Notes under the pieces: model-generated
The model's database searches: none
Told to the model about the DNA's origin: nothing
What the model saw: the letters and a program-made list of their open reading frames with translations, nothing else
Shown here: positions 1 to 64,000 of the stretch, piece by piece
Layout: every line of letters starts with the position of its first letter
How positions within the stretch are numbered: position 1 is the first letter of the stretch
Position numbers and translations under genes: made by a program
Virus record (IMG/VR): IMGVR_UViG_3300035670_000139
Origin: a virus
Lineage: Duplodnaviria; Heunggongvirae; Uroviricota; Caudoviricetes
Strand: one strand, 5' to 3'
Length of the DNA: 64,000 nucleotides

Positions 1-2
1 TA

Positions 3-1343
3 AATAAAAAAAAGTATTTAGAGAAGTTTGATATTTTACTTACTAGAAAAGAAAACTCTCTAGCAAGAATGCAAAATTATATTGAATGCCCTGATAAAAA
101 AATATATACAAAACATTTTATTAAGCGTAATGTATTATTAAATAATGTAAAGCACAATATTATTACATTGCCAAGAAATACAAAATATTACATTATTGAA
201 CAAAGATTACATCCAAGTGATTTAACGGCTTTTGTGTTAAATAAATTAAAAAACACAAAAGATAGTGATGGTAATCATGTAAAATATGTGTTATTAACAT
301 TTCCTTACGAAGTAGTAAATAATCCTTTAACTTTTCTAATTTACAAATTAAAAAAAGCCGTTTTTTATGAAGATGATAAGCCTCAATTTTTTACTTACAT
401 TGAAGATATTAAAAATATTACAAAACAACCTGGAACTTTTGAACAACCAAATTTTATAGATGATAGATTTACCATAGGAACAAGATTAGAAGTTTTAGGC
501 CCTAAGGGTATTCATGGTAGTTTATATCAAACAGAGTATTTATGCAACCCTGTATTAGAGACAAACAAACTAATTGACTATGAGCACTTTGGAGCTTATG
601 ACCCTAAATTATTTAGTGGGAATAATTTAGATAAAGCAGATAGAAAAACGACATGTTTTTTTATTACAACAGACTTTGCTTTAAGTGATTACAAGAAATC
701 AGATTCATCTGTTTTTTGTTTATGGGCTGTAACTGATAATAAACATAATAAAGATAAATATTTTAAAGACCCTAAATTATATTTAATTAATGCTAAAGTT
801 GCTAAAATTAATGAATCAGGGGCTTTAGTTAGTGAATTAATTGATTTTTACAAATCATGTGAATTATTGATACATAATAAAAAGTATTTTTCTTTAGTAG
901 CTAACAGAGCTATTAAACATGTATTAGCAGAAAAAAATGGTATTAACGCTACAATGTATAGACAATTAGAAGCAAACGCATACTTAGGAAGTAGGATGTA
1001 TATTGCAAAGTTTAGAAATAAATCTAAAAAAGATAGGTTATCTATTGCCACTGCTGCTATAGGTGATAGGATTAAACACTCTGTGTTTTTACCAAAAGAT
1101 TATTGCACTGATGTTTTTGGTAATGATTTACAAAAGATTTTAGACACATTATATTATGAATGTCTTGATTTTAATGTGACAAATAATTCACACGATGATA
1201 TTTTAGATAATGTCATAGATGCTGTAAATTATGTATTTAGTTATGATAAAGATATACATAGTCGTAGAGAAGGTTTAACAGAAGAGGATGCGTTAAGGCA
1301 ACTTGAAAGACTTAGGTTAGAAAATGAAGAAAATTCATATTAA
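3..1343 (+). CDS. terL: Large terminase subunit (TerL), C-terminal part; gene continues upstream of the window
   Basis: The reading frame is open from the window edge (NKKKYLEKFDILL...), so the true start lies upstream; the ORF track's first Met is at 69. The C-terminal half has an RNase-H-like terminase nuclease signature (TTCFFITTDFALSDYKKSDSSVFCLWAV = hhhhD.A...D...hhhh). It sits at the head of a head-morphogenesis module. Confidence 0.55.
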   Translation, partial: NKKKYLEKFDILLTRKENSLARMQNYIECPDKKIYTKHFIKRNVLLNNVKHNIITLPRNTKYYIIEQRLHPSDLTAFVLNKLKNTKDSDGNHVKYVLLTFPYEVVNNPLTFLIYKLKKAVFYEDDKPQFFTYIEDIKNITKQPGTFEQPNFIDDRFTIGTRLEVLGPKGIHGSLYQTEYLCNPVLETNKLIDYEHFGAYDPKLFSGNNLDKADRKTTCFFITTDFALSDYKKSDSSVFCLWAVTDNKHNKDKYFKDPKLYLINAKVAKINESGALVSELIDFYKSCELLIHNKKYFSLVANRAIKHVLAEKNGINATMYRQLEANAYLGSRMYIAKFRNKSKKDRLSIATAAIGDRIKHSVFLPKDYCTDVFGNDLQKILDTLYYECLDFNVTNNSHDDILDNVIDAVNYVFSYDKDIHSRREGLTEEDALRQLERLRLENEENSY

Positions 1344-1350
1344 TTTAATT

Positions 1351-1379
1351 CTTGACATTTTGAAAATTTTTTGGTAAGA
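1351..1379 (+). promoter_or_regulatory. Sigma70-like promoter: TTGACA, 17-nt spacer, TAAGAT
   Basis: -35 TTGACA at 1351-1356, a 17-nt spacer, and -10 TAAGAT at 1374-1379, in the intergenic region downstream of terL. A second TTGACA at 1466-1471 sits upstream of the nuclease gene. Confidence 0.45.
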
Positions 1380-1563
1380 TTTGGTTTATTGTTTTCAAAA
1401 TTACAAATGCTAAAAATTCTTTCATTATTTGATGGTATAAGTGCATTGCAAAGATAATTTTTTACTTGACATATTTACTATATATGTTAAATTTGATATG
1501 TAAGTAAAAAATGCTTATCAAGTAATAAGATAATATTTGCAATAAAATTTATAGTTACCGATT

Positions 1564-2061
1564 ATGACAAAATTTTTATATATCTTTACTAGTCTATTGA
1601 TGTCTGTTTTTTTCAATAAAATTGCTTTTGCTGAAAAAGTGCAAGTTGTAAAAATTGTAGATGGGGATACTTTTGATGTATTGTTTAAAGATAAAATTAT
1701 AAGAATTAGGCCTGTTTGTGCCGATGCTCCTGAAAGTTATCAAACTTTTCAAGGAATAAAAATAGGTAAAATGGCAACAAAAGAATTATCTAATTTATTG
1801 CCTTTAAATTCAATAATTGATATTATTCCACATTATAAAGATCATTATAAAAATGGGAATTATAGAGTTGTTGCAAGTGTTTATATTGGTGGCGTTAATA
1901 TTAGTCATTATTTAATACAAAATGGCTATGCTTATGCACATAAAACATTTTGCAGTAAGCAAGAAATAAATATGCAAATTGAGGCTCAAAAAGCAAAAAA
2001 AGGCTTATGGCAATACGGAGATTTTACAAATCCTATTTTTATTAAACATCCTACAAAATGA
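1564..2061 (+). CDS. Secreted thermonuclease (staphylococcal nuclease/SNase-like)
   Basis: N-terminal hydrophobic signal-like segment (LYIFTSLLMSVFFNKIAFA). SNase motifs VDGDTFDV ... IRPVCADAPE (compare VIDGDT / R..GIDAPE). 165 aa. Confidence 0.6.
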   Translation: MTKFLYIFTSLLMSVFFNKIAFAEKVQVVKIVDGDTFDVLFKDKIIRIRPVCADAPESYQTFQGIKIGKMATKELSNLLPLNSIIDIIPHYKDHYKNGNYRVVASVYIGGVNISHYLIQNGYAYAHKTFCSKQEINMQIEAQKAKKGLWQYGDFTNPIFIKHPTK

Positions 2062-2513
2062 AAATAATATATCCTGATAACTTTACTGAAGATGATGTTT
2101 TTCATAACGAAACAACAACTAAAAAACGAGGATTAGGTGGTGAAGATAAAATACATAAAGATTTTTCTAGAACGCTACAGCAATATGAAGCTTACAATCA
2201 AACTAATATTTTATGTTGGTCATATATTGCCAGTGGCGAACATAGAAATAAAATTACTGCAAATTTACTAAAAGCAAAAGGAGTTAAAAGAGGCTGGGGA
2301 GATTATGTTATTTTAAGCGATACTGATAATACTGGGATTGTGCATGTGATATTTATAGAGTTTAAATATGGTAAAAACAAGCAAAGTGAATATCAAGTAA
2401 ATTTTCAAAGTAATTTACAACAATCCCAATGTTTAAATGTGCATTATCAAGTATGTTATTCAGTAGATGATGCAATAGAATATCTAAAAATGCTTGGGGC
2501 TATAAAATGCTAA
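2058..2513 (+). CDS. VRR-NUC domain nuclease (PD-(D/E)xK fold)
   Basis: Motif GWGDYVIL...HVIFIEFKYGKNKQSEYQ matches the VRR-NUC pattern G.PD....h..EhK......Q. Start overlaps the upstream gene by 4 nt (operon). Confidence 0.5.
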   Translation: MKIIYPDNFTEDDVFHNETTTKKRGLGGEDKIHKDFSRTLQQYEAYNQTNILCWSYIASGEHRNKITANLLKAKGVKRGWGDYVILSDTDNTGIVHVIFIEFKYGKNKQSEYQVNFQSNLQQSQCLNVHYQVCYSVDDAIEYLKMLGAIKC

Positions 2514-4279
2514 GTGTTGCCTGAAAGTAAAGTTTTATTGTTTTGAGTAGGTAAGTTGTTTAAATTTCTTCTATCAGCATAAATTTCAAAATCTTCTTTA
2601 GTTGGCTCTGGAATTAAATCTAGTATTTCAATTGCATCAGCTTTAGACCTTAGCATTAAAGCACTTGTGCCTTTACTAATTTGACCTCTTTCCCATATTT
2701 TACTAACCATTTCAATTTCATTTTTTACTGTCGGCCCATATTTTGAACTATCTAATGTAATTAATTGGTCATCATATTTTTTACCACCAACTGCCTTACA
2801 TAAGTTAGTTAATGGGTCTAATAAAATTACTTGAATTTTACCTTGTGTTCTTTCAAAGTTTTCAGTATTATACTGAGTAGCATTATTTGAATATTGTGCT
2901 TTTTGAGAAAGTGAGTTAGCAGATGTTGTTCCTGTAAATACTAAAATAGCCTCATCTAATTGCTTAATAGTTTCATTTCTATCTTGTTGTGTTAAAGTGC
3001 TAGGAATTTGCAATCCTTTAAAAGTATGCCCATCTATGTATGCCCCAGCAATAGGAGTTGTGTTTTCTGAGGTATTGTTAAAAGTATTAACAATACCTTT
3101 TACATATTCTTTTGTGACATTATCTAAAGTGTCTAAATTTACTGAACTTTCAATATTTGGTATTGGTTCAAGGCTTAAAATAGTATTTGGCATGCCATTT
3201 GTATTTGCTGTTCTACGAGATGATGAATGAAACTCATTTGCAGCTAAAATTGTATTAATAATTGCAAAGAATGGGCTAATGCAATTAGTATAAAATGCAA
3301 GATCATTTCTATAAGAAGGAGACATTGTTGGTAGTGGGACATTATTAGTATTATTAGATAATATCCATTGCATTGTTTGTTCATAACCCCATTTACTATC
3401 ATGGTTAAATGATTTAATATCTACCTCTCTTTGTTGAGCTTTACTGTTTGTTCTTTCTTGAGCTAAAATTTGACTATAGAGATCTTTATCTGGATTACTT
3501 ACATAAAACAAAATTTTAACTTTACCCATCTCTTCTCTAATGTAATTAGACATAGCATCGGTGCCTGTTATGTTTTCTCTTCGTTCTATATTTACTGGGT
3601 CAAATGGATTGTATATGTAAAACTCATCATTGATTTCATTTATTACTTTTGGTTTTTCTGTTAAATTATATTTTTTAAATAAAGCATCATCATTAACCAC
3701 CTCACTTGCTAACATTTTTCTTGATGTATTAACAAATCTTATTGGTTGATTATTAAGCTTACTTAATTTAATATCTAAATTACTTAATTGAAAAAATCGA
3801 ATATTATTATCTGTGTTATTTGTATTAATTGCACCCAATGTAATTTCGGTTGGCACATCTATATATGTTACTTCCGCATTGTCTATACTGAAAATATTAT
3901 TTGTATCAAAAGAAAAAACCATAGAGGCAAAACCATCAAAGAAATATTCTTTAATAAATTTATCTAATAATTGTTTTCTACTTATAATAAAAGGCACACA
4001 ATTAGGTTTTGCTATTCTTTTTAAAACATTATATAGTAATCCAGCATTAACTTCTGGATCTGCTTTACCTTTTATAGACGATTTAACTTTAATTTCATAA
4101 TTTTCTAGTTGGTTTGTTATATTTGTAACAGCTAAATTAGCTGGTTTATTAATTTTAATATGGTCTTTATAATATATTGGGGCAGATGCAGTTGTTTGAT
4201 TTATTGTTGCCGATGGTAATGTGGATGTTTGTTTTTCTGATGAATTATATTTCCCAGCGACATTAGAAAGTATTGCCAT
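2510..4279 (-). CDS. Hypothetical 589-aa protein on the strand opposite to the head genes; function unknown, portal not excluded
   Basis: Long uninterrupted ORF in ~28% GC DNA. Asn-rich like the rest of the proteome. No recognisable motif. Confidence 0.55.
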   Translation of the reverse strand: MAILSNVAGKYNSSEKQTSTLPSATINQTTASAPIYYKDHIKINKPANLAVTNITNQLENYEIKVKSSIKGKADPEVNAGLLYNVLKRIAKPNCVPFIISRKQLLDKFIKEYFFDGFASMVFSFDTNNIFSIDNAEVTYIDVPTEITLGAINTNNTDNNIRFFQLSNLDIKLSKLNNQPIRFVNTSRKMLASEVVNDDALFKKYNLTEKPKVINEINDEFYIYNPFDPVNIERRENITGTDAMSNYIREEMGKVKILFYVSNPDKDLYSQILAQERTNSKAQQREVDIKSFNHDSKWGYEQTMQWILSNNTNNVPLPTMSPSYRNDLAFYTNCISPFFAIINTILAANEFHSSSRRTANTNGMPNTILSLEPIPNIESSVNLDTLDNVTKEYVKGIVNTFNNTSENTTPIAGAYIDGHTFKGLQIPSTLTQQDRNETIKQLDEAILVFTGTTSANSLSQKAQYSNNATQYNTENFERTQGKIQVILLDPLTNLCKAVGGKKYDDQLITLDSSKYGPTVKNEIEMVSKIWERGQISKGTSALMLRSKADAIEILDLIPEPTKEDFEIYADRRNLNNLPTQNNKTLLSGNT

Positions 4280-4295
4280 TTTTTTAAAAAAAATA

Positions 4296-4341
4296 TTGAC
4301 TTTTATTTTTAATTGTATAATCTTTTAAAGTAAAAGTCAAG
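4296..4341. promoter_or_regulatory. Divergent overlapping promoter pair
   Basis: Plus strand: TTGACT 4296-4301 with TGTATAAT 4314-4321 (short 14-nt spacer). Minus strand: TTGACT (reverse complement of 4335-4340), 17-nt spacer, TACAAT (reverse complement of 4312-4317), upstream of the minus-strand ORF that starts at 4279. Confidence 0.35.
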
Positions 4342-4358
4342 AATTATTTAGAAAGATA

Positions 4359-5462
4359 ATGGTAAATACTATAGCAACGGATAATAAGCCTTTAGAAGGC
4401 AAGATTACAAGCTATATTTCGGTTTTTAACATTAGAGATGTAAAAGGCGATATTGTTACAGACACGGCTTTTGATAGCACTTGGTCGTATTTACAAAATA
4501 GAATCGCCACAGGTAAAATGTATGTTCATTGGAACCATTATAATAATGATAATTATATTAGCAATATTGGCGTTATTATTGCAATTATAAAAAATGCAAG
4601 AGGTTTAGTAGCAACAATTCAATTAAATGAAAAAGGTAAATCTATAATGCCTTTATTATATATGAAATATAATGCTAAACAATTGTTTAGTTCCATAGAA
4701 TTTATGCTATCACAAAATGCAAAAACACAAAACATTAATAATACTAGATATATCATAGACGGTATTTTATTAGAAGGTATTGCATTATTAACAGATCCAG
4801 CTAACAAACAGGCTACAGTATTGCAATTTAAAAATGATAAAAATAATATTGAAACTATTTGTAATCAAAATCCTATGATGGAGTATAAATCTGATAATGA
4901 AATTGAAATTAATGTAAATATTAATAGCCCTAAAGAAGAGGAGACAAATTGCGAAACTGATGTTAGTGAAGAAAATAATGTTAGTGAAGATACTATGGAT
5001 GAAATTGATGTAAATCAACAAAATTTTGATGAAACTATTAGATGTCTACAACAATCTAAAATTTTGATTAAAAATAGTAGTAATATTTCTGAGGAAGAAA
5101 AAGGTTTATATATTAATCGTGTTAATAGACTTAGAAAAAATTTAACAAGAACAATTGAACCAGATATTGAAGAAAAAGGATATGGAAAAAAGAAAATGCT
5201 TACAAAAAGCTGTGGTAATAAGAAAAAAATGCTACAAAAATCTGCATTATCAGCACTTGAAACAAAAAGTGCAAAAAATATTAAAAAAAATCTTGACAAA
5301 CAAAATAATGTATGTCAAACTTTAAATACTAGTGCATCGTTGCTATCTGCAACAGATGCCAGTAATGCCGACAGCGGGCATACCGCTGTACCTTCTAGCA
5401 GTAGAGACGCTGTATTGAAAGTTCACCCATTAACTGCACTTTCAAAATTTTATAAAAAATAA
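4359..5462 (+). CDS. Prohead maturation protease (HK97/U35 family) with an acidic coiled-coil scaffold-like C-terminal half
   Basis: N-terminus EGKITSYISVFNIRDVKGDIVTDTAFDS matches the HK97 prohead protease signature (GYASVFN..D..GD.I..GAF). The C-terminal 150 aa is acidic and coiled-coil (EEETNCETDVSEENNVSED...). The major capsid candidate lies immediately downstream. Confidence 0.6.
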   Translation: MVNTIATDNKPLEGKITSYISVFNIRDVKGDIVTDTAFDSTWSYLQNRIATGKMYVHWNHYNNDNYISNIGVIIAIIKNARGLVATIQLNEKGKSIMPLLYMKYNAKQLFSSIEFMLSQNAKTQNINNTRYIIDGILLEGIALLTDPANKQATVLQFKNDKNNIETICNQNPMMEYKSDNEIEINVNINSPKEEETNCETDVSEENNVSEDTMDEIDVNQQNFDETIRCLQQSKILIKNSSNISEEEKGLYINRVNRLRKNLTRTIEPDIEEKGYGKKKMLTKSCGNKKKMLQKSALSALETKSAKNIKKNLDKQNNVCQTLNTSASLLSATDASNADSGHTAVPSSSRDAVLKVHPLTALSKFYKK

Positions 5463-5483
5463 ATAATATTTTTAATTTAAAAA

Positions 5484-7541
5484 ATGTCTGATAAAACTGC
5501 TGACGTGACACAACCAACTCAAGATGAGATTGTTAATTCTGTAGCTGCAATTACTAAAGAATCTGCAACTGCAATTGCTGGAGCGATTAAAGAAGTTCTT
5601 GATGTGGAAAAAACAAAACAAGAACTTGAAAAAGAAAAAGAAGAAATTGAAAAAGCAAAACAAGAACTTGCAGAAAAAGAAGCTGCAATTAAAAAAGCAG
5701 AGGAAGATAGAGCAAATGACATAGCTGCTGCAAAAAATTTAGAAACAAAAGGTGCTGGTGCTACTATTGCTGGTGGCGGAGAGTCAGTTGAGATTAATCC
5801 TATTTTACTATCTGCATTACAAGAAGCAGAAGAAGCTGAAAGAGTTTTTATTGCTGATTTAAATGAGGGTTCTGGTAATCAATTTTTTACAAAAGGAGCT
5901 AAACCATCTATTAAATCATTTTTTGCTAATATAACAGCAGATGGCACAATAGTAACAAAAGATAATATTAACGAAATTAACCAATATTTTCAACCAACAA
6001 AGATTGAAGACCTCAAAGAAATGAAACAATTTGTTGAAAAAAAAGAAAACAAATTAGAATATAAATCTGCATCTGATATAGCGTTTTTAAAAGCTAATAA
6101 AAATATTGATGTTGCTGTTCCAAGTCTTGAAATTACAAATTATAATTCTAAAGATGAAAATCATTTAGGAAAATATGTTTTACAACCAAAAATAGAGGTA
6201 AAATCTGATGGACTTACACCAAATGTCATGTCAACAAACAACTCTGTAGTTGCTTTATATAGAACACAAAGAAAAGTTGTATTGCCAGCATTACCAATAG
6301 ATGAATATAGTGATAGAAGTCCGTTATGGGATTTTATACCTGAAATAGAAATTGATAGAGTGAGTGGTGAAGACTTTGAGAGACCATTAACTGTTTCTTT
6401 GCAAGAACTTAGAAGAAAAAAAATTCCCTTTAATCAACCATCTTCAGATAAAACGGAATTTAGCGGATATAAATTTACAGCAATAGATACTGTATATGCT
6501 AAGGCAAATGAGACATTTCAATTAGCTAGAATTTATAATCTATGCTCTTTTACTCCAGATATTATTAGAAGAATGAGAGCAACTGGGACAATAGATCCAA
6601 AATTCAAAGAGGATATGAAACAAGAAATGACTATTGCATTAGACCAAAGAATGCGTAATAACATTTTATCACCTGGTAGAGTAATGGATTGGATAGAAAA
6701 CCCAGCATGGCAAAAATTATCTCAAGCACAAGTTCAAGGTATGTTTGCTCCTTATATTGGTTCTAAAGATGAACCATTTGATATATCAATGCCTTCATGG
6801 CAAAAAAATAGATACTTTAGGGAAGTTCAAGGTGGTCAAGATTTTGATGAATCTGGATACAATGTTACTGCAACTGGTGCAACTGGGCAAAATGTTTTCA
6901 ATCCAGAAACAGTAGGTCAGCAAGGAACCTTAGTAAATCCTAAAGATATTCCATGTATGTTTAATGATTTAGACCAATTATTAAGAGCTATTAAAAATTC
7001 TGTGCCAGAAATTTCTGCTAGCGTTATTGGACAAGGAATGCCTGTAATATTGTTACCAGAAACTCTTTTCAATCCTTTAATACTTAATCAAAAATATAAA
7101 CTGATTGGTAATGATGGTCAAAAAACAGTGTTTGGTGATGGTTATGGTAATTACACTAACAATATGTTGACTATTTTTATTACTTCTACATTAGGTTATA
7201 AATTTATAGGCATACCAGATAGATTCTTCCCAAATTGTTTTTATACTGCTAAAAATGAGAATGGGACAACTGAAGGGGTTGATAGTGGCAAAATACTTGC
7301 AGTTAGTGGTCGTATTTTAAGAAAAAATGCTGTATATGCTTATTTTGGTAATATGTCAAATTTAGGTTATATTGTTAAAAGCAAATACCCAACTAACTTA
7401 ATTAACCCAACTGAATCAGATTTGCAATGGCTAGACCCTGAAGATACATTGAAAGAGGTTAAAATATTTAGAATTGAAAAAGAATATCAATTTATACCTG
7501 GTGCAAGACAAAGAATATTCCAAATTAAAGCACCAGCATAA
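5484..7541 (+). CDS. Major capsid protein candidate (HK97-fold) with an N-terminal coiled-coil delta/scaffold domain
   Basis: Immediately follows the prohead protease. The N-terminal ~110 aa is a charged coiled coil (KTKQELEKEKEEIEKAKQELAEKEAAIKKAEE) followed by a Gly-rich linker, typical of MCP delta domains. 685 aa. Confidence 0.5.
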   Translation: MSDKTADVTQPTQDEIVNSVAAITKESATAIAGAIKEVLDVEKTKQELEKEKEEIEKAKQELAEKEAAIKKAEEDRANDIAAAKNLETKGAGATIAGGGESVEINPILLSALQEAEEAERVFIADLNEGSGNQFFTKGAKPSIKSFFANITADGTIVTKDNINEINQYFQPTKIEDLKEMKQFVEKKENKLEYKSASDIAFLKANKNIDVAVPSLEITNYNSKDENHLGKYVLQPKIEVKSDGLTPNVMSTNNSVVALYRTQRKVVLPALPIDEYSDRSPLWDFIPEIEIDRVSGEDFERPLTVSLQELRRKKIPFNQPSSDKTEFSGYKFTAIDTVYAKANETFQLARIYNLCSFTPDIIRRMRATGTIDPKFKEDMKQEMTIALDQRMRNNILSPGRVMDWIENPAWQKLSQAQVQGMFAPYIGSKDEPFDISMPSWQKNRYFREVQGGQDFDESGYNVTATGATGQNVFNPETVGQQGTLVNPKDIPCMFNDLDQLLRAIKNSVPEISASVIGQGMPVILLPETLFNPLILNQKYKLIGNDGQKTVFGDGYGNYTNNMLTIFITSTLGYKFIGIPDRFFPNCFYTAKNENGTTEGVDSGKILAVSGRILRKNAVYAYFGNMSNLGYIVKSKYPTNLINPTESDLQWLDPEDTLKEVKIFRIEKEYQFIPGARQRIFQIKAPA

Positions 7542-7587
7542 TTTTGAAGTTTATAATATTTTTTATTTTTATTTTTTTTTATAGAAT

Positions 7588-8202
7588 ATGGAAAACCAAA
7601 TTCTTGATATTACCAGCAATGGTAGATTTGTGCCTTATTTAATTGACCCAGCAGTTTTATTGTCAAATAAAGCTGTCACTAGTGCAACTAGTGTAAGAGT
7701 TGATAATGCACTTAAAATAGATATTAAAGCTATATTTCCTATAATTCAATTCCATGTAAGCGGTCTTACTGTTAATGATATTGTAGAAATAGATAAAATT
7801 GATTTTTATTACAATCCATCAGATGCTGGGGCTTTTACAAATAAACTTGCTGATTTAACAATATCTGCAACTTCTATATATAAAGAAAACTTGCAAGCAA
7901 GAAGTTTTACAAGTGGTTATTTAGATGCGTTTGATCAAGTAAAAATTAGTAATGTTAGTGGCTCAGTTATTAAAATTTTTGATTTTAAAGTCGCATATAA
8001 CGATTTAGGAGCAAAAGTGACTAACTATACCAAAGGACAAGCATTAAGTTTTTATGCAGTTCCTTATTTTAAGTTTAGTCGTGTTGCTGGTAGTAGCGGA
8101 ACAGCAAATATTACAATTAACTCGGTAAGTGGTATGTATCCTACTATTAACGGTGGTGTTGCAAAAAAAGCTTATTCTTTGCCGATTACATCTATTGCAT
8201 AA
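7588..8202 (+). CDS. Hypothetical virion protein (beta-rich; possibly head decoration)
   Basis: ORF located directly after the MCP candidate. Confidence 0.45.
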   Translation: MENQILDITSNGRFVPYLIDPAVLLSNKAVTSATSVRVDNALKIDIKAIFPIIQFHVSGLTVNDIVEIDKIDFYYNPSDAGAFTNKLADLTISATSIYKENLQARSFTSGYLDAFDQVKISNVSGSVIKIFDFKVAYNDLGAKVTNYTKGQALSFYAVPYFKFSRVAGSSGTANITINSVSGMYPTINGGVAKKAYSLPITSIA

Positions 8203-8216
8203 TTTATTTTATAAAA

Positions 8217-8804
8217 ATGACAAACATAATATATAAATCTCCAGTTGGTAGCAAAGGTAATATATCTGAAAGACTACCATCTGATATGCAACATTTACAA
8301 TCAGTTATAACACAATCTTATTTTAAAGAATTATCTGAAAAAATAGAAAAGGTTAATAACATTGAAGATGTAATATATTTTGTGACTAATACATTTTATA
8401 ATGAATATTTTGACTTAACAACTCAAGAGGTAAATTATCCTATTGTAGAAGATGCAGTAATTGGCTTAGTTGCTAACGAACCTCAAGTTGTTGCAGATGA
8501 ACCTCAAGTTGTTGCAGATGAACCTCAAGTTGTTGCAGATGAACCTCAAGTTCAAGATGAACCTCAAGTTCAAGATGAACCTCAAGTTCAAGATGAACCT
8601 CAAGTTGTTGCAGATGATACTCAGGTTAAAAGATATGTTATTATTGGTAAAATTAACAAAAATATGTTAGTAGAAAATGCTAATGTTGAAATCAATAATG
8701 AGTATGATGAAAATGAAATTAAATCAATTTTAAAAAACATTGCAAACTTACCAAGTTTGATTGAAAATAAAAAAATACAAGAAAAGATTTTAGAGGTAAA
8801 ATAA
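8217..8804 (+). CDS. Hypothetical protein with in-frame EPQVVAD / EPQVQD tandem repeats
   Basis: 195-aa ORF. The central section is 4x EPQVVAD plus 3x EPQVQD, encoded by 21- and 18-bp DNA tandem units. Confidence 0.5.
   Translation: MTNIIYKSPVGSKGNISERLPSDMQHLQSVITQSYFKELSEKIEKVNNIEDVIYFVTNTFYNEYFDLTTQEVNYPIVEDAVIGLVANEPQVVADEPQVVADEPQVVADEPQVQDEPQVQDEPQVQDEPQVVADDTQVKRYVIIGKINKNMLVENANVEINNEYDENEIKSILKNIANLPSLIENKKIQEKILEVK
8478..8615 (+). repeat. Tandem repeat array (21-bp units x4 interleaved with 18-bp units x3)
   Basis: gaacctcaagttgttgcagat x3, then gaacctcaagttcaagat x3, then gaacctcaagttgttgcagat. In-frame coding repeat. Confidence 0.9.
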
Positions 8805-9622
8805 TGGATAGTTGCAACAATCCTAATATTTTATATACATCATTTTCCAACGATGAACAAAGTATTATTGTTTCAAGAAATACTGTTTTAAGTGATGCTA
8901 CAAAAAATCTGTTTGTTACTTATATGCAGCAAACAGAACAGGAATTTACTTCAGATGGTTCTAGTGCTGAAATATCAAGATTTAAAGATAAAATTCTTGA
9001 AGCTATAGAAGACTTTACACTAGACACTAATTACATTATCCTTGATACATTATATAGGACTTCTGTTAAGTTTAATAAAAAAGCTGTTAGCCAATTTCCT
9101 TTTGGCGTTACAGACCCTTATAATTTTCAAATTACAATTAGTAGTAATTCATTATGTCAACCACAGGACATAATCACTATAAGTAAATTACAACCAGTGG
9201 TAATAGAACAATGGAATGTAAGAGATATTGCAAGCTTTACATATACCGATTATTCTACAAAAGAAAGTAAAACAATAGATGTTGCAACAAAGATTAATTT
9301 TGATGCAGGCATTACAAAAAGAACATTTCCACATCTTGCATTAAAAGATAGTAGTATTACAATTGCTAATTCTTACAATAATAAAGCTTTAGTTGACATC
9401 CAATATAATGCTGGTTATGTCAATAATATTTTAACAACATTACCAGAAGATATTTTAAGATGTATATCATTTTCTGCTTGGCAAAGGTATAGAATGCTTA
9501 TGAATGATTGTGCTGATAGATATAGCTTAGAAATCATTGACATTAAAAATAAATATATTACAACTTTACCTAAGAAGATTAGTAATAGTTTTGTTTATAT
9601 TACCAACAATGGGGCTTCCTAG
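8804..9622 (+). CDS. Hypothetical head/neck protein
   Basis: 272-aa ORF in the structural block; start coupled to the stop of the upstream gene. Confidence 0.5.
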   Translation: MDSCNNPNILYTSFSNDEQSIIVSRNTVLSDATKNLFVTYMQQTEQEFTSDGSSAEISRFKDKILEAIEDFTLDTNYIILDTLYRTSVKFNKKAVSQFPFGVTDPYNFQITISSNSLCQPQDIITISKLQPVVIEQWNVRDIASFTYTDYSTKESKTIDVATKINFDAGITKRTFPHLALKDSSITIANSYNNKALVDIQYNAGYVNNILTTLPEDILRCISFSAWQRYRMLMNDCADRYSLEIIDIKNKYITTLPKKISNSFVYITNNGAS

Positions 9623-10058
9623 AAAAATGCTGTGCGTCAAACCAGTTATACCAAGTAATAATTTTAAAAGTGTAAATTTTTATAAAGGCATAGCTCAAAT
9701 TGGAGATAATAAAAATTACACTAACAATAGCTACACATTATTAAAAAGCAATGTAAAGGTGATTGTTAAAGATAATATAAGCTTTACAACAAAAGCAACT
9801 ATGATAGATAGAAGTCAAAATACATCAGTAGTAGCTAAAGAAATTATTTTACAAAATTTTACAATTGATAACATATACCAGTTTTTAGCTAGCAATAAAA
9901 GATGTTTGTATGTTAAGCTTTATCAAGAGTTATACGAGGTTATAGAATTTACAACATTAACTAGCATTAAAATAAATGGTCAAACATATAACGCAGTTGG
10001 CGATAAGCCATTTTATCAATTATCATTAGCATTTAAACAATATGACTTTCAAGGTTAG
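9609..10058 (+). CDS. Hypothetical protein (start adjusted to an internal ATG to limit overlap)
   Basis: The ORF track starts at 9537, overlapping the upstream gene by 86 nt. ATG at 9609 (MGLPRKML...) gives only a 14-nt overlap. Confidence 0.4.
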   Translation: MGLPRKMLCVKPVIPSNNFKSVNFYKGIAQIGDNKNYTNNSYTLLKSNVKVIVKDNISFTTKATMIDRSQNTSVVAKEIILQNFTIDNIYQFLASNKRCLYVKLYQELYEVIEFTTLTSIKINGQTYNAVGDKPFYQLSLAFKQYDFQG

Positions 10059-10461
10059 TGTAAGTAAGCCAAACTTTAATATTGTGCGACAAAGAGCTTT
10101 ATTTGGCACGGCAAGAGCATTAAAATTTTTAGCAACTAACATTAATAAAGAAATTACTGAGTCAATGGAAAGAAATGATAAAACTGGTGCGGTTAATGAT
10201 TTAAAAACTTTATTATTAGGAGTTACATATAGACGCTCTGCTCCTCAAGAGGCATTAAGTAGTGATAGTGGTGAGTCTATTAAAAAAGTGGATTACACTA
10301 TTAGTAACCCGCTTAGAATTGTTGGTGGATTTAAAAAGTTTCAAACTAACTATGTTCGTAGATGGGAAAAAAATGATGATATTAGCGTTAGAAGACCTAC
10401 TGTATTAAAAGCTTTAAATAAGGCTAAAACATTACAAAATAAAACAACACAATTTTTTTAA
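10042..10461 (+). CDS. Hypothetical protein (head-tail joining / completion candidate)
   Basis: 139 aa, basic, lying between the head and tail modules. Confidence 0.45.
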   Translation: MTFKVSVSKPNFNIVRQRALFGTARALKFLATNINKEITESMERNDKTGAVNDLKTLLLGVTYRRSAPQEALSSDSGESIKKVDYTISNPLRIVGGFKKFQTNYVRRWEKNDDISVRRPTVLKALNKAKTLQNKTTQFF

Positions 10462-10467
10462 CATAAT

Positions 10468-11667
10468 ATGCAACATCAATCTTATGAATTGCAAATTTTA
10501 AATTTACTTTTAAATAACATTCAAGTAAAACCATTACTAAGAACATTTGGCGTTCAACATCAAATATTAAATATGTCAATTGTTCCAATTGAAAATACAA
10601 GTCAATATAAAGCTATTTTCACTGTTAGTAAGAATAGCTACGAAAGTTTGCAAGCAAAAGGATCGTCAAGCAACGATTTATTGAAAAGATTAAATTTTTA
10701 TATTGGTAATATTAAGGTTAAAAATAAAGTTAAATTTTTTGACTTTCAAAGACTAAGTGATAACAGTGCTATTGCAAATATCAAATTTACCGAACAACCG
10801 AAAGTTTTTAACGATGAAAACATTAAACTTGATGGTGGGCTTAGTAATTATGCGTTAAATTACAAAGTAATAGGTATAAATGATGGGATTAAATGCTGGT
10901 GTTCTACTGAAAATAACACACCGCCATTACCAGCAACTACTCAATTAGTAAATCCTGATTTATATTTATTTAATGCTTATAATAATGGGTTTAACAAGCT
11001 ACATACATTAGAATTTTTGCCTATAGTAAATGAAATTTATAAAATTGGAATTACCTTTACGCCTAATACGCTAATGCCTATAGATATTAGTCTTATTAAT
11101 TTTAATGAAGGGTATATTTTTGAAGATAATTTTTTTGCAGTATCTAGCATTAATTTTGAAACTCAAGGCAAAAGAATATTAAACATCAATCCATTAAATA
11201 CTACCCAAACTTTTAATAAATCTGCAAATAACAATACACAAGCATTTTCTAACAACACCAATATGTATAATGCAGCAAAAAGAAGCATTTACAATATTGC
11301 ATTAGAGGCTATTTTTAATGATAATAATGGTGTAAATTCCGACATTAATGAAAATTTTAATAACCAAACAAATGTGATGGCATCTTATTATCAGGCTAAG
11401 TTAGATAGTGAAATTAGATCATCTTTAAGTGTATCGCCATTAACGCCAATTTTAGATGCAGAAACTAATGTACAAAATAATTGTTATTTAGCAAATATTA
11501 TTGCTTCGTCTTTTATAGATAGAAGTTCTGAAAACAATCCCCTAAGTATTGCTTTTACCATTGAAGTTTTAGAAGATATTACATTTTCTAACAAAAAATA
11601 TCATAGTGATGCAGAGGGTTATAAGGTTGATAGTGTTAATGTAAATGGGCTTTATGCAAATAATTAA
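10468..11667 (+). CDS. Hypothetical structural protein
   Basis: 399-aa ORF, Asn-rich. Confidence 0.5.
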   Translation: MQHQSYELQILNLLLNNIQVKPLLRTFGVQHQILNMSIVPIENTSQYKAIFTVSKNSYESLQAKGSSSNDLLKRLNFYIGNIKVKNKVKFFDFQRLSDNSAIANIKFTEQPKVFNDENIKLDGGLSNYALNYKVIGINDGIKCWCSTENNTPPLPATTQLVNPDLYLFNAYNNGFNKLHTLEFLPIVNEIYKIGITFTPNTLMPIDISLINFNEGYIFEDNFFAVSSINFETQGKRILNINPLNTTQTFNKSANNNTQAFSNNTNMYNAAKRSIYNIALEAIFNDNNGVNSDINENFNNQTNVMASYYQAKLDSEIRSSLSVSPLTPILDAETNVQNNCYLANIIASSFIDRSSENNPLSIAFTIEVLEDITFSNKKYHSDAEGYKVDSVNVNGLYANN

Positions 11668-11687
11668 AAAATTTAATTTAAAAAAGC

Positions 11688-11715
11688 TTGACAATTATTT
11701 TTTTTAATGTAAAAT
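11688..11715 (+). promoter_or_regulatory. Sigma70-like promoter: TTGACA, 16-nt spacer, TGnTAAAAT (extended -10)
   Basis: -35 TTGACA at 11688-11693. TG at 11707-11708 and TAAAAT at 11710-11715. Located 17 nt upstream of the sheath gene ATG. Confidence 0.5.
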
Positions 11716-11731
11716 TTTAATAAAATTAGTT

Positions 11732-13378
11732 TTGATGAATATGGCAAATACCTCGTTTCCAAATATACAATCTGTTAATCAAATTGCTTTTACACCACTA
11801 GACCAAGTATTAACTACTGGCAGGGTATTAATTGTTGGCCAAAGTAAAAATATTACTACAACAAAAGAATTTTATGCTAATATTCAACTATGGGATAAGG
11901 CAACTATTGAAAATACTTTTGGTAAAGGGCAAGAAATTACAATGAAACTTTTAGATGCCTTAACTATTACAAACCAATCGCCAATCAATGCTTACAAACC
12001 AATCATTGATGCAATTTGCTATAAGGACGATGAAGCAACTTGGGGCGATGCTACATTTTGGATAGATGTCACTGGCACAAGCTCTATTAGTGGTTCGGTT
12101 AAAATTGTTTTTAATAAAAATAATATTAACAGACTAAATGCTGAAATTGCAACTCGTTTTGCAATGATGAAACATGAAAATGCTGCGGTAAATGGTATTT
12201 CATTGGAAGGCAATACTTTGCTTGGTTCTCCAAAAAACATATCTAAACCATTTAACCAAAAATACAATACTTCCTATGAAAATGATAGTTTCATTATTGT
12301 AGATATAGCAAAAAATGCAACAAACTTAACGGTGGCGTCTGCAATAAATAGTGCTATTAATAATAATTCTAATATTCCTTTTACTTCAACGGTAAGTAAT
12401 GGTAGAGTTATCTTAACGCCAAAAAACAAAGGTGCAGCGGTCAATTCTTATAATATACAAGAGGTTACTAACACAACTAACAAAAGTATTACATTGGCAT
12501 TTTCATTAAATACTCCAGTTAATGTTGACAATGTTCCTGATTTAACAAATTTCTTTACAACGCCTGTTAATGGGGATGGCGTAACAATTGACAATATTAA
12601 GTATGATTTTTTCTCCTTTCCAACAGAATATCTAAAAAAATCTGCTAATTTTACAGTAATTGCAAACGCATTACAAGTTAAATATAACTCACCTTTAAAT
12701 AATAACATAAGTGATGGACATGTTATTTTCTTTGATAGTTTAAATACATCAGATGATACGGAAATTAATAGTTTAGCAACAAAATTTCCTATTGATGAAA
12801 ATTTGAATAGTAATAGAAACTCAAATTTTAGTGTTGTTGCATTAAAGAAAAATGGTTTATCAAACCAAGCTGTGATTAGTAGTTTAGATATTAGTAAATT
12901 AGCAGCTAAAAAGTTTTCATATTGCAGTCTTGCAAACGATGTATTACAACAAGCTCCAATTTATACATTGAAAATTAGTGGTGATTTTCAAGATTTATTA
13001 GTAAATAAACTAGTTAATAGATATCAAAGATTATTTACAAGCATTGCATTATTAAGAGGTGAACTTTTAGAAAAAAATTATACTGATAATAAAGATATTA
13101 TTGACCCTAATAATTATGTAAATAAAGCTACTATTATTTTATTATTCCAGCAAATTAATAAAGCATTAACAATTGGCGATATAAATGACGAGCTGTATAG
13201 TGATAAATTTGCTGGTATTATAGATACTAATGAGCAAGTAAATGATTTATTTAATCAAATACTAGATAATGGTATTAAATTTGATGTAGGTAGTAAAACT
13301 TTAAGTGTAGATACTTATAATAAATATCCTAATGCTTTGGAAGGTATTTTGATTAATAATAAATATACAAACCAATAA
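11732..13378 (+). CDS. Tail sheath protein candidate
   Basis: 548 aa, followed directly by a 133-aa ORF. Sheath-tube-chaperones-tape-measure synteny matches Mu/P2-like tails. Confidence 0.45.
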   Translation: MMNMANTSFPNIQSVNQIAFTPLDQVLTTGRVLIVGQSKNITTTKEFYANIQLWDKATIENTFGKGQEITMKLLDALTITNQSPINAYKPIIDAICYKDDEATWGDATFWIDVTGTSSISGSVKIVFNKNNINRLNAEIATRFAMMKHENAAVNGISLEGNTLLGSPKNISKPFNQKYNTSYENDSFIIVDIAKNATNLTVASAINSAINNNSNIPFTSTVSNGRVILTPKNKGAAVNSYNIQEVTNTTNKSITLAFSLNTPVNVDNVPDLTNFFTTPVNGDGVTIDNIKYDFFSFPTEYLKKSANFTVIANALQVKYNSPLNNNISDGHVIFFDSLNTSDDTEINSLATKFPIDENLNSNRNSNFSVVALKKNGLSNQAVISSLDISKLAAKKFSYCSLANDVLQQAPIYTLKISGDFQDLLVNKLVNRYQRLFTSIALLRGELLEKNYTDNKDIIDPNNYVNKATIILLFQQINKALTIGDINDELYSDKFAGIIDTNEQVNDLFNQILDNGIKFDVGSKTLSVDTYNKYPNALEGILINNKYTNQ

Positions 13379-13392
13379 TTATTTGTTTTTTT

Positions 13393-13794
13393 ATGGCTAC
13401 AACAAGTGCTCAATATTTTATAGATGGTAATGGAATTAAGAATTTACTTTTAAATCCATTAATAGACGATGCAGATATGTCATCTATTGGTAATTTACCA
13501 ACAAGTAATCTGAAAGCGTCTTTTGTTATGACAAATGGTGGTGCTCTTAATGGGCAAAGTAATTATGAAGCGAAACAATGGAGTGTTACTTATTTAAATT
13601 CTAAATTACGAGCATTGGGAAATGCTCAAAAAAAATTCTTTGAAACAGTAGATCCTACAATACAATATACTTTAACACGAGTTGGTGATGGCGAAAGAAA
13701 ACAATATACTTTATGTGTAGAGAATGCTGTAGAAATTGGTGAAAATAGGAATACAAAAATTACCCAAACTTACACTGTAGCAGTTTTAAAATAA
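13393..13794 (+). CDS. Tail tube protein candidate
   Basis: 133 aa, immediately downstream of the sheath candidate. Confidence 0.4.
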   Translation: MATTSAQYFIDGNGIKNLLLNPLIDDADMSSIGNLPTSNLKASFVMTNGGALNGQSNYEAKQWSVTYLNSKLRALGNAQKKFFETVDPTIQYTLTRVGDGERKQYTLCVENAVEIGENRNTKITQTYTVAVLK

Positions 13795-13795
13795 T

Positions 13796-14761
13796 ATGAG
13801 TAATCTTTCATTTATAGAGCAATTACAACAAGACAATATTGGTATTGCTGAATACTTATTTGAAAATGATAGTAAAGAAATTAAAAAATATCATTTACAA
13901 AATGTTCAATTTGGTTTAGCAAAAGTTAAAAATATTAAAGGTGATTTTGAAGAAAAATATGGTTTGCTTTTTACATTACACTCAAAACTATGTAATGTAA
14001 TGAATATTTTAGATAATGATGAGTTAGATGTAGCAGTTACAGAATTATTCATAGCAGAGCCTTCTGGTGCGTTTAGAAGCGATTTAGAGACCTTAGGTAA
14101 TTATATAGCTCAAATTGTAGATAGCGGTGAAAAATTAGCCGTTACATCCGTTTTAAATAACATATCTGTTTCTGCAATGACACAGATAGCGGATCAAGTT
14201 AAAGTAGCTGATAATGCTTCAAATGTAAATAATGAAGACTTAACAACTGAAATGCTTTACTCGCAAGACACACAAGAGACTAATAAAAATAAAGAGTATA
14301 ATTACAGAGTAAATGTTTTTGAAGTATTATATGCTACCTTAGGTAGACATAGAAGCGTGGTTGATTTTAACACTGGTATTTCACATTTAACGCCACTAAA
14401 AGAATATTTTAACAAATTTGTTTTAAGCAATAACCTCTTTTACATAAAAGACGAGCATGATAACATTGGGGATGGTTATTATGTAAATGTAAATAAATAT
14501 TTAACGCAAGTAGAGGAAAAATTTAAACCTCTATATGATGTATTGAAAAATGGTTTTCGTGGACTGCATTTTGAATTACAATTAGAAATTATTGCTTGGT
14601 ATAATGCTTTTTTTTTTCTTTTATTGGAAAACAGAAGTATAATAGATGTAATAAACCTGTCCAAAATGGCAATAACACTAGAGGAATTACGCAATGCAAC
14701 ATACAAAGAGCAAATCAAAAGAATAGAGGAAGTAATACTATTACAGGATGCAACGCCATAA
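13796..14761 (+). CDS. Tail assembly chaperone candidate
   Basis: Lies between the tube and tape-measure genes; acidic. Confidence 0.3.
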   Translation: MSNLSFIEQLQQDNIGIAEYLFENDSKEIKKYHLQNVQFGLAKVKNIKGDFEEKYGLLFTLHSKLCNVMNILDNDELDVAVTELFIAEPSGAFRSDLETLGNYIAQIVDSGEKLAVTSVLNNISVSAMTQIADQVKVADNASNVNNEDLTTEMLYSQDTQETNKNKEYNYRVNVFEVLYATLGRHRSVVDFNTGISHLTPLKEYFNKFVLSNNLFYIKDEHDNIGDGYYVNVNKYLTQVEEKFKPLYDVLKNGFRGLHFELQLEIIAWYNAFFFLLLENRSIIDVINLSKMAITLEELRNATYKEQIKRIEEVILLQDATP

Positions 14762-14790
14762 ATATAAATCAATATAATGATTTAAAAAGC

Positions 14791-15051
14791 TTGCAATTTT
14801 ATCAAAACAAAATAGAATATTTGGTAAATATTTTAGCCGCAGTTAATACTAACGATATGTTTAAAATTTTAGAAAACATTACTGGAGGTTTAACTCTTGA
14901 TGTTGTATTATCTAAAAGACTAGAAATTGCAAGTATTACAAACAATGTATATAACCCAGACCAAATAAAAAAATTATCGTTTTCTGATATGATGGAATTA
15001 TTGCATTTTTATCAAGCAAAAATTAATATCCTAAATAATGAACGACAATAA
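14791..15051 (+). CDS. Small protein upstream of the tape measure gene (second chaperone candidate)
   Basis: 86 aa; overlaps the tape measure gene start. Confidence 0.3.
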   Translation: MQFYQNKIEYLVNILAAVNTNDMFKILENITGGLTLDVVLSKRLEIASITNNVYNPDQIKKLSFSDMMELLHFYQAKINILNNERQ

Positions 15052-16924
15052 TTATCAAATTAAATATACATTAACTGGTAGAGATGATAATCTAACAGCG
15101 TTGTTAAATAAAATATCTAAAACCTTAGATGATATCAATAGAAAACAAAGTGTATTTTTTGATAAATCCTCTACTTTACAAAAAAGCCTTTTAGAAAAAC
15201 AGATTGCATATAGTAAAAAAACACAAGATTTAAATAATGCTAACCAAAAACAAGCTATTTTACAAAATAAAATTTTAGAAAAAGCGAACCTTGATATTGC
15301 TAACAAAAAAACCCGTAATAAAATTGCAGAAAATAAGTTAAATGAAATGCAATTTAACAAAGAAAGAAAAAATACGAAAGAACAAGCAAAACTTGAAGAA
15401 CTGGCACATATTAGAGAAAAAAGACGCATTGCTGAAAGAGGTAAAGAAAAAATATACTGGTCACAACAAGAATTAAAATATTTAGATGGCTATCAAAAAG
15501 TTAGAATGCAAAATTACATTAGACAACAAAAACAAGCTGATAGACAAATGTCTACTAGAGATATGCTACAATATGGTATTGGTGGATATATTGGTTATGA
15601 GGCAGGTAAAGGAGCTATTAAACAAGCAATTATTAATCCATTAAAAGAATATGCTGGATATCAAAACTTAAAATTAGTATCCGAAGCTGTATATGGGGAA
15701 AACGCACAAAATATGTATAATCTAATGGAGCGTAGGGCCTTAAAATATGGTGAAAGTATGATAGATAACGAAGCTTTATTTAAACAAACTGGATCTATTT
15801 TTCCTAAAGACTTTAAAAAACAACAGGCAGTTTTTGAGACAATGTTAAATTTGTCAACTGCTTTTTCTAGTAATCAACAAGAAAAACAATTATCAAATAC
15901 CCAGTTAGTGCAAGTCTTTAAGCAATTACAGGCTGGAATGTTGCCAAATAGTGCCCAAGATTTACGACCGCTATTAAACAGAGGTATTGACTTAACAAAA
16001 TATTTAGGTGAGTTTTTAAAATTAAAACGCCCAGCTACTAGAAAAGACTTTGCACAAATTGCTGGTAATCCAGATAAGATTTATGAATTTGTTAATTTTA
16101 TTAATGACTCTCAACAAGTAAAGCAATTACTAGGGAAAAAACAAATTTCTTTAGGTTCTGCAATTGATAGAAGCAAACAAACATTTAGCTTATTATCCGC
16201 TAGAGTTGGTAAGAGCGTTGATGAAGCCTACAATGTAAGTGAAAACATGCATAAAGTTTTAAACTCAATGCTAGACTCTCAGGGTAATTTAAGTAAAACT
16301 ATTACAACAATTATAGATACTCTTGGGCCTTTAGCTTTACCAGCTACTATTGCAGCATTTATTGGAATAGCTAAAATTGGAAGTATGATGCCAGGAGCAA
16401 ATATCAGCTTTATTTCAAATGGTTTATTAAATGTTTCTAAACTATTAGGCCCAGTTGCTATAATGTTATCATCTTTACTCGGAAAAGGTTTTGATTGGAG
16501 TATTATAACTAATGAAAAAGTGGATACAATGGGCAAAGTATTACCAATTGCCGCTAGAGCAATAGAATATTTAATTGATTTTTTGTTAATTGTAAAAGGT
16601 GGCCCTTTAGGTATGGTTGCTGGAGGCTTGTCTGCTTTAGTTAAATTTTACAAAGATAATATAGCTAGTAGAAATGAAAATAGTCAGTCAAAAGGCATTG
16701 ATAGACATGGTAATAAAGGCTTAATTGGAAATGCTTTTGCTAGCTTATTCACTAGTGAAAATCAAGAAAAAAAACCAACACACAATACAAATAATATACA
16801 AGTGCATTTTACCCATACTGTTGAAGCCCCTAATGGGCATAATGTGACAACTAAAATTAAACAACCAGTCACAAATGATACTTTATGGAAAGATAATTTA
16901 CAACAATTTGCAGCAAGTTATTAA
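15038..16924 (+). CDS. Tail tape measure protein
   Basis: N-terminal long coiled coil, then Gly/Ala/Ile-rich hydrophobic segments (LGPLALPATIAAFIGIAKIGSMMPGANISF..LLGPVAIMLSSLLGKG) typical of tape measure proteins. Position after the chaperone-like ORFs. Confidence 0.5.
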   Translation: MNDNNYQIKYTLTGRDDNLTALLNKISKTLDDINRKQSVFFDKSSTLQKSLLEKQIAYSKKTQDLNNANQKQAILQNKILEKANLDIANKKTRNKIAENKLNEMQFNKERKNTKEQAKLEELAHIREKRRIAERGKEKIYWSQQELKYLDGYQKVRMQNYIRQQKQADRQMSTRDMLQYGIGGYIGYEAGKGAIKQAIINPLKEYAGYQNLKLVSEAVYGENAQNMYNLMERRALKYGESMIDNEALFKQTGSIFPKDFKKQQAVFETMLNLSTAFSSNQQEKQLSNTQLVQVFKQLQAGMLPNSAQDLRPLLNRGIDLTKYLGEFLKLKRPATRKDFAQIAGNPDKIYEFVNFINDSQQVKQLLGKKQISLGSAIDRSKQTFSLLSARVGKSVDEAYNVSENMHKVLNSMLDSQGNLSKTITTIIDTLGPLALPATIAAFIGIAKIGSMMPGANISFISNGLLNVSKLLGPVAIMLSSLLGKGFDWSIITNEKVDTMGKVLPIAARAIEYLIDFLLIVKGGPLGMVAGGLSALVKFYKDNIASRNENSQSKGIDRHGNKGLIGNAFASLFTSENQEKKPTHNTNNIQVHFTHTVEAPNGHNVTTKIKQPVTNDTLWKDNLQQFAASY

Positions 16925-16941
16925 ATTAATGAAAAAATAAT

Positions 16942-18336
16942 ATGGCAATTTTAGAAAGTATATCAGAAAATGGTGTTGTTAATAGTATTGTAGTTGACAC
17001 TGTAGAAGAGTTACAAATTACATATCATATTCAAAACACAACCCATTCTTTAGTAGGTAGTGCTAGGCAAATTTATGAAAGTATGTCTAAAAATAGCGAC
17101 TTATCGCAAGTTGCTAAAACAATGCAAATTATTTTTAAAGTTCCGTATAAAAAAATTAGTAATAATTTAACTCAGTCTACTACAGCTACTTTAGATAGCA
17201 CAAATAGCCTTAGAGATACTTTAATATCAATGTTGACATCTGGCCGTGAATTAAAATTTACCCCAGACCAAACTGGTATTGCATTTTTTGTTAATGTTGA
17301 TGGTAAGCCAGTAGAAACAATACAAAATGTTTTTGGGTCTACTATTACTGTAAATTTTACTACTGCAAGACAACCTTATGCAACAGATTGGTTAAGTAAT
17401 CCAATAGTTGCCGATACAACAGTTAAAAAACCTAGTTTTTTTGATAAATTAAAAAAGGCGTTTCAAAAAACTTGTGATTTTAGAGATAAGGCTCAAGATA
17501 AAATTGCTGTTGCAACTGGGTATTGTAATAATATAGCAGCTAAGACAAATGCCTTAAGTCAACAATTAAACATTACAAGCAATATGATAAATAGTGCTTT
17601 TGATGGTTTAAGCGTTATAGCAGAAGCAAGACAAAATTTTACAAACCAATTAACATATTTGGTATCATCTATTAAAAATATTCCTAATAATTTTAATAAT
17701 CATTTACAAAAATTACTAGATAGCGTAAGGGGCATTAGTAGCGTCTATCAAACAACAAATACAGATCAAGGTAATGCTTTAGATACGGATTTATTATTAG
17801 ATATATCTGAAGGCATTAGCAATGTCCCTACCGAAGACACCTATGAGACGACAAAATATGATATGTTTGGCAATGCGTATAAAGCATATATTACAACTGC
17901 TGGTAATAGTAATAATGCAATACAAGCTCGTAAAAATATTTTATTTTTACAATTATTATTTTATATTGCTATTATTTTTGAAGTTTATGAAAAAATCCAA
18001 AATATACAAACAATCAATTTAATTGACTTAGAAAGAATACATAGCAAAATAATGGTTTTATATAACAAGATTATTAACCATCCGTATTTAGATATAGATT
18101 TAATGCAGACGGTAAATGAGGCACACGCAATTTATCAAGATAACTTTAGTGCATTGCAAAAAGTGGCTACAAAATATGTAGATATAAATGTCTTAGAGCC
18201 AACTCCTTTGATTACTTTAATTAGCAACATTAACAATGGAAATAATTTAGATTTTATTGACGAAACAATTGCAATTAATAAATTTACTGATATATTTGCT
18301 ATAACAGATAAAGTTCGTATTCTTGTCAATGAATAA
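16942..18336 (+). CDS. Tail/baseplate protein (Mu N 'DNA circulation'-like by position)
   Basis: 464 aa; by synteny with Mu-like tail modules this follows the tape measure gene. Confidence 0.3.
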   Translation: MAILESISENGVVNSIVVDTVEELQITYHIQNTTHSLVGSARQIYESMSKNSDLSQVAKTMQIIFKVPYKKISNNLTQSTTATLDSTNSLRDTLISMLTSGRELKFTPDQTGIAFFVNVDGKPVETIQNVFGSTITVNFTTARQPYATDWLSNPIVADTTVKKPSFFDKLKKAFQKTCDFRDKAQDKIAVATGYCNNIAAKTNALSQQLNITSNMINSAFDGLSVIAEARQNFTNQLTYLVSSIKNIPNNFNNHLQKLLDSVRGISSVYQTTNTDQGNALDTDLLLDISEGISNVPTEDTYETTKYDMFGNAYKAYITTAGNSNNAIQARKNILFLQLLFYIAIIFEVYEKIQNIQTINLIDLERIHSKIMVLYNKIINHPYLDIDLMQTVNEAHAIYQDNFSALQKVATKYVDINVLEPTPLITLISNINNGNNLDFIDETIAINKFTDIFAITDKVRILVNE

Positions 18337-19600
18337 AAAGTTTGATAACCATATAACGCTTGGCATTACTATTGATGGCTTTGATGTTGCTAACTTAAAT
18401 ATTCTAAGTATAGAGTTAGAGCAAACATCAGGCATTATTAGCACAAGAAAAGCAACTATTCGTTTTACAGAAGGTATTGGAGTTACAAATTTTAGAACTG
18501 CATCACAAGAATGGACAAGGTTATTATTAGGTTTAAAAATTAACAATAAACTATGGATACAAGGCTATGTTCCAACAAGGTTAGCTGATATACTTGAAAG
18601 TAAAACAAATACTGGAGGAACGATTTATAGAGTTGTAATTGATGATATATTTAGTAGCTTACTAACTTCTAGTCTTCCTAAAACAACTCGTGGAAGATTT
18701 AAAACATTTGAAAGTATGATGATTAATATTTTAAAAGAAATTAAAATTAACGAGGTGACGCAATATGGCGTTAAAGACAATTTTAAAATAGTTAAAAAAC
18801 CAATTTATGCTAAAGATAACTATGCAGACTTTGTGACATCTAAAAATAATTTTCATAAAACATTAACCATCTTAAGTAATCAAAATCAAACCCAAGAAGA
18901 TGTTGATGTAACAAGCGTTACAACTGCCTTAACTGCAAAAGATTTACTTGGCAATACATTATCAGCAAATATGTGTTGTTTAATTTCTGATGGCGTTGGA
19001 AATCTACGATTAGAAAAAATTAATGATGACATTACTGACCCAATACATAAAATTATTGTAGATGATAAACAAGGTAGTAATGTGAGTGCTAGCCCAATCA
19101 ATAATATTTTTCAAAATGCAAGCAATCATGGTAAGATTATTTTACAATATCGTTTAAAAAATAATCAAAATAACGATGCTACTGCATTACAAACAGCAAC
19201 AGTAGATAATCCTTATGGTGATCCTCATTCTATTGGTATTTATACTTTAAACGAACCTATTGCTACAAATACAGCAAAACAACTTTATACCCATTATTTA
19301 AATCAAGTTTCATCTGCAAGAAATTCAATCCAATATGAAATACCAGGGACTATGTTTGCAAGTGAAACAAAAGACTTATTTGAAGTTAATCGCCCAGTAA
19401 AAGTGCAAGATAGTTTTTGTAATATTGATGATACTCTTAATATTTTAGCAGTGACATTTAGCTATTCTAATGACTCATTTACTAAAACAACATTGTGGTT
19501 ACAACCCAATACTGCGTTTGTTGTAAGCGATGTTAATACTGCAGGTATTAAACAAAATGCTAAGCAAAAACGATTAATCCAAAATATTAATAAAAAATAA
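18323..19600 (+). CDS. Baseplate hub-like protein (by position)
   Basis: 425 aa; synteny position only. Confidence 0.3.
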   Translation: MSMNKKFDNHITLGITIDGFDVANLNILSIELEQTSGIISTRKATIRFTEGIGVTNFRTASQEWTRLLLGLKINNKLWIQGYVPTRLADILESKTNTGGTIYRVVIDDIFSSLLTSSLPKTTRGRFKTFESMMINILKEIKINEVTQYGVKDNFKIVKKPIYAKDNYADFVTSKNNFHKTLTILSNQNQTQEDVDVTSVTTALTAKDLLGNTLSANMCCLISDGVGNLRLEKINDDITDPIHKIIVDDKQGSNVSASPINNIFQNASNHGKIILQYRLKNNQNNDATALQTATVDNPYGDPHSIGIYTLNEPIATNTAKQLYTHYLNQVSSARNSIQYEIPGTMFASETKDLFEVNRPVKVQDSFCNIDDTLNILAVTFSYSNDSFTKTTLWLQPNTAFVVSDVNTAGIKQNAKQKRLIQNINKK

Positions 19601-19601
19601 A

Positions 19602-20123
19602 ATGTCTATAGATATTGTGCCTATTTTACCAAAAGATACTATAATACTAAAACAGAAAGCAAAAAGTATTGTATTAAATAAACCAGACAGTCTGCTTGGC
19701 CAAGATACTATGGTATTGATAAATCAATTGGGAGTATATGGTTTTAATAGCAATAAACAAGCATTAAGAATATGTCAACAACAAAGATTATATGCAATGC
19801 AAACTTGTAAAGCTAGCGATACCTATAATATGGTTTCAAAGTTAAAATTACAAAATGGCGATATGGCGTATAGTAATGACAAAATACATATTATTTTAAA
19901 GGCTGATAAATTGGATGTTTTAAATGATTTAACCTCGTTAAAGACAATTGTTGCAGAGTTAAAAACAGCAAATGCTAATTTGTTTAATGCTTTAAAAGCG
20001 TTAAAAGTTGTTGACCCAATAAGTGGTCAATTACCTTTAGACCCTAGTAGTATAACAGCCTTAGATAATATTAAAATTGCATACACAAATACTTTTAATA
20101 AAATTGATGAATTAATTGGATAA
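19602..20123 (+). CDS. Baseplate spike-like small protein (by position)
   Basis: 173 aa; synteny only. Confidence 0.25.
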   Translation: MSIDIVPILPKDTIILKQKAKSIVLNKPDSLLGQDTMVLINQLGVYGFNSNKQALRICQQQRLYAMQTCKASDTYNMVSKLKLQNGDMAYSNDKIHIILKADKLDVLNDLTSLKTIVAELKTANANLFNALKALKVVDPISGQLPLDPSSITALDNIKIAYTNTFNKIDELIG

Positions 20124-20125
20124 TT

Positions 20126-20539
20126 ATGGAAAATAAAATGTGTGCTTTAAAAGTTAAAGATAATAAATTTACTTTTGAATTAGATAAAAATGGTAATATC
20201 GTTAGAGAGCCAGCTCCACTTGCTCAAGCTAAATGGAATTTTTATGTGTATGGTAGACAAGATGCTTTTGAACAACCTTTAATTACTAATAGAAATGGTA
20301 ATATTAGAAGTTATATTTATGGACAGACAGTAGGCTCTTTATGCTATAAATATTATCTTGAAGCCAATAAAACACTAAGTAATTTAAGTCAAATTAAATT
20401 ACACTTGCAAAACAGCTTAGCACGAGATTATGCTCAAGGTATAATAAATGAAATTCCTACAATAAATATCTTGCAAAATAAAAAACAATACCTTACAATT
20501 AAATGTAAAGATGGCGAAACGGAATTAGAACTATATTGA
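20126..20539 (+). CDS. Baseplate wedge (gp25/W-like) candidate
   Basis: 137 aa; synteny only. Confidence 0.25.
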   Translation: MENKMCALKVKDNKFTFELDKNGNIVREPAPLAQAKWNFYVYGRQDAFEQPLITNRNGNIRSYIYGQTVGSLCYKYYLEANKTLSNLSQIKLHLQNSLARDYAQGIINEIPTINILQNKKQYLTIKCKDGETELELY

Positions 20540-20540
20540 T

Positions 20541-21911
20541 ATGCAAAAAAAATTTGATAACGCAATCCGTAGCATAAACGCTAATGTTAAAACACAACTA
20601 CCAACATTAAATGTAAATGATCCGATTATTCAATCAAATGTAATTGGTAATGCAACTGTTCTTGTTTCATTAGAAAATACAATTACAAATCAAGTAACAC
20701 AATTATTTCCACAAAATGCCGTTGATGAAATTACAATTTTACAAAATGCTTTTACTTGGACTGGTAATAATGTAAAGCAAAAAGAAGGGCAAAAAGCTAG
20801 TGGCTTTATTAATGTATTAGTAGATAATACAGACCCAGTAGAGATTCAAGTAAATAGCTTTTTTAGCGATGCAAAAGGCAATGAATATGTAACTACTCAA
20901 CCAACAACGACTAGCTTAAAAACTGTGCAGTTGCAAAGTATTATTATTAGTAATGGAATAGCAACTTGCACTGCAATACAAAATTCTGATCATTCACTAG
21001 GAAATGGGCAAAATGTCAACATTGAAATAACGGACAATCCACAAAGTATAAATGGTGAATATATTATCACTGTAATAAATGCCAGCACTTTTACTTTTGA
21101 AACTGATAAAAATAATGCAATATATAATGCAACATCATCTATATTTTTATATGCTAAATTTTATGGATGCTCTTTAAATATTGTAGCTACTAAAGTTGGT
21201 GCTATTCAAAATCTACAATACACAGATACTTTATTTTGTCAAAGTGATATCAATATTGTTGATAATTTAGGTTATATACAATATCAAGGATTAAGTGGTG
21301 GATCTGATGCAGGGGCGCCTAATACAGTTAAAGCAAGAACTTTAGATTTTATTGCTAAACCAATTGTTGCAGGAGGATCTTATGCTTATGAAAATTTTAT
21401 TGTAGAAAACAGTGTTGCAGATAAAGCATTTGTATATAATGTTCCTAATGCCACTGCAATTGGTATTCAAGCAGTATTATTTAAAATAAGCAATAATACT
21501 ATTACAACATTAACTCAAGCAGAATTAACTCAAGCTCAAAATAATTTTATTAATGGGGCAAAAGAACTTGGTTTATTTAAAACAGAACAATATTCTATTA
21601 ACTTTGTTAATCCAAATTTAATTCCTATTAGTATTACAATTACAGGTTTAAACCCTAATACCCAAGAAATGAAACAACAAATTATTTTAAGAATACAAGA
21701 AACTTTATTTAATACCCCTATTAGAAGAATACTTGTTGACAATAATAGTCTAAGTTCTATATCTGATGAAGCATTAAAAGATGTTATTAAAAATACTTTA
21801 GATAGTAATAACCGCACGCCTATTATGACAAGTATTGTAATAAACAATAATGACCTTGTTAATGATAGTGATTTGCTGGTAGCAAATGGTAGTAGTTTCT
21901 CGTTTCTATAA
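20541..21911 (+). CDS. Baseplate J/gp6-like candidate
   Basis: 456 aa; synteny position between the W-like and I-like ORFs. Confidence 0.3.
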   Translation: MQKKFDNAIRSINANVKTQLPTLNVNDPIIQSNVIGNATVLVSLENTITNQVTQLFPQNAVDEITILQNAFTWTGNNVKQKEGQKASGFINVLVDNTDPVEIQVNSFFSDAKGNEYVTTQPTTTSLKTVQLQSIIISNGIATCTAIQNSDHSLGNGQNVNIEITDNPQSINGEYIITVINASTFTFETDKNNAIYNATSSIFLYAKFYGCSLNIVATKVGAIQNLQYTDTLFCQSDINIVDNLGYIQYQGLSGGSDAGAPNTVKARTLDFIAKPIVAGGSYAYENFIVENSVADKAFVYNVPNATAIGIQAVLFKISNNTITTLTQAELTQAQNNFINGAKELGLFKTEQYSINFVNPNLIPISITITGLNPNTQEMKQQIILRIQETLFNTPIRRILVDNNSLSSISDEALKDVIKNTLDSNNRTPIMTSIVINNNDLVNDSDLLVANGSSFSFL

Positions 21912-21913
21912 TT

Positions 21914-22567
21914 ATGCAAACAATAAATATTATCAATCCATCTATTGATAGTGTTGAAAAGCTAAGAGATCTATTATTAAAAGCAGCCTTTCCTAATGCT
22001 AGCGTTAGTCCAGACCCTGAAGGTGGTTTTGGCTTATTATATAAAGCATTTGCTACTAAATTATATCAAGTAATAGATGAAATGAACGATGTGATTAATG
22101 ATTGGTATGATGTAAGTATTGACAATTTAGATAACAGGCTTTTAGATAATTTTTGCCAAGCTTATGGACTGCCAGATTTGCTATTTAATAAACTTGAAAC
22201 AAATTTAGAAAAAACACTTGCAATTATAATTAGACGCTTTATACTTAAATGTAAAAGTGCTGAAAATTTTGAAGAAATGTTTCGTATGTTAGGTATAGAA
22301 GTGAAGATAGAATGTAAATCAACAGAGGCAAAGTACTTTAACTTTCCTGCAAAATTCCCATGTAGATTTGGTGGTTTTCAACCAAAATTTAAAAATACAT
22401 TTATTGTATATGTTAAAAACAATAATACTGGATTACCTAACTTTGGGCCTAATCATCCATTTCCAATGAAGTTATCTGGTCTAAGCGATAATTTAAATAA
22501 AGTAAAATTTATTTTAGAAAATTACTTAAAAATTGTAGATAAAGTATTTCAGTATAAGAGTTTATAA
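21914..22567 (+). CDS. Baseplate gpI/gp48-like candidate
   Basis: 217 aa; immediately upstream of the tail-collar fibre gene. Confidence 0.25.
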   Translation: MQTINIINPSIDSVEKLRDLLLKAAFPNASVSPDPEGGFGLLYKAFATKLYQVIDEMNDVINDWYDVSIDNLDNRLLDNFCQAYGLPDLLFNKLETNLEKTLAIIIRRFILKCKSAENFEEMFRMLGIEVKIECKSTEAKYFNFPAKFPCRFGGFQPKFKNTFIVYVKNNNTGLPNFGPNHPFPMKLSGLSDNLNKVKFILENYLKIVDKVFQYKSL

Positions 22568-22574
22568 ATAATAT

Positions 22575-23723
22575 ATGTCTGGCAGTGGAGATATTAACCA
22601 ATTAAATGTGCAATATCAACCTGATGTTGACACAGCTTCATTACCCTCAAATGATATGATTGCTTTAATGGCACAAATCATTAAATTAACAGAAGTAGGT
22701 GCTGGGGTATGTTTTGGAGGTGATGCCACAAGTATGGGAGGTGTTGGTAGAACTGAAGCAACAAATATTATTACTGCTGAAAACTATAACCAAGTAGATT
22801 ATTTTAAAAATCAATTAGCGACTGCAATTGCTGCTATTGCAATGTCTCAAGGTAGACTAGAACACGACTCCACTTCCGCTGCAAACGCTATTGTTTTAAA
22901 GGCTGGTAAAATTATTTCAGGCGTTCAAAAAAACCCATTAACAAATGTAAATTTACCTGCCGATTATTCAACTACGCTACCTTTACCAAAAAAATCTGAT
23001 AAAATTAGCTTTAGATTTACACCAAAATTTACAAATACTCAAACTGATGTTACAATTTTAGTGCAAGACTATAATGCAAGTGCATTGCCATTAAGAATAG
23101 GTAATAGCGTTGCAAGCACAGCATTGCCTATTAACTATTTAAAAACTACACAAGAAATTGAAATTAAAACTGGAACATATACAGTTGGGCAAACTACTCA
23201 GGATTGTTTTTTTATACAAGATTATATTGTTGGTATTACAGCTGAATATAAATTAATGGCACTTACTGCTGATTATGGGAATTGGCTTATCTGTGACGGA
23301 AGGGCTATATCAAGAACACAATATTCAAATCTTTTTACAGCAATTGGTAGTGCTTTTGGTAGCGGTGATGGTTCAACAACCTTTAACATTCCAGACTTAA
23401 GAGGTAGAGTTGCAGGTGCAATAGGTCAAGGCTCTGGATTAACTAATAGAACGCTGGGTAATAACCTTGGGACTGAGACGCATACATTATCATCATCTGA
23501 AGTTGGTTACAATACTTGGATAATGGAGAAAGATGATGGAGATGTAGATAGTGGACAGCCTCGTGCGTTAGTAGAAGTTGTAAAAGTAGATGGCGTCACA
23601 GTAGTTCCGTTCAATTCTCCAAATCAAGATTTTACTTTTAATGTATCGCCAAAAAATCAAACATCGCACAACAATATGCAACCAACCCTTTTTGCAGGTA
23701 ATTATTTTATTTATGCTGGATAA
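22575..23723 (+). CDS. Tail fibre protein with phage tail-collar domain
   Basis: GNWLICDGRAISRTQYSNLFTAIGSAFGSGDGSTTFNIPDLRGR matches the tail-collar domain signature (W..CDG...S...Y..LF..IG...G.GDG.TTF.LPDLRGR). Confidence 0.75.
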   Translation: MSGSGDINQLNVQYQPDVDTASLPSNDMIALMAQIIKLTEVGAGVCFGGDATSMGGVGRTEATNIITAENYNQVDYFKNQLATAIAAIAMSQGRLEHDSTSAANAIVLKAGKIISGVQKNPLTNVNLPADYSTTLPLPKKSDKISFRFTPKFTNTQTDVTILVQDYNASALPLRIGNSVASTALPINYLKTTQEIEIKTGTYTVGQTTQDCFFIQDYIVGITAEYKLMALTADYGNWLICDGRAISRTQYSNLFTAIGSAFGSGDGSTTFNIPDLRGRVAGAIGQGSGLTNRTLGNNLGTETHTLSSSEVGYNTWIMEKDDGDVDSGQPRALVEVVKVDGVTVVPFNSPNQDFTFNVSPKNQTSHNNMQPTLFAGNYFIYAG

Positions 23724-23725
23724 AA

Positions 23726-25270
23726 ATGCTAATATATTCTAACAACAAAGTAAATATTACTAACAATAATCAAAATGTAGCAATAGAAATACAATATTTT
23801 AATGCTTACGAACCGCAAAATACATTTCAAAACTATACAATTATTTCTTGCCAAGATGATATACAGTATTGTATAGTAAATGATACACAACAAGGTTTAA
23901 CAAAAGCATTAACCGATGAATGTAATACATATCAAAATAAAATACAAACTTATATTGACAATGAAAATGCAAGACAAGAAAGGGCAATACAAATACCATT
24001 TTTGCAATCTTGCCTTATGGTTTATTTAAAAAAATACAATATTCCGTATATAGAAAATACTATAGTAGACAATGGTTTTGAATTAGAAAATAATCAAGTT
24101 TTGTGGCAAAAACTTTACCCATCCGTCCCTTATTTGACAAAAGACGAGCTTTACAATCAATATGCTGGTTATGTCGTTTATCAAGATAAAATCAAAAACT
24201 TAAATGCAAACTATGATAAAGCAAAAAAATCTATTAAGATTTGGATTGAAAATGGTATTTTTACTGGGACTCAAAATGGTTTAGTAGATTTTACTAATTC
24301 TAACAATGCAAGCCTTAGTAATGTAGAAAATTTATTGCAATTATTTACTCAATTTGCCGATGAGGCAAAGGCTAGCAATGGATACGGCAAAGAGTATAAC
24401 GAAGACTACGGCTACTGGGATAGAGTTTTTCAAGTTGCTTACAACGACTCTGGCAATGTTATAAATGTATCTATGACGCCTTTTGATATTTTACATCTTA
24501 AAAGGGCAATACAAAATCAAAAATTTATTTACTGGCAATCTGTTGCAAAATACAATACAAAAGTTGCAAACTTACAAAATGTTTATAATAACTGGATTAA
24601 TGCAACCGATGTTAGTTTAAAAGACAAGTTTTTGCAAGACTTGATTGCTTTTGATGTAAATGTAGAAGATTACAACATTGTAGCAAAATGGTTGATTAAT
24701 CTTGATGTTTTACAAGAAACTTTAAGAATTTACGAAACCGAAGATGCTTTAATACAATGCTTTAGTGGTTTAAATGGTAAAACACAAGAAGGGATATATT
24801 TGCAATGGAAGACAGACTTTATTGCAAGTAGAACCTCCGATGTAAATGCTTTAAAAAATGCAATAGAAGTAGGCACTGGCTTTAGCTTTGGCACAACTGC
24901 AACAAAATTAAAAGGCTTTGCAAGCTACGGCGAGGAAATTACTGCATTACTTACAAAACAAACGCAAAACAATCTTGGCATGGGATACAAAGAAAATGAT
25001 TTAATCTTTGTATTGAATGCAAATGATTTACTAGGTGAAAATGTATTTATTGCCCCTAGTGTTGTAAGCACAGAGCTTGAAAACAATCAAATACAAGTTG
25101 TTGCAACTCAAAATTTTAAATCTTGTGTTGTTAAATTGCAAATTGTTGATGGGTTTTTGAAACCTGTAATACAAACAAAGAATAGTAAATCAAACTTTAC
25201 AATACAATGTAAAAGTGTGTATAAAAAAGAAAATAATGTTTTAGTTAGTAGAGAATTTATTGTTAGTTAG
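23726..25270 (+). CDS. Hypothetical protein (tail-fibre-associated)
   Basis: 514-aa ORF between the two fibre genes. Confidence 0.5.
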   Translation: MLIYSNNKVNITNNNQNVAIEIQYFNAYEPQNTFQNYTIISCQDDIQYCIVNDTQQGLTKALTDECNTYQNKIQTYIDNENARQERAIQIPFLQSCLMVYLKKYNIPYIENTIVDNGFELENNQVLWQKLYPSVPYLTKDELYNQYAGYVVYQDKIKNLNANYDKAKKSIKIWIENGIFTGTQNGLVDFTNSNNASLSNVENLLQLFTQFADEAKASNGYGKEYNEDYGYWDRVFQVAYNDSGNVINVSMTPFDILHLKRAIQNQKFIYWQSVAKYNTKVANLQNVYNNWINATDVSLKDKFLQDLIAFDVNVEDYNIVAKWLINLDVLQETLRIYETEDALIQCFSGLNGKTQEGIYLQWKTDFIASRTSDVNALKNAIEVGTGFSFGTTATKLKGFASYGEEITALLTKQTQNNLGMGYKENDLIFVLNANDLLGENVFIAPSVVSTELENNQIQVVATQNFKSCVVKLQIVDGFLKPVIQTKNSKSNFTIQCKSVYKKENNVLVSREFIVS

Positions 25271-25272
25271 TT

Positions 25273-25869
25273 ATGGAATACTCGCAAATTACAAGGACAC
25301 TTGTAAATAAGACCGTTACAAATGGTAGTTTAACAATAGATTTTACAAAATCTTCTGGTATTACATTTTCTATTAATGCACCAAATCACGGACTTGTTGG
25401 TATATCAACTATAACAATTAATTCCGCAACAAATGCAAATGATGGTTACCAAGCAATTTTTGATAGAAATATCATTGGTAAAACTTTTGAATGTAGCACA
25501 TTGGATGCTAATACACTAATATTAAATCAAAGGTTAGATAATTTTTTTAACCCAATTACACAACAGCTTTTTGCAATTACAACAACAACTTTAAGTTTTA
25601 ATGTTGCTAATAATGATTTTTTGTATGCAGCGCAAAATCAAAAACTTCGTTTAGAAGTAAATTTTAATGGTATTGTTGGAACTGAGTTAAATATTACTAA
25701 TAAAGACGGTCTTCCATCTATTGTAAGCTGGACAAATCAAACTTCAGTTAATATTACACAGAGTGGTAATAGCTATGTAATTGCCGATTGTGCAGGTGCT
25801 ATTTATAAATTTAAAAGCACCGATGCTTCAAAACCTATCATTTTAAAAATTTTTGATTTATATAATTAA
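25273..25869 (+). CDS. Hypothetical beta-rich protein
   Basis: 198-aa ORF. Confidence 0.45.
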   Translation: MEYSQITRTLVNKTVTNGSLTIDFTKSSGITFSINAPNHGLVGISTITINSATNANDGYQAIFDRNIIGKTFECSTLDANTLILNQRLDNFFNPITQQLFAITTTTLSFNVANNDFLYAAQNQKLRLEVNFNGIVGTELNITNKDGLPSIVSWTNQTSVNITQSGNSYVIADCAGAIYKFKSTDASKPIILKIFDLYN

Positions 25870-25870
25870 A

Positions 25871-26038
25871 ATGTTGTTAAGCACATTACAAACCACTTTT
25901 GTATCTAATTTGCAAAGTGGTATTGGTAATAACAACAATGATATTCCAACATCAAATAATAAATATTTAATTGATGGTGAAGGTTTTTATTTAATTGATG
26001 GTGAAGGTTTTTATTTAATTGATGGTTATAATTCTTAA
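25871..26038 (+). CDS. Small protein with LIDGEGFY x2.5 tandem repeat
   Basis: ATG at 25871. The C-terminus is LIDGEGFYLIDGEGFYLIDGYNS, from a 24-bp DNA tandem repeat (25968-26030). Confidence 0.3.
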   Translation: MLLSTLQTTFVSNLQSGIGNNNNDIPTSNNKYLIDGEGFYLIDGEGFYLIDGYNS

Positions 26039-26048
26039 AATATAATAT

Positions 26049-29000
26049 ATGCCAAATCCACAAGATACTAGGAATATTACTGATCCTAGTTTAGTTAATT
26101 CAAATCCAGCTAACGATGATATTATAGTTTCTGCTAATAAAATCAGTGGAAAAACCCAAACAATGCGTGTAGATTTATTTGCTAAAACTGCAGATTTAGC
26201 AAATAAGCCAAATAAATCAGCAAGCCCTACGGCAAATAATATTAAAACAATGGACGCTCAAGGTAACGACCTTAATAGCGGTAAAACAATAGCAGACTTA
26301 GAGCCTGCTATTGTCAAAAACACTGCTTTTAATAAAAATTATAGCACAAATTTAAGTGATCTGAAACAAAATGGGAATGCTTCACTTGGAACAAACGATA
26401 CTCTTGTAAGAAGCGACCATGTTCACCCAAGTGATGCAACTAAGGCAGATTTGAGTTATGTTAATACTCAACTTAATACCAAAGCAAATACATCTGATGT
26501 AAATACTGCTTTAAATACTAAAATAGATAAAACTAGCATAGAAAATACTTTAACTAGCACAGATACTACTAAAGTTTTATCAGCGGCACAAGGAAAGATT
26601 TTAAATGATAATAAAGCAAATACCTCTGATGTAAATACTGCATTGAACTTAAAATTAGATAAGACAAGTGTAATTAATAATTTAACAAGCACATCAATAA
26701 CAGATGCTTTATCCGCTGCTCAAGGTAAAGTTTTGCAAGATGCTAAACTAGATAAAACAAGTGTTAAAGATACTTTAATAAGCACTTCTACAACTGATGC
26801 TTTGGCAACTTCTGCTGGTAAGCAATTAAAAGATTTAGTAGATACAAAAGCAAACTCCGCAGATATTGCTACTTTAGCACAAAATGCAGTTATTAATAAT
26901 GGTATTGCAAGCACAAACCAAACTTATTCATCTTCCGTTATAGAAGAAAGATTGTCTAATTTACCACAAGGAGGTGGAAGTGGTATATCTTATTATGTTA
27001 GCAATGTAAGTAGTGATATTGCTACATACAAAGTGTTAGATACCTCACCAATATCCGCAACAGGAACATTGACTGCTACTGCAAATAATAATCAAGTATT
27101 GCTACAATCTTTTGCAACTGCAATTTTAAACAGAACCCTTCTAAATAGTGGATTTTGGGAATTTAATTTTGCTTGTAGTATTGATAGTAACCCAACTGCA
27201 AGTAAAGTAAGTAATCTTGTCGTTGAATTATACACAAGAGATGGAGCTACAGAAACTTTATTAAATAGCATTACAACCGAAGCAATTACTAGCACAAATA
27301 AAATTGAAATTAATGCTATATTAGCTCAGCAACAAATTACAATTACTGCAACAACTAGAATTGTTATTAAAATTTTTGCAAAAACAACAGAAACAAAAAA
27401 TGTTCTTTTTACTTTATTTTACGGTGGAACAGATTCACATGTTCATACTCCTTTTAAATTAACAAAGGCAGATATAGGTTTATCTCAAGTGCAAGATGTT
27501 GATACAACAAAAGCAAGTAATATTGCAATTGATGGAGTATTCTTATCTAATAATGCTGCAATAACAACTGGAGATAGTTTAAAAACTGCTTCTCAAAAAG
27601 CACAGGGGCAAATAGAGGCTTTACAAAGTGGAAAACAAAATACACTTACTCTAGTTGATACAGCAAGAATTGATTTGACATTAAGCGGAAGTAATTTAAG
27701 TGCAGATATTATAGCTGGATCAATTGGAACAACGCAACTTGCTGATAATGGGGTTACAACAGCTAAAATAATAGATAATGCAATTACTAACAGTAAAGTA
27801 GCTAGTGGGATTGATACTAGTAAAATAACACAAGCAACATATTTAGATAATACTAATCAACTAAATAATGGTGACAATCTAGATGTTGCTTTAAATAAAA
27901 TACAATATCAAGCCAAAGATGCGTTGCATAAAAATACAACAAATGAAATTAATAATTTGACTGCAAAAACATCTGTTATTGATACAGATGTAATTCTTGC
28001 TGAAAATAGTGCTAATGTTTTTTCTAAAATAAAAATTACATTTGCAAATATTTGGAATTATATTAAGTCAAAAGATAGCAATGTAAAAAATTGGTATGTT
28101 CATAATACTAATGGAAACGATAGTAACAATGGTTATTCTCCAAATAATGCTTTTTTAACTTTAGATAAAGCAACCACATCACTTGGTAATACTGGGGAAG
28201 CACTTAATTGGCTTTTAGGACAATTTTCTACTAGCGTAACATTTAACCAATTAAATGTTGATATTAAAGGAGATAATGCTAATAAAGGTGCTGCAACTGG
28301 AACAAGCGGAACTGTAACATCCTCTAATGCAAGTTCCTCTCAAAGATATAGCAATTTAGCTTTTGGTGCTTTTACCAAAACTGGAGCAGGGCAAGCTTAT
28401 TTAGAAAATGTTAATATTACTGGAACATTAAACGATACTTCAGCTGGTTATTTAAAATATAAAAATGGAAGTATTGGCAGTTTATCTATTACTGGGACTG
28501 GTATTAAAGTATTTGAAGATTTTGAATTAAATGGAACTGTAGCTATTAACAACTCTTTAGTAAGTGTCTCTTTTAATGGAGTAGGAAGAGCTATAACATT
28601 GTCTACTGCTAATGCAATTTCTTTAACAGCAGGAACATTGTCTATACGCAATATGATTATTTATTGTCCTGCAAACACAGTCTTTGGAGCTTCTGGAGTT
28701 AATTTTCTATTTGATAATGTGCAATTCATTAACCCAGCTACTGGTTTTGCACAGGTTATAACAATCCCAGCTGGAGTTAATTATTCTTTACAAAATTGCG
28801 AATACGACCCAACATCTTCTATTAATGGCACCGATATATCTAGCACTAGAATTAAAAGATTTGGAAATATTTTTGCAAAAATCATTGAGATTACTAGTGC
28901 AACTATAGACACTTTAATAATAAAAGGTAAAACATTTAGTTTAAACAATATTACCAATCCAACAAATGCAAGTGCTGATGGTTCTGGTGTTATTGTAAAA

Positions 29001-30398
29001 GGAGCTACTGATAAAACTTTTACTTATAATAACACTTTGCAATCTTTTCAAAGTAGTGAAAATATTAGTATCCCTAGTGGTAAAGACTTTTATATTGGCA
29101 ATACTAAATATGCTGATACCACTAAAACATTAACACAAACAACATTTACACTTGATGGAACCAGTGGTAATGTATTAAATGGGATAAAAAATGATAATAT
29201 TGCAGCTGATGCTGCTATAGATGCTAGTAAAATGGGAGATGGCACAGTAAGTAATACAGAATTTTCATATATTGGCACACTTGTGTCTGATGCCCAAACT
29301 CAACTTAATGGTAAGCAACCTGCATCATCTACATTAACAACATTAGCTGGCACTCTAAATCCTGAAACTTTAACAAAATTTGGTGCAATACCTTTAACTT
29401 CTGCCGATAGTGGAAAAATACCTCAAGTTGATGCCAATGGCAATATAGTTTTTAACGCTCCAACAAGTGGTGGTAATGTAAGCGTAACAGGTTTAACAAA
29501 TGCTAGTGGTAAGGCTCCAGTATTTAACAATGCAAACGGAACGGGTCTTGCATTACTGGATACAACAGTAGCTTTAAATAAATTAAATTACAGTAAAAGT
29601 ACTGGTACAATACCAACTTTATCAACCACTGAAAGAGATGCTTTGGTAGCAAGTGGTGATTTAACTGAAGGAAGTAATATTATTAATTCAACGGAAAATA
29701 TTTTACAAATTTATCGTAATAATGTTTGGACTTCTGGCTATAAAAATACAGTTTCAACAAAATTAATTGGCTGGCTTACATCTGGCACAAATGCTGGTGG
29801 AACATTATTAGGTAATGCTACATGGTTTAATAACTCATCTTTTGCTGGCTTGCGATCTTATGTGGTGCAATTGACATCCAATGCCAATGGTCAAAAAGGT
29901 ATTTGGTATAAAAATATCCTTAGTCTTTCTACTACAAAAAGAGTTAAAGCTACTTTAAATTATCAAGTAGGAGGAGGGTCGGGGGCTGATGGCATGTGGA
30001 TTTCGTTTTTTGCAAACACAATACCTACTACGACTAATCTTCCAACAACAGCAAACAATTCTTATACAATATATATCAATGAATATAATGCTCAAATGCT
30101 TTTATACTACAACGGAGCTCAAATAAAAGTTGAAGGTTTTAACGGTTTAGACTTTGGTGGTGCTAGTAATTATGTAAGGCAAATGGAATTTACTTTAGCT
30201 TATGATTACAATACATCATTAATGTATATTGAAGTTGTAATTAAAACAGCCTACGGTGGTAACGGGATGGTATTTTCACATCAGGATACTGTTGTTAGAA
30301 ATTTAACGGGAACTTATTGTATCTGTGGCGGACTAACTGGTGGACTTAATAACTACCATATTATAAAATATTTTGATATTGAACCTTATTTTGATTAA
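26049..30398 (+). CDS. Long tail fibre protein (1449 aa) with internal sequence repeats
   Basis: Ser/Thr/Asn-rich. Contains ~40-aa repeats NTSDVNTALN.K.DKTS..N.LTST..TDALSAAQGK.L.D (3-4 copies) and repeated 'DxxKIxxxxIxxxxI' fibre-type segments. It is the largest gene, at the end of the tail module. Confidence 0.7.
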   Translation: MPNPQDTRNITDPSLVNSNPANDDIIVSANKISGKTQTMRVDLFAKTADLANKPNKSASPTANNIKTMDAQGNDLNSGKTIADLEPAIVKNTAFNKNYSTNLSDLKQNGNASLGTNDTLVRSDHVHPSDATKADLSYVNTQLNTKANTSDVNTALNTKIDKTSIENTLTSTDTTKVLSAAQGKILNDNKANTSDVNTALNLKLDKTSVINNLTSTSITDALSAAQGKVLQDAKLDKTSVKDTLISTSTTDALATSAGKQLKDLVDTKANSADIATLAQNAVINNGIASTNQTYSSSVIEERLSNLPQGGGSGISYYVSNVSSDIATYKVLDTSPISATGTLTATANNNQVLLQSFATAILNRTLLNSGFWEFNFACSIDSNPTASKVSNLVVELYTRDGATETLLNSITTEAITSTNKIEINAILAQQQITITATTRIVIKIFAKTTETKNVLFTLFYGGTDSHVHTPFKLTKADIGLSQVQDVDTTKASNIAIDGVFLSNNAAITTGDSLKTASQKAQGQIEALQSGKQNTLTLVDTARIDLTLSGSNLSADIIAGSIGTTQLADNGVTTAKIIDNAITNSKVASGIDTSKITQATYLDNTNQLNNGDNLDVALNKIQYQAKDALHKNTTNEINNLTAKTSVIDTDVILAENSANVFSKIKITFANIWNYIKSKDSNVKNWYVHNTNGNDSNNGYSPNNAFLTLDKATTSLGNTGEALNWLLGQFSTSVTFNQLNVDIKGDNANKGAATGTSGTVTSSNASSSQRYSNLAFGAFTKTGAGQAYLENVNITGTLNDTSAGYLKYKNGSIGSLSITGTGIKVFEDFELNGTVAINNSLVSVSFNGVGRAITLSTANAISLTAGTLSIRNMIIYCPANTVFGASGVNFLFDNVQFINPATGFAQVITIPAGVNYSLQNCEYDPTSSINGTDISSTRIKRFGNIFAKIIEITSATIDTLIIKGKTFSLNNITNPTNASADGSGVIVKGATDKTFTYNNTLQSFQSSENISIPSGKDFYIGNTKYADTTKTLTQTTFTLDGTSGNVLNGIKNDNIAADAAIDASKMGDGTVSNTEFSYIGTLVSDAQTQLNGKQPASSTLTTLAGTLNPETLTKFGAIPLTSADSGKIPQVDANGNIVFNAPTSGGNVSVTGLTNASGKAPVFNNANGTGLALLDTTVALNKLNYSKSTGTIPTLSTTERDALVASGDLTEGSNIINSTENILQIYRNNVWTSGYKNTVSTKLIGWLTSGTNAGGTLLGNATWFNNSSFAGLRSYVVQLTSNANGQKGIWYKNILSLSTTKRVKATLNYQVGGGSGADGMWISFFANTIPTTTNLPTTANNSYTIYINEYNAQMLLYYNGAQIKVEGFNGLDFGGASNYVRQMEFTLAYDYNTSLMYIEVVIKTAYGGNGMVFSHQDTVVRNLTGTYCICGGLTGGLNNYHIIKYFDIEPYFD

Positions 30399-30401
30399 AT
30401 T

Positions 30402-31136
30402 ATGTATAATTATTACGATTTGACTACTTTTGAATTTTTAATAAGTAGTAGTGAAAAGCTAGGAGAGAATAGCAACTACACAGAGATTACACCTATGGAA
30501 TATGACAATAATATTAAGAAATTATTTTTTAATACTGAAAAACAAATATGGGAGGTAAAAGATATTATGACAAATGGATATTATGTCAGAATAGATTTTG
30601 AAGATTTTGCTAAAATTGTTAAAATTGTCCAAAATCCAACAATGGAGGAGGTTGTAGTTAATAATTACCTTTTTCTATTTACTGCGATTCAAATAATTAA
30701 TGATGCAATTAAAAAATATTATAATCAATTAAGGTTTTTTAAAATTAGTAATACACAGGATTTATTTGTTAATTTTGTATGTAAGCCAGATGATGTTATA
30801 ATAAATAATAATAAAATTTGGGGCTTTTCAACAGTGAATAATAATATTTTAAGTAGCGAGCAAAATGGTAAAGAGTATTATACTTATTATATTGACAAAA
30901 CTAACTATATAAATGTTTCATTAGTTAAATTAAAAGAACTAACAAAACAAATGAATAGTTTTCATATAAGCACTGGAACTTTAATGAGATTGCACCAGTC
31001 TTTTATTGATGATGCTGTTGTTAATAACAGTATTGAAGATATATTAAATTATGATTATAGGTTAGAAATCAGGGAAAATGTTTTAAATGGAGGTGAGCCT
31101 TACATTGTAAATCCATTCCCTAATCAAAATATTTAA
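30402..31136 (+). CDS. Hypothetical protein
   Basis: 244-aa ORF directly after the fibre gene. Confidence 0.45.
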   Translation: MYNYYDLTTFEFLISSSEKLGENSNYTEITPMEYDNNIKKLFFNTEKQIWEVKDIMTNGYYVRIDFEDFAKIVKIVQNPTMEEVVVNNYLFLFTAIQIINDAIKKYYNQLRFFKISNTQDLFVNFVCKPDDVIINNNKIWGFSTVNNNILSSEQNGKEYYTYYIDKTNYINVSLVKLKELTKQMNSFHISTGTLMRLHQSFIDDAVVNNSIEDILNYDYRLEIRENVLNGGEPYIVNPFPNQNI

Positions 31137-31156
31137 CATTTGTATATTTATTTTTT

Positions 31157-31873
31157 ATGCAAATAGAAAACATTTCTGTATCTAAAATTAAACTTCAAAC
31201 TGGTGATGTTATATTAACTAATTCACGTTTTGGTTTATTTTCTTTAATAATTAATGCGGTAGATTATCTTCTGTATAAAATTAAAATATTAGCAAAGTTT
31301 ATTTTGCAAGGTGTTGGTAATAATATTGAAGTAAATCAATTTTTAAAAATTAGTCATATTGCAAGGATTGGTAAAATTTACTATACTCAAACAAATAAGC
31401 AAATAATTGATTTATACGAAACTGTTGCTATTAACAAAAAATATCCATTTTGGAGTTTTAAACGATGGAGGGGTGGCACTATTAAAACCATAATGTTGTT
31501 AGATAATATACACGATCATTATCACGGCAAAACAATTTATCTTAAGCAACTTAAAGAACCATTGTCTAAAATCCAAATTACAACTATGTGTAATGATTTA
31601 GATTCTCAAGTTGATAAAACCAAAAATGGACTTACAAAATATACTTGGAAATATGTTTTATTGTCCCCATTTGATATTTTTTTCTCTGTTAAAAAACGAC
31701 CAAATAAAGAGACTATAAAACATATCAATTATTGCCAAATGCTAATTAAAAAAAATAATATTACTATTGGTCTAGAGGAAGATTTTAATCAACATAGCGA
31801 AACTCTTGAAAGTCCGCTACAAGAAATAAATAAACCATTTTATAAAAAAGATATTATTAAACTTGTTAAGTAA
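31157..31873 (+). CDS. Hypothetical protein; weak resemblance to permuted papain-fold (YiiX/NlpC-P60-like) amidase
   Basis: LQTGDVILTNSR...ISHIARIGKIYY...INYCQMLIKK loosely fits the GD-h, sHvgIY, yCSelv order of permuted papain-like amidases. Confidence 0.3.
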   Translation: MQIENISVSKIKLQTGDVILTNSRFGLFSLIINAVDYLLYKIKILAKFILQGVGNNIEVNQFLKISHIARIGKIYYTQTNKQIIDLYETVAINKKYPFWSFKRWRGGTIKTIMLLDNIHDHYHGKTIYLKQLKEPLSKIQITTMCNDLDSQVDKTKNGLTKYTWKYVLLSPFDIFFSVKKRPNKETIKHINYCQMLIKKNNITIGLEEDFNQHSETLESPLQEINKPFYKKDIIKLVK

Positions 31874-32691
31874 TGAAAATAGATATTGCAAGTATATTCA
31901 TTAAATGGGTTTTAGAAAAATCTATTAAAGGATTATGTTTTTTATGGAAGAAAAATCCAAATTATATTATTTTTTTTATATTAAACGGCATTCTGACAAT
32001 TGCTGTTTCATGTGCTTTTATGAAGCATTACGATAATAAGAAAAAAACATTAGCATTTTATGCTTATCAAAAAGGACAAAGGGATGTTGTTGACTTAAGG
32101 GAAAAAGAGCAGGTGCTTTTAAAAGATTGTGTTGATGCCGATAATATACATATTTCAAATATTTTTGTTGACACGATTAATATTAATGCTATTAAACAAA
32201 AATATAATGGATTAATTGAGGATGAGTTAGGTTTAAAAGGAAAATATGTTTTTACCATTGCGGAGGTTAATACAAAACACGCTTTATTTTGTTTTAATAG
32301 CATTGCAGATTTACCAAATAATAAACAATATTGTGTATCTAACACTAAATATCTTAATGTTGCGTATCAAGGTAAAATATATAGCGACCCTGCCTTAGAT
32401 CATCTGTTGGATAAGATTATGATAAGTAACAATATATACTCTGAGAATGTGGATATTTTTGCAGACAAGCAACCTTTTTTTGCTAAAATAAAAAATTATA
32501 CAAACTACAAATTAGTAGGTGATATTTTTATTGGTGTTGCATCTTACAAAGATATACCATATTTAATTATAACAATTACTACGACCGAAGGATATAATTT
32601 TTCTTGCAATTTTAACAAGATGTTGTTTGAATTACAATCTTATCAACAAACACAGTTAGATAAATTAGAACAATATGCGGAGCAACTTTAA
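31873..32691 (+). CDS. Hypothetical membrane-anchored protein
   Basis: N-terminal TM segment (IIFFILNGILTIAVSCAF). 272 aa. Confidence 0.45.
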   Translation: MKIDIASIFIKWVLEKSIKGLCFLWKKNPNYIIFFILNGILTIAVSCAFMKHYDNKKKTLAFYAYQKGQRDVVDLREKEQVLLKDCVDADNIHISNIFVDTININAIKQKYNGLIEDELGLKGKYVFTIAEVNTKHALFCFNSIADLPNNKQYCVSNTKYLNVAYQGKIYSDPALDHLLDKIMISNNIYSENVDIFADKQPFFAKIKNYTNYKLVGDIFIGVASYKDIPYLIITITTTEGYNFSCNFNKMLFELQSYQQTQLDKLEQYAEQL

Positions 32692-33395
32692 CGATATTGC
32701 TTTGCAATAGTTTCATTTAAAGCATTTTGCATCTCGGGTATTGCTTTAATAAATTCACCAGTATTACGCTCCCATTTATAAGTATTATTTGGCGTTTCTA
32801 CTGGCTCCCCAATATTTAGTTTATGTTTAAGTGTAAATGCCTGACTTCGTTTATTTGTTTTTAAAATTGTAGAAATAATTTTACCATCTGCATCAATACA
32901 ATGTTTATTATCTTCTAAATTTGCAAGTAAAATTTTCATCACTTTTGCCCCATTTCCATTTTGTTTTTTGTCTTTTATGTCGCTACTTCTGTTTAATATA
33001 TCTAAATGTATTCCTCTTTCTATTTCAAAAGCTTTGTTATTTTTAAGTGTATGAACCATCCATCCACCATTACCAATAAAACAATTATGTTTATTAAGGA
33101 TTTTATAATATCCAATGTTTGTCATTGTGTTGTTATAACTAACATGTTTATAAACTTGACGAATGTAAGCATCTTTAATATGGCATTTAAAATATTTTTG
33201 TAAAGCTGGTAAGTCACAAACATCAACCTCCTCGTTCATGTTTGGTATTAGATATTGTAAAGCTGAGTATTGCATATTTTGTAAAAGCAATTGACGGAAC
33301 AATTTATAATCTTCAATTGAGTGAGTATTATATTTTTGTATCCTGAACTCATTTTTTAAAATATTAAGAAATTCTTTGGTATGTATGTATTGCAT
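32688..33395 (-). CDS. Hypothetical protein
   Basis: 235-aa ORF; first gene of a minus-strand block. Confidence 0.45.
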   Translation of the reverse strand: MQYIHTKEFLNILKNEFRIQKYNTHSIEDYKLFRQLLLQNMQYSALQYLIPNMNEEVDVCDLPALQKYFKCHIKDAYIRQVYKHVSYNNTMTNIGYYKILNKHNCFIGNGGWMVHTLKNNKAFEIERGIHLDILNRSSDIKDKKQNGNGAKVMKILLANLEDNKHCIDADGKIISTILKTNKRSQAFTLKHKLNIGEPVETPNNTYKWERNTGEFIKAIPEMQNALNETIAKQYR

Positions 33396-33597
33396 CTTCT
33401 AAAGCATTAATAACATATAACAAGTCTTCTTCTTGTTTAAAATACAATATAACTTCTTTGCAAGTTAAGTGTAAAGTAAGTGTCAAACCATCTTGCTTAC
33501 AGCTAATATAATCATATAACACAACTGGATATTCTATGTTTTCCATTAGCTCGTTATAAGCTTTAATTCTTAAAATTGGATTTGTTTTATTTTGCAT
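33364..33597 (-). CDS. Hypothetical small protein
   Basis: 77 aa; overlaps both flanking genes in operon fashion. Confidence 0.35.
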   Translation of the reverse strand: MQNKTNPILRIKAYNELMENIEYPVVLYDYISCKQDGLTLTLHLTCKEVILYFKQEEDLLYVINALEDAIHTYQRIS

Positions 33598-34447
33598 AGT
33601 TTTTTAAAAAAACATTACAAATTTGCTGAAAGTCTCTTTTGGACAAATTATAATCTTGTGCTTGTCCTTTAAAATCATTGTGAATAATATGTGGTATTGC
33701 TTCTAATTGTGTTTTAGAAAATTTTACGGCTTCTTTTTCGTGCTCTATAAAAGCTTGATACACTACTGGACACCATTGTTCAATAATGCTATCAATTACT
33801 TTTGCATATTCTTGTATTTCTTTTTGAGCGTGAGGATGGTCACGAAGTTTAATAAAATGCAATAAATTTTTAAGATTTGTTTTGTAATAAAACTCTGTAT
33901 AAGCCCCTACGGACATATTGATACGATTTATCTCTTTTGCTAAATCTATTTTTTCACTATTAAAATAATTATAATTGTCTATAAAATTTTGATTTGTATT
34001 TTTTACAATATTTATAAAAACATCTGCACCTATAGTATCTAGTGCCTCTTGGCTACTGCATTGCTTATTAGTTTTACTTTGTTTTGTTAAGCGACTTACA
34101 TCAGGGATATAAAAACTATCTTTAACCTCAGTATATCTTGCTGATATTTCATTGTAAGACGCCATTCTGTGTCGCATCCATTGTCTTGCAACAAAAATCG
34201 GAGCTTTAATATGCAATTCAATTTCACACATTTCAAAAGGACTTGAATGGTTATGTTTCATCAGATAGTTAATCAATTTAGCATTTTCTTCTTGCGTGTG
34301 TGGTTTATTATTTGCATCATAGCTTACTCTTGCTGCCTTTACAACAGACTCATCACTTCCCATATAGTCAATTAATTTAATAAATCCTTTATCAAGCACT
34401 TTGTGTTCTTTGTCAAGAAGATAGTCTATGTGGTTGTATTTAGACAT
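33587..34447 (-). CDS. thyX: Flavin-dependent thymidylate synthase ThyX
   Basis: ThyX signature RHRMASYNEISARY (RHR-x7-S-x-RY) within ARQWMRHRMASYNEISARY. 286 aa. Confidence 0.85.
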   Translation of the reverse strand: MSKYNHIDYLLDKEHKVLDKGFIKLIDYMGSDESVVKAARVSYDANNKPHTQEENAKLINYLMKHNHSSPFEMCEIELHIKAPIFVARQWMRHRMASYNEISARYTEVKDSFYIPDVSRLTKQSKTNKQCSSQEALDTIGADVFINIVKNTNQNFIDNYNYFNSEKIDLAKEINRINMSVGAYTEFYYKTNLKNLLHFIKLRDHPHAQKEIQEYAKVIDSIIEQWCPVVYQAFIEHEKEAVKFSKTQLEAIPHIIHNDFKGQAQDYNLSKRDFQQICNVFLKNYAK

Positions 34448-34466
34448 AATTTTAATGATAAATATA

Positions 34467-35576
34467 TTAATTGCAAAATAGTTTAGATTTTAAAATATTA
34501 ACTAACCAATTGTCCCAATATTTAGTATCGCACTTTTCTGGAAATGTTGAATTTTTACTTAAATCTTGAACTTTTTCTATTAACTCTTCTAATTTTACAT
34601 TTATCTTATCATCAATATAATGAAATTCCCCTTGTTTAATTTTTAGTAAAAATTCTTTTTCTTGTAATGGATAAATAAGATTTTGTGTTTCATAAATCTC
34701 TTGTAATTGATAACCAGCCCTAAATGCATGATGGATTGCTTTCCAGTCTATATTTTGATTTTGTCTTGCTAATTCAGCTCTTTCTCCAAATTCCTTACAA
34801 AAATGCGACAATGATTTATAAATAGATTCAATATAATCACTTAAATAAAACTTTTTATCAAAAATTTCATAATAAGATTTTTGCAAATCTAATGAATTAT
34901 CTTCATTATAAAATAAATAAGTTTTAGTATATTCTAAATTCGGAATATTTTGTAAATGAAATATAATTTTTGTTCCTTTTACATTAGAATTACCATTAGC
35001 AATAGCTTCTTGATAAGATTTATAAATAGTTGGAACATTTTCTGGTATTGCATTTGTATTGTGAAAGTGAATATGTTTAAGGTATGCTTGAAAAGTCATA
35101 TCTGCTGGAATTTTTTTACTTTCTTCTATTGTTTTTTCACACCATTCAACTATCTTTTTTGCGGTATCTAATCTAGATCCTTTTATAGAGTATTTAGCTG
35201 CTTGCCCTTTGCAATATCCAATATAAGATTTTAAATTCTTAGAATAAAAAAGATGTCTTTTAGCTTTAAGGTCTTCCCAAACATCAGATGTAATTTCTTC
35301 CCATCCTTGTGGGGCATGTAATGTATCTATTGCATAAGTATCTCCATTAATACACAGTTGTATAAAATAATTTAAAGAAAATAATTGGTCATCAATGTCA
35401 GTGTTAGTATTTTTTGAGTGATGATTATTAGTATTATTAGTAATTGTTTTTTGTATTTTTTGCAATAAGTAGTCTTCAAGAGATGGAAGATATATTCCTT
35501 TATAATCTGTATCTGATTTTATTGTATTTGTGCCGTATAAATGAGAACCATGCTTCATTTTCATTAAAATTTTCAT
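34467..35576 (-). CDS. Predicted nucleotidyltransferase (Pol-beta superfamily)
   Basis: N-terminal MKHGSHLYGTNTIKSDTDYKGIY matches the NTase motif hG[SG]-x9-13-[DE]h[DE]h. 369 aa. Confidence 0.45.
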   Translation of the reverse strand: MKILMKMKHGSHLYGTNTIKSDTDYKGIYLPSLEDYLLQKIQKTITNNTNNHHSKNTNTDIDDQLFSLNYFIQLCINGDTYAIDTLHAPQGWEEITSDVWEDLKAKRHLFYSKNLKSYIGYCKGQAAKYSIKGSRLDTAKKIVEWCEKTIEESKKIPADMTFQAYLKHIHFHNTNAIPENVPTIYKSYQEAIANGNSNVKGTKIIFHLQNIPNLEYTKTYLFYNEDNSLDLQKSYYEIFDKKFYLSDYIESIYKSLSHFCKEFGERAELARQNQNIDWKAIHHAFRAGYQLQEIYETQNLIYPLQEKEFLLKIKQGEFHYIDDKINVKLEELIEKVQDLSKNSTFPEKCDTKYWDNWLVNILKSKLFCN

Positions 35577-35722
35577 ATTAAAAATTACTATAAATTTGCC
35601 ATTTTTATTAAAATATTTTTATTTTTTTCAATTAAAGCATTTAGTTGTTCGTCTGTCAATTCTAAATGAATATCATTATTTAACATTACTATATTAAGAA
35701 TATTATTTACAATGCTTTAAAC

Positions 35723-35798
35723 TGGCTCCCTGAGTAGGACTCGAACCTACGACCAAGTGATTAACAGTCACTTGCTCTACCAACTGAGCTATCAGGGA
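35723..35798 (-). tRNA. tRNA-Asn (anticodon GTT)
   Basis: Minus-strand sequence TCCCTGATAGCTCAGTTGGTAGAGCAAGTGACTGTTAATCACTTGGTCGTAGGTTCGAGTCCTACTCAGGGAGCCA. Acceptor stem TCCCTGA/TCAGGGA, D-arm GCTC/GAGC, anticodon loop CTGTTAA, T-arm GTAGG-TTCGAGT-CCTAC, encoded CCA. Confidence 0.8.
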
Positions 35799-35884
35799 AT
35801 AAAACACTTCTACAAAAAAGTGATTAAAGTTTAATTTGCATTTTGTAAAATGTCAAGTGTTTTTCAAAATATTTTAAAAAGTGC

Positions 35885-35913
35885 TTGACATATTTAACTT
35901 TATTACATAAAAT
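35885..35913 (+). promoter_or_regulatory. Sigma70-like promoter: TTGACA, 17-nt spacer, TAAAAT
   Basis: gcTTGACAtatttaactttattacaTAAAAT, located 40 nt upstream of the ORF starting at 35957. Confidence 0.5.
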
Positions 35914-35956
35914 TAAATAAATACTTTTTTTTATATAATATTGTAAATGTTATAAA

Positions 35957-36778
35957 ATGGACAAAACCCCTTTATCTAGTAGCTTTCCTAAAAATTATAA
36001 AGTTGGTATTAACAGAAAGACATTACTTTTTTTACAAAATCATATTATTCAATTAAAACAAACTGATAAATATTATAGAACTTTACTTTTAGCAAATAAA
36101 CAAAACCAACAAGCAACTTTAAGTTTTAATGATAACCTAGACCATTTGTTACTTTTTTTATCACTTTGTATTAAGCTAAAAGGTGAAACTTACCATAATT
36201 TATTTAGCAACAAAAGTAAGCAATTAACACATAAATTACAATATTTTGCAACTCGTATTGGATGTCAAAGGTTGCATAAAGTAAAAAGTAAATTAAGTAA
36301 ATCTACAAATCAAGATATATTATATCAAGAAGATTTAGCAAAAACAAATTTTTCTATTTTAGACATTGTTAATATTTGCAATGCAATACCATTTGTTTTA
36401 AAATTGTATATTATCCCAAATAATAATTTACAAAAAGAAAATGAACAATTATATATTAAAGCACAAGAATATTTTACAGAACCATTAATTTTAACAGACC
36501 TTAATGTAAAAATTTTAGAATATTTTGTCAAATATATGAATATGACTGAGCAATATAGTGCTTATTATACCACATCACGAATACAAAATAAATTAAAAGT
36601 AAGCAAGTCATATTTTGATACAGCTATTAAATCCCATGATAAAAGCAAAAAACAAAGAGTAGATTTTGATTTTTTATGTAAAATGATATATTTGCTAGAT
36701 TGTAATGTAAAATTTACTTTATCTACACCAATGTATTATTACACTTCTAATATATGTAATGCTATTCGTTTTAATTAA
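35957..36778 (+). CDS. Hypothetical protein
   Basis: 273-aa ORF. Confidence 0.45.
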   Translation: MDKTPLSSSFPKNYKVGINRKTLLFLQNHIIQLKQTDKYYRTLLLANKQNQQATLSFNDNLDHLLLFLSLCIKLKGETYHNLFSNKSKQLTHKLQYFATRIGCQRLHKVKSKLSKSTNQDILYQEDLAKTNFSILDIVNICNAIPFVLKLYIIPNNNLQKENEQLYIKAQEYFTEPLILTDLNVKILEYFVKYMNMTEQYSAYYTTSRIQNKLKVSKSYFDTAIKSHDKSKKQRVDFDFLCKMIYLLDCNVKFTLSTPMYYYTSNICNAIRFN

Positions 36779-37373
36779 TATGGAATATAAATTTACTAAA
36801 AAACCTTTTTGTGAAATTAAAATAGATTTTGTAGCAAAAAATAATAAAAAATATACATTATTATTGAATAAAAATACAGTTGATATAATGAGTTTTGAAA
36901 ATAGATGTCTTGAACATTCACATGAATATTACAGTTTATTTGGTAATGGATTATATCTAAATAAAACACAACCTAGTGCTGCTACGCATATTATTAATAT
37001 TCTTCATAATGAAGAAATTATTGCTAGCTGTTCTTTTAATAGGAGGCCGTATAGTGTATCAATAGACTTTGTATATGTAGCGGAAGAACATCGTAAAATT
37101 GGATTATCAACATTATTAATAGAAATGGTTTTAAAGTTAGGATATTATTATAAAGATGTTGACAAATATTTTTTGATTCAAACTTATTGGAATAGTAAAT
37201 TAGCTTTACAATTTAAAAAACATTCTAAGATACAATATTTAGGTAAATCACCAATAATAACTTCTTTGGACGGTAAATATAATTTTAATAAACAGTGGTT
37301 AATTAAAATGGAAGATATTGATTTACATTCTAAATTTTTTGAAAAGAGTTTAATTAATTTTACTGGTTTATAG
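36759..37373 (+). CDS. Possible GNAT-family acetyltransferase
   Basis: VYVAEEHRKIGLSTLLIEMVLK resembles GNAT motif A (R/Q-x-x-G-x-G/A). Confidence 0.3.
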   Translation: MLFVLINMEYKFTKKPFCEIKIDFVAKNNKKYTLLLNKNTVDIMSFENRCLEHSHEYYSLFGNGLYLNKTQPSAATHIINILHNEEIIASCSFNRRPYSVSIDFVYVAEEHRKIGLSTLLIEMVLKLGYYYKDVDKYFLIQTYWNSKLALQFKKHSKIQYLGKSPIITSLDGKYNFNKQWLIKMEDIDLHSKFFEKSLINFTGL

Positions 37374-37379
37374 TTTAAT

Positions 37380-37712
37380 ATGCAAGATTACAACTTAACT
37401 TTAATCCATCGTAGTAATTACTGCTTTAAAGGATTTCATATCTTTACATTAGTTTTGCAAGATGCAAAAATACCATCTGTAATTGTAAAAATTGACCGCA
37501 TGTTTCATATTACTGATTTAGATAATCAGCCTGTAAAAGAATTTGTTAATTTTTATCAAAATTTTTGTAATAGGAATTATGGTAATTTGTTTAAATTAGA
37601 GTATAATCAGTTAAACAAATATTTACATGTTTATCAAAAAGATGCAGATACTTTTAATGTTTGCGACATTGGAATAACCGATGCTTTTAATGCAAAGACA
37701 AGTAATATTTAA
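37380..37712 (+). CDS. Hypothetical protein
   Basis: 110-aa ORF. Confidence 0.4.
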   Translation: MQDYNLTLIHRSNYCFKGFHIFTLVLQDAKIPSVIVKIDRMFHITDLDNQPVKEFVNFYQNFCNRNYGNLFKLEYNQLNKYLHVYQKDADTFNVCDIGITDAFNAKTSNI

Positions 37713-37723
37713 TTATTCATTTT

Positions 37724-38251
37724 TTGATTATGCTTACTTTATTACTAGCAATATATGTATTTACTTTTGTCTATATTAAGCTTTTGCAAATAAAAAATCA
37801 AAAAGTTAATAGAACTTTACAAATAAAACAGGGAATTGAGAGTGCTTCTTTTAAAATTGGCAATTTGCTTCCGAGCGATGAAAATTATCAGCAAAAACTT
37901 TTTCAAATTGTAACGAAGGAGCTAAGTCCGTCTCTTGGCAGGTTTGCAATATTTTATCAACAAGGGATGCTAAACAAGGCTTTAGCATCACATATAGCAA
38001 GGTTTTTGTATAAGTCTTTATATATAGAGATATCGCATTTTGCAGTTTATAAAAAATTTGATTGGTATACTTTTGAAGAATGGACAAATATTCTTCACGA
38101 CGAAAACACAGATAAAGAGAAGCAAAAAAAATTTACAGAAGAACAAGAGGTTTTAAAAAAGAAAAAAGACGATTTTTTAAAAACAACCTTCCCAGACTTT
38201 TACGATATAATATGTGAATTGCGTAAAAAAAACAAAAAAGATTTTTTTTAA
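37724..38251 (+). CDS. Hypothetical membrane protein
   Basis: N-terminal TM helix (MIMLTLLLAIYVFTFVYI) and a charged C-terminus. Confidence 0.4.
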   Translation: MIMLTLLLAIYVFTFVYIKLLQIKNQKVNRTLQIKQGIESASFKIGNLLPSDENYQQKLFQIVTKELSPSLGRFAIFYQQGMLNKALASHIARFLYKSLYIEISHFAVYKKFDWYTFEEWTNILHDENTDKEKQKKFTEEQEVLKKKKDDFLKTTFPDFYDIICELRKKNKKDFF

Positions 38252-38260
38252 ATACAAACT

Positions 38261-39793
38261 ATGCAAGATAAAATCAACAAAGTGTTTAATGTAAATAACA
38301 TTGAATTTCTTAAAACATTACCAGAGAATAGTATTGACTTATTATGCACCGATGTCCCTTACGGATTACACGATGGTAAGTTAAGTGCTTTAGAAATGAT
38401 TTTTGAAGGTAAAAATAACACAAAAGGCTTTTGCAATAAAGAATGGGATGTTTTACCTACAATTGAAATGTTAAGTGAATGTTATAGAGTTTTAAAAGAA
38501 GGCTCGTTTTTTGTCACAACTTTTACTGCAAGGCAAGATTTGAATGCAGTTTTTCTTACAAGGTTAATGCAAGCTGGATTTAATGCTTCTTTTGCTCCGA
38601 TGCAATGGTGTTATACAAGTGGCTTTATGAAAGGTTTAAATATAGCTAAATCAATTGATAGAAAATTTGGTGCCGAAAGGGAGGTTTTAGGACATTATAT
38701 TGCACCAAATGGTAAAGAAAAACAAAATAATAGTGATAATATTTTTACTAAAGGTGCAGAAATCTTACTAACTTCCGACACAACAGACGAGGCAAAATAT
38801 TGTAGCGGATTGTATTCTTATAGCTTTAAACCTGCAAATGAACCGATTATAATAGTCCAAAAACCATATAAAGCTAAATCTTTAACACAACACACTATAG
38901 ATTGGTATAACGAAAGACAAGAATATCTTAAACAAGGCATTAGTGAGACAGATTTATGTTTTTATACAAAAAAACATAGCGGTGGGGCAAGAGTTAATGG
39001 GAATGATATGTTTGATAGTGCTTTTTCAAGCAAAATACCTGTTGAAAATGAAACATTGAGTGCAGGAGGTAGAGGTAATCATACACTAGGTGAAAATTAC
39101 GGCTATAAACAACAAGGTGATGTAAATATTGATAATCTTGCAAGATGCCCTGCAACTATCTTAGTAAGTGATAATTGTTTAGATAGAGGCAGGGAAACTA
39201 AAGGAACTGGCAGAAATAGTCAAGTAATAAGCGGTGGTTTTGCTACAAGCCATAAATATGCACCATCAAGTGATTTAAAAGATAGCGGCGATTTATCAAG
39301 ATATTTTTCACTTGATTTATGGACTAAAAAACACTTGCCCGAGTTATACAAACTGAGTAAAAAATGCTTACAATTAGAAGGGGATATTAAAAACACTGGT
39401 GATTTTTTGTTTGTTACTAAACCTGATGTAAATATCAAAAGTGTTGGGTTGGAAAATAACAATAACTTGAATACACATTTAACTTGCAAACCGATAGATT
39501 TGTTTTGTTATTTAGTCAATATTTTTAGCCACCCTCACGATATTGTCCTTGACCCATTCTGTGGTAGCGGAACGACTTGTATTGCAAGCACTTTAATTGA
39601 TAGAAAATACATCGGATTAGAGCTTAGTAAAGAATATGCTGAGATTGCAACACAAAGAATTGCAGGATGGGAAGTGTCAAAAGACATTATTACTAAAAGA
39701 AAAAACGGGCAAAGTGCAAATGAAACGATGCAGGAGAGTAAGATTGTAAAAAACAAAGAAGATTTAAAACTTAATCAAGATTATTTGTTTTAA
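38261..39793 (+). CDS. DNA methyltransferase, beta-class (N6-adenine or N4-cytosine)
   Basis: Motif IV DVPY (LLCTDVPYGL) near the N-terminus and motif I FxGxG (DIVLDPFCGSGTTCIAS) near the C-terminus, the beta-class order. 510 aa with a long target-recognition insert. Confidence 0.8.
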   Translation: MQDKINKVFNVNNIEFLKTLPENSIDLLCTDVPYGLHDGKLSALEMIFEGKNNTKGFCNKEWDVLPTIEMLSECYRVLKEGSFFVTTFTARQDLNAVFLTRLMQAGFNASFAPMQWCYTSGFMKGLNIAKSIDRKFGAEREVLGHYIAPNGKEKQNNSDNIFTKGAEILLTSDTTDEAKYCSGLYSYSFKPANEPIIIVQKPYKAKSLTQHTIDWYNERQEYLKQGISETDLCFYTKKHSGGARVNGNDMFDSAFSSKIPVENETLSAGGRGNHTLGENYGYKQQGDVNIDNLARCPATILVSDNCLDRGRETKGTGRNSQVISGGFATSHKYAPSSDLKDSGDLSRYFSLDLWTKKHLPELYKLSKKCLQLEGDIKNTGDFLFVTKPDVNIKSVGLENNNNLNTHLTCKPIDLFCYLVNIFSHPHDIVLDPFCGSGTTCIASTLIDRKYIGLELSKEYAEIATQRIAGWEVSKDIITKRKNGQSANETMQESKIVKNKEDLKLNQDYLF

Positions 39794-39794
39794 A

Positions 39795-40601
39795 ATGTTA
39801 AACCAAATTGTAAATGATGATTGTTTAAATTGGTTTAAAACAATTGAAAGCGGAACTGTTGATTGCATTGTAACCGATCCACCTTACAAAATTAAAGCAG
39901 GTGGAGTGACTGTAAAGCATGATGTTGTAAAAACAAATTTAATGGGTGGTATAATGGCAAAACAGCGAAATATCATCAGCACAAGTAAAATTGGAGACAA
40001 ATGGGTTAGAGTTGATGGAGTTATCCCAAGTGCGGCTAAAGATGGTAAAATGTTTGAATGCAATGATATTTCATTTAAAGAATGGATGCCAGAGTTATAT
40101 AGAGTTTTAAAAACTGGAACACATTGTTATGTAATGACAAATGCTAGCAATTTACACGAAATGCAAAGTGAAGCAATGCAAACTGGTTTTGTATTGCAAA
40201 ATTTACTTGTTTGGGACAAAGGCAATGCGACACCAAACAGGTATTATATGCAAGGTGCAGAATTTATTTTAATGCTTTCTAAGCGACCAGCACGGAATAT
40301 CAACGATATGGGAAGTAGCACTATTTTAAGATATAATAATATTATCGGTAATAAAATACATCCAACAGAAAAGCCAGTTGACTTATTAACACATTTAATT
40401 TGCAACTCAACAAAAGAAAATGATATTGTATTAGACCCGTTTGCAGGAAGTGGTAGCACCGCTATTGCTTGTTTAACAAATAATAGGCAATTTTTAACTT
40501 GTGAAAAAGATGTGAAGTTTTTTAATATTGCAAACGAGAGAATAACAAACTTTACTAAATATTACAGTTACTCTAATAATAATCAAGATTGTTTGTTTTA
40601 A
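39795..40601 (+). CDS. DNA methyltransferase, beta-class (N6-adenine or N4-cytosine)
   Basis: Motif IV DPPY (VDCIVTDPPYKI) and motif I (DIVLDPFAGSGSTAIAC). 268 aa. Start is 2 nt after the upstream methyltransferase stop. Confidence 0.85.
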   Translation: MLNQIVNDDCLNWFKTIESGTVDCIVTDPPYKIKAGGVTVKHDVVKTNLMGGIMAKQRNIISTSKIGDKWVRVDGVIPSAAKDGKMFECNDISFKEWMPELYRVLKTGTHCYVMTNASNLHEMQSEAMQTGFVLQNLLVWDKGNATPNRYYMQGAEFILMLSKRPARNINDMGSSTILRYNNIIGNKIHPTEKPVDLLTHLICNSTKENDIVLDPFAGSGSTAIACLTNNRQFLTCEKDVKFFNIANERITNFTKYYSYSNNNQDCLF

Positions 40602-41224
40602 AGTGATTTTAAACGATTTGCTATTCTAGCTTTTTTTAAAGATGTTTTATTTTTTTGCAGAACATCGTCTAGAATACTTACTTCTTGAGCATTGCCTAAG
40701 TTAGTTTTTTGTTTAGGTCTATAAATATTACAAGGTTTCTTTTTTGTAGTTTCAATAATACGATGTTTAATGTCGTGATTTTGTATTGTTGGCTTTGACT
40801 CTATTGTTTTTGATGTTTTTATTGTGTCGCTGCCATCAGTTATTATTCCAGTAGAAGGTATTTCTCTTGTATAATCAATAGATAGTTCTAATTTTTTAGA
40901 AGTTAGTTTTTTTAATGTTTTTGTTTTTTGTAAATTATCTTGTATAGCCTGTTTTTCTCTTTGTGCTTTTTCTTGTATTAGCAAATCATTTTCAATAGAT
41001 TTTTTTTGTGCTTCTAAAATCTTTGCATTATCTTGTATTTGTTTTTCTTGTAATGCAATTTGTGCTTGCAATTTAGTATGTTTTTGAGTAGTTGCACCCA
41101 TTTTACCATTTAAAGCATTAATGCAAGAGATAGAATAGTTTTTACATAAAACCTCAACCTCGTTGTGAAATTTATTCATAAGTTCATTTAGCTTGTTAGC
41201 AAAGTTATCTTTGTTTATTGTCAT
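40598..41224 (-). CDS. Hypothetical coiled-coil protein
   Basis: 208 aa, Gln/Lys-rich heptad-like sequence. Confidence 0.45.
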   Translation of the reverse strand: MTINKDNFANKLNELMNKFHNEVEVLCKNYSISCINALNGKMGATTQKHTKLQAQIALQEKQIQDNAKILEAQKKSIENDLLIQEKAQREKQAIQDNLQKTKTLKKLTSKKLELSIDYTREIPSTGIITDGSDTIKTSKTIESKPTIQNHDIKHRIIETTKKKPCNIYRPKQKTNLGNAQEVSILDDVLQKNKTSLKKARIANRLKSL

Positions 41225-41393
41225 ATTTATAAGAAATAATATATTAAATGGAATAAGAGTCTAAAGGATATTTTTGTAAAAGTCAAATATTTTTTCTTGA
41301 CTTTGCGTAATAAACAACACAAACTTTAAGAACTTTTAAAAATGCGTCAAACAAGAAATTCTTTGTTAATTATTTCATATTTTTTATTGCTAT

Positions 41394-43187
41394 ATGTCAA
41401 AATATTATATAGATTATAATAGAAACAAAAATTTTACAACTTTTGGTTTAACAACTTTAAAAGATAGGTATCTAAGTTTGAAATCTAATACATCCAATGA
41501 AAAAGAAGACCCTCAAGAAATGTTTGCAAGAATAGCAAGTGCTTATGCAGATGACATAGAACATGAGGTTAGATTGTATAATTACATGTCTAATTTTTGG
41601 TTTATGCCAGCAACCCCTATTTTAACTAACGCAGGAACCACTAGGGGATTGCCAATATCTTGTTTTTTAAATGAAGTGCAAGATAATATTAATGGCATTG
41701 CAAAAACATACAATGAAAATATTTATTTAGCTTCAAGTGGTGGTGGAATTGGAACTAATTGGAGTAATGTTAGAGGTATTGGGGAGCAAATTGTCAATAA
41801 AGGTAATAGTTCTGGCATTATGCCGTTTTTAAAAGTAGCAGATTCAATGTCTTTAGCTATTAGTCAAGGTGGCATTAGAAGAGGTTCTTCTGCTCAATAT
41901 TTGCATATATCTCACCCTGAAATTGAAGAATTTATTGATGTAAGAAGACCAACTGGGGATAACAATAGAAGGTCTTTAAATATACATCATGGGATTGTAA
42001 TACCTGACGAGTTTATGCAAAAAGTAAAAAATGGTGAAATGTGGCAGTTAAAAAGCCCTAAAACTGGTAAAATTGTAAGCGAGGTGTCGGCACAAGAGTT
42101 GTGGATTAAAATACTTACTGCAAGGGTAGAAACTGGTGAGCCTTACTTATTATTTATTGATAATGTAAATAAATATACACCAGAACATCATAAAAAACTT
42201 GGGTTAAGTGTAAAAACAAGTAATCTTTGTAGTGAAATTACTTTGCCGACTGGTATAGACCATTTAGGTAAAGAAAGAACGGCAGTATGTTGTTTATCTT
42301 CAGTAAATTTAATACATTATAAAGATTGGGAAAATGATATAAACTTTATACCAGACATTATGCGTTTTTTAGATAATGTGTTAGAAGATTTTATTAATAA
42401 AGCACCAAATGAAATAGAAAGGGCAAAATATTCTGCAATGAGAGAACGAAGTGTTGGTTTAGGTGTAATGGGTTTTCATTCTTTTTTACAATCTCAAAAT
42501 GTGCCTTTTGAAGGAGTAATGGCTCAATCTTGGAATAAAAGAATATTTAAGCATTTAAAAACAGAATGTGACAAAATATCTAAAAAATTAGCAATTGAAA
42601 AAGGCTCTTGCCCTGATGCAAAAGATGCTGGTATTATAGAAAGATTTTCTTATAAAATTGCAATTGCCCCAACTGCAAATATTTCAAATATTTGTGGCGA
42701 GGCTAGTCCAGGTATAGAACCTTCAGCAGCAAATGTTTTTACACAAAAAACTCTTAGTGGATCATTTACTATTAAAAATAAATATTTACAAAATTTATTA
42801 CAATCTAAAGGATATAACACGGAAGAAATTTGGTCTAGTATTGCTACACAAGAAGGCTCTGTGCAGCATTTAGACTTTTTAACACCAATAGAAAAAGAGG
42901 TATTTAAAACTGCTTTTGAGTTAAATCAAGAATGGATAATAGAACATGCAGCAGATAGAACACCTTTTGTTTGTCAAGCTCAATCAGTAAATTTATTTTT
43001 ACTATCCGATGTATCTAAAAAAGTATTAAATGCAATACACTTTAATGCTTGGAAAAAAGGCGTTAAAAGTTTATATTATTGTCGCAGTAGGTCAAAACAA
43101 AGGGCAGATAAAGTAAGTCAAAAAATTACAACAAATAATTTGAATATCAATGAAAATAAATACGAAGAATGTTTAGCTTGCCAGTGA
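41394..43187 (+). CDS. Ribonucleotide reductase catalytic (alpha) subunit
   Basis: PATPILTNAGT, LPISCFLNEV, active-site SNLCSEI (N-x-C-x-E) and a C-terminal Cys pair (ECLACQ). 597 aa without an ATP cone. No beta subunit in the window, which is compatible with class II, but the class cannot be called from sequence alone. Confidence 0.85.
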   Translation: MSKYYIDYNRNKNFTTFGLTTLKDRYLSLKSNTSNEKEDPQEMFARIASAYADDIEHEVRLYNYMSNFWFMPATPILTNAGTTRGLPISCFLNEVQDNINGIAKTYNENIYLASSGGGIGTNWSNVRGIGEQIVNKGNSSGIMPFLKVADSMSLAISQGGIRRGSSAQYLHISHPEIEEFIDVRRPTGDNNRRSLNIHHGIVIPDEFMQKVKNGEMWQLKSPKTGKIVSEVSAQELWIKILTARVETGEPYLLFIDNVNKYTPEHHKKLGLSVKTSNLCSEITLPTGIDHLGKERTAVCCLSSVNLIHYKDWENDINFIPDIMRFLDNVLEDFINKAPNEIERAKYSAMRERSVGLGVMGFHSFLQSQNVPFEGVMAQSWNKRIFKHLKTECDKISKKLAIEKGSCPDAKDAGIIERFSYKIAIAPTANISNICGEASPGIEPSAANVFTQKTLSGSFTIKNKYLQNLLQSKGYNTEEIWSSIATQEGSVQHLDFLTPIEKEVFKTAFELNQEWIIEHAADRTPFVCQAQSVNLFLLSDVSKKVLNAIHFNAWKKGVKSLYYCRSRSKQRADKVSQKITTNNLNINENKYEECLACQ

Positions 43188-43289
43188 ATCACCCAACCGC
43201 TAAAGACGATGCGGTTTTACGGATTAGGAAATAAAGTGTGAATCACCCAACCGCTAAAGACGATTGGGCTTCAAGGTTCGTAGCTTTGT

Positions 43290-44450
43290 CTATTGACAAC
43301 AGCTCCCCTCGCTTTTAACGACCATTCCAGCCGCTATGTTTAGACCTTGTCGCAAAATATTTCTACTTGCAAGTAGGTCTCTGTTATGTGTTGTTTCACA
43401 ATTGTCACAAGTCCACTCTCTATCTTTTAAAGTTAGACTTTGATTAATTGTGCCACACACATCGCACATTCTACTTGATGGAAAAAATCTATCAATTATT
43501 ACTAATTGACGACCTTTCCATTTGCACTTATATTTAAGTTGTCGCTTAAATTCGTGCCAACTAACATCCGATATAGCTTGTGCCAATTTATGATTTTTAA
43601 TCATATTAGACACGGCTAAATCTTCCAAACAAATAATTTGGTTTTCATTACTTATTTGGTTTGTTATTTTGTGTAAATAATCTTTTCTGATATTAGAAAT
43701 TTTTAAATGGTATTTTGCAAGTTTTAATTGTCTTTTTTTTCTTATACCGCTACTTTTATTTGATTTACTTAATTGTCTTTGTAAATATTTAAGTTTTTTC
43801 ATTTTGCGTTTTAATGGTTTAATATTTTCATATACCACACCATTGGAGCAAGTTGCAAAATCTTTTATACCTAAATCAATACCTATTGCTTTTTGTAAGT
43901 TATCTAAAGTTTTAACTTCCTTTTCAACAATAATAGAAACATAATATTGATTATTACAATTTTTTGATATAGTAGCAACAACAAATTTGCCATCTAATTT
44001 TCTATGCTCTTTTACTTTTATGCCATTTTTAAACTTTGGAAAATATATTTTATTATTTTCTAGTTTAAAAAATTGCGGAATTGTAAAGCTCTGTTTGTTA
44101 TTTTTATTTTTAAATTTTGGAAATTGATGTGTTTTTCTAAAAAACATTTTGTAACTGCTATCAAGATGTTTTAAAGTTGCTTGTAAAGACTGTGCATTGC
44201 ATTCATTTAACCATTGAAATCCATCTTGTTTTTTTAGCTTGGTTAAATCTTTTGAGTTATCGTAGTAATTTAAACATCCTTTTATTCTTTTAGCTTCAAT
44301 GTTCTCTTTATTATTAATGTAATATTCTTTTCTTTGATTTAAAAAATAGTTCCAAACAAATCTACAACTGCCAAAGTGTTTTGCAAGTAATATTTTTTGC
44401 TCTGCGTTTGGATATATCCTAAACTTATAAGCCATATTTATTACTTGCAT
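43290..44450 (-). CDS. tnpB: TnpB (OMEGA RNA-guided nuclease, RuvC-like plus zinc finger)
   Basis: RuvC-I GIDLGIKDFATCSNG, zinc finger CDVCGTINQ...CDNCETT, and RuvC-III HNRDLLASRNI (D.NAA.NI-like). The catalytic residues appear intact. Confidence 0.85.
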   Translation of the reverse strand: MQVINMAYKFRIYPNAEQKILLAKHFGSCRFVWNYFLNQRKEYYINNKENIEAKRIKGCLNYYDNSKDLTKLKKQDGFQWLNECNAQSLQATLKHLDSSYKMFFRKTHQFPKFKNKNNKQSFTIPQFFKLENNKIYFPKFKNGIKVKEHRKLDGKFVVATISKNCNNQYYVSIIVEKEVKTLDNLQKAIGIDLGIKDFATCSNGVVYENIKPLKRKMKKLKYLQRQLSKSNKSSGIRKKRQLKLAKYHLKISNIRKDYLHKITNQISNENQIICLEDLAVSNMIKNHKLAQAISDVSWHEFKRQLKYKCKWKGRQLVIIDRFFPSSRMCDVCGTINQSLTLKDREWTCDNCETTHNRDLLASRNILRQGLNIAAGMVVKSEGSCCQ

Positions 44451-44500
44451 TTTGTTTTATTATCAATACTATACTATAATTGTAATTTGTATAATTTAAA

Positions 44501-44902
44501 ATGTCAAGTAATATTTCAAAAAATCGTAAAAAATATTTATTAAAAATACATTTAATTTTTGCGTGCAAATATCGTAAAAAATTATTAATTAATCCAATTG
44601 ATAAAGATATTAAGCAGATTATGCTAATAATATCTTCAATATCAGATTTTAAGATTGATATAATGGAAACTGATCAAGACCATATACATCTTTTACTTAA
44701 TATATCACCAAATTATTCAATTAGCAGTATAGTTAATCGTTTAAAATCTATTTCAACAAATATGATATGGAAAAAACATCACAATCTGTTAGTAAAACAT
44801 TTTTGGAAAGAAAAAACATTTTGGAGTGATGGATATTTTGTTAATTCTATTGGCAATGCAAACTTGGAAACAGTAAGACATTATATTGAAAATCAAGGTT
44901 AA
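44501..44902 (+). CDS. tnpA: IS200/IS605 HuH tyrosine transposase TnpA
   Basis: HuH motif HIHLLL and a catalytic Tyr in WSDGYFVNSIG. 133 aa. Confidence 0.9.
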   Translation: MSSNISKNRKKYLLKIHLIFACKYRKKLLINPIDKDIKQIMLIISSISDFKIDIMETDQDHIHLLLNISPNYSISSIVNRLKSISTNMIWKKHHNLLVKHFWKEKTFWSDGYFVNSIGNANLETVRHYIENQG

Positions 44903-45002
44903 AATCCTTACATCCGCACCGCTAAAGACGATGAGGTTTTACGGATTAGGATATAAATATAGTGTTTGAACTACCAAAGAAATTTTGGTAGTTAAATGAA
45001 TA

Positions 45003-45455
45003 TTAAACCCCAGTAGAACCAAATCCACCCTCACCTCTTGCGGTTTCTTCTAAATCTTTAACTTCTTGAATATGTGCTTTTACAACAGGGCAAAAAACAC
45101 CCTGTGCAATTCTTGCATTTGGTTCAACAATATAATCTTGCTTACCAAGATTATATAAAATTACTTTAATTTCACCTCTATAATCACTATCTATCGTGCC
45201 TGGCGAGTTTAAAACAACTATTTGATTTTTAAAAGCAAGACCAGAGCGAGAGCGGATTTGTAATTCGTATTGATTAGTAAATTCACTTGATAAGCCTGTT
45301 GGAATTAAAGCAACCTCGTTTGGTTTAATAGTAATAGACTTTTCAATACAAGCTTGTAAATCAAAACCAGCACTTCCTTCGGTTTGGTATTGTGGTAAAG
45401 TTGCCTTGTCGTTTAGCTTTTTAAAAGATAAAGTGTGAAAATGTGTGTTAAACAT
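45003..45455 (-). CDS. dut: dUTP diphosphatase (trimeric dUTPase)
   Basis: All five dUTPase motifs: SAGFDLQA, IRSRSGLA, GTIDSDYRGEI, RIAQ, RGEGGFGSTG. Confidence 0.9.
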   Translation of the reverse strand: MFNTHFHTLSFKKLNDKATLPQYQTEGSAGFDLQACIEKSITIKPNEVALIPTGLSSEFTNQYELQIRSRSGLAFKNQIVVLNSPGTIDSDYRGEIKVILYNLGKQDYIVEPNARIAQGVFCPVVKAHIQEVKDLEETARGEGGFGSTGV

Positions 45456-45474
45456 AATTAATAAATAAAAAATA

Positions 45475-45759
45475 TTAAATTTTGTATGCCTTTATTAAAA
45501 AATCTTCTACCTGTTTGTATATTAACTTGTATATAATACCACTATCACCGTATGGCATAGCAAAAATATTTTCAATTTGAATTTTTAAATCTTCTTCATT
45601 TGAATCTACATCATAATCTTTAAAATTTTCTAACATCATTTCTACATGTTCCATTGATTTACTAGTGTGATAAAGTCCTAATAGATTTATAGAATATTGT
45701 TCCGCTCGTGTTGAAAGCAACATTTCTTTTCCACGCACATTGATTTTTACATCGTTCAT
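45475..45759 (-). CDS. Hypothetical protein
   Basis: 94-aa ORF. Confidence 0.4.
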   Translation of the reverse strand: MNDVKINVRGKEMLLSTRAEQYSINLLGLYHTSKSMEHVEMMLENFKDYDVDSNEEDLKIQIENIFAMPYGDSGIIYKLIYKQVEDFLIKAYKI

Positions 45760-45937
45760 ATTTTAACAAAAAATAAAATAAACAAAAAGAGATTATAAGA
45801 TATATTATATTATTTGATAATATTAAATAGTCAAGTTATTTTTAACATTATTTTACTTGACTTTTAATACTATTAAATAGAAAATAACATTAGAAAGGTT
45901 TTCAACTGCCTTTCTACCTCCTTTAATGACTTGTTTC

Positions 45938-45957
45938 TCCCCCAAGTAATTGGGGGA
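45938..45957 (+). promoter_or_regulatory. GC-rich hairpin with GNRA (GUAA) tetraloop in the 5' leader of the SSB-like gene
   Basis: TCCCCCAA-GTAA-TTGGGGGA: a perfect 8-bp stem, which stands out in ~28% GC DNA. It lies 27 nt upstream of the ATG at 45984 and downstream of a TTGACT promoter-like element (~45857). Confidence 0.4.
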
Positions 45958-45983
45958 CATTAATAAAGTTTGTAATAAATAAT

Positions 45984-46328
45984 ATGATAAATGAATTAAA
46001 ATTTTTTGGTAAATTAGATAAAAAAGAAATTAAAAATACTAACAACAAAGAATATATTGTTTTTAGCCTTACGCAAAAAGAGATAAAAGAATATAATGGT
46101 AATGTAACAGAAAAAGATATTACAATAGATAAATTCCAAGCTTGGAATGCTACTATTATTAATAACTTAAAAAGTAGCAATGTTGGCGATGAAATAGAAA
46201 TTGTAGCTAAAATAACTTCATATAAAAATGATAAAGGTTATATTAACAATTCTTTCCAAGTTTTAAAATTAGAAGTAAAAAAAACTAACGCAACTCAATC
46301 AGTTGAGGATGAAGAAATTCCTTTTTAG
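45984..46328 (+). CDS. Possible single-stranded DNA-binding protein (OB fold)
   Basis: 114 aa. The pattern FFGKL..KE...YIVFSLTQKE......DKFQAWNATIINNLKSSNVGDEIEIVAKITSYKNDKG is reminiscent of SSB core strands. Weak. Confidence 0.3.
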   Translation: MINELKFFGKLDKKEIKNTNNKEYIVFSLTQKEIKEYNGNVTEKDITIDKFQAWNATIINNLKSSNVGDEIEIVAKITSYKNDKGYINNSFQVLKLEVKKTNATQSVEDEEIPF

Positions 46329-46375
46329 TTATTTAAAGTTCTTTTTTAATTATTTAATTATTTATTTTATTTTAT

Positions 46376-47194
46376 ATGGATTATCGTGATAGACCACAAC
46401 TTCAACTAAAGCATATTGCTATAGGCATTATAGGTATTGTTGCAGTCTCAACTCTTATAGGTAGTTTTAAAATCATTAAAACCTCTCAAGTTGGTATTAA
46501 ATCAAGATTTGGCTTAGTATCTAACAATATTTTAGAAGAGGGATTTCATTTTAAAATACCTTTTGTTGATAGTATTGAAAAAATATCACTTAAGCAACAT
46601 CAAGAAAATTTTACAATAGAAAATACACAAACAAAAGATTTGCAGCCAGTTAGCGTATCATATAAAGTTATCTATTCTATACCTGCAAGTAAAGTGATAT
46701 ACAATAAAAAAAGCTTAAATGGGGATATTTTTGAAGTATTGATAAAACCAAGAGCAAATGAAACTATTATGAATGTGTTAGCAACTTATCCAGCTGAGGA
46801 TTTAATAAGTAATCGTGATGCCGTAATATCAATGGTAAAAAAGAAATTAGCAGAAAGAGTAACGGAGCACGCTAATATTGATGATATTTCTATTACAGAT
46901 TATCAGTTCCAAGATACGAGGTTTACAGCGGCAGTGCAAAATAAAGTTGTTGCTAAACAAAACGCTCAATCAGCGGAAATTAAAAAACAACAAGCACAAG
47001 CCGAAGCAGACCAAATATTAATTAAAGCAAAAGCAGATGCGGAATCTATTAAAATTAAAGCAAATGCCCTTTCCAATAATCCAAAGTTAGTTGATTTAAC
47101 AATTGCTGAAAAATGGGATGGTAAAGCCCCTACAAGTGTTGTAATTACTGGCGGCAATCCAAGTAATTTAATTTTACCTATTAAGTCTAATTAG
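46376..47194 (+). CDS. SPFH/band-7 (stomatin/prohibitin/HflKC-like) membrane protein
   Basis: N-terminal TM segment, then QVGIKSRFGLVSNNILEEGFHFKIPFVDSIEKISLKQ (SPFH signature), then a coiled coil (AKQNAQSAEIKKQQAQAEADQILIKAKADAESIKIKA). Confidence 0.6.
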   Translation: MDYRDRPQLQLKHIAIGIIGIVAVSTLIGSFKIIKTSQVGIKSRFGLVSNNILEEGFHFKIPFVDSIEKISLKQHQENFTIENTQTKDLQPVSVSYKVIYSIPASKVIYNKKSLNGDIFEVLIKPRANETIMNVLATYPAEDLISNRDAVISMVKKKLAERVTEHANIDDISITDYQFQDTRFTAAVQNKVVAKQNAQSAEIKKQQAQAEADQILIKAKADAESIKIKANALSNNPKLVDLTIAEKWDGKAPTSVVITGGNPSNLILPIKSN

Positions 47195-47211
47195 TTATTA
47201 ATTTTAACAAT

Positions 47212-47634
47212 ATGCAAAAACCATCTTATTATGCAAAACTTGCAATAGACCCGCTTGAATATGCTTACAAAAATAAATTAAATCCATACCAATTTAATGC
47301 AATTAAATACATTACTCGCTACAAAGATAAAAATGGTATAGAAGATTTACAAAAAGCAATACATTGCTTAGAAGAGTTTAAAGAAATACTATGTCAAAAC
47401 AATACAAATCCAACAGTTAGTGAAGTTAGTGCAGAAGTTAAGTTTGCAATAGACCCTTTTGAATACGCTTATAAAAATAAACTAAATGAATATGAGGTGA
47501 ATGCTATTGGATATATAACTTACTCTGCTCTGGAAAAAGCAATAACTATTTTACAGAAATACTCCGCTCTAGAAAAAGCAATAACTATTTTACAGAAATT
47601 AATTCAAATTGAAACAGAAAATCAAAAACTATAA
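47212..47634 (+). CDS. DUF3310-like phage protein with internal duplications
   Basis: AIDPLEYAYKNKLNPYQFNAIKYITRYKDKNGIEDLQKAIHCLEEF matches the DUF3310 pattern. The motif repeats (AIDPFEYAYKNKLNEYEVNAIGYIT), and a 39-bp tandem duplicate at 47521-47598 (YSALEKAITILQK x2) follows. Confidence 0.5.
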   Translation: MQKPSYYAKLAIDPLEYAYKNKLNPYQFNAIKYITRYKDKNGIEDLQKAIHCLEEFKEILCQNNTNPTVSEVSAEVKFAIDPFEYAYKNKLNEYEVNAIGYITYSALEKAITILQKYSALEKAITILQKLIQIETENQKL

Positions 47635-47636
47635 CA

Positions 47637-47897
47637 ATGGACACCAAGACGATAAACAATCGATGGAGATATCGTAGACGGATAGCAATCACATCCGCTA
47701 TCTTTTTGTTTTTACTTGAGATTGTTGCTATTGCTAAATTAATATCTTTGCCTTTTGACAAACTTACAATGGAGCATGTGATTTTCTTTGTTATAGCAAC
47801 AATACCACTTCTTGCTATTGTATTAGTTTATTTCATTGCATCAACTTTTGATGATGTTAAGGTGTTTTTGATTGATAGATTAAAACACAAAGATTAA
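47637..47897 (+). CDS. Small membrane protein
   Basis: 86 aa with two TM helices. Confidence 0.4.
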   Translation: MDTKTINNRWRYRRRIAITSAIFLFLLEIVAIAKLISLPFDKLTMEHVIFFVIATIPLLAIVLVYFIASTFDDVKVFLIDRLKHKD

Positions 47898-49000
47898 CTA
47901 TGGGCAGCTTTGTATAACATATCGTAGTGGTCTTCAAAAAAAGCATCCTTACCCATTTTTAAAGCATCCCAAGCTTCAATCCACTCAACACTACTTGCAT
48001 CATCTCCAGCTTTTACTGCATTAATATCATAGTCTTTTGGTAATAATGTAGTATAGAGTGTTGTAATTACTCTACCACGACGACTACGATTTGGGTTGTC
48101 AAAATTGCAGAATAACCGCACATGTAGACGATCAGCTATAACTAACCCAGTCTCTTCTTTTAACTCACGCAAAGCACATTCTTTTAATGTTTCATTTTGA
48201 TTAACAAACCCACCTGGTAAAGCATAAAGTCCTTTGCCAGGTGTTTTACCCCTTTTAATTAATAATACTTTACATTCGTAATTATGGTATTGAAATACTG
48301 CAATATCAGCAGTGTGCTCTATGCGAGGATATTGCTTAACTTCTTCTTGATAGTTTGCATAATAGACATCGTCCTCAGTAATTAAACCTGCCTCAATGTA
48401 TTTTTTTTGCATTTCAAGATAGTCATTCATAGAAAGCCAAAAACAAATGTATTTTTTTTGCATTTCAAGGTAATCATCCATAGAAAACCAAAACCACGAG
48501 TATTGTTTAAAAACTGGCGTATTTGTAAAAAATTCTTTTCTTTTATCTTTTGCACTTATCACTTTACCATTTTCTAAATACGGCTCAACTTCAATCACAT
48601 TATCAAAGATTTTAGCATCTTTAATTAAGTCAATATAATTTGCTGTTTTATCATCTTTTTTGCAAGTAATTAAGTTAATTTGACTATCTTTATTGTTGTT
48701 TTTTATATCTTGTATTGTGTTTTTAATGCAATTTATCCATTCTGCGTCAGTGTCGCAATCTTGAACTGGTAATATTTCTTTTACCTTATTTGTTGGCCAT
48801 AAGCATTTACACAAAATTTTAATGTCTAACTCGTGTTTTCGCTCTTCAAAAGTAAATGGATTGCAAACATCTCTTGATTTATCAGCCGAACCAACTAAGA
48901 TATAAACTTCACTATAATTTTCACAAGCTTTTGCTATTAAAGCTAAATGCCCCTCGTGAACTAATTGAAATCTACCTAAAACGACATTAATAATTTTCAT
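47894..49000 (-). CDS. natV: Bifunctional NMN adenylyltransferase / Nudix hydrolase (NatV-like)
   Basis: N-terminal H-x-G-H nucleotidyltransferase motif (GRFQLVHEGHLAL). C-terminal Nudix box GKGLYALPGGFVNQNETLKECALRELKEETGL. A 17-aa in-frame tandem duplication lies in the linker (48397-48498). Confidence 0.8.
   Translation of the reverse strand: MKIINVVLGRFQLVHEGHLALIAKACENYSEVYILVGSADKSRDVCNPFTFEERKHELDIKILCKCLWPTNKVKEILPVQDCDTDAEWINCIKNTIQDIKNNNKDSQINLITCKKDDKTANYIDLIKDAKIFDNVIEVEPYLENGKVISAKDKRKEFFTNTPVFKQYSWFWFSMDDYLEMQKKYICFWLSMNDYLEMQKKYIEAGLITEDDVYYANYQEEVKQYPRIEHTADIAVFQYHNYECKVLLIKRGKTPGKGLYALPGGFVNQNETLKECALRELKEETGLVIADRLHVRLFCNFDNPNRSRRGRVITTLYTTLLPKDYDINAVKAGDDASSVEWIEAWDALKMGKDAFFEDHYDMLYKAAHS
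48397..48498 (-). repeat. 51-bp x2 in-frame tandem duplication inside natV
   Basis: atgtattttttttgcatttcaag[a/g]ta[g/a]tcat[t/c]catagaaa[g/a]ccaaaa.. repeated, encoding FSMDDYLEMQKKYICFW / LSMNDYLEMQKKYIEAG. Confidence 0.85.
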
Positions 49001-49028
49001 AGTTAAACAAAAAAATAAAAATAAAAAA

Positions 49029-50027
49029 CTATTCTAAAATATTTCGCATTGCAACGTTAATTGCATCACTGCGTAATATTTGTTGTAAATATTCCCGTTT
49101 ATCTGATTGTAAATATTCACACATCATTTTATATCCTGCACCTTCTAAACCATAAGTCTTTACTGGTTTAAACAATGAAAAATCATAACCCATATCGTGC
49201 ATTTTTAATATATTTAAAAGATTTTCCGAGTTTTGTTTAAAAATACTTTTCCATAATACTCTATTTGATTGACACAATCTAAATAAATTTTTTTGCAAAT
49301 ATTCGTGTTCTACCCAGTCTTGTGATATTTGCTGTAGGGCATTATTTAATTCAGTATCGTGTTCTTTATTAATTATATCATTTAATGCAAAACAAAATAA
49401 TTGTGGAAAGTGTGAAGTCCAAGCAACAATTTTATCGTGCAGTTTAAGTGTATCACAGGTTGAAGGTTGTATTGTAATTTGTGCATTTTCAACAATATCT
49501 TGCCACATTATAATCATTAAACAATATGGCATATAACAATATAAGCGGTCTATATTATTATATTTTGTAAAAATAACTGTATTCCCCCCTTTATGTAAAT
49601 CTGCTTTACTATTTATAAAACCTGTTTTTTCGCTACCTGCCATAATATGAACGGATGTAAAATTATTATTATCACACCATTTTGATATCCAATTTTTTAC
49701 TGAACTTACATCGCATACATGTAATGCTAAAGTAAATATTTGTAATTCAAACTCAAGATGTATTCTTACATTATCACTTGGAGGTGTTGCAACAATTGCA
49801 ATATCAAATAAATTTTCTTGAAAATCTGCAGGATTGTATTGTTTTGGCTCAATATCAATGCTTCTACAATAATTAATAAAACTTTCCATATTGTCTTCAG
49901 ACATATATGGGTCGTAAATTGTTACATCATAAACACGCTCACCTTCTTGATGTATTTCTGTTAATCTTTTAAAAATAGAGCCTCCAATTAAACCAATTCC
50001 AATAATTAAAACTTTTTGCATAATCAA
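49029..50027 (-). CDS. Prephenate/arogenate dehydrogenase (TyrA)-family NAD(P)-binding protein
   Basis: N-terminal Rossmann motif VLIIGIGLIGGSI. TyrA core motifs HIMAGSEKTG (HPMAGSE.sG) and LHDKIVAWTSHFPQL (HD..vA.vSHLPH). Confidence 0.55.
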   Translation of the reverse strand: MIMQKVLIIGIGLIGGSIFKRLTEIHQEGERVYDVTIYDPYMSEDNMESFINYCRSIDIEPKQYNPADFQENLFDIAIVATPPSDNVRIHLEFELQIFTLALHVCDVSSVKNWISKWCDNNNFTSVHIMAGSEKTGFINSKADLHKGGNTVIFTKYNNIDRLYCYMPYCLMIIMWQDIVENAQITIQPSTCDTLKLHDKIVAWTSHFPQLFCFALNDIINKEHDTELNNALQQISQDWVEHEYLQKNLFRLCQSNRVLWKSIFKQNSENLLNILKMHDMGYDFSLFKPVKTYGLEGAGYKMMCEYLQSDKREYLQQILRSDAINVAMRNILE

Positions 50028-50043
50028 AAATAAAAATAAAAAA

Positions 50044-51309
50044 TTAAATCAATATTCCGTCTTTTGCAGAGTAGACTAAATCCATTTTAGAAGTGTCAAT
50101 CCTTCCTTTAATAGATTTTTTACCGCTATCGGTAATCGGGTCTTTGTAGACATCTTGCCAAACTTCTTTTCCGTCTATATTCAGACAAATTGCAGATGTT
50201 TTATAAGCAAATTTTAAAGTATCCCTACTGCAATTTTGCATTAAATCACCACCAGAGCCAAAGACAAAATTAGCAGGTGAAAACATTTTATCAGTAAAGT
50301 GTTGTAAAATATTTTCTATTTGCTTTGCGGTAATACCATCTCCCCAAAGAATACGATATTTTTTAAATAATTTGTAACCTTTGTCATTTGTAGTAAATTG
50401 CACTTTATTTTTATCAAAAATTTCTAACATTTTTGTAATAACTTCAATAGGGTTGCCACTGTCAGGTCTAATAACCCAAATCGGATAAGAATTACTTTCA
50501 ATTCTATCTTTCATGGAACCTGATGTTTGAAAATCTGTTGCTTTGTAAATATCATAGCTATCAGATACACAAGCGACAATAGAATAACTTTTAAATGTTT
50601 CTAATAAATTTTCCATTGCTTTAAATTCATTTTCCCTGCCCCAGCTCGTAATAGTTGAATGCTCCGATGCAGGAACGGAAAAGCCAGTTTTTGCATGTAA
50701 GACTGCATTAAAGTTATCAGTCCCTTTAAATTGAGTTAAATGAGCCATGCCACCTATTTTAGCACTTTCAACACTACTTGAACCTCTATCTCCAAAGTTG
50801 TGATAAGCAAAATCAACCCCAGCCACATCCTCGCCAGCTTTTTGATAAAAAGATGTTATCATTTGTTTAATGTAATAACATCTTGTTGCTATTGTAGTCG
50901 GATACCAAAGTTTCAACAAGTAAGTTTCTAAAAAAGAAGGCAACCAAAAATAGTTGTTATCGGTATTTTCTACAACAAGCAAAGGTTGTGAAATGTCGTG
51001 TAATTCATTTTCTTTTACCGCATATATATTGATAGGTAAATGTATATGTCCTTTTTTATTTTGTAAATTCAAACCATCAAAACCTTCTTTGTTATATGGT
51101 AAGCCATGTTGCTCTACAAGTTTTTGCCAATCTATTAGTCCATTTTGATATGTATTTAAACCATATAAATGTTCTTTTAAACCAGTAAAAAACACTTTTT
51201 TGAAGCCTTCGTCTGAGCCTCTGGCGGAAAGATAACAATGTATTTTTTTTGTGTTTTTAGGGTATTGTAAATAATGTGAAAATTTGTAAGAGTCCGTTAA
51301 GTGTAGCAT
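50044..51309 (-). CDS. nadV: Nicotinamide phosphoribosyltransferase (NAMPT/NadV)
   Basis: N-terminal LHLTDSYKFSHYLQYPKNTKKIHCYLSARGS matches NAMPT (NTDSYK.tHy.QYP). 421 aa. Confidence 0.8.
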   Translation of the reverse strand: MLHLTDSYKFSHYLQYPKNTKKIHCYLSARGSDEGFKKVFFTGLKEHLYGLNTYQNGLIDWQKLVEQHGLPYNKEGFDGLNLQNKKGHIHLPINIYAVKENELHDISQPLLVVENTDNNYFWLPSFLETYLLKLWYPTTIATRCYYIKQMITSFYQKAGEDVAGVDFAYHNFGDRGSSSVESAKIGGMAHLTQFKGTDNFNAVLHAKTGFSVPASEHSTITSWGRENEFKAMENLLETFKSYSIVACVSDSYDIYKATDFQTSGSMKDRIESNSYPIWVIRPDSGNPIEVITKMLEIFDKNKVQFTTNDKGYKLFKKYRILWGDGITAKQIENILQHFTDKMFSPANFVFGSGGDLMQNCSRDTLKFAYKTSAICLNIDGKEVWQDVYKDPITDSGKKSIKGRIDTSKMDLVYSAKDGILI

Positions 51310-51326
51310 AATTAAAAATAAAAAAA

Positions 51327-52124
51327 TTACAAAGCATTATTAAAAATATCAAAACAATCAATAACTTGCAACTTCTCGTTATCTTGCGGTTCAAGAATAC
51401 TTGTTGAGTTTGTTGTGATAATTTTGTTGATATTGTTACATATTTTTTGCATTTTATATCCATAAATTTCATTATCATACATTCTATCTATTTTTGATGG
51501 TCGTATTGTTTTAATTAAAAATCTTTTCGGAACAAAACAATGCAACACAAACACATTCACCTCCTCAACTCCGTATTTTTCTTTCAACTCTTTGGCGATT
51601 TGATTTGCTTTTTGAAGCTCGGATTGTGTGCCGTGATGGAGGAAGATTGTAAGTTTTGTAAAATCTTCTATTCCAGTGCAATCCGAAGAAGTGCAAACTA
51701 ATTTATTACAACGATGTTCTATTTTAGGATAAACAAATACACGAGAATAATCTATAGTATTTGTTAATTTGTCCGTGTAATATGTTTCGCAATCCTCACT
51801 ACTCAAAAACAAAACCGCATTATCCTCAGGGATATATTTTGAAAGGTTGGGAGTTATGTCGTCTAAAGTATAAATATTTTCAAACGATGGTAAAAAATCA
51901 ACTGCAGCAACATTTGGAAAGTAAGGTAAATATAGATTACAAAATTCAGTATAAGGATATAATTGTAAAAATGGAGTTATATCTAAAAATGGATTTAGTT
52001 CCCCAACCTTCAAATCAATATACAAATCTTTTGCATTTGTAAAATCAAAAGCCTTAGTGCATTCCTTGTCTTTAAAAAACTCAACTTCTAAAAGCTCATT
52101 GCGTTTGTGGTATATTTTTTGCAT
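51327..52124 (-). CDS. Paralog family A, copy 1 (unknown function; conserved C-terminal ITTNSTSILEPQ..KLQVIDCFDIF module)
   Basis: 265 aa. N-terminus MQKIYHKRNELLEVEF matches copy 2. The final ~97 bp is ~96% identical to a segment in copy 2. Confidence 0.55.
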   Translation of the reverse strand: MQKIYHKRNELLEVEFFKDKECTKAFDFTNAKDLYIDLKVGELNPFLDITPFLQLYPYTEFCNLYLPYFPNVAAVDFLPSFENIYTLDDITPNLSKYIPEDNAVLFLSSEDCETYYTDKLTNTIDYSRVFVYPKIEHRCNKLVCTSSDCTGIEDFTKLTIFLHHGTQSELQKANQIAKELKEKYGVEEVNVFVLHCFVPKRFLIKTIRPSKIDRMYDNEIYGYKMQKICNNINKIITTNSTSILEPQDNEKLQVIDCFDIFNNAL

Positions 52125-52130
52125 ATAATA

Positions 52131-52547
52131 CTATAAATAAGTTTTGATAATTTCATTAATATCATTCTCTGTTATTACTCCACCAGTTTTTACTCTAATT
52201 CTTAAATTTCGCAAAACAGCAGAGTAGTTATATGGTAAAGCAATAAGGCTATTAGCTAAAACTTCACTATATTTTCCACCATATAATTTGTTATCATATT
52301 CCGATTGCCACACTTTTGCTATTTCTCGTAATCCATCCAAGCATCTCTTAATTTCAAACACTTCTGGCAAGTCTTCATCGTTTTCCGTTATAATAGAAAT
52401 CAACTCAGATATTCTATCTAAAAAAGGACACACCACATAAAGTTCATTTTTACTATTTCTAATTTTAAGCGGTGGAACATTTTTCTTTTTTGTCATATAA
52501 TAATTAAGAAATTTCTGTAAAAGTTTCATATAAAGATAACGCCCCAA
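52131..52547 (-). CDS. Paralog family B, copy 1 (unknown function)
   Basis: 138 aa. The N-terminal YMKLLQKFLNYY is shared with the ORF at 53697-54011. Confidence 0.45.
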   Translation of the reverse strand: MGRYLYMKLLQKFLNYYMTKKKNVPPLKIRNSKNELYVVCPFLDRISELISIITENDEDLPEVFEIKRCLDGLREIAKVWQSEYDNKLYGGKYSEVLANSLIALPYNYSAVLRNLRIRVKTGGVITENDINEIIKTYL

Positions 52548-52674
52548 TAAAAAACTGTGCTGCTGTTAAATTGCGAGTTTTTAAAATATTATGATATTTT
52601 TCCGCAACCTTTTTTGTCAAATGCAAAACTAACATTTCCTCACCTTCTTCTAGGTCTATTTTAGTTATATCCAT
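52504..52674 (-). CDS. Possible small ORF between A2 and B1 (internal Met start)
   Basis: Track ORF 52504-52734 starts inside A2 on duplicated DNA. The internal Met (MDITKIDLEEGEEMLVLHL...) gives a 56-aa product. Uncertain. Confidence 0.2.
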   Translation of the reverse strand: MDITKIDLEEGEEMLVLHLTKKVAEKYHNILKTRNLTAAQFFIGALSLYETFTEIS

Positions 52675-52697
52675 ATTATGCCAAACAAAAATAATAA

Positions 52698-52890
52698 AAT
52701 TACAAAGCATCATTAAAAACATCAAAACAATCAATCACCTGCAACCTCTCGGTATTTTTAGGTTTAAGAAGTCCTGTTGAGTTAGTTGTTATGAAAGCAT
52801 CATTAAAAATATCAAAACAATCAATAACTTGCAACTTCTCGTTATCTTGCGGTTCAAGAATACTTGTTGAGTTTGTTGTTATGATTTTGT
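52698..52890 (-). repeat. ~96-bp tandem duplication of the A-family 3' coding end (third copy at 51326-51428)
   Basis: 52794-52890 is ~96% identical to 51326-51428, and 52698-52795 is a more diverged copy. Together they encode IITTNSTSILEPQDNEKLQVIDCFDIFNDA / FITTNSTGLLKPKNTERLQVIDCFDVFNDAL. Confidence 0.85.
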
Positions 52891-53662
52891 CAAAAGGCAA
52901 TTTTGATATATACTCTTTTTGTCTTTTTGTAAAATCTTCTTTAAAACTTTTTTCACTACCTACAATGATACCAATATCAATACAAAATTTGTATGCCTCA
53001 TCTGCTGACTTAGAATACATTTCGTTAGCAAAAGACATATAACTTTGTTCCAAATCACTTTCTTCTAAAAAACAGTGTAATCTAAACAAATTTACTTCTT
53101 TAACTCCGTATTTTTCTTTCAACTCTTTGGCAACTTCATTTGCTTTTTGAAGTTCAGCTTGTGTGCCATGATGGAGGAAGATGGTTACTTTATTAATAGG
53201 ATTTTTTACAAACTCATTAATAGCATCAATACTTCCTTTAAGTGTTACTTCATCAAGCCCATCATTAGCATAAAGTCCAATATAATGACCTTGAAAACAT
53301 TGCATATATCTTTCACAGTTCTCACCACTCAAAAACAAAACTGCATTATCCTCAGGGATGTATTTTGATAAATTAAATTTATATCCAGTCTCGTCACATT
53401 GTATATCATTTAAAGTTATTAAAAGAATTTTTGAATTAAAGTTATCTTTATATCCTAAATACCAACATGGAGTGTATATTACTGCACTTAAATCTAAAGC
53501 AAAAAGTTTATTACTTAAAGCTATAGCTGGAGTGCAATCCCCATCCTTCAACTCAATATACAAATCTTTTACATCCGTAAAATCAAAAGGGATTTTGCAG
53601 TCTTTATCTTGGTAAAACTCAACTTCTAAAAGCTCGTTGCGTTTGTGGTATATTTTTTGCAT
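52700..53662 (-). CDS. Paralog family A, copy 2 (320 aa; C-terminal module duplicated in tandem)
   Basis: Shares the N-terminus, the PEDNAVLFLS[SG]E[DN]CE motif, TIFLHHGTQ[SA]ELQKAN[QE][IV]AKELKEKYGV and the C-terminal module with copy 1. Confidence 0.55.
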   Translation of the reverse strand: MQKIYHKRNELLEVEFYQDKDCKIPFDFTDVKDLYIELKDGDCTPAIALSNKLFALDLSAVIYTPCWYLGYKDNFNSKILLITLNDIQCDETGYKFNLSKYIPEDNAVLFLSGENCERYMQCFQGHYIGLYANDGLDEVTLKGSIDAINEFVKNPINKVTIFLHHGTQAELQKANEVAKELKEKYGVKEVNLFRLHCFLEESDLEQSYMSFANEMYSKSADEAYKFCIDIGIIVGSEKSFKEDFTKRQKEYISKLPFDKIITTNSTSILEPQDNEKLQVIDCFDIFNDAFITTNSTGLLKPKNTERLQVIDCFDVFNDAL

Positions 53663-53696
53663 ATAATAATTAAGAATTTAGTATTTTTAATATTTT

Positions 53697-54011
53697 TCAA
53701 GAAGTATAGTAGTAATCATAACAGTAACTACCATAATAGTCACTACTTTTATTTTCAATATCAAACAATGGTAATTTTTTTTGTTTCATAAATTTATTTG
53801 CTTTTTGTATTGTTTTAATATCTGTTTTTAATGGTCTAAACATGTGTAATGTATTACTATCATCATCGCATATTGTAGCCCAAGGCGATACTTGTTTTGC
53901 GTGAATATGTAATCTATATGGTGGTTTATTATATTTATGGTATGTTGGTTTCTTGTAATAATTAAGAATTTTTTGTAAAAGTTTCATATAAAAATAATAA
54001 AAACTAACCAA
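53697..54011 (-). CDS. Paralog family B, copy 2 (104 aa, diverged)
   Basis: Shares the N-terminal YMKLLQKILNYY with B1. Confidence 0.4.
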   Translation of the reverse strand: MVSFYYFYMKLLQKILNYYKKPTYHKYNKPPYRLHIHAKQVSPWATICDDDSNTLHMFRPLKTDIKTIQKANKFMKQKKLPLFDIENKSSDYYGSYCYDYYYTS

Positions 54012-54576
54012 TTAATTTACTTATATTTTCCCAAACTTGTGAAGTTTGCTCGTGAAGTGGTTTTACGATGTCAAAATACCAATATATCATTTCTTCATCT
54101 TCATCTCCATCTTCTTGTTCTAAATATTTAATTATTTCTATACAAATACAATGATTGTCCAAGCGTTTTTTTTCGGGTAATATACATGTGTTTTTAACTG
54201 CAATATCTATATCTTGTATTGTAATTTTATTATCATTTTTAAGGTTTGATAACAAAAGTAAAATATCTTCAAGAGTTATTGGTCTGCCAAGAATTTCAAA
54301 ATTATATTCATATTGCCAATCGTAAGGTTCGTTTTGGTCTTGATATGTAAAATCAGTACATCTATAATAGTCTTTTCTTGAGGGCGTATGCCTTGTAAGT
54401 GTATTGTCAGCAATATTAAGACCATATATATTTGCTTTGGCATTATAAAACAAACAACCATCTTGATGAGCCTCCATCTTTAAAGCCTCCTCCAAAGATT
54501 TTACCTCAGGATGTCTATTCATCATAACCTTTTCCCATATTTTTTTGTAATGCGGGTTTTCTAGTGCTTTTTGCAT
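54004..54576 (-). CDS. Hypothetical protein, first gene of the minus-strand operon
   Basis: 190-aa ORF with an acidic C-terminal stretch (EQEDGDEDEE). Confidence 0.45.
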   Translation of the reverse strand: MQKALENPHYKKIWEKVMMNRHPEVKSLEEALKMEAHQDGCLFYNAKANIYGLNIADNTLTRHTPSRKDYYRCTDFTYQDQNEPYDWQYEYNFEILGRPITLEDILLLLSNLKNDNKITIQDIDIAVKNTCILPEKKRLDNHCICIEIIKYLEQEDGDEDEEMIYWYFDIVKPLHEQTSQVWENISKLIG

Positions 54577-54593
54577 ATAATCAAAATTACAAA

Positions 54594-54693
54594 TGGCGTC
54601 CGTTCTTTGACTTCATTGTTTTATTACCAGTAAAACAGTTAAAGGTTGTGATTACACAAGAAGAACGGACATAGAACTTTAACTTTTACTGGT
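54594..54693 (-). promoter_or_regulatory. Structured 5' leader (10-bp stem GTCCGTTCTT/AAGAACGGAC enclosing 53 nt; alternative 10-bp pairing ACCAGTAAAA/TTTTACTGGT)
   Basis: Stem halves at 54598-54607 and 54661-54670. The alternative pairing is 54626-54635 with 54684-54693, which cannot form at the same time as the first stem. It lies between the predicted transcription start and the ATG at 54576. Confidence 0.35.
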
Positions 54694-54699
54694 GATTAA

Positions 54700-54728
54700 A
54701 TTGTAAAGGGTTGTATTTCAAAAGTCAA
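54700..54728 (-). promoter_or_regulatory. Sigma70-like promoter (minus strand): TTGACT, 17-nt spacer, TACAAT
   Basis: The reverse complement of 54723-54728 is TTGACT; the reverse complement of 54700-54705 is TACAAT. The upstream sequence AAATAATCTTTTT is shared with the minus-strand promoter at 55548-55576. Confidence 0.5.
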
Positions 54729-54828
54729 GTAAAAAGATTATTTTTTTTGTTAAAATGGTTGATTAGTCAAATCCATTGCTGTCTCAGTCCAAATTTTAAA
54801 GCTTTCCAAAGCTTGGTGAAATAACATA

Positions 54829-55503
54829 TTATTTTGCATTTAAAACACTACCAACAGGATACACTTCTTTATTTTTAATTAACACAAGGTCTGTTTGTGG
54901 ATTAATACCAAACCATCTAACAAGCACACCAGAGAATAAGTCGTATCTTAAAGCATTTAATTGTTGCAATTTAGTATAATATTCCTCTCCATATTGAGAG
55001 TTTGCTATCTCTAATAACTCGTGTGCTAAAATATTTTGTCTATCTATTAACGCTTCAAGATTTTTTAATTTTTCACCACTTCCTCTTTCAATATCCCCTA
55101 ACCCATTAAAACCATTAACATTTTGAGACAATGGTGCAGAGTAAATTGATATTCCGTTTAAATTTTCAACTTTAACTTGAACTTGATATTTATCAGCTAC
55201 TTTGTTGATTAGTGCCTCAGTTTTTAATAATTCTCTTTTAGCATTATTATATTTTGCTACATTGATTGATATAGGTTTCATATAGGTAACCTCAGTAATT
55301 AATGTGTTATATTTGTTAATTGATGGTAATATGGAATCAGTTAAGCTCACGTGTTGAAAAAGCATTTGTATTATAAAAAACACTCCACAAAGCATTCCAA
55401 AACCTATTGAGGAATCAGAACCTTGTTTTTCTTTTTTTATTGTTAATGTTAAACATACTGTAGATATAATTAGGAACACACTGGTAATCAAAAGATAAAA
55501 CAT
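54829..55503 (-). CDS. Membrane-anchored coiled-coil protein
   Basis: N-terminal TM helices plus a coiled-coil region. 224 aa. Confidence 0.45.
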   Translation of the reverse strand: MFYLLITSVFLIISTVCLTLTIKKEKQGSDSSIGFGMLCGVFFIIQMLFQHVSLTDSILPSINKYNTLITEVTYMKPISINVAKYNNAKRELLKTEALINKVADKYQVQVKVENLNGISIYSAPLSQNVNGFNGLGDIERGSGEKLKNLEALIDRQNILAHELLEIANSQYGEEYYTKLQQLNALRYDLFSGVLVRWFGINPQTDLVLIKNKEVYPVGSVLNAK

Positions 55504-55547
55504 ACTTCTTACAATAATAATACAAAATTTTACAAAATACTTGTAAA

Positions 55548-55576
55548 ATCTTAATCTATTGCTTCAACAATGTCAA
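55548..55576 (-). promoter_or_regulatory. Sigma70-like promoter (minus strand): TTGACA, 17-nt spacer, TAAGAT
   Basis: The reverse complement of 55571-55576 is TTGACA; the reverse complement of 55548-55553 is TAAGAT. About 40 nt upstream of the start at 55503. Confidence 0.45.
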
Positions 55577-55657
55577 GCAAAAAGATTATTTAAAAAATTC
55601 TTGATATTTCAAAAATACTACTTTACAATCTAAAATAATATTATTGAATGTAAAAAT

Positions 55658-56317
55658 ATGTTAGCAACTGCAATTTTAAGTAGTATAGGTGGAATGTTGG
55701 GTGGAATAGCACAAGATTGGACAAAATACCATATAGATAAAAAAGAAAAAAATAATCAAAATGAATTAGAAATTAAAAAAACAAAAGAACTTGCTGACTA
55801 TCAATTTGAACTTGATAAAAAAAGAGCAGAGGCTAATCTTGATTTAGCTAATATTGATTTGCAAAAAACACAAATAGAAGCTAATATACAACAATCTAAT
55901 TTAGCTATAGCTGAGCAAACAACAGAACAAAGTTATTTCAATAACATTACTCAAGCAACAATTGACCCTCTTGATTATCAAGTGCCATTTTTACAAATGC
56001 AACCTTATACAGACTCCACACTTGCAAATACTGTTATTGGATTTACTAATTTTATATATGGTCTTGTAAATGCTACAATTGGTTTATGCGGTATTGTTAA
56101 ATATTTAAGAGAAAGTTTAACTCTTACTAGACCTTATCTTACTGGGGCTTTATTCTTTGCATTTGTTAATAGCATTCCATTATTAGCACCAGAGGATCAA
56201 AAAGAAGCGGTTGCATGCTTAGCATACACCTTAGACTTTGTTTTAGGTTTTTGGTTTTACGGAAGACGAAGTGAAAAAATGGGTAATATATTTCAAAAAA
56301 AAAAATTAATACCATAA
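55658..56317 (+). CDS. Membrane protein upstream of endolysin (holin/lysis-accessory candidate)
   Basis: N-terminal TM (ILSSIGGMLGGIA), coiled coil, C-terminal TM helices. Immediately precedes the lysozyme gene. Confidence 0.35.
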   Translation: MLATAILSSIGGMLGGIAQDWTKYHIDKKEKNNQNELEIKKTKELADYQFELDKKRAEANLDLANIDLQKTQIEANIQQSNLAIAEQTTEQSYFNNITQATIDPLDYQVPFLQMQPYTDSTLANTVIGFTNFIYGLVNATIGLCGIVKYLRESLTLTRPYLTGALFFAFVNSIPLLAPEDQKEAVACLAYTLDFVLGFWFYGRRSEKMGNIFQKKKLIP

Positions 56318-56319
56318 AT

Positions 56320-56871
56320 ATGCAAAATAAAATAAATCAAAACAATGTTCGATTAAACACAACTCAGCCAAAGGTATTGCCTTCTAAACCAGATTTAAAA
56401 ACAAAAGCAATAGAAAAAGCATTTAATTTTCTTAAGCAACCTAATATTGAGGGCATTAAGTTAAAATCATATCAATGTCCCGCAGGCGTATGGACTATTG
56501 GAATTGGAACAACTGTTATTAATGGTAAGCCAGTCACAAGCAATTTAACTATAACATTAAAAGAAGCGGAGGAGTATTGTAAAAAAGATATTGAAAAATG
56601 TTTAAATTCAATCTGGTCTGATGTATGGTCTTATAATGCTAATCAAATTGCAGCTATAATATCTTTTGTGTATAACTTTGGATATGGTGCTTGGCAAAGT
56701 TCAACTTTAAGAAAGATTATTGTAGCAAATCCAAATAATTTTGACGCTATAGCAAATCAATTTAGAAGGTGGATTTATGTAGCGGATCCAAATACAAAAC
56801 AAAAAAAGGAATCAAATGGTTTAATAAATCGTAGAAAATTGGAGATTCAATTATATTGTAGCAATATTTAA
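56320..56871 (+). CDS. Endolysin, GH24 (T4/lambda-type) lysozyme family
   Basis: IEGIKLKSYQCPAGVWTIGIGTT matches the T4-lysozyme core ([21 protein letters not shown]), with the catalytic Glu in IEG. Confidence 0.7.
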   Translation: MQNKINQNNVRLNTTQPKVLPSKPDLKTKAIEKAFNFLKQPNIEGIKLKSYQCPAGVWTIGIGTTVINGKPVTSNLTITLKEAEEYCKKDIEKCLNSIWSDVWSYNANQIAAIISFVYNFGYGAWQSSTLRKIIVANPNNFDAIANQFRRWIYVADPNTKQKKESNGLINRRKLEIQLYCSNI

Positions 56872-56872
56872 C

Positions 56873-56901
56873 TTGACATTTAGAATAATATTATATAGCA
56901 T
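56873..56901 (+). promoter_or_regulatory. Sigma70-like promoter: TTGACA, 17-nt spacer, TAGCAT
   Basis: acTTGACAtttagaataatattataTAGCAT, upstream of the gene at 56941. Confidence 0.4.
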
Positions 56902-56940
56902 TTACCAGTAAAATATTACTAAGTTTTTTTAAAGTTAAAT

Positions 56941-57819
56941 ATGTTTTCAAAAGCTACATTAAAAAAAATTGTCTCCGCAGCTTTAAATGAGAATGATGCA
57001 ATTTTTTTTCTTGATAACAACACTTGCAAAAAATACAAAAAATATTTTACAAAGCATAAAGTATATTCTATTGAAAACACTAAAGAAATTAAAGAGATTA
57101 GCAAAGGTAATGGAACCGCAATAATCTTTATAGAGTCTTATAACGATACATCTATTTTACAAGCAAACAAAGTAGCAAAAATCTTTAAAGATAGCGAAAA
57201 ATATGCTAAAGTATGTGTTTTAGCTTTAGAATGTGGCGAGGTAAAACCAGTGCCTTTATATGTAATTTTATATTTTGATGTATTAATTACAACAAATTCC
57301 ACAGGGGTTTTACAACCTCAAAAGATAGAAGATTTAATTGTTATAGATGTAAGTCAAGAAATTCAACAAGACAATAAAAACAAGCAAAGATTGCAAAAAT
57401 ATCGTGATAAATTTTTTGATTTCTTGGGGTATCCTCTGTCAGCAATGGCACATTCCTTTATATTTTTAGTAATAATCAGTAATTTACACGATTATGGAAT
57501 AATCAAAACATATAATACTTCTAATGTTTTAACAGTAATGGCATTAAGCGGATGCTTGCTTTGGATTTTAACTCAATTATCATTTGTTATATCTAATTAT
57601 GTTATTAAAGCTTACAATTCAACGACACAAACTATTGAACCAAGTAAAATGACCGCTACTTCAAAAATCGGACAAGTTATAGAAAAAATATTATCTTTCG
57701 TAGCTTTTATCATTATTTTTCCAATTATATCTACTATAGATTTAATAATAACAAGTGTTGGTATTATTGACAAACTTTGTCTAAAAGTTAAAAGTTTGTT
57801 TAGCATTAAGAAAACATAA
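56941..57819 (+). CDS. Membrane protein whose N-terminal domain is homologous to the A-family C-terminal module
   Basis: TAIIFIESYNDTSILQANKVAKIFKD...VLITTNSTGVLQPQKIEDLIVIDV parallels TIFLHHGTQAELQKANEVAKELKE...IITTNSTSILEPQDNEKLQVIDCFD. The C-terminal half has 3-4 TM helices. Confidence 0.5.
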   Translation: MFSKATLKKIVSAALNENDAIFFLDNNTCKKYKKYFTKHKVYSIENTKEIKEISKGNGTAIIFIESYNDTSILQANKVAKIFKDSEKYAKVCVLALECGEVKPVPLYVILYFDVLITTNSTGVLQPQKIEDLIVIDVSQEIQQDNKNKQRLQKYRDKFFDFLGYPLSAMAHSFIFLVIISNLHDYGIIKTYNTSNVLTVMALSGCLLWILTQLSFVISNYVIKAYNSTTQTIEPSKMTATSKIGQVIEKILSFVAFIIIFPIISTIDLIITSVGIIDKLCLKVKSLFSIKKT

Positions 57820-57838
57820 TTTTAATAATACTTAAAAT

Positions 57839-58339
57839 ATGAATGACGCATTTGATTTATTTGCGGAAAAATACACTTCAACACTTTGCGGAATTGTTGC
57901 TTTTGTTGTGTCTATATTTACTATCAAATATAATAATCCCGTAGTGCTGGCTTGGCTTGATATTACTAGGTGGTTTTTGTTTGGATCTGGAGTTTTGAAT
58001 TTTATTTATTTCCCTATTTTTGTAAAAAACGCAGTAAAAGCATCTACATTTGATGATGATATAGATATGTTTTATCCAGCATTACAACTGTTAGAGCAAC
58101 ATCCGCAAGAAAAAAAAAGATTTTACAGACATTTTGACAAAATCACATATAGCTCTTTACTTGTAGCTATAATAACAATGTTCTACCCAAATCTTTGTAA
58201 TTTTTACCAGTATCACACGATATACATATCAATTACTATGGGGCTTACGGCGTATATGTTCTCGCAAATTGTTATTGTATATGTAATTTTGGATAAATTC
58301 AAAAAATACTCTCGGAAAGCTCGTAAGCAATCTAAGTAA
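57839..58339 (+). CDS. Multi-pass membrane protein
   Basis: 166 aa with ~4 TM helices and a basic C-terminus. Confidence 0.4.
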   Translation: MNDAFDLFAEKYTSTLCGIVAFVVSIFTIKYNNPVVLAWLDITRWFLFGSGVLNFIYFPIFVKNAVKASTFDDDIDMFYPALQLLEQHPQEKKRFYRHFDKITYSSLLVAIITMFYPNLCNFYQYHTIYISITMGLTAYMFSQIVIVYVILDKFKKYSRKARKQSK

Positions 58340-58340
58340 A

Positions 58341-59171
58341 TTAAACATTCTTACCACAAGCAAACATCACGATATATCTTAAATTTTCTTCTAAACACTT
58401 CATATTGATAGTTGTTTGTTTTACCAAAGACTCCATTGTGTTTAAGTTAAACTCTTTGTAAAGTGTCTTGTAAAGCTTTAAAAACACGGCATAATCCATT
58501 TCTTTTACCCAGCCACACTTCCATTCAATCACATCACCTTTACGCTCCGCCACCCTCTCTTTAAACTCCTCCAGTTTGTGATAAGTAGAATTTGCATAGA
58601 TTGACTTTAGCATATTGTATTTTGTTTCGTTGTTAGTTATTTTTTTCTTATCTGTTTTTGCAAATAATATTTTACTAATTTCTTTTATATCTGTAATTTC
58701 ATTGCATTCTTGTGTAATAAAATTTTCTAAACTTGCATCGGTTAAAATATGCAAATTATCAAAATCAATTAAATCGTATTTATCAAATTTTGTTTTATGT
58801 AAGCAATCAAATTTATACATCGGGTCTTTTGCTAAATTTAATATAATACTATCAAAATTTTTAACAATATCATCAATACTAGGAAAGTCTTTTTTACTTA
58901 CAATTTTATTATATACAATTATTTCTATGCGTTGTTTAGCTACATATTTAATCAAATATTTTCTTAACTCCTCTGGTGAGTATTTACAAACAAGTTTTGC
59001 CTTGTTATTACACACATCAACAAATTTGTCTATAAATGCCTCTAGGGCGTCTAAGTTTTCTAAATCTATATCATTGCTCTGCATTGATGCTTGTTGTTGA
59101 ATGTGAGCCTTCTTTTCGGCTAAGCTAACATTTTTTTTGTAGACTTGTATTTGTGTCATATTAAAAATCAA
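58341..59171 (-). CDS. Hypothetical protein (downstream of the replication-initiator-like gene)
   Basis: 276-aa ORF. Confidence 0.45.
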   Translation of the reverse strand: MIFNMTQIQVYKKNVSLAEKKAHIQQQASMQSNDIDLENLDALEAFIDKFVDVCNNKAKLVCKYSPEELRKYLIKYVAKQRIEIIVYNKIVSKKDFPSIDDIVKNFDSIILNLAKDPMYKFDCLHKTKFDKYDLIDFDNLHILTDASLENFITQECNEITDIKEISKILFAKTDKKKITNNETKYNMLKSIYANSTYHKLEEFKERVAERKGDVIEWKCGWVKEMDYAVFLKLYKTLYKEFNLNTMESLVKQTTINMKCLEENLRYIVMFACGKNV

Positions 59172-59175
59172 AAAA

Positions 59176-60048
59176 TTAAAAATCCCAACGAGGATCTACC
59201 TCTGTATCATTTTGACGAAGCTCTTGTATCCGTTTTTCACGCAAAGCATCTTGTCGCTTATCTTCCATTGCTTTATACTTAGGTTTTTGCATTTCTTGTG
59301 TTTTTAATCCATTCCAGCTATCAAATGATTGAAAGTTATTTAACCAAGTTGTGAAATCTCCACGAACATGTCTTCCTTCACCATCCCAAGTGAGTTTAGT
59401 AATTTCAATATATTCAAAATAAACTTTACAAGATTGTTGTATCTGCTCTGCATCATAGTCTTTTAGAACTTTGTTCCAAGACTGATATGCTTTTGTCATT
59501 TCTTGAGTTTCTTTATGCTCTGTTGGGAATTGCTTCAAAGCTCCGATTTGCATTTTATAAAAATAAAAGGTATCAAGAAACTCTTTGTCGGCAAGAGGAC
59601 TTTTTTTGTTTATTTTTTTAATAATCTCAGTATTGTTATTCTTAATATTATTATTATCAGTATTACTTATATATAGACTGCTATTTTCCATATATGGATT
59701 TTCCCTATGTGGTTTTTCATCGTGTGGTTTTTCCGTAGCAGGATATTCTATTTGCGGTTCATCGTATATTATGTATTCCGTTCCAATAAATTTACCATCT
59801 TCTCCCCTGATTTTTACCTTTGTTAAAAATCCACTTTCTAATAACTCTTTAATTGCACTATCAAAAGCATCTATACCTTCTTTTAACTCGTTTAAAATGA
59901 CTGCTTTTTTAAAAATCCAATTGTCTGGCTTAGATAGTAAATAAGTGCATAAACCTTTAGCTTTTAAAGATAAGTCTTTACATTCTAAAATTGCATTTGG
60001 AATTTGAGTAAAACAATTTTTAAACCTTCTTTTAATTGTTTGTTGCAT
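59176..60048 (-). CDS. Replication initiator / replisome-organiser-like protein (N-terminal winged-helix)
   Basis: N-terminal FTQIPNAILECKDLSLKAKGLCTYLLSKPDNWIF resembles phage replication-initiator N-terminal HTH domains. The central region has short direct repeats (PHDEKPHRENP; DNA TGTGGTTTTTC x2). Confidence 0.35.
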   Translation of the reverse strand: MQQTIKRRFKNCFTQIPNAILECKDLSLKAKGLCTYLLSKPDNWIFKKAVILNELKEGIDAFDSAIKELLESGFLTKVKIRGEDGKFIGTEYIIYDEPQIEYPATEKPHDEKPHRENPYMENSSLYISNTDNNNIKNNNTEIIKKINKKSPLADKEFLDTFYFYKMQIGALKQFPTEHKETQEMTKAYQSWNKVLKDYDAEQIQQSCKVYFEYIEITKLTWDGEGRHVRGDFTTWLNNFQSFDSWNGLKTQEMQKPKYKAMEDKRQDALREKRIQELRQNDTEVDPRWDF

Positions 60049-60517
60049 AGATTTTGTGATTAATCTCGGATAATTGGTGCCCCCTCTTTTTTAGGTAATA
60101 TTACGCCAATAATTTTACTATGTTGCAAGTTTGAATTGCAAGAAAAAAGAGAGGACATAAAAACATAAGCAAATTTATTGGCAATTAAAGTTTGCTAACT
60201 TCTTTTACAGATGTCAAGAGTTTTTTAAACTAAAAAATACTTCACAACCATTTTGTTGACATGCCCAAAATGGTCTAACTTACAATTTTGCCCGCATGGG
60301 AAAAATAGCGACCAGCATTCAATTTGAGTCCGTGACATTTTGTCACGACCTGATTTTAAGTATTGTAGTTTGTCTAATTTACCATTTTACTGATGTCGGT
60401 AAAATGGTCGGAAGCCCTAGTTCACTAAGCTTGAGTTGTTTCCAAAATGGAAATAACTGAAATTCACCAAAAGGGAGGTGACAATTTGTCCCCATCCTTC
60501 TGCAAAATTTAAAATTT

Positions 60518-60547
60518 TTTAAAGGTAGCGAATTCGCTACCTTTAAA
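60518..60547. repeat. 30-bp perfect palindrome TTTAAAGGTAGCGAATTCGCTACCTTTAAA
   Basis: Exact reverse-complement symmetry centred on GAATTC. It lies in the GC-enriched noncoding tract 60050-60600. Confidence 0.9.
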
Positions 60548-60594
60548 CATTTAGTAATTACAAATTTAAACAAAGATATTGTTATTATTAAAAC

Positions 60595-61155
60595 TTACTT
60601 CGCAAATATAAGATATATTTTTGAATAATAATTTTTAATGCTTTTTTTAATTTTTAATAATTTCTTAGATAACGGTTCTTTGTAATAATTTTTAACAAAA
60701 TGCCAAATCAACGGATATGTTTCTTTTACAAATTTACCACAAATTTTAATATCAATATCTTCTAAGGTTTTAATGTTATCAGTATTTGAAATTTTTAAGT
60801 GTTCTTTTGCAAAAGTTGTGATACATCCATCATATATCTTTTTTACAAACAGAGATTCTATTGTCTTTAATCTTGTATCTTGTAATGTTTTAAATAAATA
60901 TACCATAACAGTTTTGTCAATTAAATTTGCTTTTGATAAAAAGCCTATTTCGTCAATTCTTTGCCAAAATTTATATATTTCTTTGTTTAATTCATAAAGA
61001 TTATCGGCTTTAGTTTTTTCATCCAGTTCTTTAAGTTCACTAATTTTACAAAGAGGTATAATATTAGCTAAAATGTTCTCAATATCGTGTTTAATTTTAA
61101 TGGACTCCTTTACAATCAAGTCTTTTCTTGAAAATGGTGTAGATGTTTGATACAT
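60595..61155 (-). CDS. Hypothetical protein downstream of the Panacea-domain gene (candidate toxin partner)
   Basis: 186-aa ORF, 35 nt downstream of the DUF4065 gene on the same strand. Confidence 0.4.
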   Translation of the reverse strand: MYQTSTPFSRKDLIVKESIKIKHDIENILANIIPLCKISELKELDEKTKADNLYELNKEIYKFWQRIDEIGFLSKANLIDKTVMVYLFKTLQDTRLKTIESLFVKKIYDGCITTFAKEHLKISNTDNIKTLEDIDIKICGKFVKETYPLIWHFVKNYYKEPLSKKLLKIKKSIKNYYSKIYLIFAK

Positions 61156-61190
61156 ATTTAGATTGATTAATTTTGAAATTAATTAAAATC

Positions 61191-61862
61191 TTACAAATGA
61201 TTTGTTGTTTTGTCAAGATTTAATTGCAACTCAAGATATTTAGTAATGTATTTTTTACGGATTTCTTCTGCTTTTGCGTAAATCTTGTCTATATCAAGAC
61301 CAAACAAATCTTCTTTTTTCAACTTATCAAAATAGCCTTTTATTAAAAAACTTTCAATTTTACATCCAAAAGTATTGTATTTATCGCAGACAAATTTCCA
61401 AGGTGAGCCATCTTGATGCGACCAATTACTTAATTCTAAAGCTTTTTTCTTTGGAATGTTGCTGGCAATAAACTCTTGCAAGATGTACTTCATTATCTCC
61501 TCATCTCTTTGCCTGGATATACTCTTGCCTTCTTTTACTTCGTAAAATGGTTTGTAGTTCACGCTAAAAGCTTCGGTAGTTAATTGAGAATAGTTTTGGT
61601 AAATATTTTTAAAAACAGGTCCATATGGCCAAGCTTCAGGTAGTTCGTCAAACAGAGATAGAACAACTTTTCCTTCATTGTTTAACACCGATGTTTTTGG
61701 TATCATGTCAACCTTTAAAGCAACTCCCATTACTATATACATTATTTTTTGCAATTTTGTGTTGCTAAGCTCAACATTTTTACCTTTTGGTGTATTTTCA
61801 TTACCAATATTGTATATATCCATCAAAAAAATTAGGTCTTTTGCTACATCTACGGCTTTCAT
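61191..61862 (-). CDS. Panacea-domain (DUF4065, SocA/PanA-like) antitoxin-type protein
   Basis: TKLQKIMYIVMGVALK...LFDELPEAWPYGPVFKNIYQNY matches the DUF4065 signature (KLQKLLYy..g.....lf.e.feAW.yGPVvp.vY). Confidence 0.55.
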   Translation of the reverse strand: MKAVDVAKDLIFLMDIYNIGNENTPKGKNVELSNTKLQKIMYIVMGVALKVDMIPKTSVLNNEGKVVLSLFDELPEAWPYGPVFKNIYQNYSQLTTEAFSVNYKPFYEVKEGKSISRQRDEEIMKYILQEFIASNIPKKKALELSNWSHQDGSPWKFVCDKYNTFGCKIESFLIKGYFDKLKKEDLFGLDIDKIYAKAEEIRKKYITKYLELQLNLDKTTNHL

Positions 61863-61991
61863 AGTATTTTACTAAGATTTACTTGTATTTTTCTCCGTTA
61901 CATTCCCAGTCCTAAACCCAAACGGCGGATGTGCCTGACCTGCAAAGGTAAAAAACTGTCTATAAATAACCATAAAAAACTATAAAAAAAC

Positions 61992-62020
61992 TTGACATTT
62001 ATAATTTTTCCATATACAAT
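61992..62020 (+). promoter_or_regulatory. Sigma70-like promoter: TTGACA, 17-nt spacer, TACAAT
   Basis: aaacTTGACAtttataatttttccataTACAAT, 30 nt upstream of the IS607-type tnpA. Confidence 0.5.
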
Positions 62021-62050
62021 TTATTTATTAAGATTTGATTATTTAAAAAT

Positions 62051-62644
62051 ATGGAATTAGTAACAATATCAAAAGCAAAAAAACTACTTGGAGTAACACC
62101 TCAAACAATGCGTAATTGGGATAAAAATGGCAAGATAAAGCCAGTTAAAAGAGCTAAAAATGGTTTTCGCTATTATAATCTATTAGATATACAAAATTTA
62201 GTAAAGCCAAAAAATAAAATGATTATAGGCTATTGTCGTGTATCTTCTAAAAAACAAGAAGATGATTTATGCAGACAAATTGAAAATGTAAAAACATTTA
62301 TGATAGCTAAAGGATATAGTTTTGAAATAATACAGGATATAGGCTCTGGAATTAACTATACTAAAAATGGCTTAAATGAATTAATCACTAAAGTTATTAA
62401 TGGTAATGTTGAGAAAGTTGTTATATTATATAAAGACAGATTGCTGCGTTTTGGATTTGAATTATTAGAAAGCATATTTCAAAAATATAATTGTAAAATT
62501 GAAATTATTGATAATACAGAAAAAACAGAGGAACAAGAATTAGTTGAGGATTTAATACAAATTGTGACAGTTTTTTCTTGTAAATTACAAGGCAAAAGAA
62601 GCAAAAAAACAAAAGCATTAATTAACGAGTTAAAAAATGATTAA
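62051..62644 (+). CDS. tnpA: IS607-type serine recombinase transposase (MerR-like HTH plus resolvase catalytic domain)
   Basis: N-terminal MerR-type HTH (AKKLLGVTPQTMRNWDKNGKIKP..NGFRYY), then catalytic IIGYCRVSSKKQEDDL (Y-x-R-V-S-x-x-x-Q). 197 aa. Confidence 0.8.
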   Translation: MELVTISKAKKLLGVTPQTMRNWDKNGKIKPVKRAKNGFRYYNLLDIQNLVKPKNKMIIGYCRVSSKKQEDDLCRQIENVKTFMIAKGYSFEIIQDIGSGINYTKNGLNELITKVINGNVEKVVILYKDRLLRFGFELLESIFQKYNCKIEIIDNTEKTEEQELVEDLIQIVTVFSCKLQGKRSKKTKALINELKND

Positions 62645-63869
62645 ATCCTTCAAAGTTCGTCTTGAACCAAACAATAAACAAAAATCTTTGTTGTTTGCAA
62701 ATGCAAGTGTTGCAAGATTTGCATACAATTGGACTTTAGAACAACAGCAACTCAATTACAAGAATGGTGGTAAGTTTATTAGTCATTTTGATTTACGCAA
62801 AAAATTAACCCAATTAAAACAAAAAGAACTAAGCTGGCTATACAACTATGATGTTGATATTGTAAAACAAGCAGTAAAAGATGCTTGCGATAGTTATATT
62901 AAATTCTTTAATAAAGGCTTTGGATTTCCAAGATTTAAAAGTAAAAGATTTTCAAAACCTAGTTTTTTTGTTGATAATTATAAAATCAAAATCTTTGAAA
63001 ATAGCATTAAAATTCCAAAACTTAAGTCAAACATAAAATTAAGTGAAAATGGATATATCCCATTGAATGTAAAATATTCTAACCCAAGAATTACTTTTGA
63101 TGGAGTAAATTGGTTTTTATCTGTTGGAGTTGATATTGAAAATGAAATACAAGAACTCACAAATGAAACACTTGGAATTGATGTAGGTTTAAAAGATGCT
63201 TTAATTAGAAGTGATGGAATTATACATAAAAATATCAATAAAACTAAAAAAATTAAAACATTAAGAAAAAAACATAATAAACTTAAAAAATCAATTAGTA
63301 GAAAATATGAAAGAAACAAAATTGGTAAAAAATTTATCAAAACTCAAAATATTAAAAAAGCTGAGTTAAAATCAAATAAACTTTACAAAAAGTTAAACGA
63401 TATACAAACTGACTATTTCAACAAAGTAGCCATTTCAATTGCGAGAACCAAGCCAAAAAAGATTGTTATGGAAAAGTTGAATATTGATGGGATGCGAAAG
63501 AATAAATGTCTTTCAAAAGCCTTTCAAGAAGCTAGTTTGCATAAATTCAAAACTAAAATTCAAAATAAATGTTTGGAGTTTGGGATTGAATTTATTGAGG
63601 CTGGAACATTTTTTCCATCCTCAAAAAGATGTAGTCATTGTGGAGCAATTAAAAAAGACTTGAAATTAAAAGATAGAGTTTTTAAATGCGATACATGCGA
63701 CTTTCAAATAGACAGGGACGAAAACGCAAGTCAAAATCTCAAACAATACCCTGAGTTACAGGGGAATTTAAGCCTTTGGAGTGCTAAATCAAAAGAAAGT
63801 AGTCGCAAGACAAAATCTGGCACCGAGAAGAAGGAAAAAAGCAAAAAACTTAATAGAGTAGCAATATGA
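62637..63869 (+). CDS. tnpB: TnpB (OMEGA RNA-guided nuclease)
   Basis: RuvC-I GIDVGLKDALIRSDG, zinc finger CSHCGAIKK...CDTCDFQ, and RuvC-III DRDENASQNL. 410 aa. Start overlaps tnpA by 8 nt. Confidence 0.85.
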   Translation: MIKSFKVRLEPNNKQKSLLFANASVARFAYNWTLEQQQLNYKNGGKFISHFDLRKKLTQLKQKELSWLYNYDVDIVKQAVKDACDSYIKFFNKGFGFPRFKSKRFSKPSFFVDNYKIKIFENSIKIPKLKSNIKLSENGYIPLNVKYSNPRITFDGVNWFLSVGVDIENEIQELTNETLGIDVGLKDALIRSDGIIHKNINKTKKIKTLRKKHNKLKKSISRKYERNKIGKKFIKTQNIKKAELKSNKLYKKLNDIQTDYFNKVAISIARTKPKKIVMEKLNIDGMRKNKCLSKAFQEASLHKFKTKIQNKCLEFGIEFIEAGTFFPSSKRCSHCGAIKKDLKLKDRVFKCDTCDFQIDRDENASQNLKQYPELQGNLSLWSAKSKESSRKTKSGTEKKEKSKKLNRVAI

Positions 63870-64000
63870 TGTTAGGTTTTTGTAAGTCTTTTATAACGGT
63901 ATACGGATTGCTTGATGTGTAAATCACCTCATGGTTTGTAACGCTTGGCTTTGGCAATATGTATGAATCTATTGAATGTTTTTTCTCTTGTGTTGCAATT

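Follow-up and report, generated by a model that had tools for sequence, protein, structure and literature searches.

The 64,000-nt stretch of phage DNA analysed here (the window; 28.5 % GC) very probably carries a complete insertion sequence of the IS200/IS605 family, of the IS605 type with divergent tnpA and tnpB genes, accompanied by the remnant of a collapsed second copy. The element occupies positions 43238–44952, is apparently functional judging from its sequence, and is another representative of an already known IS200/IS605 type; IS605 itself has the divergent tnpA/tnpB layout (ISfinder descriptions) that the window element matches. The original prediction had placed an IS605-type element between the convergent RNR and dut genes, at the very end of RNR, and that location was borne out, as were all the repeats, the hairpin and the genes it listed. 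The features of the region are as follows.

41394–43187, plus strand: class I RNR large-subunit gene, 597 aa (Pfam Ribonuc_red_lgN and Ribonuc_red_lgC).
43184–43230, minus strand: 47-nt non-coding remnant, in which the shared hairpin core joins a left-end 5' arm to a right-end tail (TTCAC).
43222–43237, minus strand: predicted 16-nt omegaRNA guide, ACTTTATTTCCTAATC, directly after the right end, whose boundary sets its position.
43231–43237, minus strand: 7-nt spacer, ATAAAGT (plus) or ACTTTAT (minus), lying between the remnant and the true right end.
43238–44952 (±1 nt), minus strand: IS200/IS605-family element of 1,715 bp (ends, empty sites and ORF reconstructions).
43238–43242, minus strand: TTCAC, the transposon-encoded end motif (TEM) that closes the full element on the right (conserved in 19 junctions).
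43238–43311, minus strand: 3' part of the putative omegaRNA scaffold (three covariation-supported helices), overlapping the tnpB stop codon.
43245–43269, minus strand: right-end subterminal hairpin GCCCAATCGT-CTTTA-GCGGTTGGGT (8 pairs, 5 with compensatory changes).
43290–44450, minus strand: tnpB, encoding a 386-aa RNA-guided nuclease (Pfam HTH_OrfB_IS605, OrfB_IS605, TNB domain).
44479–44507, minus strand: candidate promoter-like site TTGACA-17-TACAAT, just upstream of tnpB (11/12 consensus matches).
44501–44902, plus strand: tnpA, encoding a 133-aa Y1 HUH transposase, divergent from tnpB (Pfam Y1_Tnp).
44914–44936, minus strand: left-end subterminal hairpin CCTCATCGT-CTTTA-GCGGTGCGG (fold and copy-to-copy covariation).
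44953–44957, minus strand: transposon-adjacent motif (TAM) TTTAT (ATAAA on the plus strand) in the native flank (left-end comparison).
44969–44993, strand not assigned: perfect 10-bp native hairpin in the RNR–dut intergenic region, AACTACCAAA-GAAAT-TTTGGTAGTT.
45003–45455, minus strand: flanking dUTPase gene (Pfam dUTPase, E = 6.8e-32).

On the minus strand, which is the top, transposed strand, the element runs from its left end through tnpA (antisense) and tnpB to its right end, with RNR (plus) and dUTPase (minus) converging on it. Profile matches and aligned catalytic residues upheld the claim that both transposon genes are intact. TnpA matched Pfam Y1_Tnp at 126 bits (E = 1.4e-36) and NCBIfam transpos_IS200 at 130 bits (cutoff 55), and was homologous to the TnpA of IS608 from Helicobacter pylori (E = 1e-18), with the HUH motif H61-I-H63 aligned with H64/H66 and Y128 with the catalytic Y127. 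TnpB scored 341 bits against NCBIfam guided_TnpB (cutoff 100) and 403 bits against the stricter IS200_TnpB 'exception' model, slightly below its 425-bit cutoff. Among natural TnpB proteins of solved structure, the closest is that of ISDra2 from Deinococcus radiodurans (8BF8, 8EXA, 8H1J), matched with an E value of about 7e-68 over 373 aa. The catalytic triad and zinc finger are identical in the two proteins: D192/E276/D358 of the RuvC domain align with D191/E278/D361 of ISDra2, and the four cysteines of the zinc finger (CxxC...CxxC; C329, C332, C348 and C351) were invariant across relatives, in agreement with the earlier statement that these residues are retained. The total count of promoter-like sites in the region was no higher than in shuffles, and the site upstream of tnpB is listed as a candidate.

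The same element (TnpB identity 78–100 %) was found in at least six different contexts, and three alleles were found at the window site. In eight close copies from six different contexts, and in 11 copies at greater distance, the right end always reads ...GT[NN]TTCAC, after which the sequences diverge, and on the left TTTAT directly preceded 10 of the 10 ends examined (the eight close copies plus L034 and L041). These junctions place the true right end at 43238, and show that the motifs are TTTAT and TTCAC rather than the TTAC-type cleavage sites that had been anticipated. A second TTCAC, at 43184–43188, is the terminus of the remnant, and it is this motif, not that of the intact element, that adjoins the RNR gene. 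Other, more distant relatives terminate in TTCAA, including those found in Bacillaceae, which are about 40–43 % identical. The ends carry hairpins in direct orientation on one strand, and terminal inverted repeats are absent. The left and right hairpins have the apical half in common (TCGT-CTTTA-GCGG) and differ in their basal stems, both of which covary between copies; on the left, for example, the stem is CGCA/TGCG in L009, L014, L029 and L030 and ATAA/TTAT in L011 and L032. The resident left-end hairpin has one stem mismatch, a T where other copies have G. TnpA is predicted to bind at the right-end hairpin, which is also predicted to form the final stem of the omegaRNA scaffold.

Empty sites and reconstructed reading frames in L009 and L014 confirmed these junctions. 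Joining the L009 flanks restored an MTase C-terminus, NNRFF-I-TCEKD..., comparable with NNRQFLTCEKD in the window MTase, and joining those of L014 restored a SocA C-terminus, ...KNDIIEEFRPYL, similar to DDDIKKEFEAY in L032. Comparison of empty with occupied sites revealed no target duplication, with the register uncertain by 1 nt. As the original prediction had proposed, related phages lacking the insertion were compared at the window site itself. L113 and L114, whose RNR DNA is 98.9–99.2 % identical to that of the window, have an empty site reading GCCAG-TAA-ATATAGTGTTTGA, followed by the hairpin and dut, with a 46-bp gap between the genes. A third relative, L019 (RNR DNA 99.66 % identical), holds only a 47-nt hybrid at this site and has neither tnpA nor tnpB.

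There is practically no chance that the repeats and the hairpin both belong to the phage's own intergenic sequence and that tnpA and tnpB happened to land among them. L019, with a repeat unit and the hairpin yet no transposon genes, superficially fits this idea, and repeats persisting in a relative without tnpA and tnpB had been named as the observation that would mark them as native. Its evidence is overruled by L113 and L114, close relatives with a truly empty site and no repeat unit at all, which show that the repeats are not native, and by the same end sequences flanking the element in unrelated contexts. Only the perfect 10-bp hairpin at 44969–44993 is native. It had been assigned to the left end of the element, and is instead placed outside it by its retention in L113, L114 and L019 and its absence beside other copies; it was not scored as a canonical intrinsic terminator.

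The remaining repeats are explained by the sequence next to the right end. The 26-bp unit TGAATCACCCAACCGCTAAAGACGAT occurs at 43185–43210 and 43239–43264, and the identity is truly 27 bp long, since a G at 43184 and at 43238 is common to both copies. The direct repeat of 43196–43229 and 44918–44951 (33/34 identical, extending to 38/40) is also real; it does not, as had been supposed, represent the two ends of one element, because its low-coordinate copy lies in the 47-nt remnant. A 15-nt core, ACCGCTAAAGACGAT, has three occurrences in the window, where 0.03 would be expected. In minus-strand orientation the remnant is TTCCTAATCCGTAAAACCGCA-TCGTCTTTAGCGG-TTGGGTGATTCAC, its 5' part matching the left ends, and its 3' part the right ends, of other copies. 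From these matches, the extra 54 bp (43184–43237) is read as spacer plus remnant, lying outside the intact element, and the remnant is better read as a second copy of the element, collapsed by deletion between the 15-nt cores of its end hairpins. Two positions in the left arm of the remnant do not match the resident left end, which means that the arm was not freshly copied from it. An assembly artefact is unlikely, because three independent assemblies (L001, L002 and L018) are 100 % identical over the 54-bp segment.

The original prediction had interpreted this segment as a partial right-end duplication. A purely local duplication arising in abortive transposition or repair, with no second element copy ever present, is distinctly improbable, even though the 27-bp right-end tail is 100 % identical between copies and the spacer equals the native left flank ACT[ATAT]TTAT less 4 nt, a resemblance suggestive of local templating. 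The segment is not simply right-end sequence, because 20 nt of it are left-end sequence, including the canonical CCGCA stem no longer present in the resident left end; moreover, left arm, core and right tail together make up the exact 47-nt product of core-to-core deletion in a whole copy. That such deletion does occur is shown by L019, whose hybrid is window sequence 43184–43210 joined to 44933–44952: a 1,722-bp deletion from the core at 43196–43210 to that at 44918–44932 yields exactly this allele. Counted against the remnant history of the collapsed-copy explanation is the absence of the 7-nt spacer from the empty alleles L113 and L114.

The 47-nt unit could also be thought of as a non-autonomous mini-element, similar to a MITE or PATE, mobilised in trans by TnpA and inserted independently at TTTAT. 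It retains both cleavage contexts, with TTTAT (43231–43235, carried by the spacer) abutting its start and TTCAC at its end, and it exists as two sequence variants, in the window and in L019. We consider this very improbable, as the unit has a single hybrid hairpin with mismatched arms, and TnpA dimers of the IS200/IS605 family require a left-end and a right-end hairpin, as established for IS608 and ISDra2. No further copy was found in the 64-kb window, IMG/VR or the other fetched loci; both known copies sit at one site, and that of L019 bears the private mutation of the resident left end. Palindrome-associated transposable elements (PATEs) retain both end hairpins, are hundreds of bp long and occur in multiple copies. 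The 47-nt unit resembles them in being a gene-less derivative that keeps parental end sequences, but it has one hybrid hairpin, measures 47 nt and was found at this site only, without the two end hairpins and multiple dispersed copies that define PATEs and MITEs.

At the RNR end, the stop codon TGA (43185–43187) and the last base of the final codon (G, 43184) are provided by transposon-derived sequence. RNR homologues all terminate in C-x-x-C-[Q/E]-stop, and the empty alleles end ...TGC CAG TAA. The RNR protein is thus unchanged: both the final base of the last codon and a TGA stop come from right-end-type sequence (plus strand, GTGAA).

The empty alleles also bear on the exact register of cleavage. 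Both read TTTAC|TGGC on the top strand, where precise excision would be expected to leave TTTAT|TGGC, and for this reason the boundaries are fixed to ±1 nt only, unless these alleles have a variant of the motif. There are two possibilities: cleavage falls one base away from the assumed position, or the element is missing solely from genomes in which the motif is disabled. A register shifted leftwards by one base on the top strand, with TTTA^C targets, an element spanning 43239–44953 (T...TTCA) and the C after every right end belonging to the target, seems rather unlikely. It would account for the TTTAC|TGGC of both independent empty alleles with no extra mutation, whereas under the standard register the neutral chance of this site falling on the split between element-bearing and empty genomes is about 0.4 % (7/1,791 RNR sites); it would be incompatible with an empty allele reading ...GCCAATAAATATAG. 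Several observations argue for the standard register instead. Experiments on ISGst2 (TTTAT/TTCAC) and ISDra2 (TTGAT) have placed the cut 3' of the complete pentanucleotide, which stays intact in the donor joint. The shifted register places Thr in the L009 reconstruction and the standard register Ile, at a position where the window MTase and the first MTase copy of L009 have Leu. Three nucleotides before the foot of the hairpin, left ends have A and right ends G, which by analogy with IS608 matches T3/C3 of a 5-nt motif, and the TTCAA of distant relatives indicates that the fifth base varies by clade as element sequence does.

If the standard register holds, L113 and L114, the sole genomes without the element seen at this site, may possibly have stayed element-free by motif escape, with the TnpB-bearing element acting as a homing drive among co-infecting phages, a suggestion we make tentatively. 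The change in these genomes is synonymous (CAA to CAG, so that TTTAT becomes TTTAC), and under that register it would destroy the motif for both TnpA insertion and TnpB cleavage. Were this true, L113 and L114 would represent natural evidence for homing-drive behaviour of a TnpB-bearing element.

An omegaRNA-type structure at the 3' end of tnpB, another feature foreseen in the original prediction, is supported by covariation. RNAalifold on 13 loci gave 21 pairs, 16 of them compensatory, with changes on both sides, in three helices (43311–43307/43276–43272, 43303–43295/43290–43283 and 43269–43262/43252–43245). In the alignment 94 % of cells were paired, against 32–46 % in slid controls, and the observed values were reached by 0 of 500 shuffles. 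GC content over 43238–43311 is 48 %, compared with 28.5 % in the window as a whole. A search of the region against Rfam returned no matching family, and by the same measure there is no RNA family in common with ISDra2. The guide had been expected to derive from the RNR 3' end; given the right-end boundary, the guide of the resident TnpB would instead be copied from the 7-nt spacer and the remnant (ACTTTATTTCCTAATC...). Its length was set by analogy with ISDra2, which inserts 3' of a pentanucleotide and produces a reRNA with about 16 nt of flank (PMC8612924). The two elements are thus alike in a pentanucleotide target and a right-flank guide of about 16 nt, the latter inferred here, and differ in that ISDra2 targets TTGAT rather than TTTAT and has partly overlapping tnpA and tnpB (PMC8612924) rather than divergent genes.

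The likely sequence of events draws on characterised relatives. TnpA (Y1 HUH) would bind the two subterminal hairpins, left (44914–44936) and right (43245–43269), and cut single-stranded DNA at two points, 3' of TTTAT in the flank and 3' of the terminal TTCAC of the element, which would exit as a single-stranded circle and re-insert 3' of another TTTAT with no target duplication. TnpB, loaded with an omegaRNA comprising the tnpB 3' end, the right end and about 16 nt of flank, would cut the TTTAT-flanked joint left by excision, and recombination with a sister genome would restore the element. Insertion probably struck the last codon of the RNR gene, and a second copy of the element was probably reduced to the 47-nt hybrid via deletion between the identical cores of its end hairpins. 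The model in which a guide 5' of the hairpin pairs with the target, as in IS605 and IS608, applies here, whereas the target of those elements is TTAC and their end sequences are unrelated.

Compared by motifs and gene content, the window element resembles ISGst2 of Geobacillus stearothermophilus, for which a TAM of TTTAT and a TEM of TTCAC were shown experimentally (Meers et al. 2023; 10.1101/2023.03.14.532601). In ISGst2, TTTAT is the motif of TnpA and TnpB2. The two elements have the same motif pair, with TAM and TEM differing at positions 3 and 5, and the same combination of a Y1 TnpA, a TnpB and a guide RNA whose source is the right end (predicted here), while the host DNA here is a phage genome of 28.5 % GC and not a Bacillaceae chromosome. 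ISGst2 can also use other TEM-like sites downstream and capture additional flank (10.1101/2023.03.14.532601), a point that bears on the tandem pair of TTCAC motifs found here.

By protein search the same TnpB (78-100% identity) was recovered from contigs whose neighbouring genes differ, and the sequence 3' of tnpB was aligned on the tnpB-sense strand (the window minus strand, which is the top strand of the element). All eight right junctions among the close copies read ...TCGTCTTTAGCGG[T/A]TGGGT[NN]TTCAC and then diverged, and 11 more distant relatives from bacterial and archaeal genomes (TnpB identity 49-65%) likewise terminated in (T/C)TCAC, whilst TTTAT directly preceded every left end examined. 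Since right junctions terminate at TTCAC, the window element really ends on the right at 43238 and not at the stop codon of the ribonucleotide reductase (RNR) gene. The TTTAT/TTCAC motif pair is common to ISGst2, in which TnpA cleaves 3' of each motif and TTTAT is the target-adjacent motif of TnpB2 (10.1101/2023.03.14.532601). Reconstructed insertion sites support the junctions at the sequence level: joining the flanks in L009, a related phage, gave a methyltransferase (MTase) C-terminus, LKNNRFF-I-TCEKDNNFFQIANDRI, that matches LTNNRQFLTCEKDVKFFNIANERI of the window MTase, and joining those in the related contig L014 restored a SocA-like C-terminus. A first working model, with target TTCA (the RNR stop) and an element spanning 43185-44966, was ruled out by 19/19 right ends reaching TTCAC, by the position of all left ends after TTTAT and by the presence of AACACTATATTTA in empty sites. 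In L009 (2392-2502 and 4214-4310) the 85%-identical copy lies within a second MTase gene, of which only ~28 N-terminal and ~40 C-terminal codons are left; as these would form one continuous reading frame without the element, the gene seems to have lost its interior before, or independently of, the insertion.

Features of the RNR-dut locus (plus-strand coordinates)
To 43183, plus strand: native coding sequence of the class I RNR large subunit
43184-43230: remnant, 47 nt
43231-43237: spacer ATAAAGT, 7 nt
43238-44952: complete element, 1,715 bp
43245-43269: right-end hairpin
43290-44450, minus strand: tnpB ORF, three Pfam domains of TnpB
44501-44902, plus strand: tnpA ORF, Y1 transposase
44914-44936: left-end hairpin
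44953-44957: motif ATAAA (TTTAT on the top strand), native flank
44969-44993: native 10-bp perfect hairpin, native flank
45003, minus strand: native stop of dut (dUTPase gene)

Pfam searches and ORFs bore out the original gene calls (tnpB, tnpA, RNR and dUTPase). The predicted integrity of the TnpB catalytic and zinc-finger residues likewise held: D192/E276/D358 align with the D191/E278/D361 triad of ISDra2, whose TnpB is the nearest among natural ones of solved structure, and four of four zinc-finger cysteines are invariant across relatives. TnpA carries an HUH motif (H61, H63) and a Y128 that aligns to Y127 of IS608. By sequence-level criteria, the element qualifies on every count as a member of the IS200/IS605 family, IS605-type. 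As an annotation this is routine: a tailed phage, AT-rich and uncultured, carries an intact IS605-family element that encodes TnpA, TnpB and a guide RNA and whose ends have been located to ±1 nt; IS605-type genes in phage genomes are already known. GenBank phages gave no near match, distant GenBank matches being confined to tnpB-internal stretches of unrelated phages, and IMG/VR gave no close relative of RNR or TnpB.

The original prediction had proposed a comparison with genomes lacking the insertion, for which we used genomes with closely related RNR genes. An exact gapped search for the empty-site pattern found no match in JGI metagenomes; two empty alleles, L113 and L114 (RNR DNA identity 98.9% and 99.2%), came from Logan assemblies reached through RNR protein-cluster members. 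Both read ...GCTTGCCAG TAA ATATAGTGTTTGA-hairpin-dut, with 46 bp separating RNR and dut, and a further contig (P0247) appears empty as judged by its 46-bp gap between the genes. L113 and L114 are truly empty, and comparison with the window allele shows that the repeats are not native to the phage, that the 10-bp hairpin is native and that the element makes no target duplication. The RNR protein is unaltered by the insertion, because the final base of the last codon and the TGA stop (43185-43187) both come from right-end-type GTGAA; RNR homologues all terminate C-x-x-C-Q/E-stop.

Every predicted repeat, stop codon and hairpin was present in the sequence at its predicted coordinates, whilst their assignment to the element required revision. 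The 26-bp unit (43185-43210 and 43239-43264), whose identity really spans 27 bp from the G of 43184/43238, is indeed duplicated, but it pairs the tail of the true right end with its counterpart in the remnant, so that one of two copies assigned to the element lies outside it. The 33/34 direct repeat (43196-43229 and 44918-44951; extendable to 38/40) had been taken for the two element ends and instead matches the true left end to the part of the remnant that is left-end in type. The 10-bp hairpin, placed at an element end in the original prediction, is present in L113 and L114; it failed to score as an intrinsic terminator and is thus named only a native intergenic hairpin. The window contains three occurrences of a 15-nt core, ACCGCTAAAGACGAT, where 0.03 would be expected. 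The left and right hairpins have the apical half TCGT-CTTTA-GCGG in common; their basal stems are unlike (left C[G]CA/TGCG, right GCCCA/TGGGT) and each covaries between copies.

On the top strand the remnant runs from the 5' arm of a left end (TTCCTAATCCGTAAAACCGCA) through the shared core (TCGTCTTTAGCGG) into the tail of a right end (TTGGGTGATTCAC). In L019, whose RNR DNA is 99.66% identical, the RNR-dut gap lacks tnpA and tnpB and holds only a 47-nt hybrid, comprising window 43184-43210 fused to 44933-44952 and carrying the G-to-T stem mutation that is private to the resident left end. A deletion of 1,722 bp from one 15-nt core (43196-43210) to the other (44918-44932) is expected to give this allele. 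The site thus offers a natural series of three alleles, one empty, one with the full element beside the remnant and one with the remnant alone, that shows how such elements decay: deletion between the identical cores of the end hairpins leaves a 47-nt footprint searchable elsewhere. The term deletion remnant suits the hybrid better than PATE or MITE, because it has one hybrid hairpin and is known only from the RNR-dut site; no copy of its junction was found in IMG/VR. Contigs of three independent short-read assemblies (L002, L016 and L018) break in the left-end hairpin (equivalent to window 44918-44947), which is repeated in the remnant; assemblers split the locus at this repeat, and allele frequencies are therefore unreadable from contigs.

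The 7-nt spacer is missing from both empty alleles and thus cannot be native; removing 4 nt from the left flank of the phage, ACT[ATAT]TTAT, gives its sequence. For the same reason a second working model, two independent insertions at adjacent native TTTAT sites, was rejected as stated. Just outside the left end, native GGTAGTTCAAAC (top strand, plus 44964-44975) resembles the family right-end terminus GGGTAGTTCAC, a likeness that may be the basis for an unequal crossover making a second copy, or may be chance. By one route, unequal recombination between GGTAGTTCAAAC and the similar GGGTAGTTCAC would have produced a tandem duplication that later collapsed to the remnant. By another, a second element copy would have come in with captured flank, as suggested to be possible for ISGst2 (10.1101/2023.03.14.532601).

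The empty alleles also bear on the cut register. Precise excision predicts CAA TAA (TTTAT|TGGC on the top strand), whereas L113 (4790-4800) and L114 (3467-3477), equivalent to window 43183 joined to 44953, both read CAG TAA (TTTAC|TGGC). Most probably the register is standard, with the cut after the full pentanucleotide, and a synonymous CAA-to-CAG change accounts for the variant motif of the empty genomes. This agrees with experiments on ISGst2 (10.1101/2023.03.14.532601) and ISDra2 (PMC8612924), with the L009 reconstruction, which yields Ile and not Thr at a hydrophobic MTase position, with the base that stands 3 nt ahead of the hairpin foot (A at left ends, G at right ends), fitting T3/C3 of a 5-nt motif, and with a clade-specific fifth base (TTCAA in Bacillaceae, Holdemanella and gammaproteobacterial relatives). 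A cut one base to the left, at TTTA^C, is unlikely; we keep it in view because under the standard register the neutral chance that this site falls on the element-bearing/empty split is only ~0.4% (7/1,791 sites). Without such a shift, this low chance points to selection, in which disablement of the motif lets element-free genomes persist. Under the standard register, the CAG change would disable the motif for both insertion and cleavage, and TTTAC in both empty alleles renders a motif-escape or homing hypothesis directly testable in phage populations.

The omegaRNA-type structure predicted at the tnpB 3' end was upheld by aligning 13 loci over the 180 nt that precede TTCAC. Three helices (43311-43307 with 43276-43272; 43303-43295 with 43290-43283, enclosing the tnpB stop; and 43269-43262 with 43252-43245) comprise 21 pairs, and compensatory changes occur at 16 of these. 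Paired cells reached 94% versus 32-46% when partners were slid, and 0/500 shuffles reached the observed values. The segment is 48% GC versus 28.5% for the window; an Rfam scan of 42500-45500 (E ≤ 1) matched no family. The guide had been predicted to be copied from the RNR 3' end. From the right end at 43238 and by analogy with the ISDra2 reRNA (PMC8612924), the guide would instead be the ~16 nt past 43238 on the minus strand, ACTTTATTTCCTAATC, made up of spacer and remnant sequence. If the inner TTCAC (43238-43242) were used for excision, the joint would be TTTAT|ACTTTATTTCC, matched by the guide, and with the outer TTCAC (43184-43188) it would be the unmatched TTTAT|TGGCAAGC; the circle junction would read TTCAC|ATCCTAATCC. 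Because the resident guide is uncoupled from the outer boundary, excision there would escape TnpB repair, so that the locus lends itself as a natural test of the element-retention model.

A second guide-RNA-nuclease element, unrelated to the first, lies at 62051-63869, near the window end (64000). It comprises an IS607-family serine-recombinase transposase (62051-62644; NCBIfam transpos_IS607, 214 bits) and an overlapping 410-aa TnpB (62637-63869), 32% identical to the IS605 TnpB. Among genomes 96-99% identical, window 45755-47194 shows mosaic differences from L019 and L113: L019 lacks the Band_7/SPFH gene (46376-47194) and has ~810 bp extra after window 45775, and L113 is without the 94-aa ORF at 45475-45759. 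The RNR large subunit of L009 (5236-7161; P0122) is 740 aa versus 597 aa in the window, and may contain an insertion or intein. A 140-aa ORF at 47212-47634, whose product is labelled Pfam DUF3310 on a 100%-identical contig, holds an in-frame tandem repeat, YSALEKAITILQK x2, seen as 40-nt self-matches. Named relatives for TnpB (64-65%) and RNR (63-66%) include Rickettsiaceae and Candidatus Tisiphia, which together with the GC content of 28.5% hint at an AT-rich alphaproteobacterial host. Matches to tail sheath (11732-13378) and NAMPT (50044-51309) support a tailed phage.

Follow-up and report, generated by a model that had tools for sequence, protein, structure and literature searches.

The rebuilding of NAD+ by phages has only recently been recognised as a means of counter-defence; one route, called NARP2, is a pair of enzymes, Nampt and Nmnat (Osterman et al., bioRxiv 10.1101/2024.02.11.579819). 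NARP2 was reported to over-produce NAD+, the enzymology of the KVP40 NadV-NatV pair is cited in the same study, and a dehydrogenase is never mentioned there. The window, the whole 64-kb stretch of phage DNA that was analysed, carries on its minus strand a co-directional trio of ORFs in which a TyrA-family gene, here called tyrA, lies between nadV and natV, with gaps of 22 nt (nadV/tyrA) and 28 nt (tyrA/natV). The lineage is a small group of AT-rich (about 28% GC), freshwater-type tailed phages. The features of the block are as follows.

50044–51309, minus strand: nadV, nicotinamide phosphoribosyltransferase (NAMPT/Nampt), 421 aa; matches in Pfam, PHROG, NCBIfam and PDB and to KVP40 NadV
50026–50043, minus strand: 18-nt T-rich spacer TTTTTTATTTTTATTTTT, directly adjoining the nadV stop codon and leading into the GATT-ATG of tyrA; read from the sequence
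49029–50021, minus strand: TyrA-family (prephenate/arogenate/cyclohexadienyl dehydrogenase-like) gene, 330 aa from the ATG; Pfam, phmmer, AF2 model, Foldseek and catalytic residues
49011–49028, minus strand: the same 18-nt T-rich spacer repeated exactly, directly after the tyrA stop codon
47894–49000, minus strand: natV, bifunctional NMN adenylyltransferase/Nudix (ADP-ribose pyrophosphatase-type), 368 aa; Pfam, PHROG and PDB
48398–48499, minus strand: in-frame tandem duplication in natV, 51 bp x 2, residues 168–201 in the inter-domain region; TRF

The NAD+ salvage pair and its layout

The outer genes had been read from the sequence alone as a NAMPT and an NMNAT-Nudix fusion, and Pfam, NCBIfam and PDB matches identified them as the NARP2 pair of Osterman et al. 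(bioRxiv 10.1101/2024.02.11.579819). NadV matched the Pfam domains NAMPT_N (2e-12) and NAPRTase (6e-45), PHROG 448 (2e-105) and NCBIfam NF006629 (414.7 bits, above the cut-off of 405), as well as bacterial (1e-89) and human (2e-77) NAMPT in the PDB, and was 39% identical to KVP40 NadV. NatV contained CTP_transf_like and NUDIX domains, matched PHROG 395, and aligned over its full length with the Francisella NadM-Nudix structure 2qjt (1.7e-28), with 2qjo also matched; its best NCBIfam bifunctional model scored 168.5, below the cut-off of 397. A GRFQLVHEGH motif and the Nudix box GGFVNQNETLKECALRELKEETG were visible in the NatV translation. With a Nampt-clade NadV and a Nudix-fused, NadM-type Nmnat in the same phage, the block is, judged by sequence, an NAD+ salvage pair of the NARP2 type whose two members are separated by an additional gene. 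NadV would form NMN from nicotinamide and PRPP, the N-domain of NatV would form NAD+ from NMN and ATP, and the Nudix domain would hydrolyse ADP-ribose.

The alternative route NARP1 (Adps and Namat) was rejected: an Adps/Prs-like partner was not found in the window, and there was no Prs-like Adps beside the Nampt-family gene. An upstream 265-aa gene suspected of being Prs-like had no match in Pfam, PHROG or NCBIfam, and a model of it reached phosphoribosyltransferases only at non-significant values (E at least 0.07). In the two other phage contigs examined, its family adjoined replication and recombination genes and not nadV.

The two exact copies of the T-rich spacer form direct repeats flanking tyrA, and near-identical spacers were present 5′ of nadV, tyrA and natV in most relatives examined. 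No promoter or stem-loop was demonstrated in these (TTTTTA)n-like spacers. Since the intervals between nadV, tyrA and natV are short (22 and 28 nt) and no terminator-like site was found in them, we infer that tyrA is probably co-transcribed with both neighbours.

The 17-aa in-frame duplication described earlier in natV proved real by TRF and by comparison with orthologues. TRF placed the repeat at 48395–48508 (period 51, 1.9–2.2 copies, 85–91% matches), and the two protein copies, residues 168–184 WFWFSMDDYLEMQKKYI and 185–201 CFWLSMNDYLEMQKKYI, fall in the stretch that separates the NMNAT domain from the Nudix domain. Besides the window, L003, which is this phage recovered from a second sample, carries the duplication where aligned; the orthologues in L001, L005 and L006 lack it. 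The duplication is recent and specific to this phage; natV is not singled out by it, since three recent in-frame duplications, this one included, occur within 6 kb.

The TyrA-like protein

The middle ORF was listed as 49029–50027 with a TTG start. The ATG at 50021 (330 aa) is probably the true start, because all homologues begin with MQK or MHK and the JGI call is also of 330 aa. The TyrA fold and motifs claimed for this protein were corroborated by several lines of evidence. Both Pfam domains passed their cut-offs (PDH_C, 34.9 bits against 22; PDH_N, 28.6 bits against 26.5), and phmmer matched Aquifex aeolicus prephenate dehydrogenase (PDH) at 1.4e-8 over the full length. The AF2 model (pLDDT 77, pTM 0.81) adopted the two-domain TyrA fold, a Rossmann N-domain and a helical dimerisation C-domain, and the PDB entries ranked 1–28 by Foldseek were all prephenate, arogenate or cyclohexadienyl dehydrogenases (E 2e-14 to 7.5e-10). 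Against Aquifex PDH (PDB 2g5c, 3ggg, 3ggo, 3ggp) and other solved TyrAs, the TM-score reached 0.62 when normalised by the query and 0.71 by the target. The only NCBIfam matches were 12 prephenate-dehydrogenase models, and all 12 equivalog cut-offs were missed widely (best NF006307, 69.4 bits against 295); the protein was therefore filed as a TyrA-family homologue and not named a prephenate dehydrogenase.

The motifs G10-x-G12-x-x-G15-G16, H127-I-M-A-G-S-E133 and H197-D198...S205-H206-F-P208 are present, and the four glycines are invariant in the TyrA-like clade. Together with D39, at the end of beta-2, the GxGxxGG motif suggests a preference for NAD+ over NADP+. In the phmmer alignment, Ser126, His147, Glu153 and His214 of the Aquifex enzyme correspond to S109, H127, E133 and H206, and Lys246, Arg250, Ser254 and Trp259 are kept. 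S109, H127, H206, R250, S254 and W259 are invariant in six clade members that share only 27–55% identity between allele types; when cellular relatives are included, S109, H127, H206, R250 and W259 remain invariant and S254 nearly so.

Against these likenesses, the phage-encoded protein is only 22–24% identical to Aquifex PDH and other solved TyrAs, and it carries about 55 extra C-terminal residues with a G-x-G-Y motif. Clade-specific changes lie beside the active site (P148 to I, H217 to Q and D247 to N, Aquifex numbering), and the canonical GGGF loop before R250 is absent. The nearest cellular TyrAs also have Q at the H217 position, lack the GGGF loop and carry a C-terminal extension, and these are subfamily traits rather than phage innovations. 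The middle gene is, from its conserved residues and modelled fold, a real but very diverged TyrA-family enzyme, apparently intact.

Distribution, mosaicism and origin of tyrA

That a TyrA lies outside the canonical pathway was upheld: alongside the lack of a dehydrogenase in bioRxiv 10.1101/2024.02.11.579819, a PDH gene was found at none of 80 other phage nadV loci in IMG/VR, where the one weak match was a UDP-galactopyranose mutase, and TyrA was absent from the NARP2 phages of INPHARED. No homologue of the TyrA-like protein was found in INPHARED, PHROGs, BFVD or IMG/VR. Canonical TyrA queries matched 16 of 50,697 INPHARED records, all of which look like host DNA, and curated phage genomes seem to lack TyrA-family genes almost entirely.

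Within the small clade the linkage held. The gene followed nadV in six distinct arrangements, with natV next wherever the sequence continued: four distinct phages have it flanked by nadV and natV, and two more contigs, both truncated, have it after nadV, at 53–100% identity. Three contigs (L017, L018 and L119) carried tyrA without nadV, directly after a 315-aa or 265-aa gene, and in another (L022, NadV 55% identical) nadV and natV overlapped and tyrA was absent. A tyrA within a NAD+ salvage operon is a rare and unreported arrangement. The position stressed in the sequence-only reading is real, but it speaks less strongly for coupling than might be thought, because genes intervening between phage natV and nadV are common (gaps of more than 500 nt in 34 of 74 phage loci); the mosaic, T-rich-spacer setting and the contigs with tyrA but not nadV weaken it further. 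The 64-kb window was found to contain no gene for chorismate mutase, an aminotransferase or anything else in the aromatic pathway, so that any part in supplying tyrosine would have to rely wholly on enzymes of the host.

Comparison of the window with L001 at the DNA level gave about 100% identity from 51400 to about 49450 and then 47–68% inside tyrA, which places a recombination breakpoint, as judged from the alignment, within the gene. Each half of tyrA occurred as two alleles, shuffled among relatives, and the C-terminal 67 residues were only 27% identical between allele types. Selection on tyrA is purifying but relaxed, and the gene evolves faster than its neighbours: within an allele, dN/dS was 0.25–0.74 for tyrA against 0.12–0.20 for nadV. 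The ratio was below 1 in all unsaturated comparisons, and the ORF was intact wherever it was covered end to end.

A profile search recovered 2553 TyrA relatives, only two of which were intermediates, P0133 (2e-48) and P0134 (1e-33). P0133, a long-form cellular TyrA, is the nearest non-phage relative (36% identity) and is 98% identical to a gene in a freshwater MAG contig (CAMCVL010000003.1, record label Rickettsia typhi). It shares SHLPQL, FRLC-S-W and a C-terminal G-T-G-F extension with the phage clade, but has HPIAGK in place of HIMAGSE and is chromosomal in a bacterial MAG, adjoining mreB, with no NAD genes nearby. A C-terminal G-x-G-[FY] extension is common to the phage clade and the long cellular TyrAs, and the phage gene may well descend from such a cellular long form.

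Role of the embedded gene and comparison with known systems

The evidence favours a captured, shuffled metabolic gene over a third pathway step. We lean towards tyrA being a host-derived auxiliary metabolic gene cassette that encodes a predicted NAD+-dependent cyclohexadienyl dehydrogenase, probably active and probably co-transcribed with the NARP2-type pair, and that is dispensable for NAD+ reconstitution. The enzyme would most likely use NAD+ to oxidise and decarboxylate prephenate and/or arogenate, with 4-hydroxyphenylpyruvate or tyrosine, CO2 and NADH as products. The gene would be a cassette in a highly mosaic region, in which the T-rich spacers look like cassette boundaries, and through co-transcription with nadV and natV it would be expressed together with the enzymes that make its cofactor.

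The positioning of tyrA with nadV and natV, with no other phage context found, would be compatible with genuine coupling of function as well. That tyrA works as a third component of a modified NARP2 is rather unlikely. Irreversible oxidative decarboxylation could, for example, turn new NAD+ into NADH and so shelter or buffer the rebuilt pool; NAD+-glycohydrolase effectors such as TIR and SIR2 are not known to accept NADH as a substrate. A counter-defence layer of this new kind, in which NADH formation or other tuning of the pyridine-nucleotide pool shields that pool from NAD+-specific immune NADases, is quite unlikely. Alternatively, the enzyme could reset the NAD+/NADH ratio after the over-production of NAD+ reported for NARP2 (bioRxiv 10.1101/2024.02.11.579819). 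Coupling is in keeping with the retention of tyrA behind nadV in four phages and two truncated contigs down to 53% identity, the tight spacers free of terminator-like sites, the NAD+-type Rossmann motif, and a family essentially absent elsewhere in phages, whose only viral context is this operon. Yet none of the 80 other nadV loci surveyed has tyrA, nor do the NARP2 phages of INPHARED; some contigs keep it without nadV directly upstream, its setting is mosaic and cassette-like, its constraint is relaxed relative to nadV, host prephenate supply would limit the reaction, and other phages often have genes between natV and nadV.

The sequence-only reading had proposed a repurposed NAD(P)-binding enzyme, with a molecule related to nicotinamide riboside or NMN as a possible substrate; another 4-hydroxy-cyclohexadienyl or hydroxy-acid compound would be a further candidate. 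Such repurposing is unlikely. Very low identity to characterised TyrAs (22–24%), the missed equivalog cut-offs, the P148I, H217Q and D247N changes, the lost GGGF loop and gained variable C-terminal tail, and the elevated dN/dS would suit a change of substrate. The catalytic His/Ser pair, the carboxylate-binding Arg250, Ser254 and Lys246 and the Trp259 pocket are kept, however, as a prephenate-like substrate needs, and the Q at H217, the missing loop and the extension recur in the nearest cellular TyrAs. Invariance in the clade of the residues with which Aquifex PDH binds and oxidises prephenate instead suggests ordinary cyclohexadienyl-dehydrogenase chemistry, and nicotinamide-riboside or NMN chemistry found no support here. 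A decaying or non-functional passenger of illegitimate recombination, for which relaxed constraint, high mosaicism and the divergent C-terminal 67 residues (27% identity between allele types) might speak, is highly improbable given the intact ORF, the many invariant motif residues, dN/dS below 1 in all unsaturated comparisons and the retention of tyrA even without upstream nadV.

Accessory genes that travel with NAD+ reconstitution bear on how phages manage the rebuilt pool, and this lineage offers a rare phage-borne aromatic-pathway enzyme together with natural variants, in some of which nadV precedes tyrA and in others not, for comparison. If coupled to NAD+ salvage, tyrA would extend the NARP2 concept, and as a true third component it would amount to a counter-defence layer built from a recruited amino-acid-pathway enzyme; if merely auxiliary, it would be an unusual case of cassette-style shuffling at T-rich spacers.

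Modular gene shuffling at repeated intergenic regulatory cassettes (PeSL) is known from T4-type phages. As there, short near-identical intergenic sequences bound genes that vary in presence and order among close relatives; unlike PeSL, the spacers in this region are plain T-rich repeats of a (TTTTTA)n-like kind. NatV shares the full-length bifunctional NMNAT-Nudix architecture of the Francisella and Synechocystis NadM-Nudix proteins (PDB 2qjt, 2qjo) and differs in a 17-aa tandem duplication within the inter-domain segment, which aligns with gaps. In KVP40, the annotation shows no natV in the roughly 3 kb to each side of nadV. Both enzyme families, and the NMNAT and Nudix architecture of NatV, are those of NARP2 and KVP40, whereas nadV and natV in the window flank a TyrA-family gene and run in the order nadV to natV in this lineage, natV being upstream of nadV in 74 of 80 IMG/VR loci.

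The NAD+ genes and the TyrA-family protein between them

Three minus-strand ORFs fill positions 47894-51309. The outer two had been read from the sequence alone as a NAMPT and an NMNAT-Nudix fusion, and both assignments were borne out by family and structure matches.

50044-51309, minus: NadV, with NAMPT_N and NAPRTase domains, matching PHROG 448 and scoring above the NCBIfam NF006629 cut-off
47894-49000, minus: NatV, an NMNAT-Nudix fusion aligning over its full length with Francisella NadM-Nudix (2qjt)

NadV matched bacterial and human NAMPT structures and was 39% identical to KVP40 NadV, and the NatV translation contains an HxGH motif and a Nudix box. The two genes are a NARP2-type pair (phage Nampt and Nmnat, for NAD+ reconstitution).

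The middle protein, claimed in the sequence-only reading to be of the TyrA family, was confirmed as such. The ORF exceeded the Pfam gathering scores of both prephenate dehydrogenase (PDH) domains, and Aquifex aeolicus PDH was matched over its full length in a phmmer search of the PDB (1.4e-8). Foldseek ranks 1-28 for the AF2 model (pLDDT 77, pTM 0.81) were occupied exclusively by prephenate, arogenate or cyclohexadienyl dehydrogenases. Translation likely starts at ATG 50021 and not at TTG 50027, since every homologue starts with MQK or MHK. Active-site residues were transferred from the phmmer alignment, with an offset applied because position 1 of the 2g5c chain is residue 30.

Residues of Aquifex PDH and their counterparts in the window protein
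S126: S109
H147: H127
T152 / E153: S132 / E133
H214: H206
H217: Q209
K246: K246
D247: N247
R250: R250
S254: S254
W259: W259

Among these, the residues for catalysis and carboxylate binding (S109, H127, H206, R250, S254 and W259) were invariant in all six members of the phage clade; when cellular relatives were included, S109, H127, H206, R250 and W259 remained invariant and S254 nearly so. The GxGxxGG motif and D39 fit NAD+ binding, and the enzyme probably remains catalytically competent. The protein fell far under all NCBIfam prephenate-dehydrogenase equivalog cut-offs (69 bits vs 295), is missing the GGGF loop that canonically precedes R250, and ends in a C-terminal extension of ~55 residues that includes G-x-G-[FY].

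Source of the phage TyrA

A word-indexed search returned only six close relatives of the phage TyrA (53-100% identity); the next matches were cellular TyrAs, 26-28% identical. An exhaustive profile search recovered 2553 TyrA-family proteins, among which only P0133 (2e-48) and P0134 (1e-33) were intermediate. P0133 is chromosomal and adjoins mreB in a freshwater bacterial MAG; the scan of the genome contigs behind this match was built on a 5-sequence alignment. The nearest cellular relatives likewise lack the GGGF loop and possess the C-terminal G-x-G-[FY] extension. The favoured reading of the phage gene is a TyrA-family gene acquired from a host. The MAG contig with the P0133-type gene (CAMCVL010000003.1) is titled 'Rickettsia typhi', a label that looks doubtful given its environmental source and the presence of TyrA.

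Known viruses essentially lack TyrA. The phage protein had no match in PHROG, or in INPHARED by tblastn, and no TyrA fold was found in BFVD; a pattern scan of IMG/VR for the clade was also negative, weakly so as the patterns were narrow. Canonical TyrA queries matched only 16 INPHARED records, either short unannotated contigs or large contigs with an aroA-tyrA fusion, and these look like host DNA. No description of a phage prephenate dehydrogenase gene was found in the literature.

Recombination and duplication around tyrA

The window is clearly a tailed-phage genome, with a GC content of ~28% along its entire length. Its genes include those for prohead protease, baseplate J, tail collar, tail-fibre repeats, lysozyme, ThyX, class I RNR, dUTPase, DNA methylases and one tRNA (tRNA-Asn, 35723-35798). 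Megablast of the region found no close DNA relative in INPHARED; two contigs from other metagenomes, L003 and L004, are the same phage or near-identical ones. PADLOC gave no defence-system match in the cluster except a generic Nudix match. Tyrosine makes up 4.5% of the encoded proteins, too weak a support for an argument from tyrosine demand, which was rejected. Further features of the genome were:

34467-35576, minus: RlaP-like nucleotidyltransferase, adjoining tRNA-Asn
43290-44902: IS200/IS605 element, with ends near 43190-43290 and 44906-44960
43290-44450: TnpB of this element
44501-44902: TnpA/Y1 of this element
46376-47194, plus: SPFH/Band-7 protein
61191-61862, minus: SocA/Panacea antitoxin-domain protein
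62051-63869: second TnpB with a Cas12f1-like TNB domain, after a MerR-HTH serine recombinase, in an IS607-like layout

Comparison with related contigs carrying the phage-clade tyrA revealed a mosaic gene. NadV was 100%, 97% and 82% identical to the window protein in L001, L005 and L006, respectively, as against only 62-77% for TyrA in the same comparisons. Window and L001 DNA were ~100% identical from 51400 to ~49450 and 47-68% identical in the C-terminal part of tyrA, placing a sharp recombination breakpoint inside the gene at ~49430-49450; the gene upstream of nadV (51400-52000) was merely 55-78% identical. For each half of TyrA there are two allele types, which have been recombined, and the last 67 residues are only 27% identical between types. 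Whole-gene dN/dS (0.41-0.84) is confounded by this mosaicism and by saturation, so values were recomputed per segment; within allele types they were 0.25-0.74, vs 0.12-0.20 for nadV. By these estimates tyrA is under purifying but relaxed selection.

Exact copies of an 18-nt sequence, TTTTTTATTTTTATTTTT, come after the stop codons of nadV and tyrA alike, and tyrA is thus flanked by direct repeats. The window contains three exact copies, and five matches at ≤2 mismatches vs 1.7 expected. The T-rich motif lies just upstream of gene starts:

7559-7576
49011-49028
50026-50043
51308-51325

No Shine-Dalgarno sequence is visible in these window spacers, and TTTTTTATTTTTATTTTT may have a role in translation or regulation in addition to one in recombination. 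In most relatives, similar spacers of the (TTTTTA)n-GATT-ATG type stand before nadV, tyrA and natV, and they also occur at nadV-less junctions. In L119, another related contig, the spacer downstream of tyrA is broken by an IS200/IS605 end (L119 1209-1250) matching window 44906-44938, indicating that the element appears mobile in this phage population.

The in-frame tandem duplication noticed in natV is real (51 bp twice, 85-91% matches). It was absent from the L001, L005 and L006 orthologues and is therefore taken to be recent and specific to the window phage. It is one of three recent in-frame duplications within ~6 kb, and so belongs to a plastic region. The other two were:

47521-47599: two copies of 39 bp (YSALEKAITILQK twice) in a DUF3310 gene
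52704-52884: two copies of 90 bp, doubling the last 30 aa of the 320-aa protein

Upstream of nadV lie two paralogues sharing a C-terminal ITTNST...VIDCFDIF. Related small ORFs precede both, suggesting tandem duplication of the whole module:

51327-52124, minus: 265-aa gene
52131-52547: preceding small ORF
52700-53662, minus: 320-aa gene
53697-54011: preceding small ORF

A Prs/Adps-like role, which would make the locus a NARP1/NARP2 hybrid, was rejected for this family (at least 219 members, E ≤ 0.001): it had no Pfam, PHROG, NCBIfam or PDB sequence match, its AF2 model resembled type I phosphoribosyltransferases only non-significantly (E 0.07-0.5), and its neighbours in two further phage contigs inspected were genes for DNA pol III beta or RecT, not nadV.

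Linkage of tyrA to the NAD+ genes

The order nadV-tyrA-natV was found in the window (and L003 and L004), in L001 and L002, in L005, and in L006; the truncated contigs L019 and L118 contain nadV-tyrA. A scan for promoters and terminators gave little information, with no terminator-like sites inside the block and promoter-like sites at chance level. Probably tyrA and the NAD+ genes share a transcript. Because several diverged relatives stably keep tyrA next to nadV and natV, the genes could be functionally coupled. There are also variants with no nadV between: in L017 and L018 tyrA directly follows a 315-aa homologue of the 320-aa gene, and in L119 a gene of the 265-aa family. Overall, tyrA acts like a cassette within a region prone to recombination.

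In a survey of 80 IMG/VR loci with NadV homologues (32-55% identity) no PDH gene was present, the sole weak match being a UDP-galactopyranose mutase. Together with the nadV-less variants and the retained active site of prephenate type, this survey makes two readings less likely: that the pathway requires TyrA, and that its substrate is nicotinamide-related, as suggested earlier.

The view that TyrA lies outside the canonical pathway was upheld by the survey and by the NARP literature consulted, in which a dehydrogenase is not mentioned (bioRxiv 10.1101/2024.02.11.579819); the later NARP3 system consists of PnuC and NadR. natV lay within 8 kb of nadV in 77 of the 80 loci, and in 74 of these it was upstream on the same strand, the reverse of the window order; 34 of these 74 loci had a natV-nadV gap of more than 500 nt. 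Only L022, L055 and L068 showed the window order, nadV then natV; in L022 the two genes overlap, without tyrA. In KVP40 natV is not annotated within ~3 kb on either side of nadV, and in an Ochrobactrum phage natV and nadV are three small ORFs apart.

Follow-up and report, generated by a model that had tools for sequence, protein, structure and literature searches.

Two alleles of a gene family with a predicted PRPP-synthetase-like fold in the recombining head of a phage nadV/natV operon

Introduction

Adps, the ADP-ribose pyrophosphokinase of the phage NARP1 system, is a PRPS-like protein that is recognised by PRPP synthetase (Prs) profiles, has a TTNSL-like C-terminal motif and keeps the seven residues common to PRPS and Adps (Arg87, His121, Asp161, Lys185, Asp212, Asp213, and Asp216; PMC13586617). 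Its gene lies immediately upstream of a Nampt-family gene, annotated with ~560–600 aa in the phage records compared. PAP39/PRPSAP1 (PDB 2c4k) is a close sequence relative of Prs. NARP2, as in KVP40, is described as two genes that encode the Nampt NadV and the NMNAT-Nudix protein NatV, and it consumes PRPP at a cost thought to be high (bioRxiv 10.1101/2024.02.11.579819). In T4-type phages, promoter and stem-loop cassettes called PeSLs are short conserved gene-end sequences that bound insertions, deletions, and replacements between near-identical phages (PMC2839356, PMC4122927).

Here we describe a previously unannotated gene, A, that lies just upstream of the NAD+-salvage genes of a Caudoviricetes virus (the window is the whole stretch analysed, 64,000 nt) and appears to have undergone repeated breakage and re-joining at short conserved sequences. 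The downstream nadV and natV have the domain make-up of NARP2, but a TyrA-like gene lies between them, genes with a predicted Prs fold lie upstream, and in several relatives the sequenced portion of the operon includes natV but not nadV. Like Adps, A is predicted to be a phage-specific Prs-fold protein with a TTNS-type C-terminal motif, and the copy A1 lies immediately upstream of a Nampt-family gene. Unlike Adps, A is neither recognised by Prs profiles nor keeps the seven residues, the partner of A1 is a NARP2-like 421-aa Nampt accompanied by an NMNAT-Nudix gene, and most A genes have no Nampt neighbour. Nor is A a close sequence relative of Prs, as PAP39 is. The changes at this locus lie within a hyperplastic region, as in PeSL-type shuffling, but here a T-rich intercistronic spacer together with conserved coding blocks provides the joints in place of promoter and stem-loop cassettes, and exchange also takes place inside one gene, A.

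Results

Gene order of the operon

All ORFs that the earlier note placed in the operon were found in the ORF list on the minus strand and in the order it claimed. The region would form the variable head of one phage operon, running from a promoter-like site and leader through ORF190, B2, A2, a small ORF, B1, A1, nadV, and the TyrA-like gene to natV. The features, with one relative of A located elsewhere, are:

54577–54828, minus strand: operon head, intergenic, with a sigma-70-like site and a structured leader
54728–54700, minus strand: sigma-70-like site, TTGACT-17-TACAAT
54577–54705, minus strand: structured leader, from RNA folding
54004–54576, minus strand: ORF190, conserved partner of the A family, fold unassigned
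53697–54011, minus strand: ORF of B2, likely ATG at 53987 (53697–53987), 96 aa from the ATG, leader MKLLQKILNYY
52700–53662, minus strand: A2, 320 aa, predicted PRPP-synthetase-like fold, variable segments b-b-b, two tandem C-terminal modules
52504–52734, minus strand: small ORF, likely ATG at 52674 (52504–52674), 56 aa, begins MDITKIDLEEGEE
52131–52547, minus strand: ORF of B1, likely ATG at 52529 (52131–52529), 132 aa, leader MKLLQKFLNYY
51327–52124, minus strand: A1, 265 aa, predicted PRPP-synthetase-like fold, variable segments a-a-a
50044–51309, minus strand: nadV, nicotinamide phosphoribosyltransferase, 421 aa
49029 to 50021/50027, minus strand: TyrA-like gene, prephenate dehydrogenase family
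47894–49000, minus strand: natV, bifunctional NMN adenylyltransferase and Nudix
56941–57819, plus strand: A3, C-terminal half of the A fold and a hydrophobic tail

The sigma-70-like site scores 10/12 matches in a promoter scan in which such sites showed no enrichment over shuffled sequence. For the leader, folding gave z = -2.67 and Rfam no match. The operon-head region is 90–97% conserved in the related contigs L002, L003, and L090, where the first gene after it differs. Further downstream, a 6-nt gap separates the end of B1 from the start of A1. NadV matches the Pfam families NAPRTase (5.6e-45) and NAMPT_N (2.3e-12) as well as phrog_448 (2e-105), and is ~44% identical to phage Nampt proteins of ~410 aa. 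The TyrA-like gene, whose alleles are 50–83% identical among relatives, matches Pfam PDH_N and PDH_C, with an NCBIfam prephenate dehydrogenase match below the cut-off; natV matches Pfam CTP_transf_like and NUDIX and phrog_395.

Judged by sequence, B1 and B2 are unrelated apart from their 11-aa leader, beyond which hhalign found nothing in common. The earlier note had remarked on shared DNA around the B starts, and a repeat search indeed aligned 52493–52539 with 53951–53997 (89% over 47 nt). B2 has no family match in Pfam, PHROG, NCBIfam, or PADLOC searches and its homologues are confined to close relatives; B1 likewise has no family match in the profile searches. In eight relatives B1 is 96–100% identical and always directly upstream of an A2-type gene, and every B1-containing relative (10/10) has an A gene after B1. 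The exact 56-aa protein of the small ORF is present in public collections. At the DNA level the small ORF is 97% identical in L090, and its first 13 codons are the N-terminus of a B2-like gene in L003 and L018.

Repeats and mosaic structure of A1 and A2

The conserved pieces of the two A genes are:

51331–51427, minus strand: module m1 of A1, downstream copy of the 97-nt direct repeat
52794–52890, minus strand: module m1 of A2, upstream copy of the 97-nt direct repeat, encoding the last strand and helix, ITTNSTSILEPQDNEKLQVIDCFDIFNDA
52700–52793, minus strand: module m2 of A2, second in-frame head-to-tail copy with a period of 90 nt, and stop codon
51534–51661, minus strand: conserved linker block in A1, encoding TIFLHHGTQSELQKAN..AKELKEKYGV..VN.F.LHCF; A2 counterpart 53069–53196
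51977–52130, minus strand: conserved 5' block of A1, the first ~49 codons and 6 nt upstream; A2 counterpart 53515–53668

The near-identity of the two gene ends, pointed out previously, was recovered by the repeat search (51331–51427 versus 52794–52890, 97% identity), as was a second, more diverged copy at the end of A2 (52704–52800, 78% identical to 51331–51427 over 97 nt). TRF described the 3' end of A2 as a 90-nt tandem of 2.0 copies (85%) at 52704–52884. Repeats of such length and identity far exceed chance within an 8.5-kb stretch. The best match to m2 elsewhere reaches only 85%. The m1 module of A2 matches the A 3' end at 99–100% identity in 8/10 of the relatives covering it and at 95% in L003/L004. 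Elsewhere in the same genome, TRF also reported in-frame tandem duplications of 39 nt and 51 nt.

Along their DNA, A1 and A2 alternate between blocks of 80–88% identity, among them the 5' block (82%) and the linker block (83%), and stretches that cannot be aligned, before reaching 97–100% at the end. Among the residues encoded by the linker block are T166, which is invariant, and the conserved histidines H164 and H195. A1 and A2 are related, as the earlier note stated, but their protein identity is 52–59% over aligned columns rather than about 40%. The A gene would be built from four conserved blocks with three replaceable segments between them; the segment types combine as a-a-a in A1, b-b-b in A2, a-b-b in P0002, b-c-c in P0003, d-b-a in P0006, and e-b-c in P0005; on this sequence pattern the segments appear to have been replaced rather than to have diverged. 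P0003 shares 75% identity with A2, and P0005 and P0006 share 63% with A1, against 57% between A1 and A2; the two are not sister sequences and would be diverged alleles of one family. The exact 320-aa A2 occurs on only two JGI contigs, as does A1, and the two-copy arrangement is likewise recorded on no more than two. Shorter A2 variants, one of 290 aa with a single module and one of 315 aa, are found on a larger number of contigs.

The locus in related contigs

Twelve related contigs, with mostly 95–100% identity in the flanking genes, were compared. Each has one full-length A gene in the operon, but gene order, A allele, and 3' tail differ among them, and the view of a mosaic, recombining locus at the head of the nadV/natV operon stood up in this comparison, with breakpoints at the conserved pieces noted before. 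The order is B2-B1-A in L002, L018, and L091, ORF190-small ORF-B1-A in L090, B1-A2-nadV in L094 and L095, and ORF190-B2'-A-TyrA in L003/L004. Breakpoints in the relatives compared fall in conserved blocks inside A and at gene boundaries with a T-rich spacer, two of which are:

52675–52699, minus strand: T-rich spacer between A2 and the small ORF, intercistronic, TTTTATTATTTTTGTTTGGCATAAT
51310–51326, minus strand: T-rich spacer between A1 and nadV, TTTTTTTATTTTTAATT

The first is nearly identical to the spacer after ORF190 in L090, L003, and L018, and its T-rich motif also follows ORF190, A1, nadV, and the TyrA-like gene in the window. An identical stop codon and T-rich spacer thus mark five gene junctions of the operon, and the m1 module and spacer are conserved regardless of the next gene.

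Contig L066 matches the window with its positions 1–494 (53287–52794, 99.6%) and 398–2028 (51427–49788, 95%) and consequently lacks, as do L094 and L095, exactly the 1,463 bp between the 97-nt repeats. All three link the A2 body to nadV via a single module copy; that of L066 has an A2-type 5' end and an A1-type 3' end, the A1-type marker being a single nucleotide. The 1,463-bp difference may be an insertion or a deletion. In L094 the gene upstream of A2 is B1 and not B2, so its difference from the window took more than one event.

Predicted fold and linkage of the A family

Proteins of the A family are predicted to have a two-domain PRPP synthetase fold in which the catalytic residues are replaced. 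This assignment is based on one moderately confident AlphaFold model (pLDDT 76.5), in which the three variable segments are poorly modelled. Foldseek gave a sole match with E < 1e-3, B. subtilis Prs 1dkr (4.9e-5, TM 0.50). A has no match in Pfam or PDB sequences, and the family none in PADLOC, Pfam, NCBIfam, or PHROG, and hhalign gave weak sequence-level support for homology with Prs, placing A 175–242 on Prs 231–276 in the expected register (7-sequence Prs/Adps profile; P 1.7e-4, prob 50%). Compared with Prs (PDB 4twb, 1u9y, 1dkr), the strand-loop-helix, a T-H-x-x-F-like motif (LHCF), and the C-terminal TTNS follow in the same order and register. In contrast, the first strand-helix of the Prs N-domain has no counterpart in A, which also does not conserve the DD pair, the full PP loop, the RQDR arginines, or the catalytic-loop lysine. 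Where Prs has the DD pair, A has x-H (2/73 sequences have D at position 164), the PP loop is ~5 residues shorter, column 251 is the only Arg-rich column, and across the 73 sequences residues 112–157, where the catalytic hairpin lysine is expected, show no conservation.

The model suggests that a conserved but differently built pocket is kept at the PRPP-synthetase site, with three conserved histidines in or near the cleft. T166 is present in 73/73 sequences, G165 in 63, H164 in 58, H195 in 65, and H6 in 69; the TTNST motif is kept in 65–73 of 73, and position 110 is acidic in 59/73. The conserved pocket residues map at or just past predicted strand ends of the C-terminal half.

The family is found almost only in phage and metagenome DNA, with one match in 185,579 cellular species genomes. 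Across it, A travels with ORF190-like genes (within 3 kb at 10/14 unique loci) in nucleotide-metabolism modules, other neighbours being ThyX, dUTPase, thymidylate kinase, HAD phosphatase, and DnaN-like genes. The shared operon with NAD+ salvage, emphasised in the earlier note, is real in this genome but does not extend to the family: nadV adjoins A at 1/14 unique loci, and the linkage is specific to this lineage. In L003, L091, and L092, the sequenced portion of the operon includes A but not nadV.

Discussion

Our preferred reading, to which we give a probability of about 0.6, is a variable operon head in which alleles of a Prs-fold gene are exchanged by block recombination and serve in nucleotide/PRPP metabolism. 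The conserved A blocks and T-rich spacers would act as short homologies for recombination between related phage genomes. The two-copy state would have arisen at such homologies when recombination brought two alleles, each preceded by a small gene of its own, into series, leaving a junction with a head-to-tail doubling of the last 90-nt module; the resulting 97-nt direct repeat would be able to delete the intervening 1,463 bp again. The earlier note had instead proposed that a B-A unit was duplicated in place and diverged, its last 97 nt being homogenised by gene conversion. The tandem arrangement, the conserved A 5' blocks, the common B leader, and the 97% identity of the end against ~57% elsewhere speak for this, as do tandem A-A pairs in the unrelated lineage L036/L038 and the further in-frame tandem duplications of this genome. 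We nevertheless consider it improbable: B1 and B2 have only 11 residues in common and lie in series upstream of a single A in L002, L018, and L091, while A1 and A2 are each closer to proteins of other contigs than to one another, their variable segments are swapped rather than diverged, and 12/12 related contigs have one full-length operon A. That A1 and A2 are not sisters makes juxtaposed alleles likelier than duplication in situ with recent conversion. An assembly chimera of co-occurring strains, joined via the near-identical 97-nt or B1 sequences, is very improbable. The source is metagenomic, many near-identical strain variants exist, only two JGI contigs are recorded for the 320-aa A2 and likewise for A1, and the junction was not found in an IMG/VR search; but the in-frame head-to-tail m1-m2 joint has no k-mer in common with the usual module-flanking sequence and so cannot be created by repeat collapse, and m2 and the A1 body are unique, being absent from all relatives compared. 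Moreover, the small ORF and B1 come after m2, and since B1 precedes an A gene in 10/10 relatives, a second A downstream of A2 is expected even if the allele was mis-joined.

As to function, A would bind or convert a phosphorylated ribose or nucleotide-type ligand by a chemistry unlike that of PRPP synthetase and would work with ORF190 in phage nucleotide/PRPP metabolism, a role that in this lineage would place it beside PRPP-consuming NAD+-salvage enzymes. KVP40 NatV releases ribose 5-phosphate from ADP-ribose through its Nudix domain, and by analogy the natV product here could supply this precursor. A might be a working pyrophosphokinase, either a divergent PRPP synthetase feeding NadV or an Adps-like maker of ADPR-PP, and the operon a self-sufficient NAD+ reconstitution pathway. 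The predicted Prs fold, the position of A1 17 nt upstream of nadV, in the order known for Adps and its Nampt-like partner in phages, and the PRPP demand of NARP2, thought costly (bioRxiv 10.1101/2024.02.11.579819), fit this idea, as would the possible ribose 5-phosphate supply by natV; the poor conservation in A of the seven PRPS/Adps residues, the altered DD pair, PP loop, hairpin, and arginine positions, and the scarcity of nadV beside A (1/14 loci, and none in the sequenced operon portions of L003, L091, and L092) make it doubtful. Slightly less doubtful, although still unlikely, is a counter-defence or host-takeover role in which A, perhaps together with B and ORF190, would be a decoy, sponge, or inhibitor on a Prs scaffold, binding for example host Prs or an ADP-ribose-derived signal, and an arms race would have shaped its variable segments. 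The three variable segments between the conserved blocks cannot be aligned, recombine freely, and can be read as sitting where elements close the Prs active site. This would suit such a protein, as would the extreme allele diversity among phages otherwise mostly 95–100% identical, the near-absence from cellular genomes, and the adjoining NARP2-type genes. However, no known defence or anti-defence family was matched (PADLOC), the usual neighbours are ordinary nucleotide-metabolism genes, elsewhere without nadV, and the small pocket is strictly conserved, which points to a metabolite ligand.

A3, which the earlier note had singled out for alignment with A1 and A2, is indeed related to A, but only to its C-terminal half. 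The A-fold part of A3 (residues ~1–140) is followed by the hydrophobic tail, and its gene adjoins a lysozyme gene. It matches A loci by blastp and is 88% conserved in L003.

Operon layout, repeats and regulation

The locus consists of nine minus-strand genes in the same orientation, with junctions that range from a 26-nt overlap to a 34-nt gap:

54004-54576, minus strand, ORF190 (from the ORF list)
ATG at 53987, minus strand, B2, 96 aa
52700-53662, minus strand, A2, 320 aa
ATG at 52674, minus strand, small ORF, 56 aa
ATG at 52529, minus strand, B1, 132 aa
51327-52124, minus strand, A1, 265 aa
50044-51309, minus strand, nadV, with NAPRTase and NAMPT_N domains
49029-50021, minus strand, TyrA-like gene (from the ORF list)
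47894-49000, minus strand, natV, with CTP_transf_like and NUDIX domains

The ORF list, a repeat search, TRF and a sliding comparison of the two cassettes agree with the ORFs, repeats and patchwork described in the earlier note. The last 97-nt module of A (m1) is 97% identical between A1 (51331-51427) and A2 (52794-52890) and its A1 copy is 78% identical to 52704-52800, the second tandem copy in A2 (m2); by TRF the 3' end of A2 is a 90-nt unit in 2.0 copies. The A cassettes consist of 80-88% identical blocks interleaved with unalignable stretches, with 97-100% identity at the end. The alignment of B1 with B2 is limited to their starts, where the repeat search found a 47-nt leader repeat of 89% identity.

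The 252-nt intergenic region upstream of ORF190 contains a sigma-70-like site and a structured leader. This candidate leader RNA (54577-54705, minus strand; MFE -25.9 kcal/mol, z -2.67) is 90-97% conserved in three related contigs (L002, L003, and L090) despite their differing first gene, and neither the leader nor the rest of the locus matched Rfam. A promoter/terminator scan found no terminator-like site on the minus strand between 47700 and 55700, and promoter-like sites were not enriched (53 observed versus 48 expected). With an upstream sigma-70-like site and leader and no internal minus-strand terminator-like site, co-transcription of the gene string is plausible. No foreign island was seen in the base composition. 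The YMKLLQK leader of the B genes was considered as a non-coding promoter and rejected, because gene callers and relatives start the B genes at its ATG and because, when swapped, it forms a coding N-terminus.

Gene order and joints in close relatives

Twelve contigs share flanking genes with the window, mostly at 95-100% identity. The locus had been proposed to be duplicated and fast evolving; the relatives show strong mosaicism and changes of gene order, but each has one full-length A gene, and none of the twelve carries a second in the operon.

Gene orders in related contigs (B2' is a B2-like variant)
L003 and L004: ORF224, AroE-like, ORF190, B2', A, TyrA, NatV
L091: ORF224, ORF190-like, B2, B1, A, TyrA, NatV
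L002: leader, 80-aa ORF, B2, B1, A2
L018: ORF190, B2', B1, A2, TyrA
L090: 135-aa ORF, ORF190, small ORF, B1, A2
L092 and L093: B1, A, TyrA, NatV
L094 and L095: B1, A2 (290 aa), NadV, TyrA, NatV
L066: A2, NadV, TyrA

B1 and B2, which had been taken for a duplicated pair, are present in series in relatives and are therefore different genes rather than paralogues; hhalign finds the 11-residue leader alone in common. Breakpoints among the relatives fall at start and stop codons. ORF190, A2, A1, nadV, and the TyrA-like gene each end in a stop codon with a T-rich spacer behind it (TTTTTATTATTTTT or TTTTTTATTTTTATTTTT); the same joint follows ORF190 in L090, L003, and L018, and m1 with its T-rich spacer is conserved whether nadV or TyrA comes next. 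In L003 and L018, the N-terminus of a B2-like gene consists of the small ORF's first 13 codons.

Indels and replacements among these close relatives are delimited by short conserved gene-boundary motifs and resemble the modular exchange mediated by PeSL, the shuffling motif described in T4-type phages (PMC2839356, PMC4122927). A PeSL motif combines a promoter with a stem-loop terminator, whereas the joints here are T-rich spacers of 16-28 nt without stems, and exchange here works inside a gene too.

The TyrA-like gene is as mosaic as A, since its alleles (window 49029-50021, L066, L094, L018, and L003) share only 50-83% protein identity on contigs with 99.8% identical NadV. In L003 a shikimate dehydrogenase (AroE-like) gene at 5877-6806 lies between ORF224 and ORF190, so that two aromatic-pathway-type dehydrogenases, AroE-like and TyrA-like, occur in one variable region.

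Mosaicism inside the A gene

An alignment of eight A alleles revealed four conserved blocks (residues 1-42, 93-107, 159-196, and 234-265) separated by three variable segments (about 43-92, 108-158, and 197-232). Each segment exists in about two or three mutually unalignable types, which are freely combined.

Types of variable segments I-II-III in A alleles
A1: a-a-a
A2: b-b-b, with the extra m2
P0002 (L091): a-b-b, with an extra 25-aa tail
P0003 (L003): b-c-c
P0006: d-b-a
P0005: e-b-c

A neighbour-joining tree of the conserved columns placed A2 with P0003 (75%) and A1 with P0005, P0050, and P0063. The highest identities of A1 are to P0005 and P0006 (63%), against 57% to A2.

Probable origin of the two-copy state

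The nadV-carrying relatives are missing precisely the 1,463 bp that separate the repeats, comprising m2, the small ORF, B1, and the body of A1. This follows from two matches of L066, 1-494 to window 53287-52794 (99.6%) and 398-2028 to window 51427-49788 (95%), which overlap in the 97-nt module. The alignments show, at the sequence level, a presence/absence polymorphism bounded by the 97-nt repeat. The single module of these relatives combines A2-type 5' variants (ATCATAACA) with an A1-type 3' variant (AATAATGC); such a hybrid is the expected product of a crossover between the two repeats, the 3' marker being one base. More than one event is involved in the difference between two copies and one, because L094 differs further upstream.

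Collinearity of the window with L090 starts at 52699 in the window and just past the ORF190 stop codon in L090. Together with the 1,463-bp difference and the hybrid module, this collinearity is most simply described by an ORF190-B2-A unit, as in L003, having been joined to a small ORF-B1-A-nadV unit; the join would lie at the module and spacer and would have left the in-frame head-to-tail module pair. In 315-aa variants of A2, a different short tail follows m1, which with the module pair makes the 3' end of A a recurrent joint.

Caution is warranted as to whether the two-copy arrangement is an assembly chimera. Just two records of it exist (an exact-sequence look-up found the 320-aa A2 and A1 in two JGI contigs each, and the 290-aa form of A2 in at least five contigs from four sources), and the m1-m2 junction was not found in IMG/VR. 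Against a misjoin, this junction has no k-mer in common with the sequences that normally flank a module, and neither m2 nor the A1 body occurs elsewhere. In addition, the small ORF and B1 come after m2, and all ten relatives that contain B1 have an A gene after it.

Two A-family genes also occur directly adjacent in an unrelated lineage (L036 2585-4160, and the same in L038) and at 4201-4809 and 9998-10693 of L007, another unrelated lineage; the two-copy state is thus not unique to the window phage. Elsewhere in the window, natV contains an in-frame 51-nt tandem duplication (48395-48493, minus strand; 1.9 copies, 91%) that encodes FWFSMDDYLEMQKKYI/CFWLSMNDYLEMQKKYI in the NMNAT-Nudix interdomain linker and is single-copy in L003 and in L092, which stands for the L091-L093 group. 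A 39-nt tandem duplication (47521-47599; 2.0 copies, 95%) lies inside a plus-strand ORF at 47212-47634. Together, the 39-nt, 51-nt, and 90-nt cases suggest a genome that generates in-frame tandem duplications or tolerates them.

Distribution and predicted fold of the A family

A1 and A2 had no match in Pfam, NCBIfam, PHROG, or PADLOC, and an A-family profile found nothing among PDB sequences. Searches of GenBank phages with the 10.6-kb region (megablast) and with A1 (tblastn) gave no match either. A collection of 5.8 billion proteins yielded 223 relatives of A2, mostly of about 250 aa, unnamed and metagenomic, and a profile search of 1.84 billion representatives yielded 167 clusters, apparently only A-family members or fragments, with no evident bridge to true PRPP synthetase (Prs). 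A scan of 185,579 species, one genome each, gave a single match. In view of the few clusters and this one match, the A family is almost confined to phage and metagenome DNA; related A loci are largely JGI metagenome contigs. The sole species-genome match (L102, JAJTDS010000071.1) lies on a 7.5-kb contig of a 'Rickettsiales bacterium' MAG; the contig may be a binned phage fragment, perhaps pointing weakly to a host among AT-rich alphaproteobacteria.

An AlphaFold model of A1 built from 73 sequences (pLDDT 76.5, pTM 0.77) was of low confidence at residues 57-59, 139-147, and 202-220, all within the variable segments. Foldseek ranked Bacillus subtilis Prs first (E 4.9e-5, probability 1.0, TM 0.50), and Methanocaldococcus jannaschii Prs, third by E-value, had the next-highest probability (0.96). 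A is thus predicted to adopt the two-domain Prs fold of tandem type I phosphoribosyltransferase-like domains. We also compared A with a profile made from Escherichia coli Prs and six phage genes, representing Prs and Adps, the PRPS-like ADP-ribose pyrophosphokinase of NARP1. Local hhalign gave a weak match of A 175-242 to Prs 231-276 (P 1.7e-4), which pairs AKELKEKYGV..LHCF..KIITTNST with AEALKERGAK..THPIFS..EVVVCDTIP in the register that the fold predicts. Global mode gave no useful result, and E. coli Prs alone gave no significant match with the A family.

Loss of Prs motifs and a putative conserved pocket

PRPS and Adps have in common Arg87, His121, Asp161, Asp212, Asp213, Asp216, and the hairpin Lys185 (PMC13586617). 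Counted over the 73-sequence alignment, this set is not conserved in A; the sole possible counterpart is position 110, acidic (E or D) in 59 of 73 sequences, for Asp161. Nor is A recognised by the Prs sequence profiles (Pfam Pribosyltran_N and Pribosyl_synth, NCBIfam). The ribose-5-phosphate/PP loop DDxxDTGGT that follows the central strand of the C-domain in Prs is missing; at its site A has TIFL-x-H-G-T-Q-S-E, with x-H instead of DD at the strand end (163 is variable, and 164 is D in 2/73). The loop is about five residues shorter than in Prs, with just G-T ahead of the helix, and any echo of the PP loop is limited to T166 (73/73) and G165 (63/73).

The RQDR arginines that the ATP/regulatory loop carries after the PYFGYA strand are likewise missing, P67 being kept and followed by variable segment I; the only Arg-rich column of the family is 251. 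For the catalytic flexible-loop lysine (Lys197 in B. subtilis Prs, Lys185 in Adps) there is no conserved column within A 112-157, which falls in variable segment II with its unalignable types. By motif order TLxDI (T86 L87 D89 I90) occupies the TVDLH site, in a stretch outside every significant alignment, and A has no conserved His in this stretch at the DLH site (active-site His130/His121). The alignment shows these Prs motifs as apparently lost at the family level. From the order of fold elements, we infer that the variable segments sit at the regulatory loop, the catalytic hairpin, and the region after the THG strand of Prs/Adps.

Other residues of A are conserved: H6 (69/73), K7, and E10 in the N-terminal hairpin, the acid at 110, H164-G165-T166 (T166 invariant), H195, and TTNST at 237-241. 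In the model, conserved residues map at or just past the predicted strand ends of the C-terminal half, the site of ligand binding in proteins of this class of folds. This placement suggests that A holds a conserved small-molecule pocket with non-Prs chemistry.

Neighbours of A across the family

We fetched about 100 A loci and clustered their ORFs. The commonest neighbours were ORF190-like genes (22 loci, usually adjacent), ThyX (18), and TyrA-like genes (15), followed by an unknown 195-aa family (13, adjacent) and DnaN-like clamps (10); HAD phosphatase, thymidylate kinase, and dUTPase genes were also found. In the 14 unique loci whose flanks each span at least 3 kb, ORF190-like genes lay within 3 kb of A in 10 and nadV in one, the window itself. 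From these counts, A is part of a nucleotide-metabolism module with ORF190 as its steady companion, and its linkage to NAD+ salvage is peculiar to this lineage.

B1, B2, ORF190, the small ORF, and A3 (an A relative at 56941-57819) gave nothing above noise in Pfam, PHROGs, NCBIfam, or PADLOC. ORF190 had no family match, its model (pLDDT 73.8) had no structural neighbour, and remote homology was absent among ORF190, B1, B2, and the families FAM6, FAM30, FAM38, FAM23, and FAM55. TyrA-like genes recur a few kb from A in the distant loci L023, L057, L064, and L068.

Relation to known systems and possible function

Among known proteins, Prs, the NARP1 enzyme Adps of phages, and PAP39, which is non-catalytic, come closest to A; A is predicted to have the same fold and falls outside Prs/Adps in both sequence and catalytic residues. 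As with Adps, a gene of predicted Prs fold lies directly upstream of a Nampt gene: the A1 stop codon is 17 nt before nadV, and A2-type genes in L066, L094, and L095 are placed in the same way, but family-wide this adjacency occurs in only 1 of 14 unique loci. The Adps partner in NARP1 is Namat, which uses ADPR-PP; the partner in the window is NadV (421 aa), closest (about 44%) to phage proteins of about 410 aa annotated Nampt and co-encoded with an NMNAT-Nudix gene as in NARP2. The likeness to NARP2 concerns the downstream genes only, Nampt (50044-51309) and NMN adenylyltransferase (47894-49000) in one phage.

A would bind or convert a phosphorylated ribose or nucleotide ligand, acting with ORF190, and its replaceable segments may tune specificity or partner binding; in this lineage it would do so beside PRPP-consuming enzymes (NadV). 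Use of PRPP is noted to make NARP2 costly (10.1101/2024.02.11.579819). A role of A as a true kinase that supplies NadV is disfavoured, as the Prs/Adps residues are missing from A and the nadV linkage is missing elsewhere in the family. A decoy or inhibitor in an arms race would be compatible with the sequences, which have fitting hypervariable segments. The most far-reaching interpretation, to which we assign a probability of only about 15%, is that A represents a new PRPP-synthetase-derived phage class without pyrophosphokinase chemistry, which captures host Prs or binds an ADP-ribose/PRPP-type metabolite and so secures PRPP and NAD+ or blunts NAD+-based immunity. The three recombining segments would then be arms-race specificity determinants, and two tandem alleles would broaden the host or defence range.

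Adps is a repurposed PRPP synthetase and one of the two founding enzymes of phage NAD+ reconstitution, a current topic. A would be a second and far more divergent offshoot of the Prs fold, found almost only in phages and metagenomes, to which profile-based surveys are blind and which in one lineage stands directly ahead of a Nampt/NMNAT-Nudix pair. An A that acts on PRPP or ADP-ribose would bear on how NARP2-type phages cover their PRPP use; as a binder, A would represent a new type of protein for metabolic takeover or counter-defence. Whatever A does, the locus is a clean natural case of exchange with defined joints at three levels, namely between genes, inside one gene, and at a 90-nt module, and is useful for studying how phage accessory regions diversify.

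Further A-related ORFs and the rest of the genome

A3 (56941-57819, plus strand) has only the C-terminal half of the A fold, ITTNSTGVLQP included, and a tail of about 150 aa with, by eye, about three hydrophobic helices. It directly follows a lysozyme gene (56320-56871) amid putative membrane proteins and is 88% conserved in L003. P0004 (459 aa) has three stretches that match the A profile and may have arisen by fusion or internal duplication of an A. In L087 (9980-10099), L088 (1745-1864), and L089 (9986-10108), ORFs of about 40 aa resemble A over its first 24-27 residues only, with 74-80% identity, and may be A-gene remnants or a free-standing conserved 5' block. P0359, on a 187-kb contig, is a 409-aa member of the cluster of the 56-aa small ORF.

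Four genes elsewhere in the window confirm that the phage is tailed and has a nucleotide metabolism of its own:

20541-21911, baseplate J
26049-30398, tail-fibre-repeat protein
38261-39793, DNA methylase
41394-43187, ribonucleotide reductase large subunit

A tRNA gene lies at 35726-35798 on the minus strand (Rfam, 73.7 bits), and a RAGATH-18 RNA match at 63773-63836 on the plus strand (63.9 bits against a gathering score of 44.9) falls inside or at the end of an ORF at 62637-63869.
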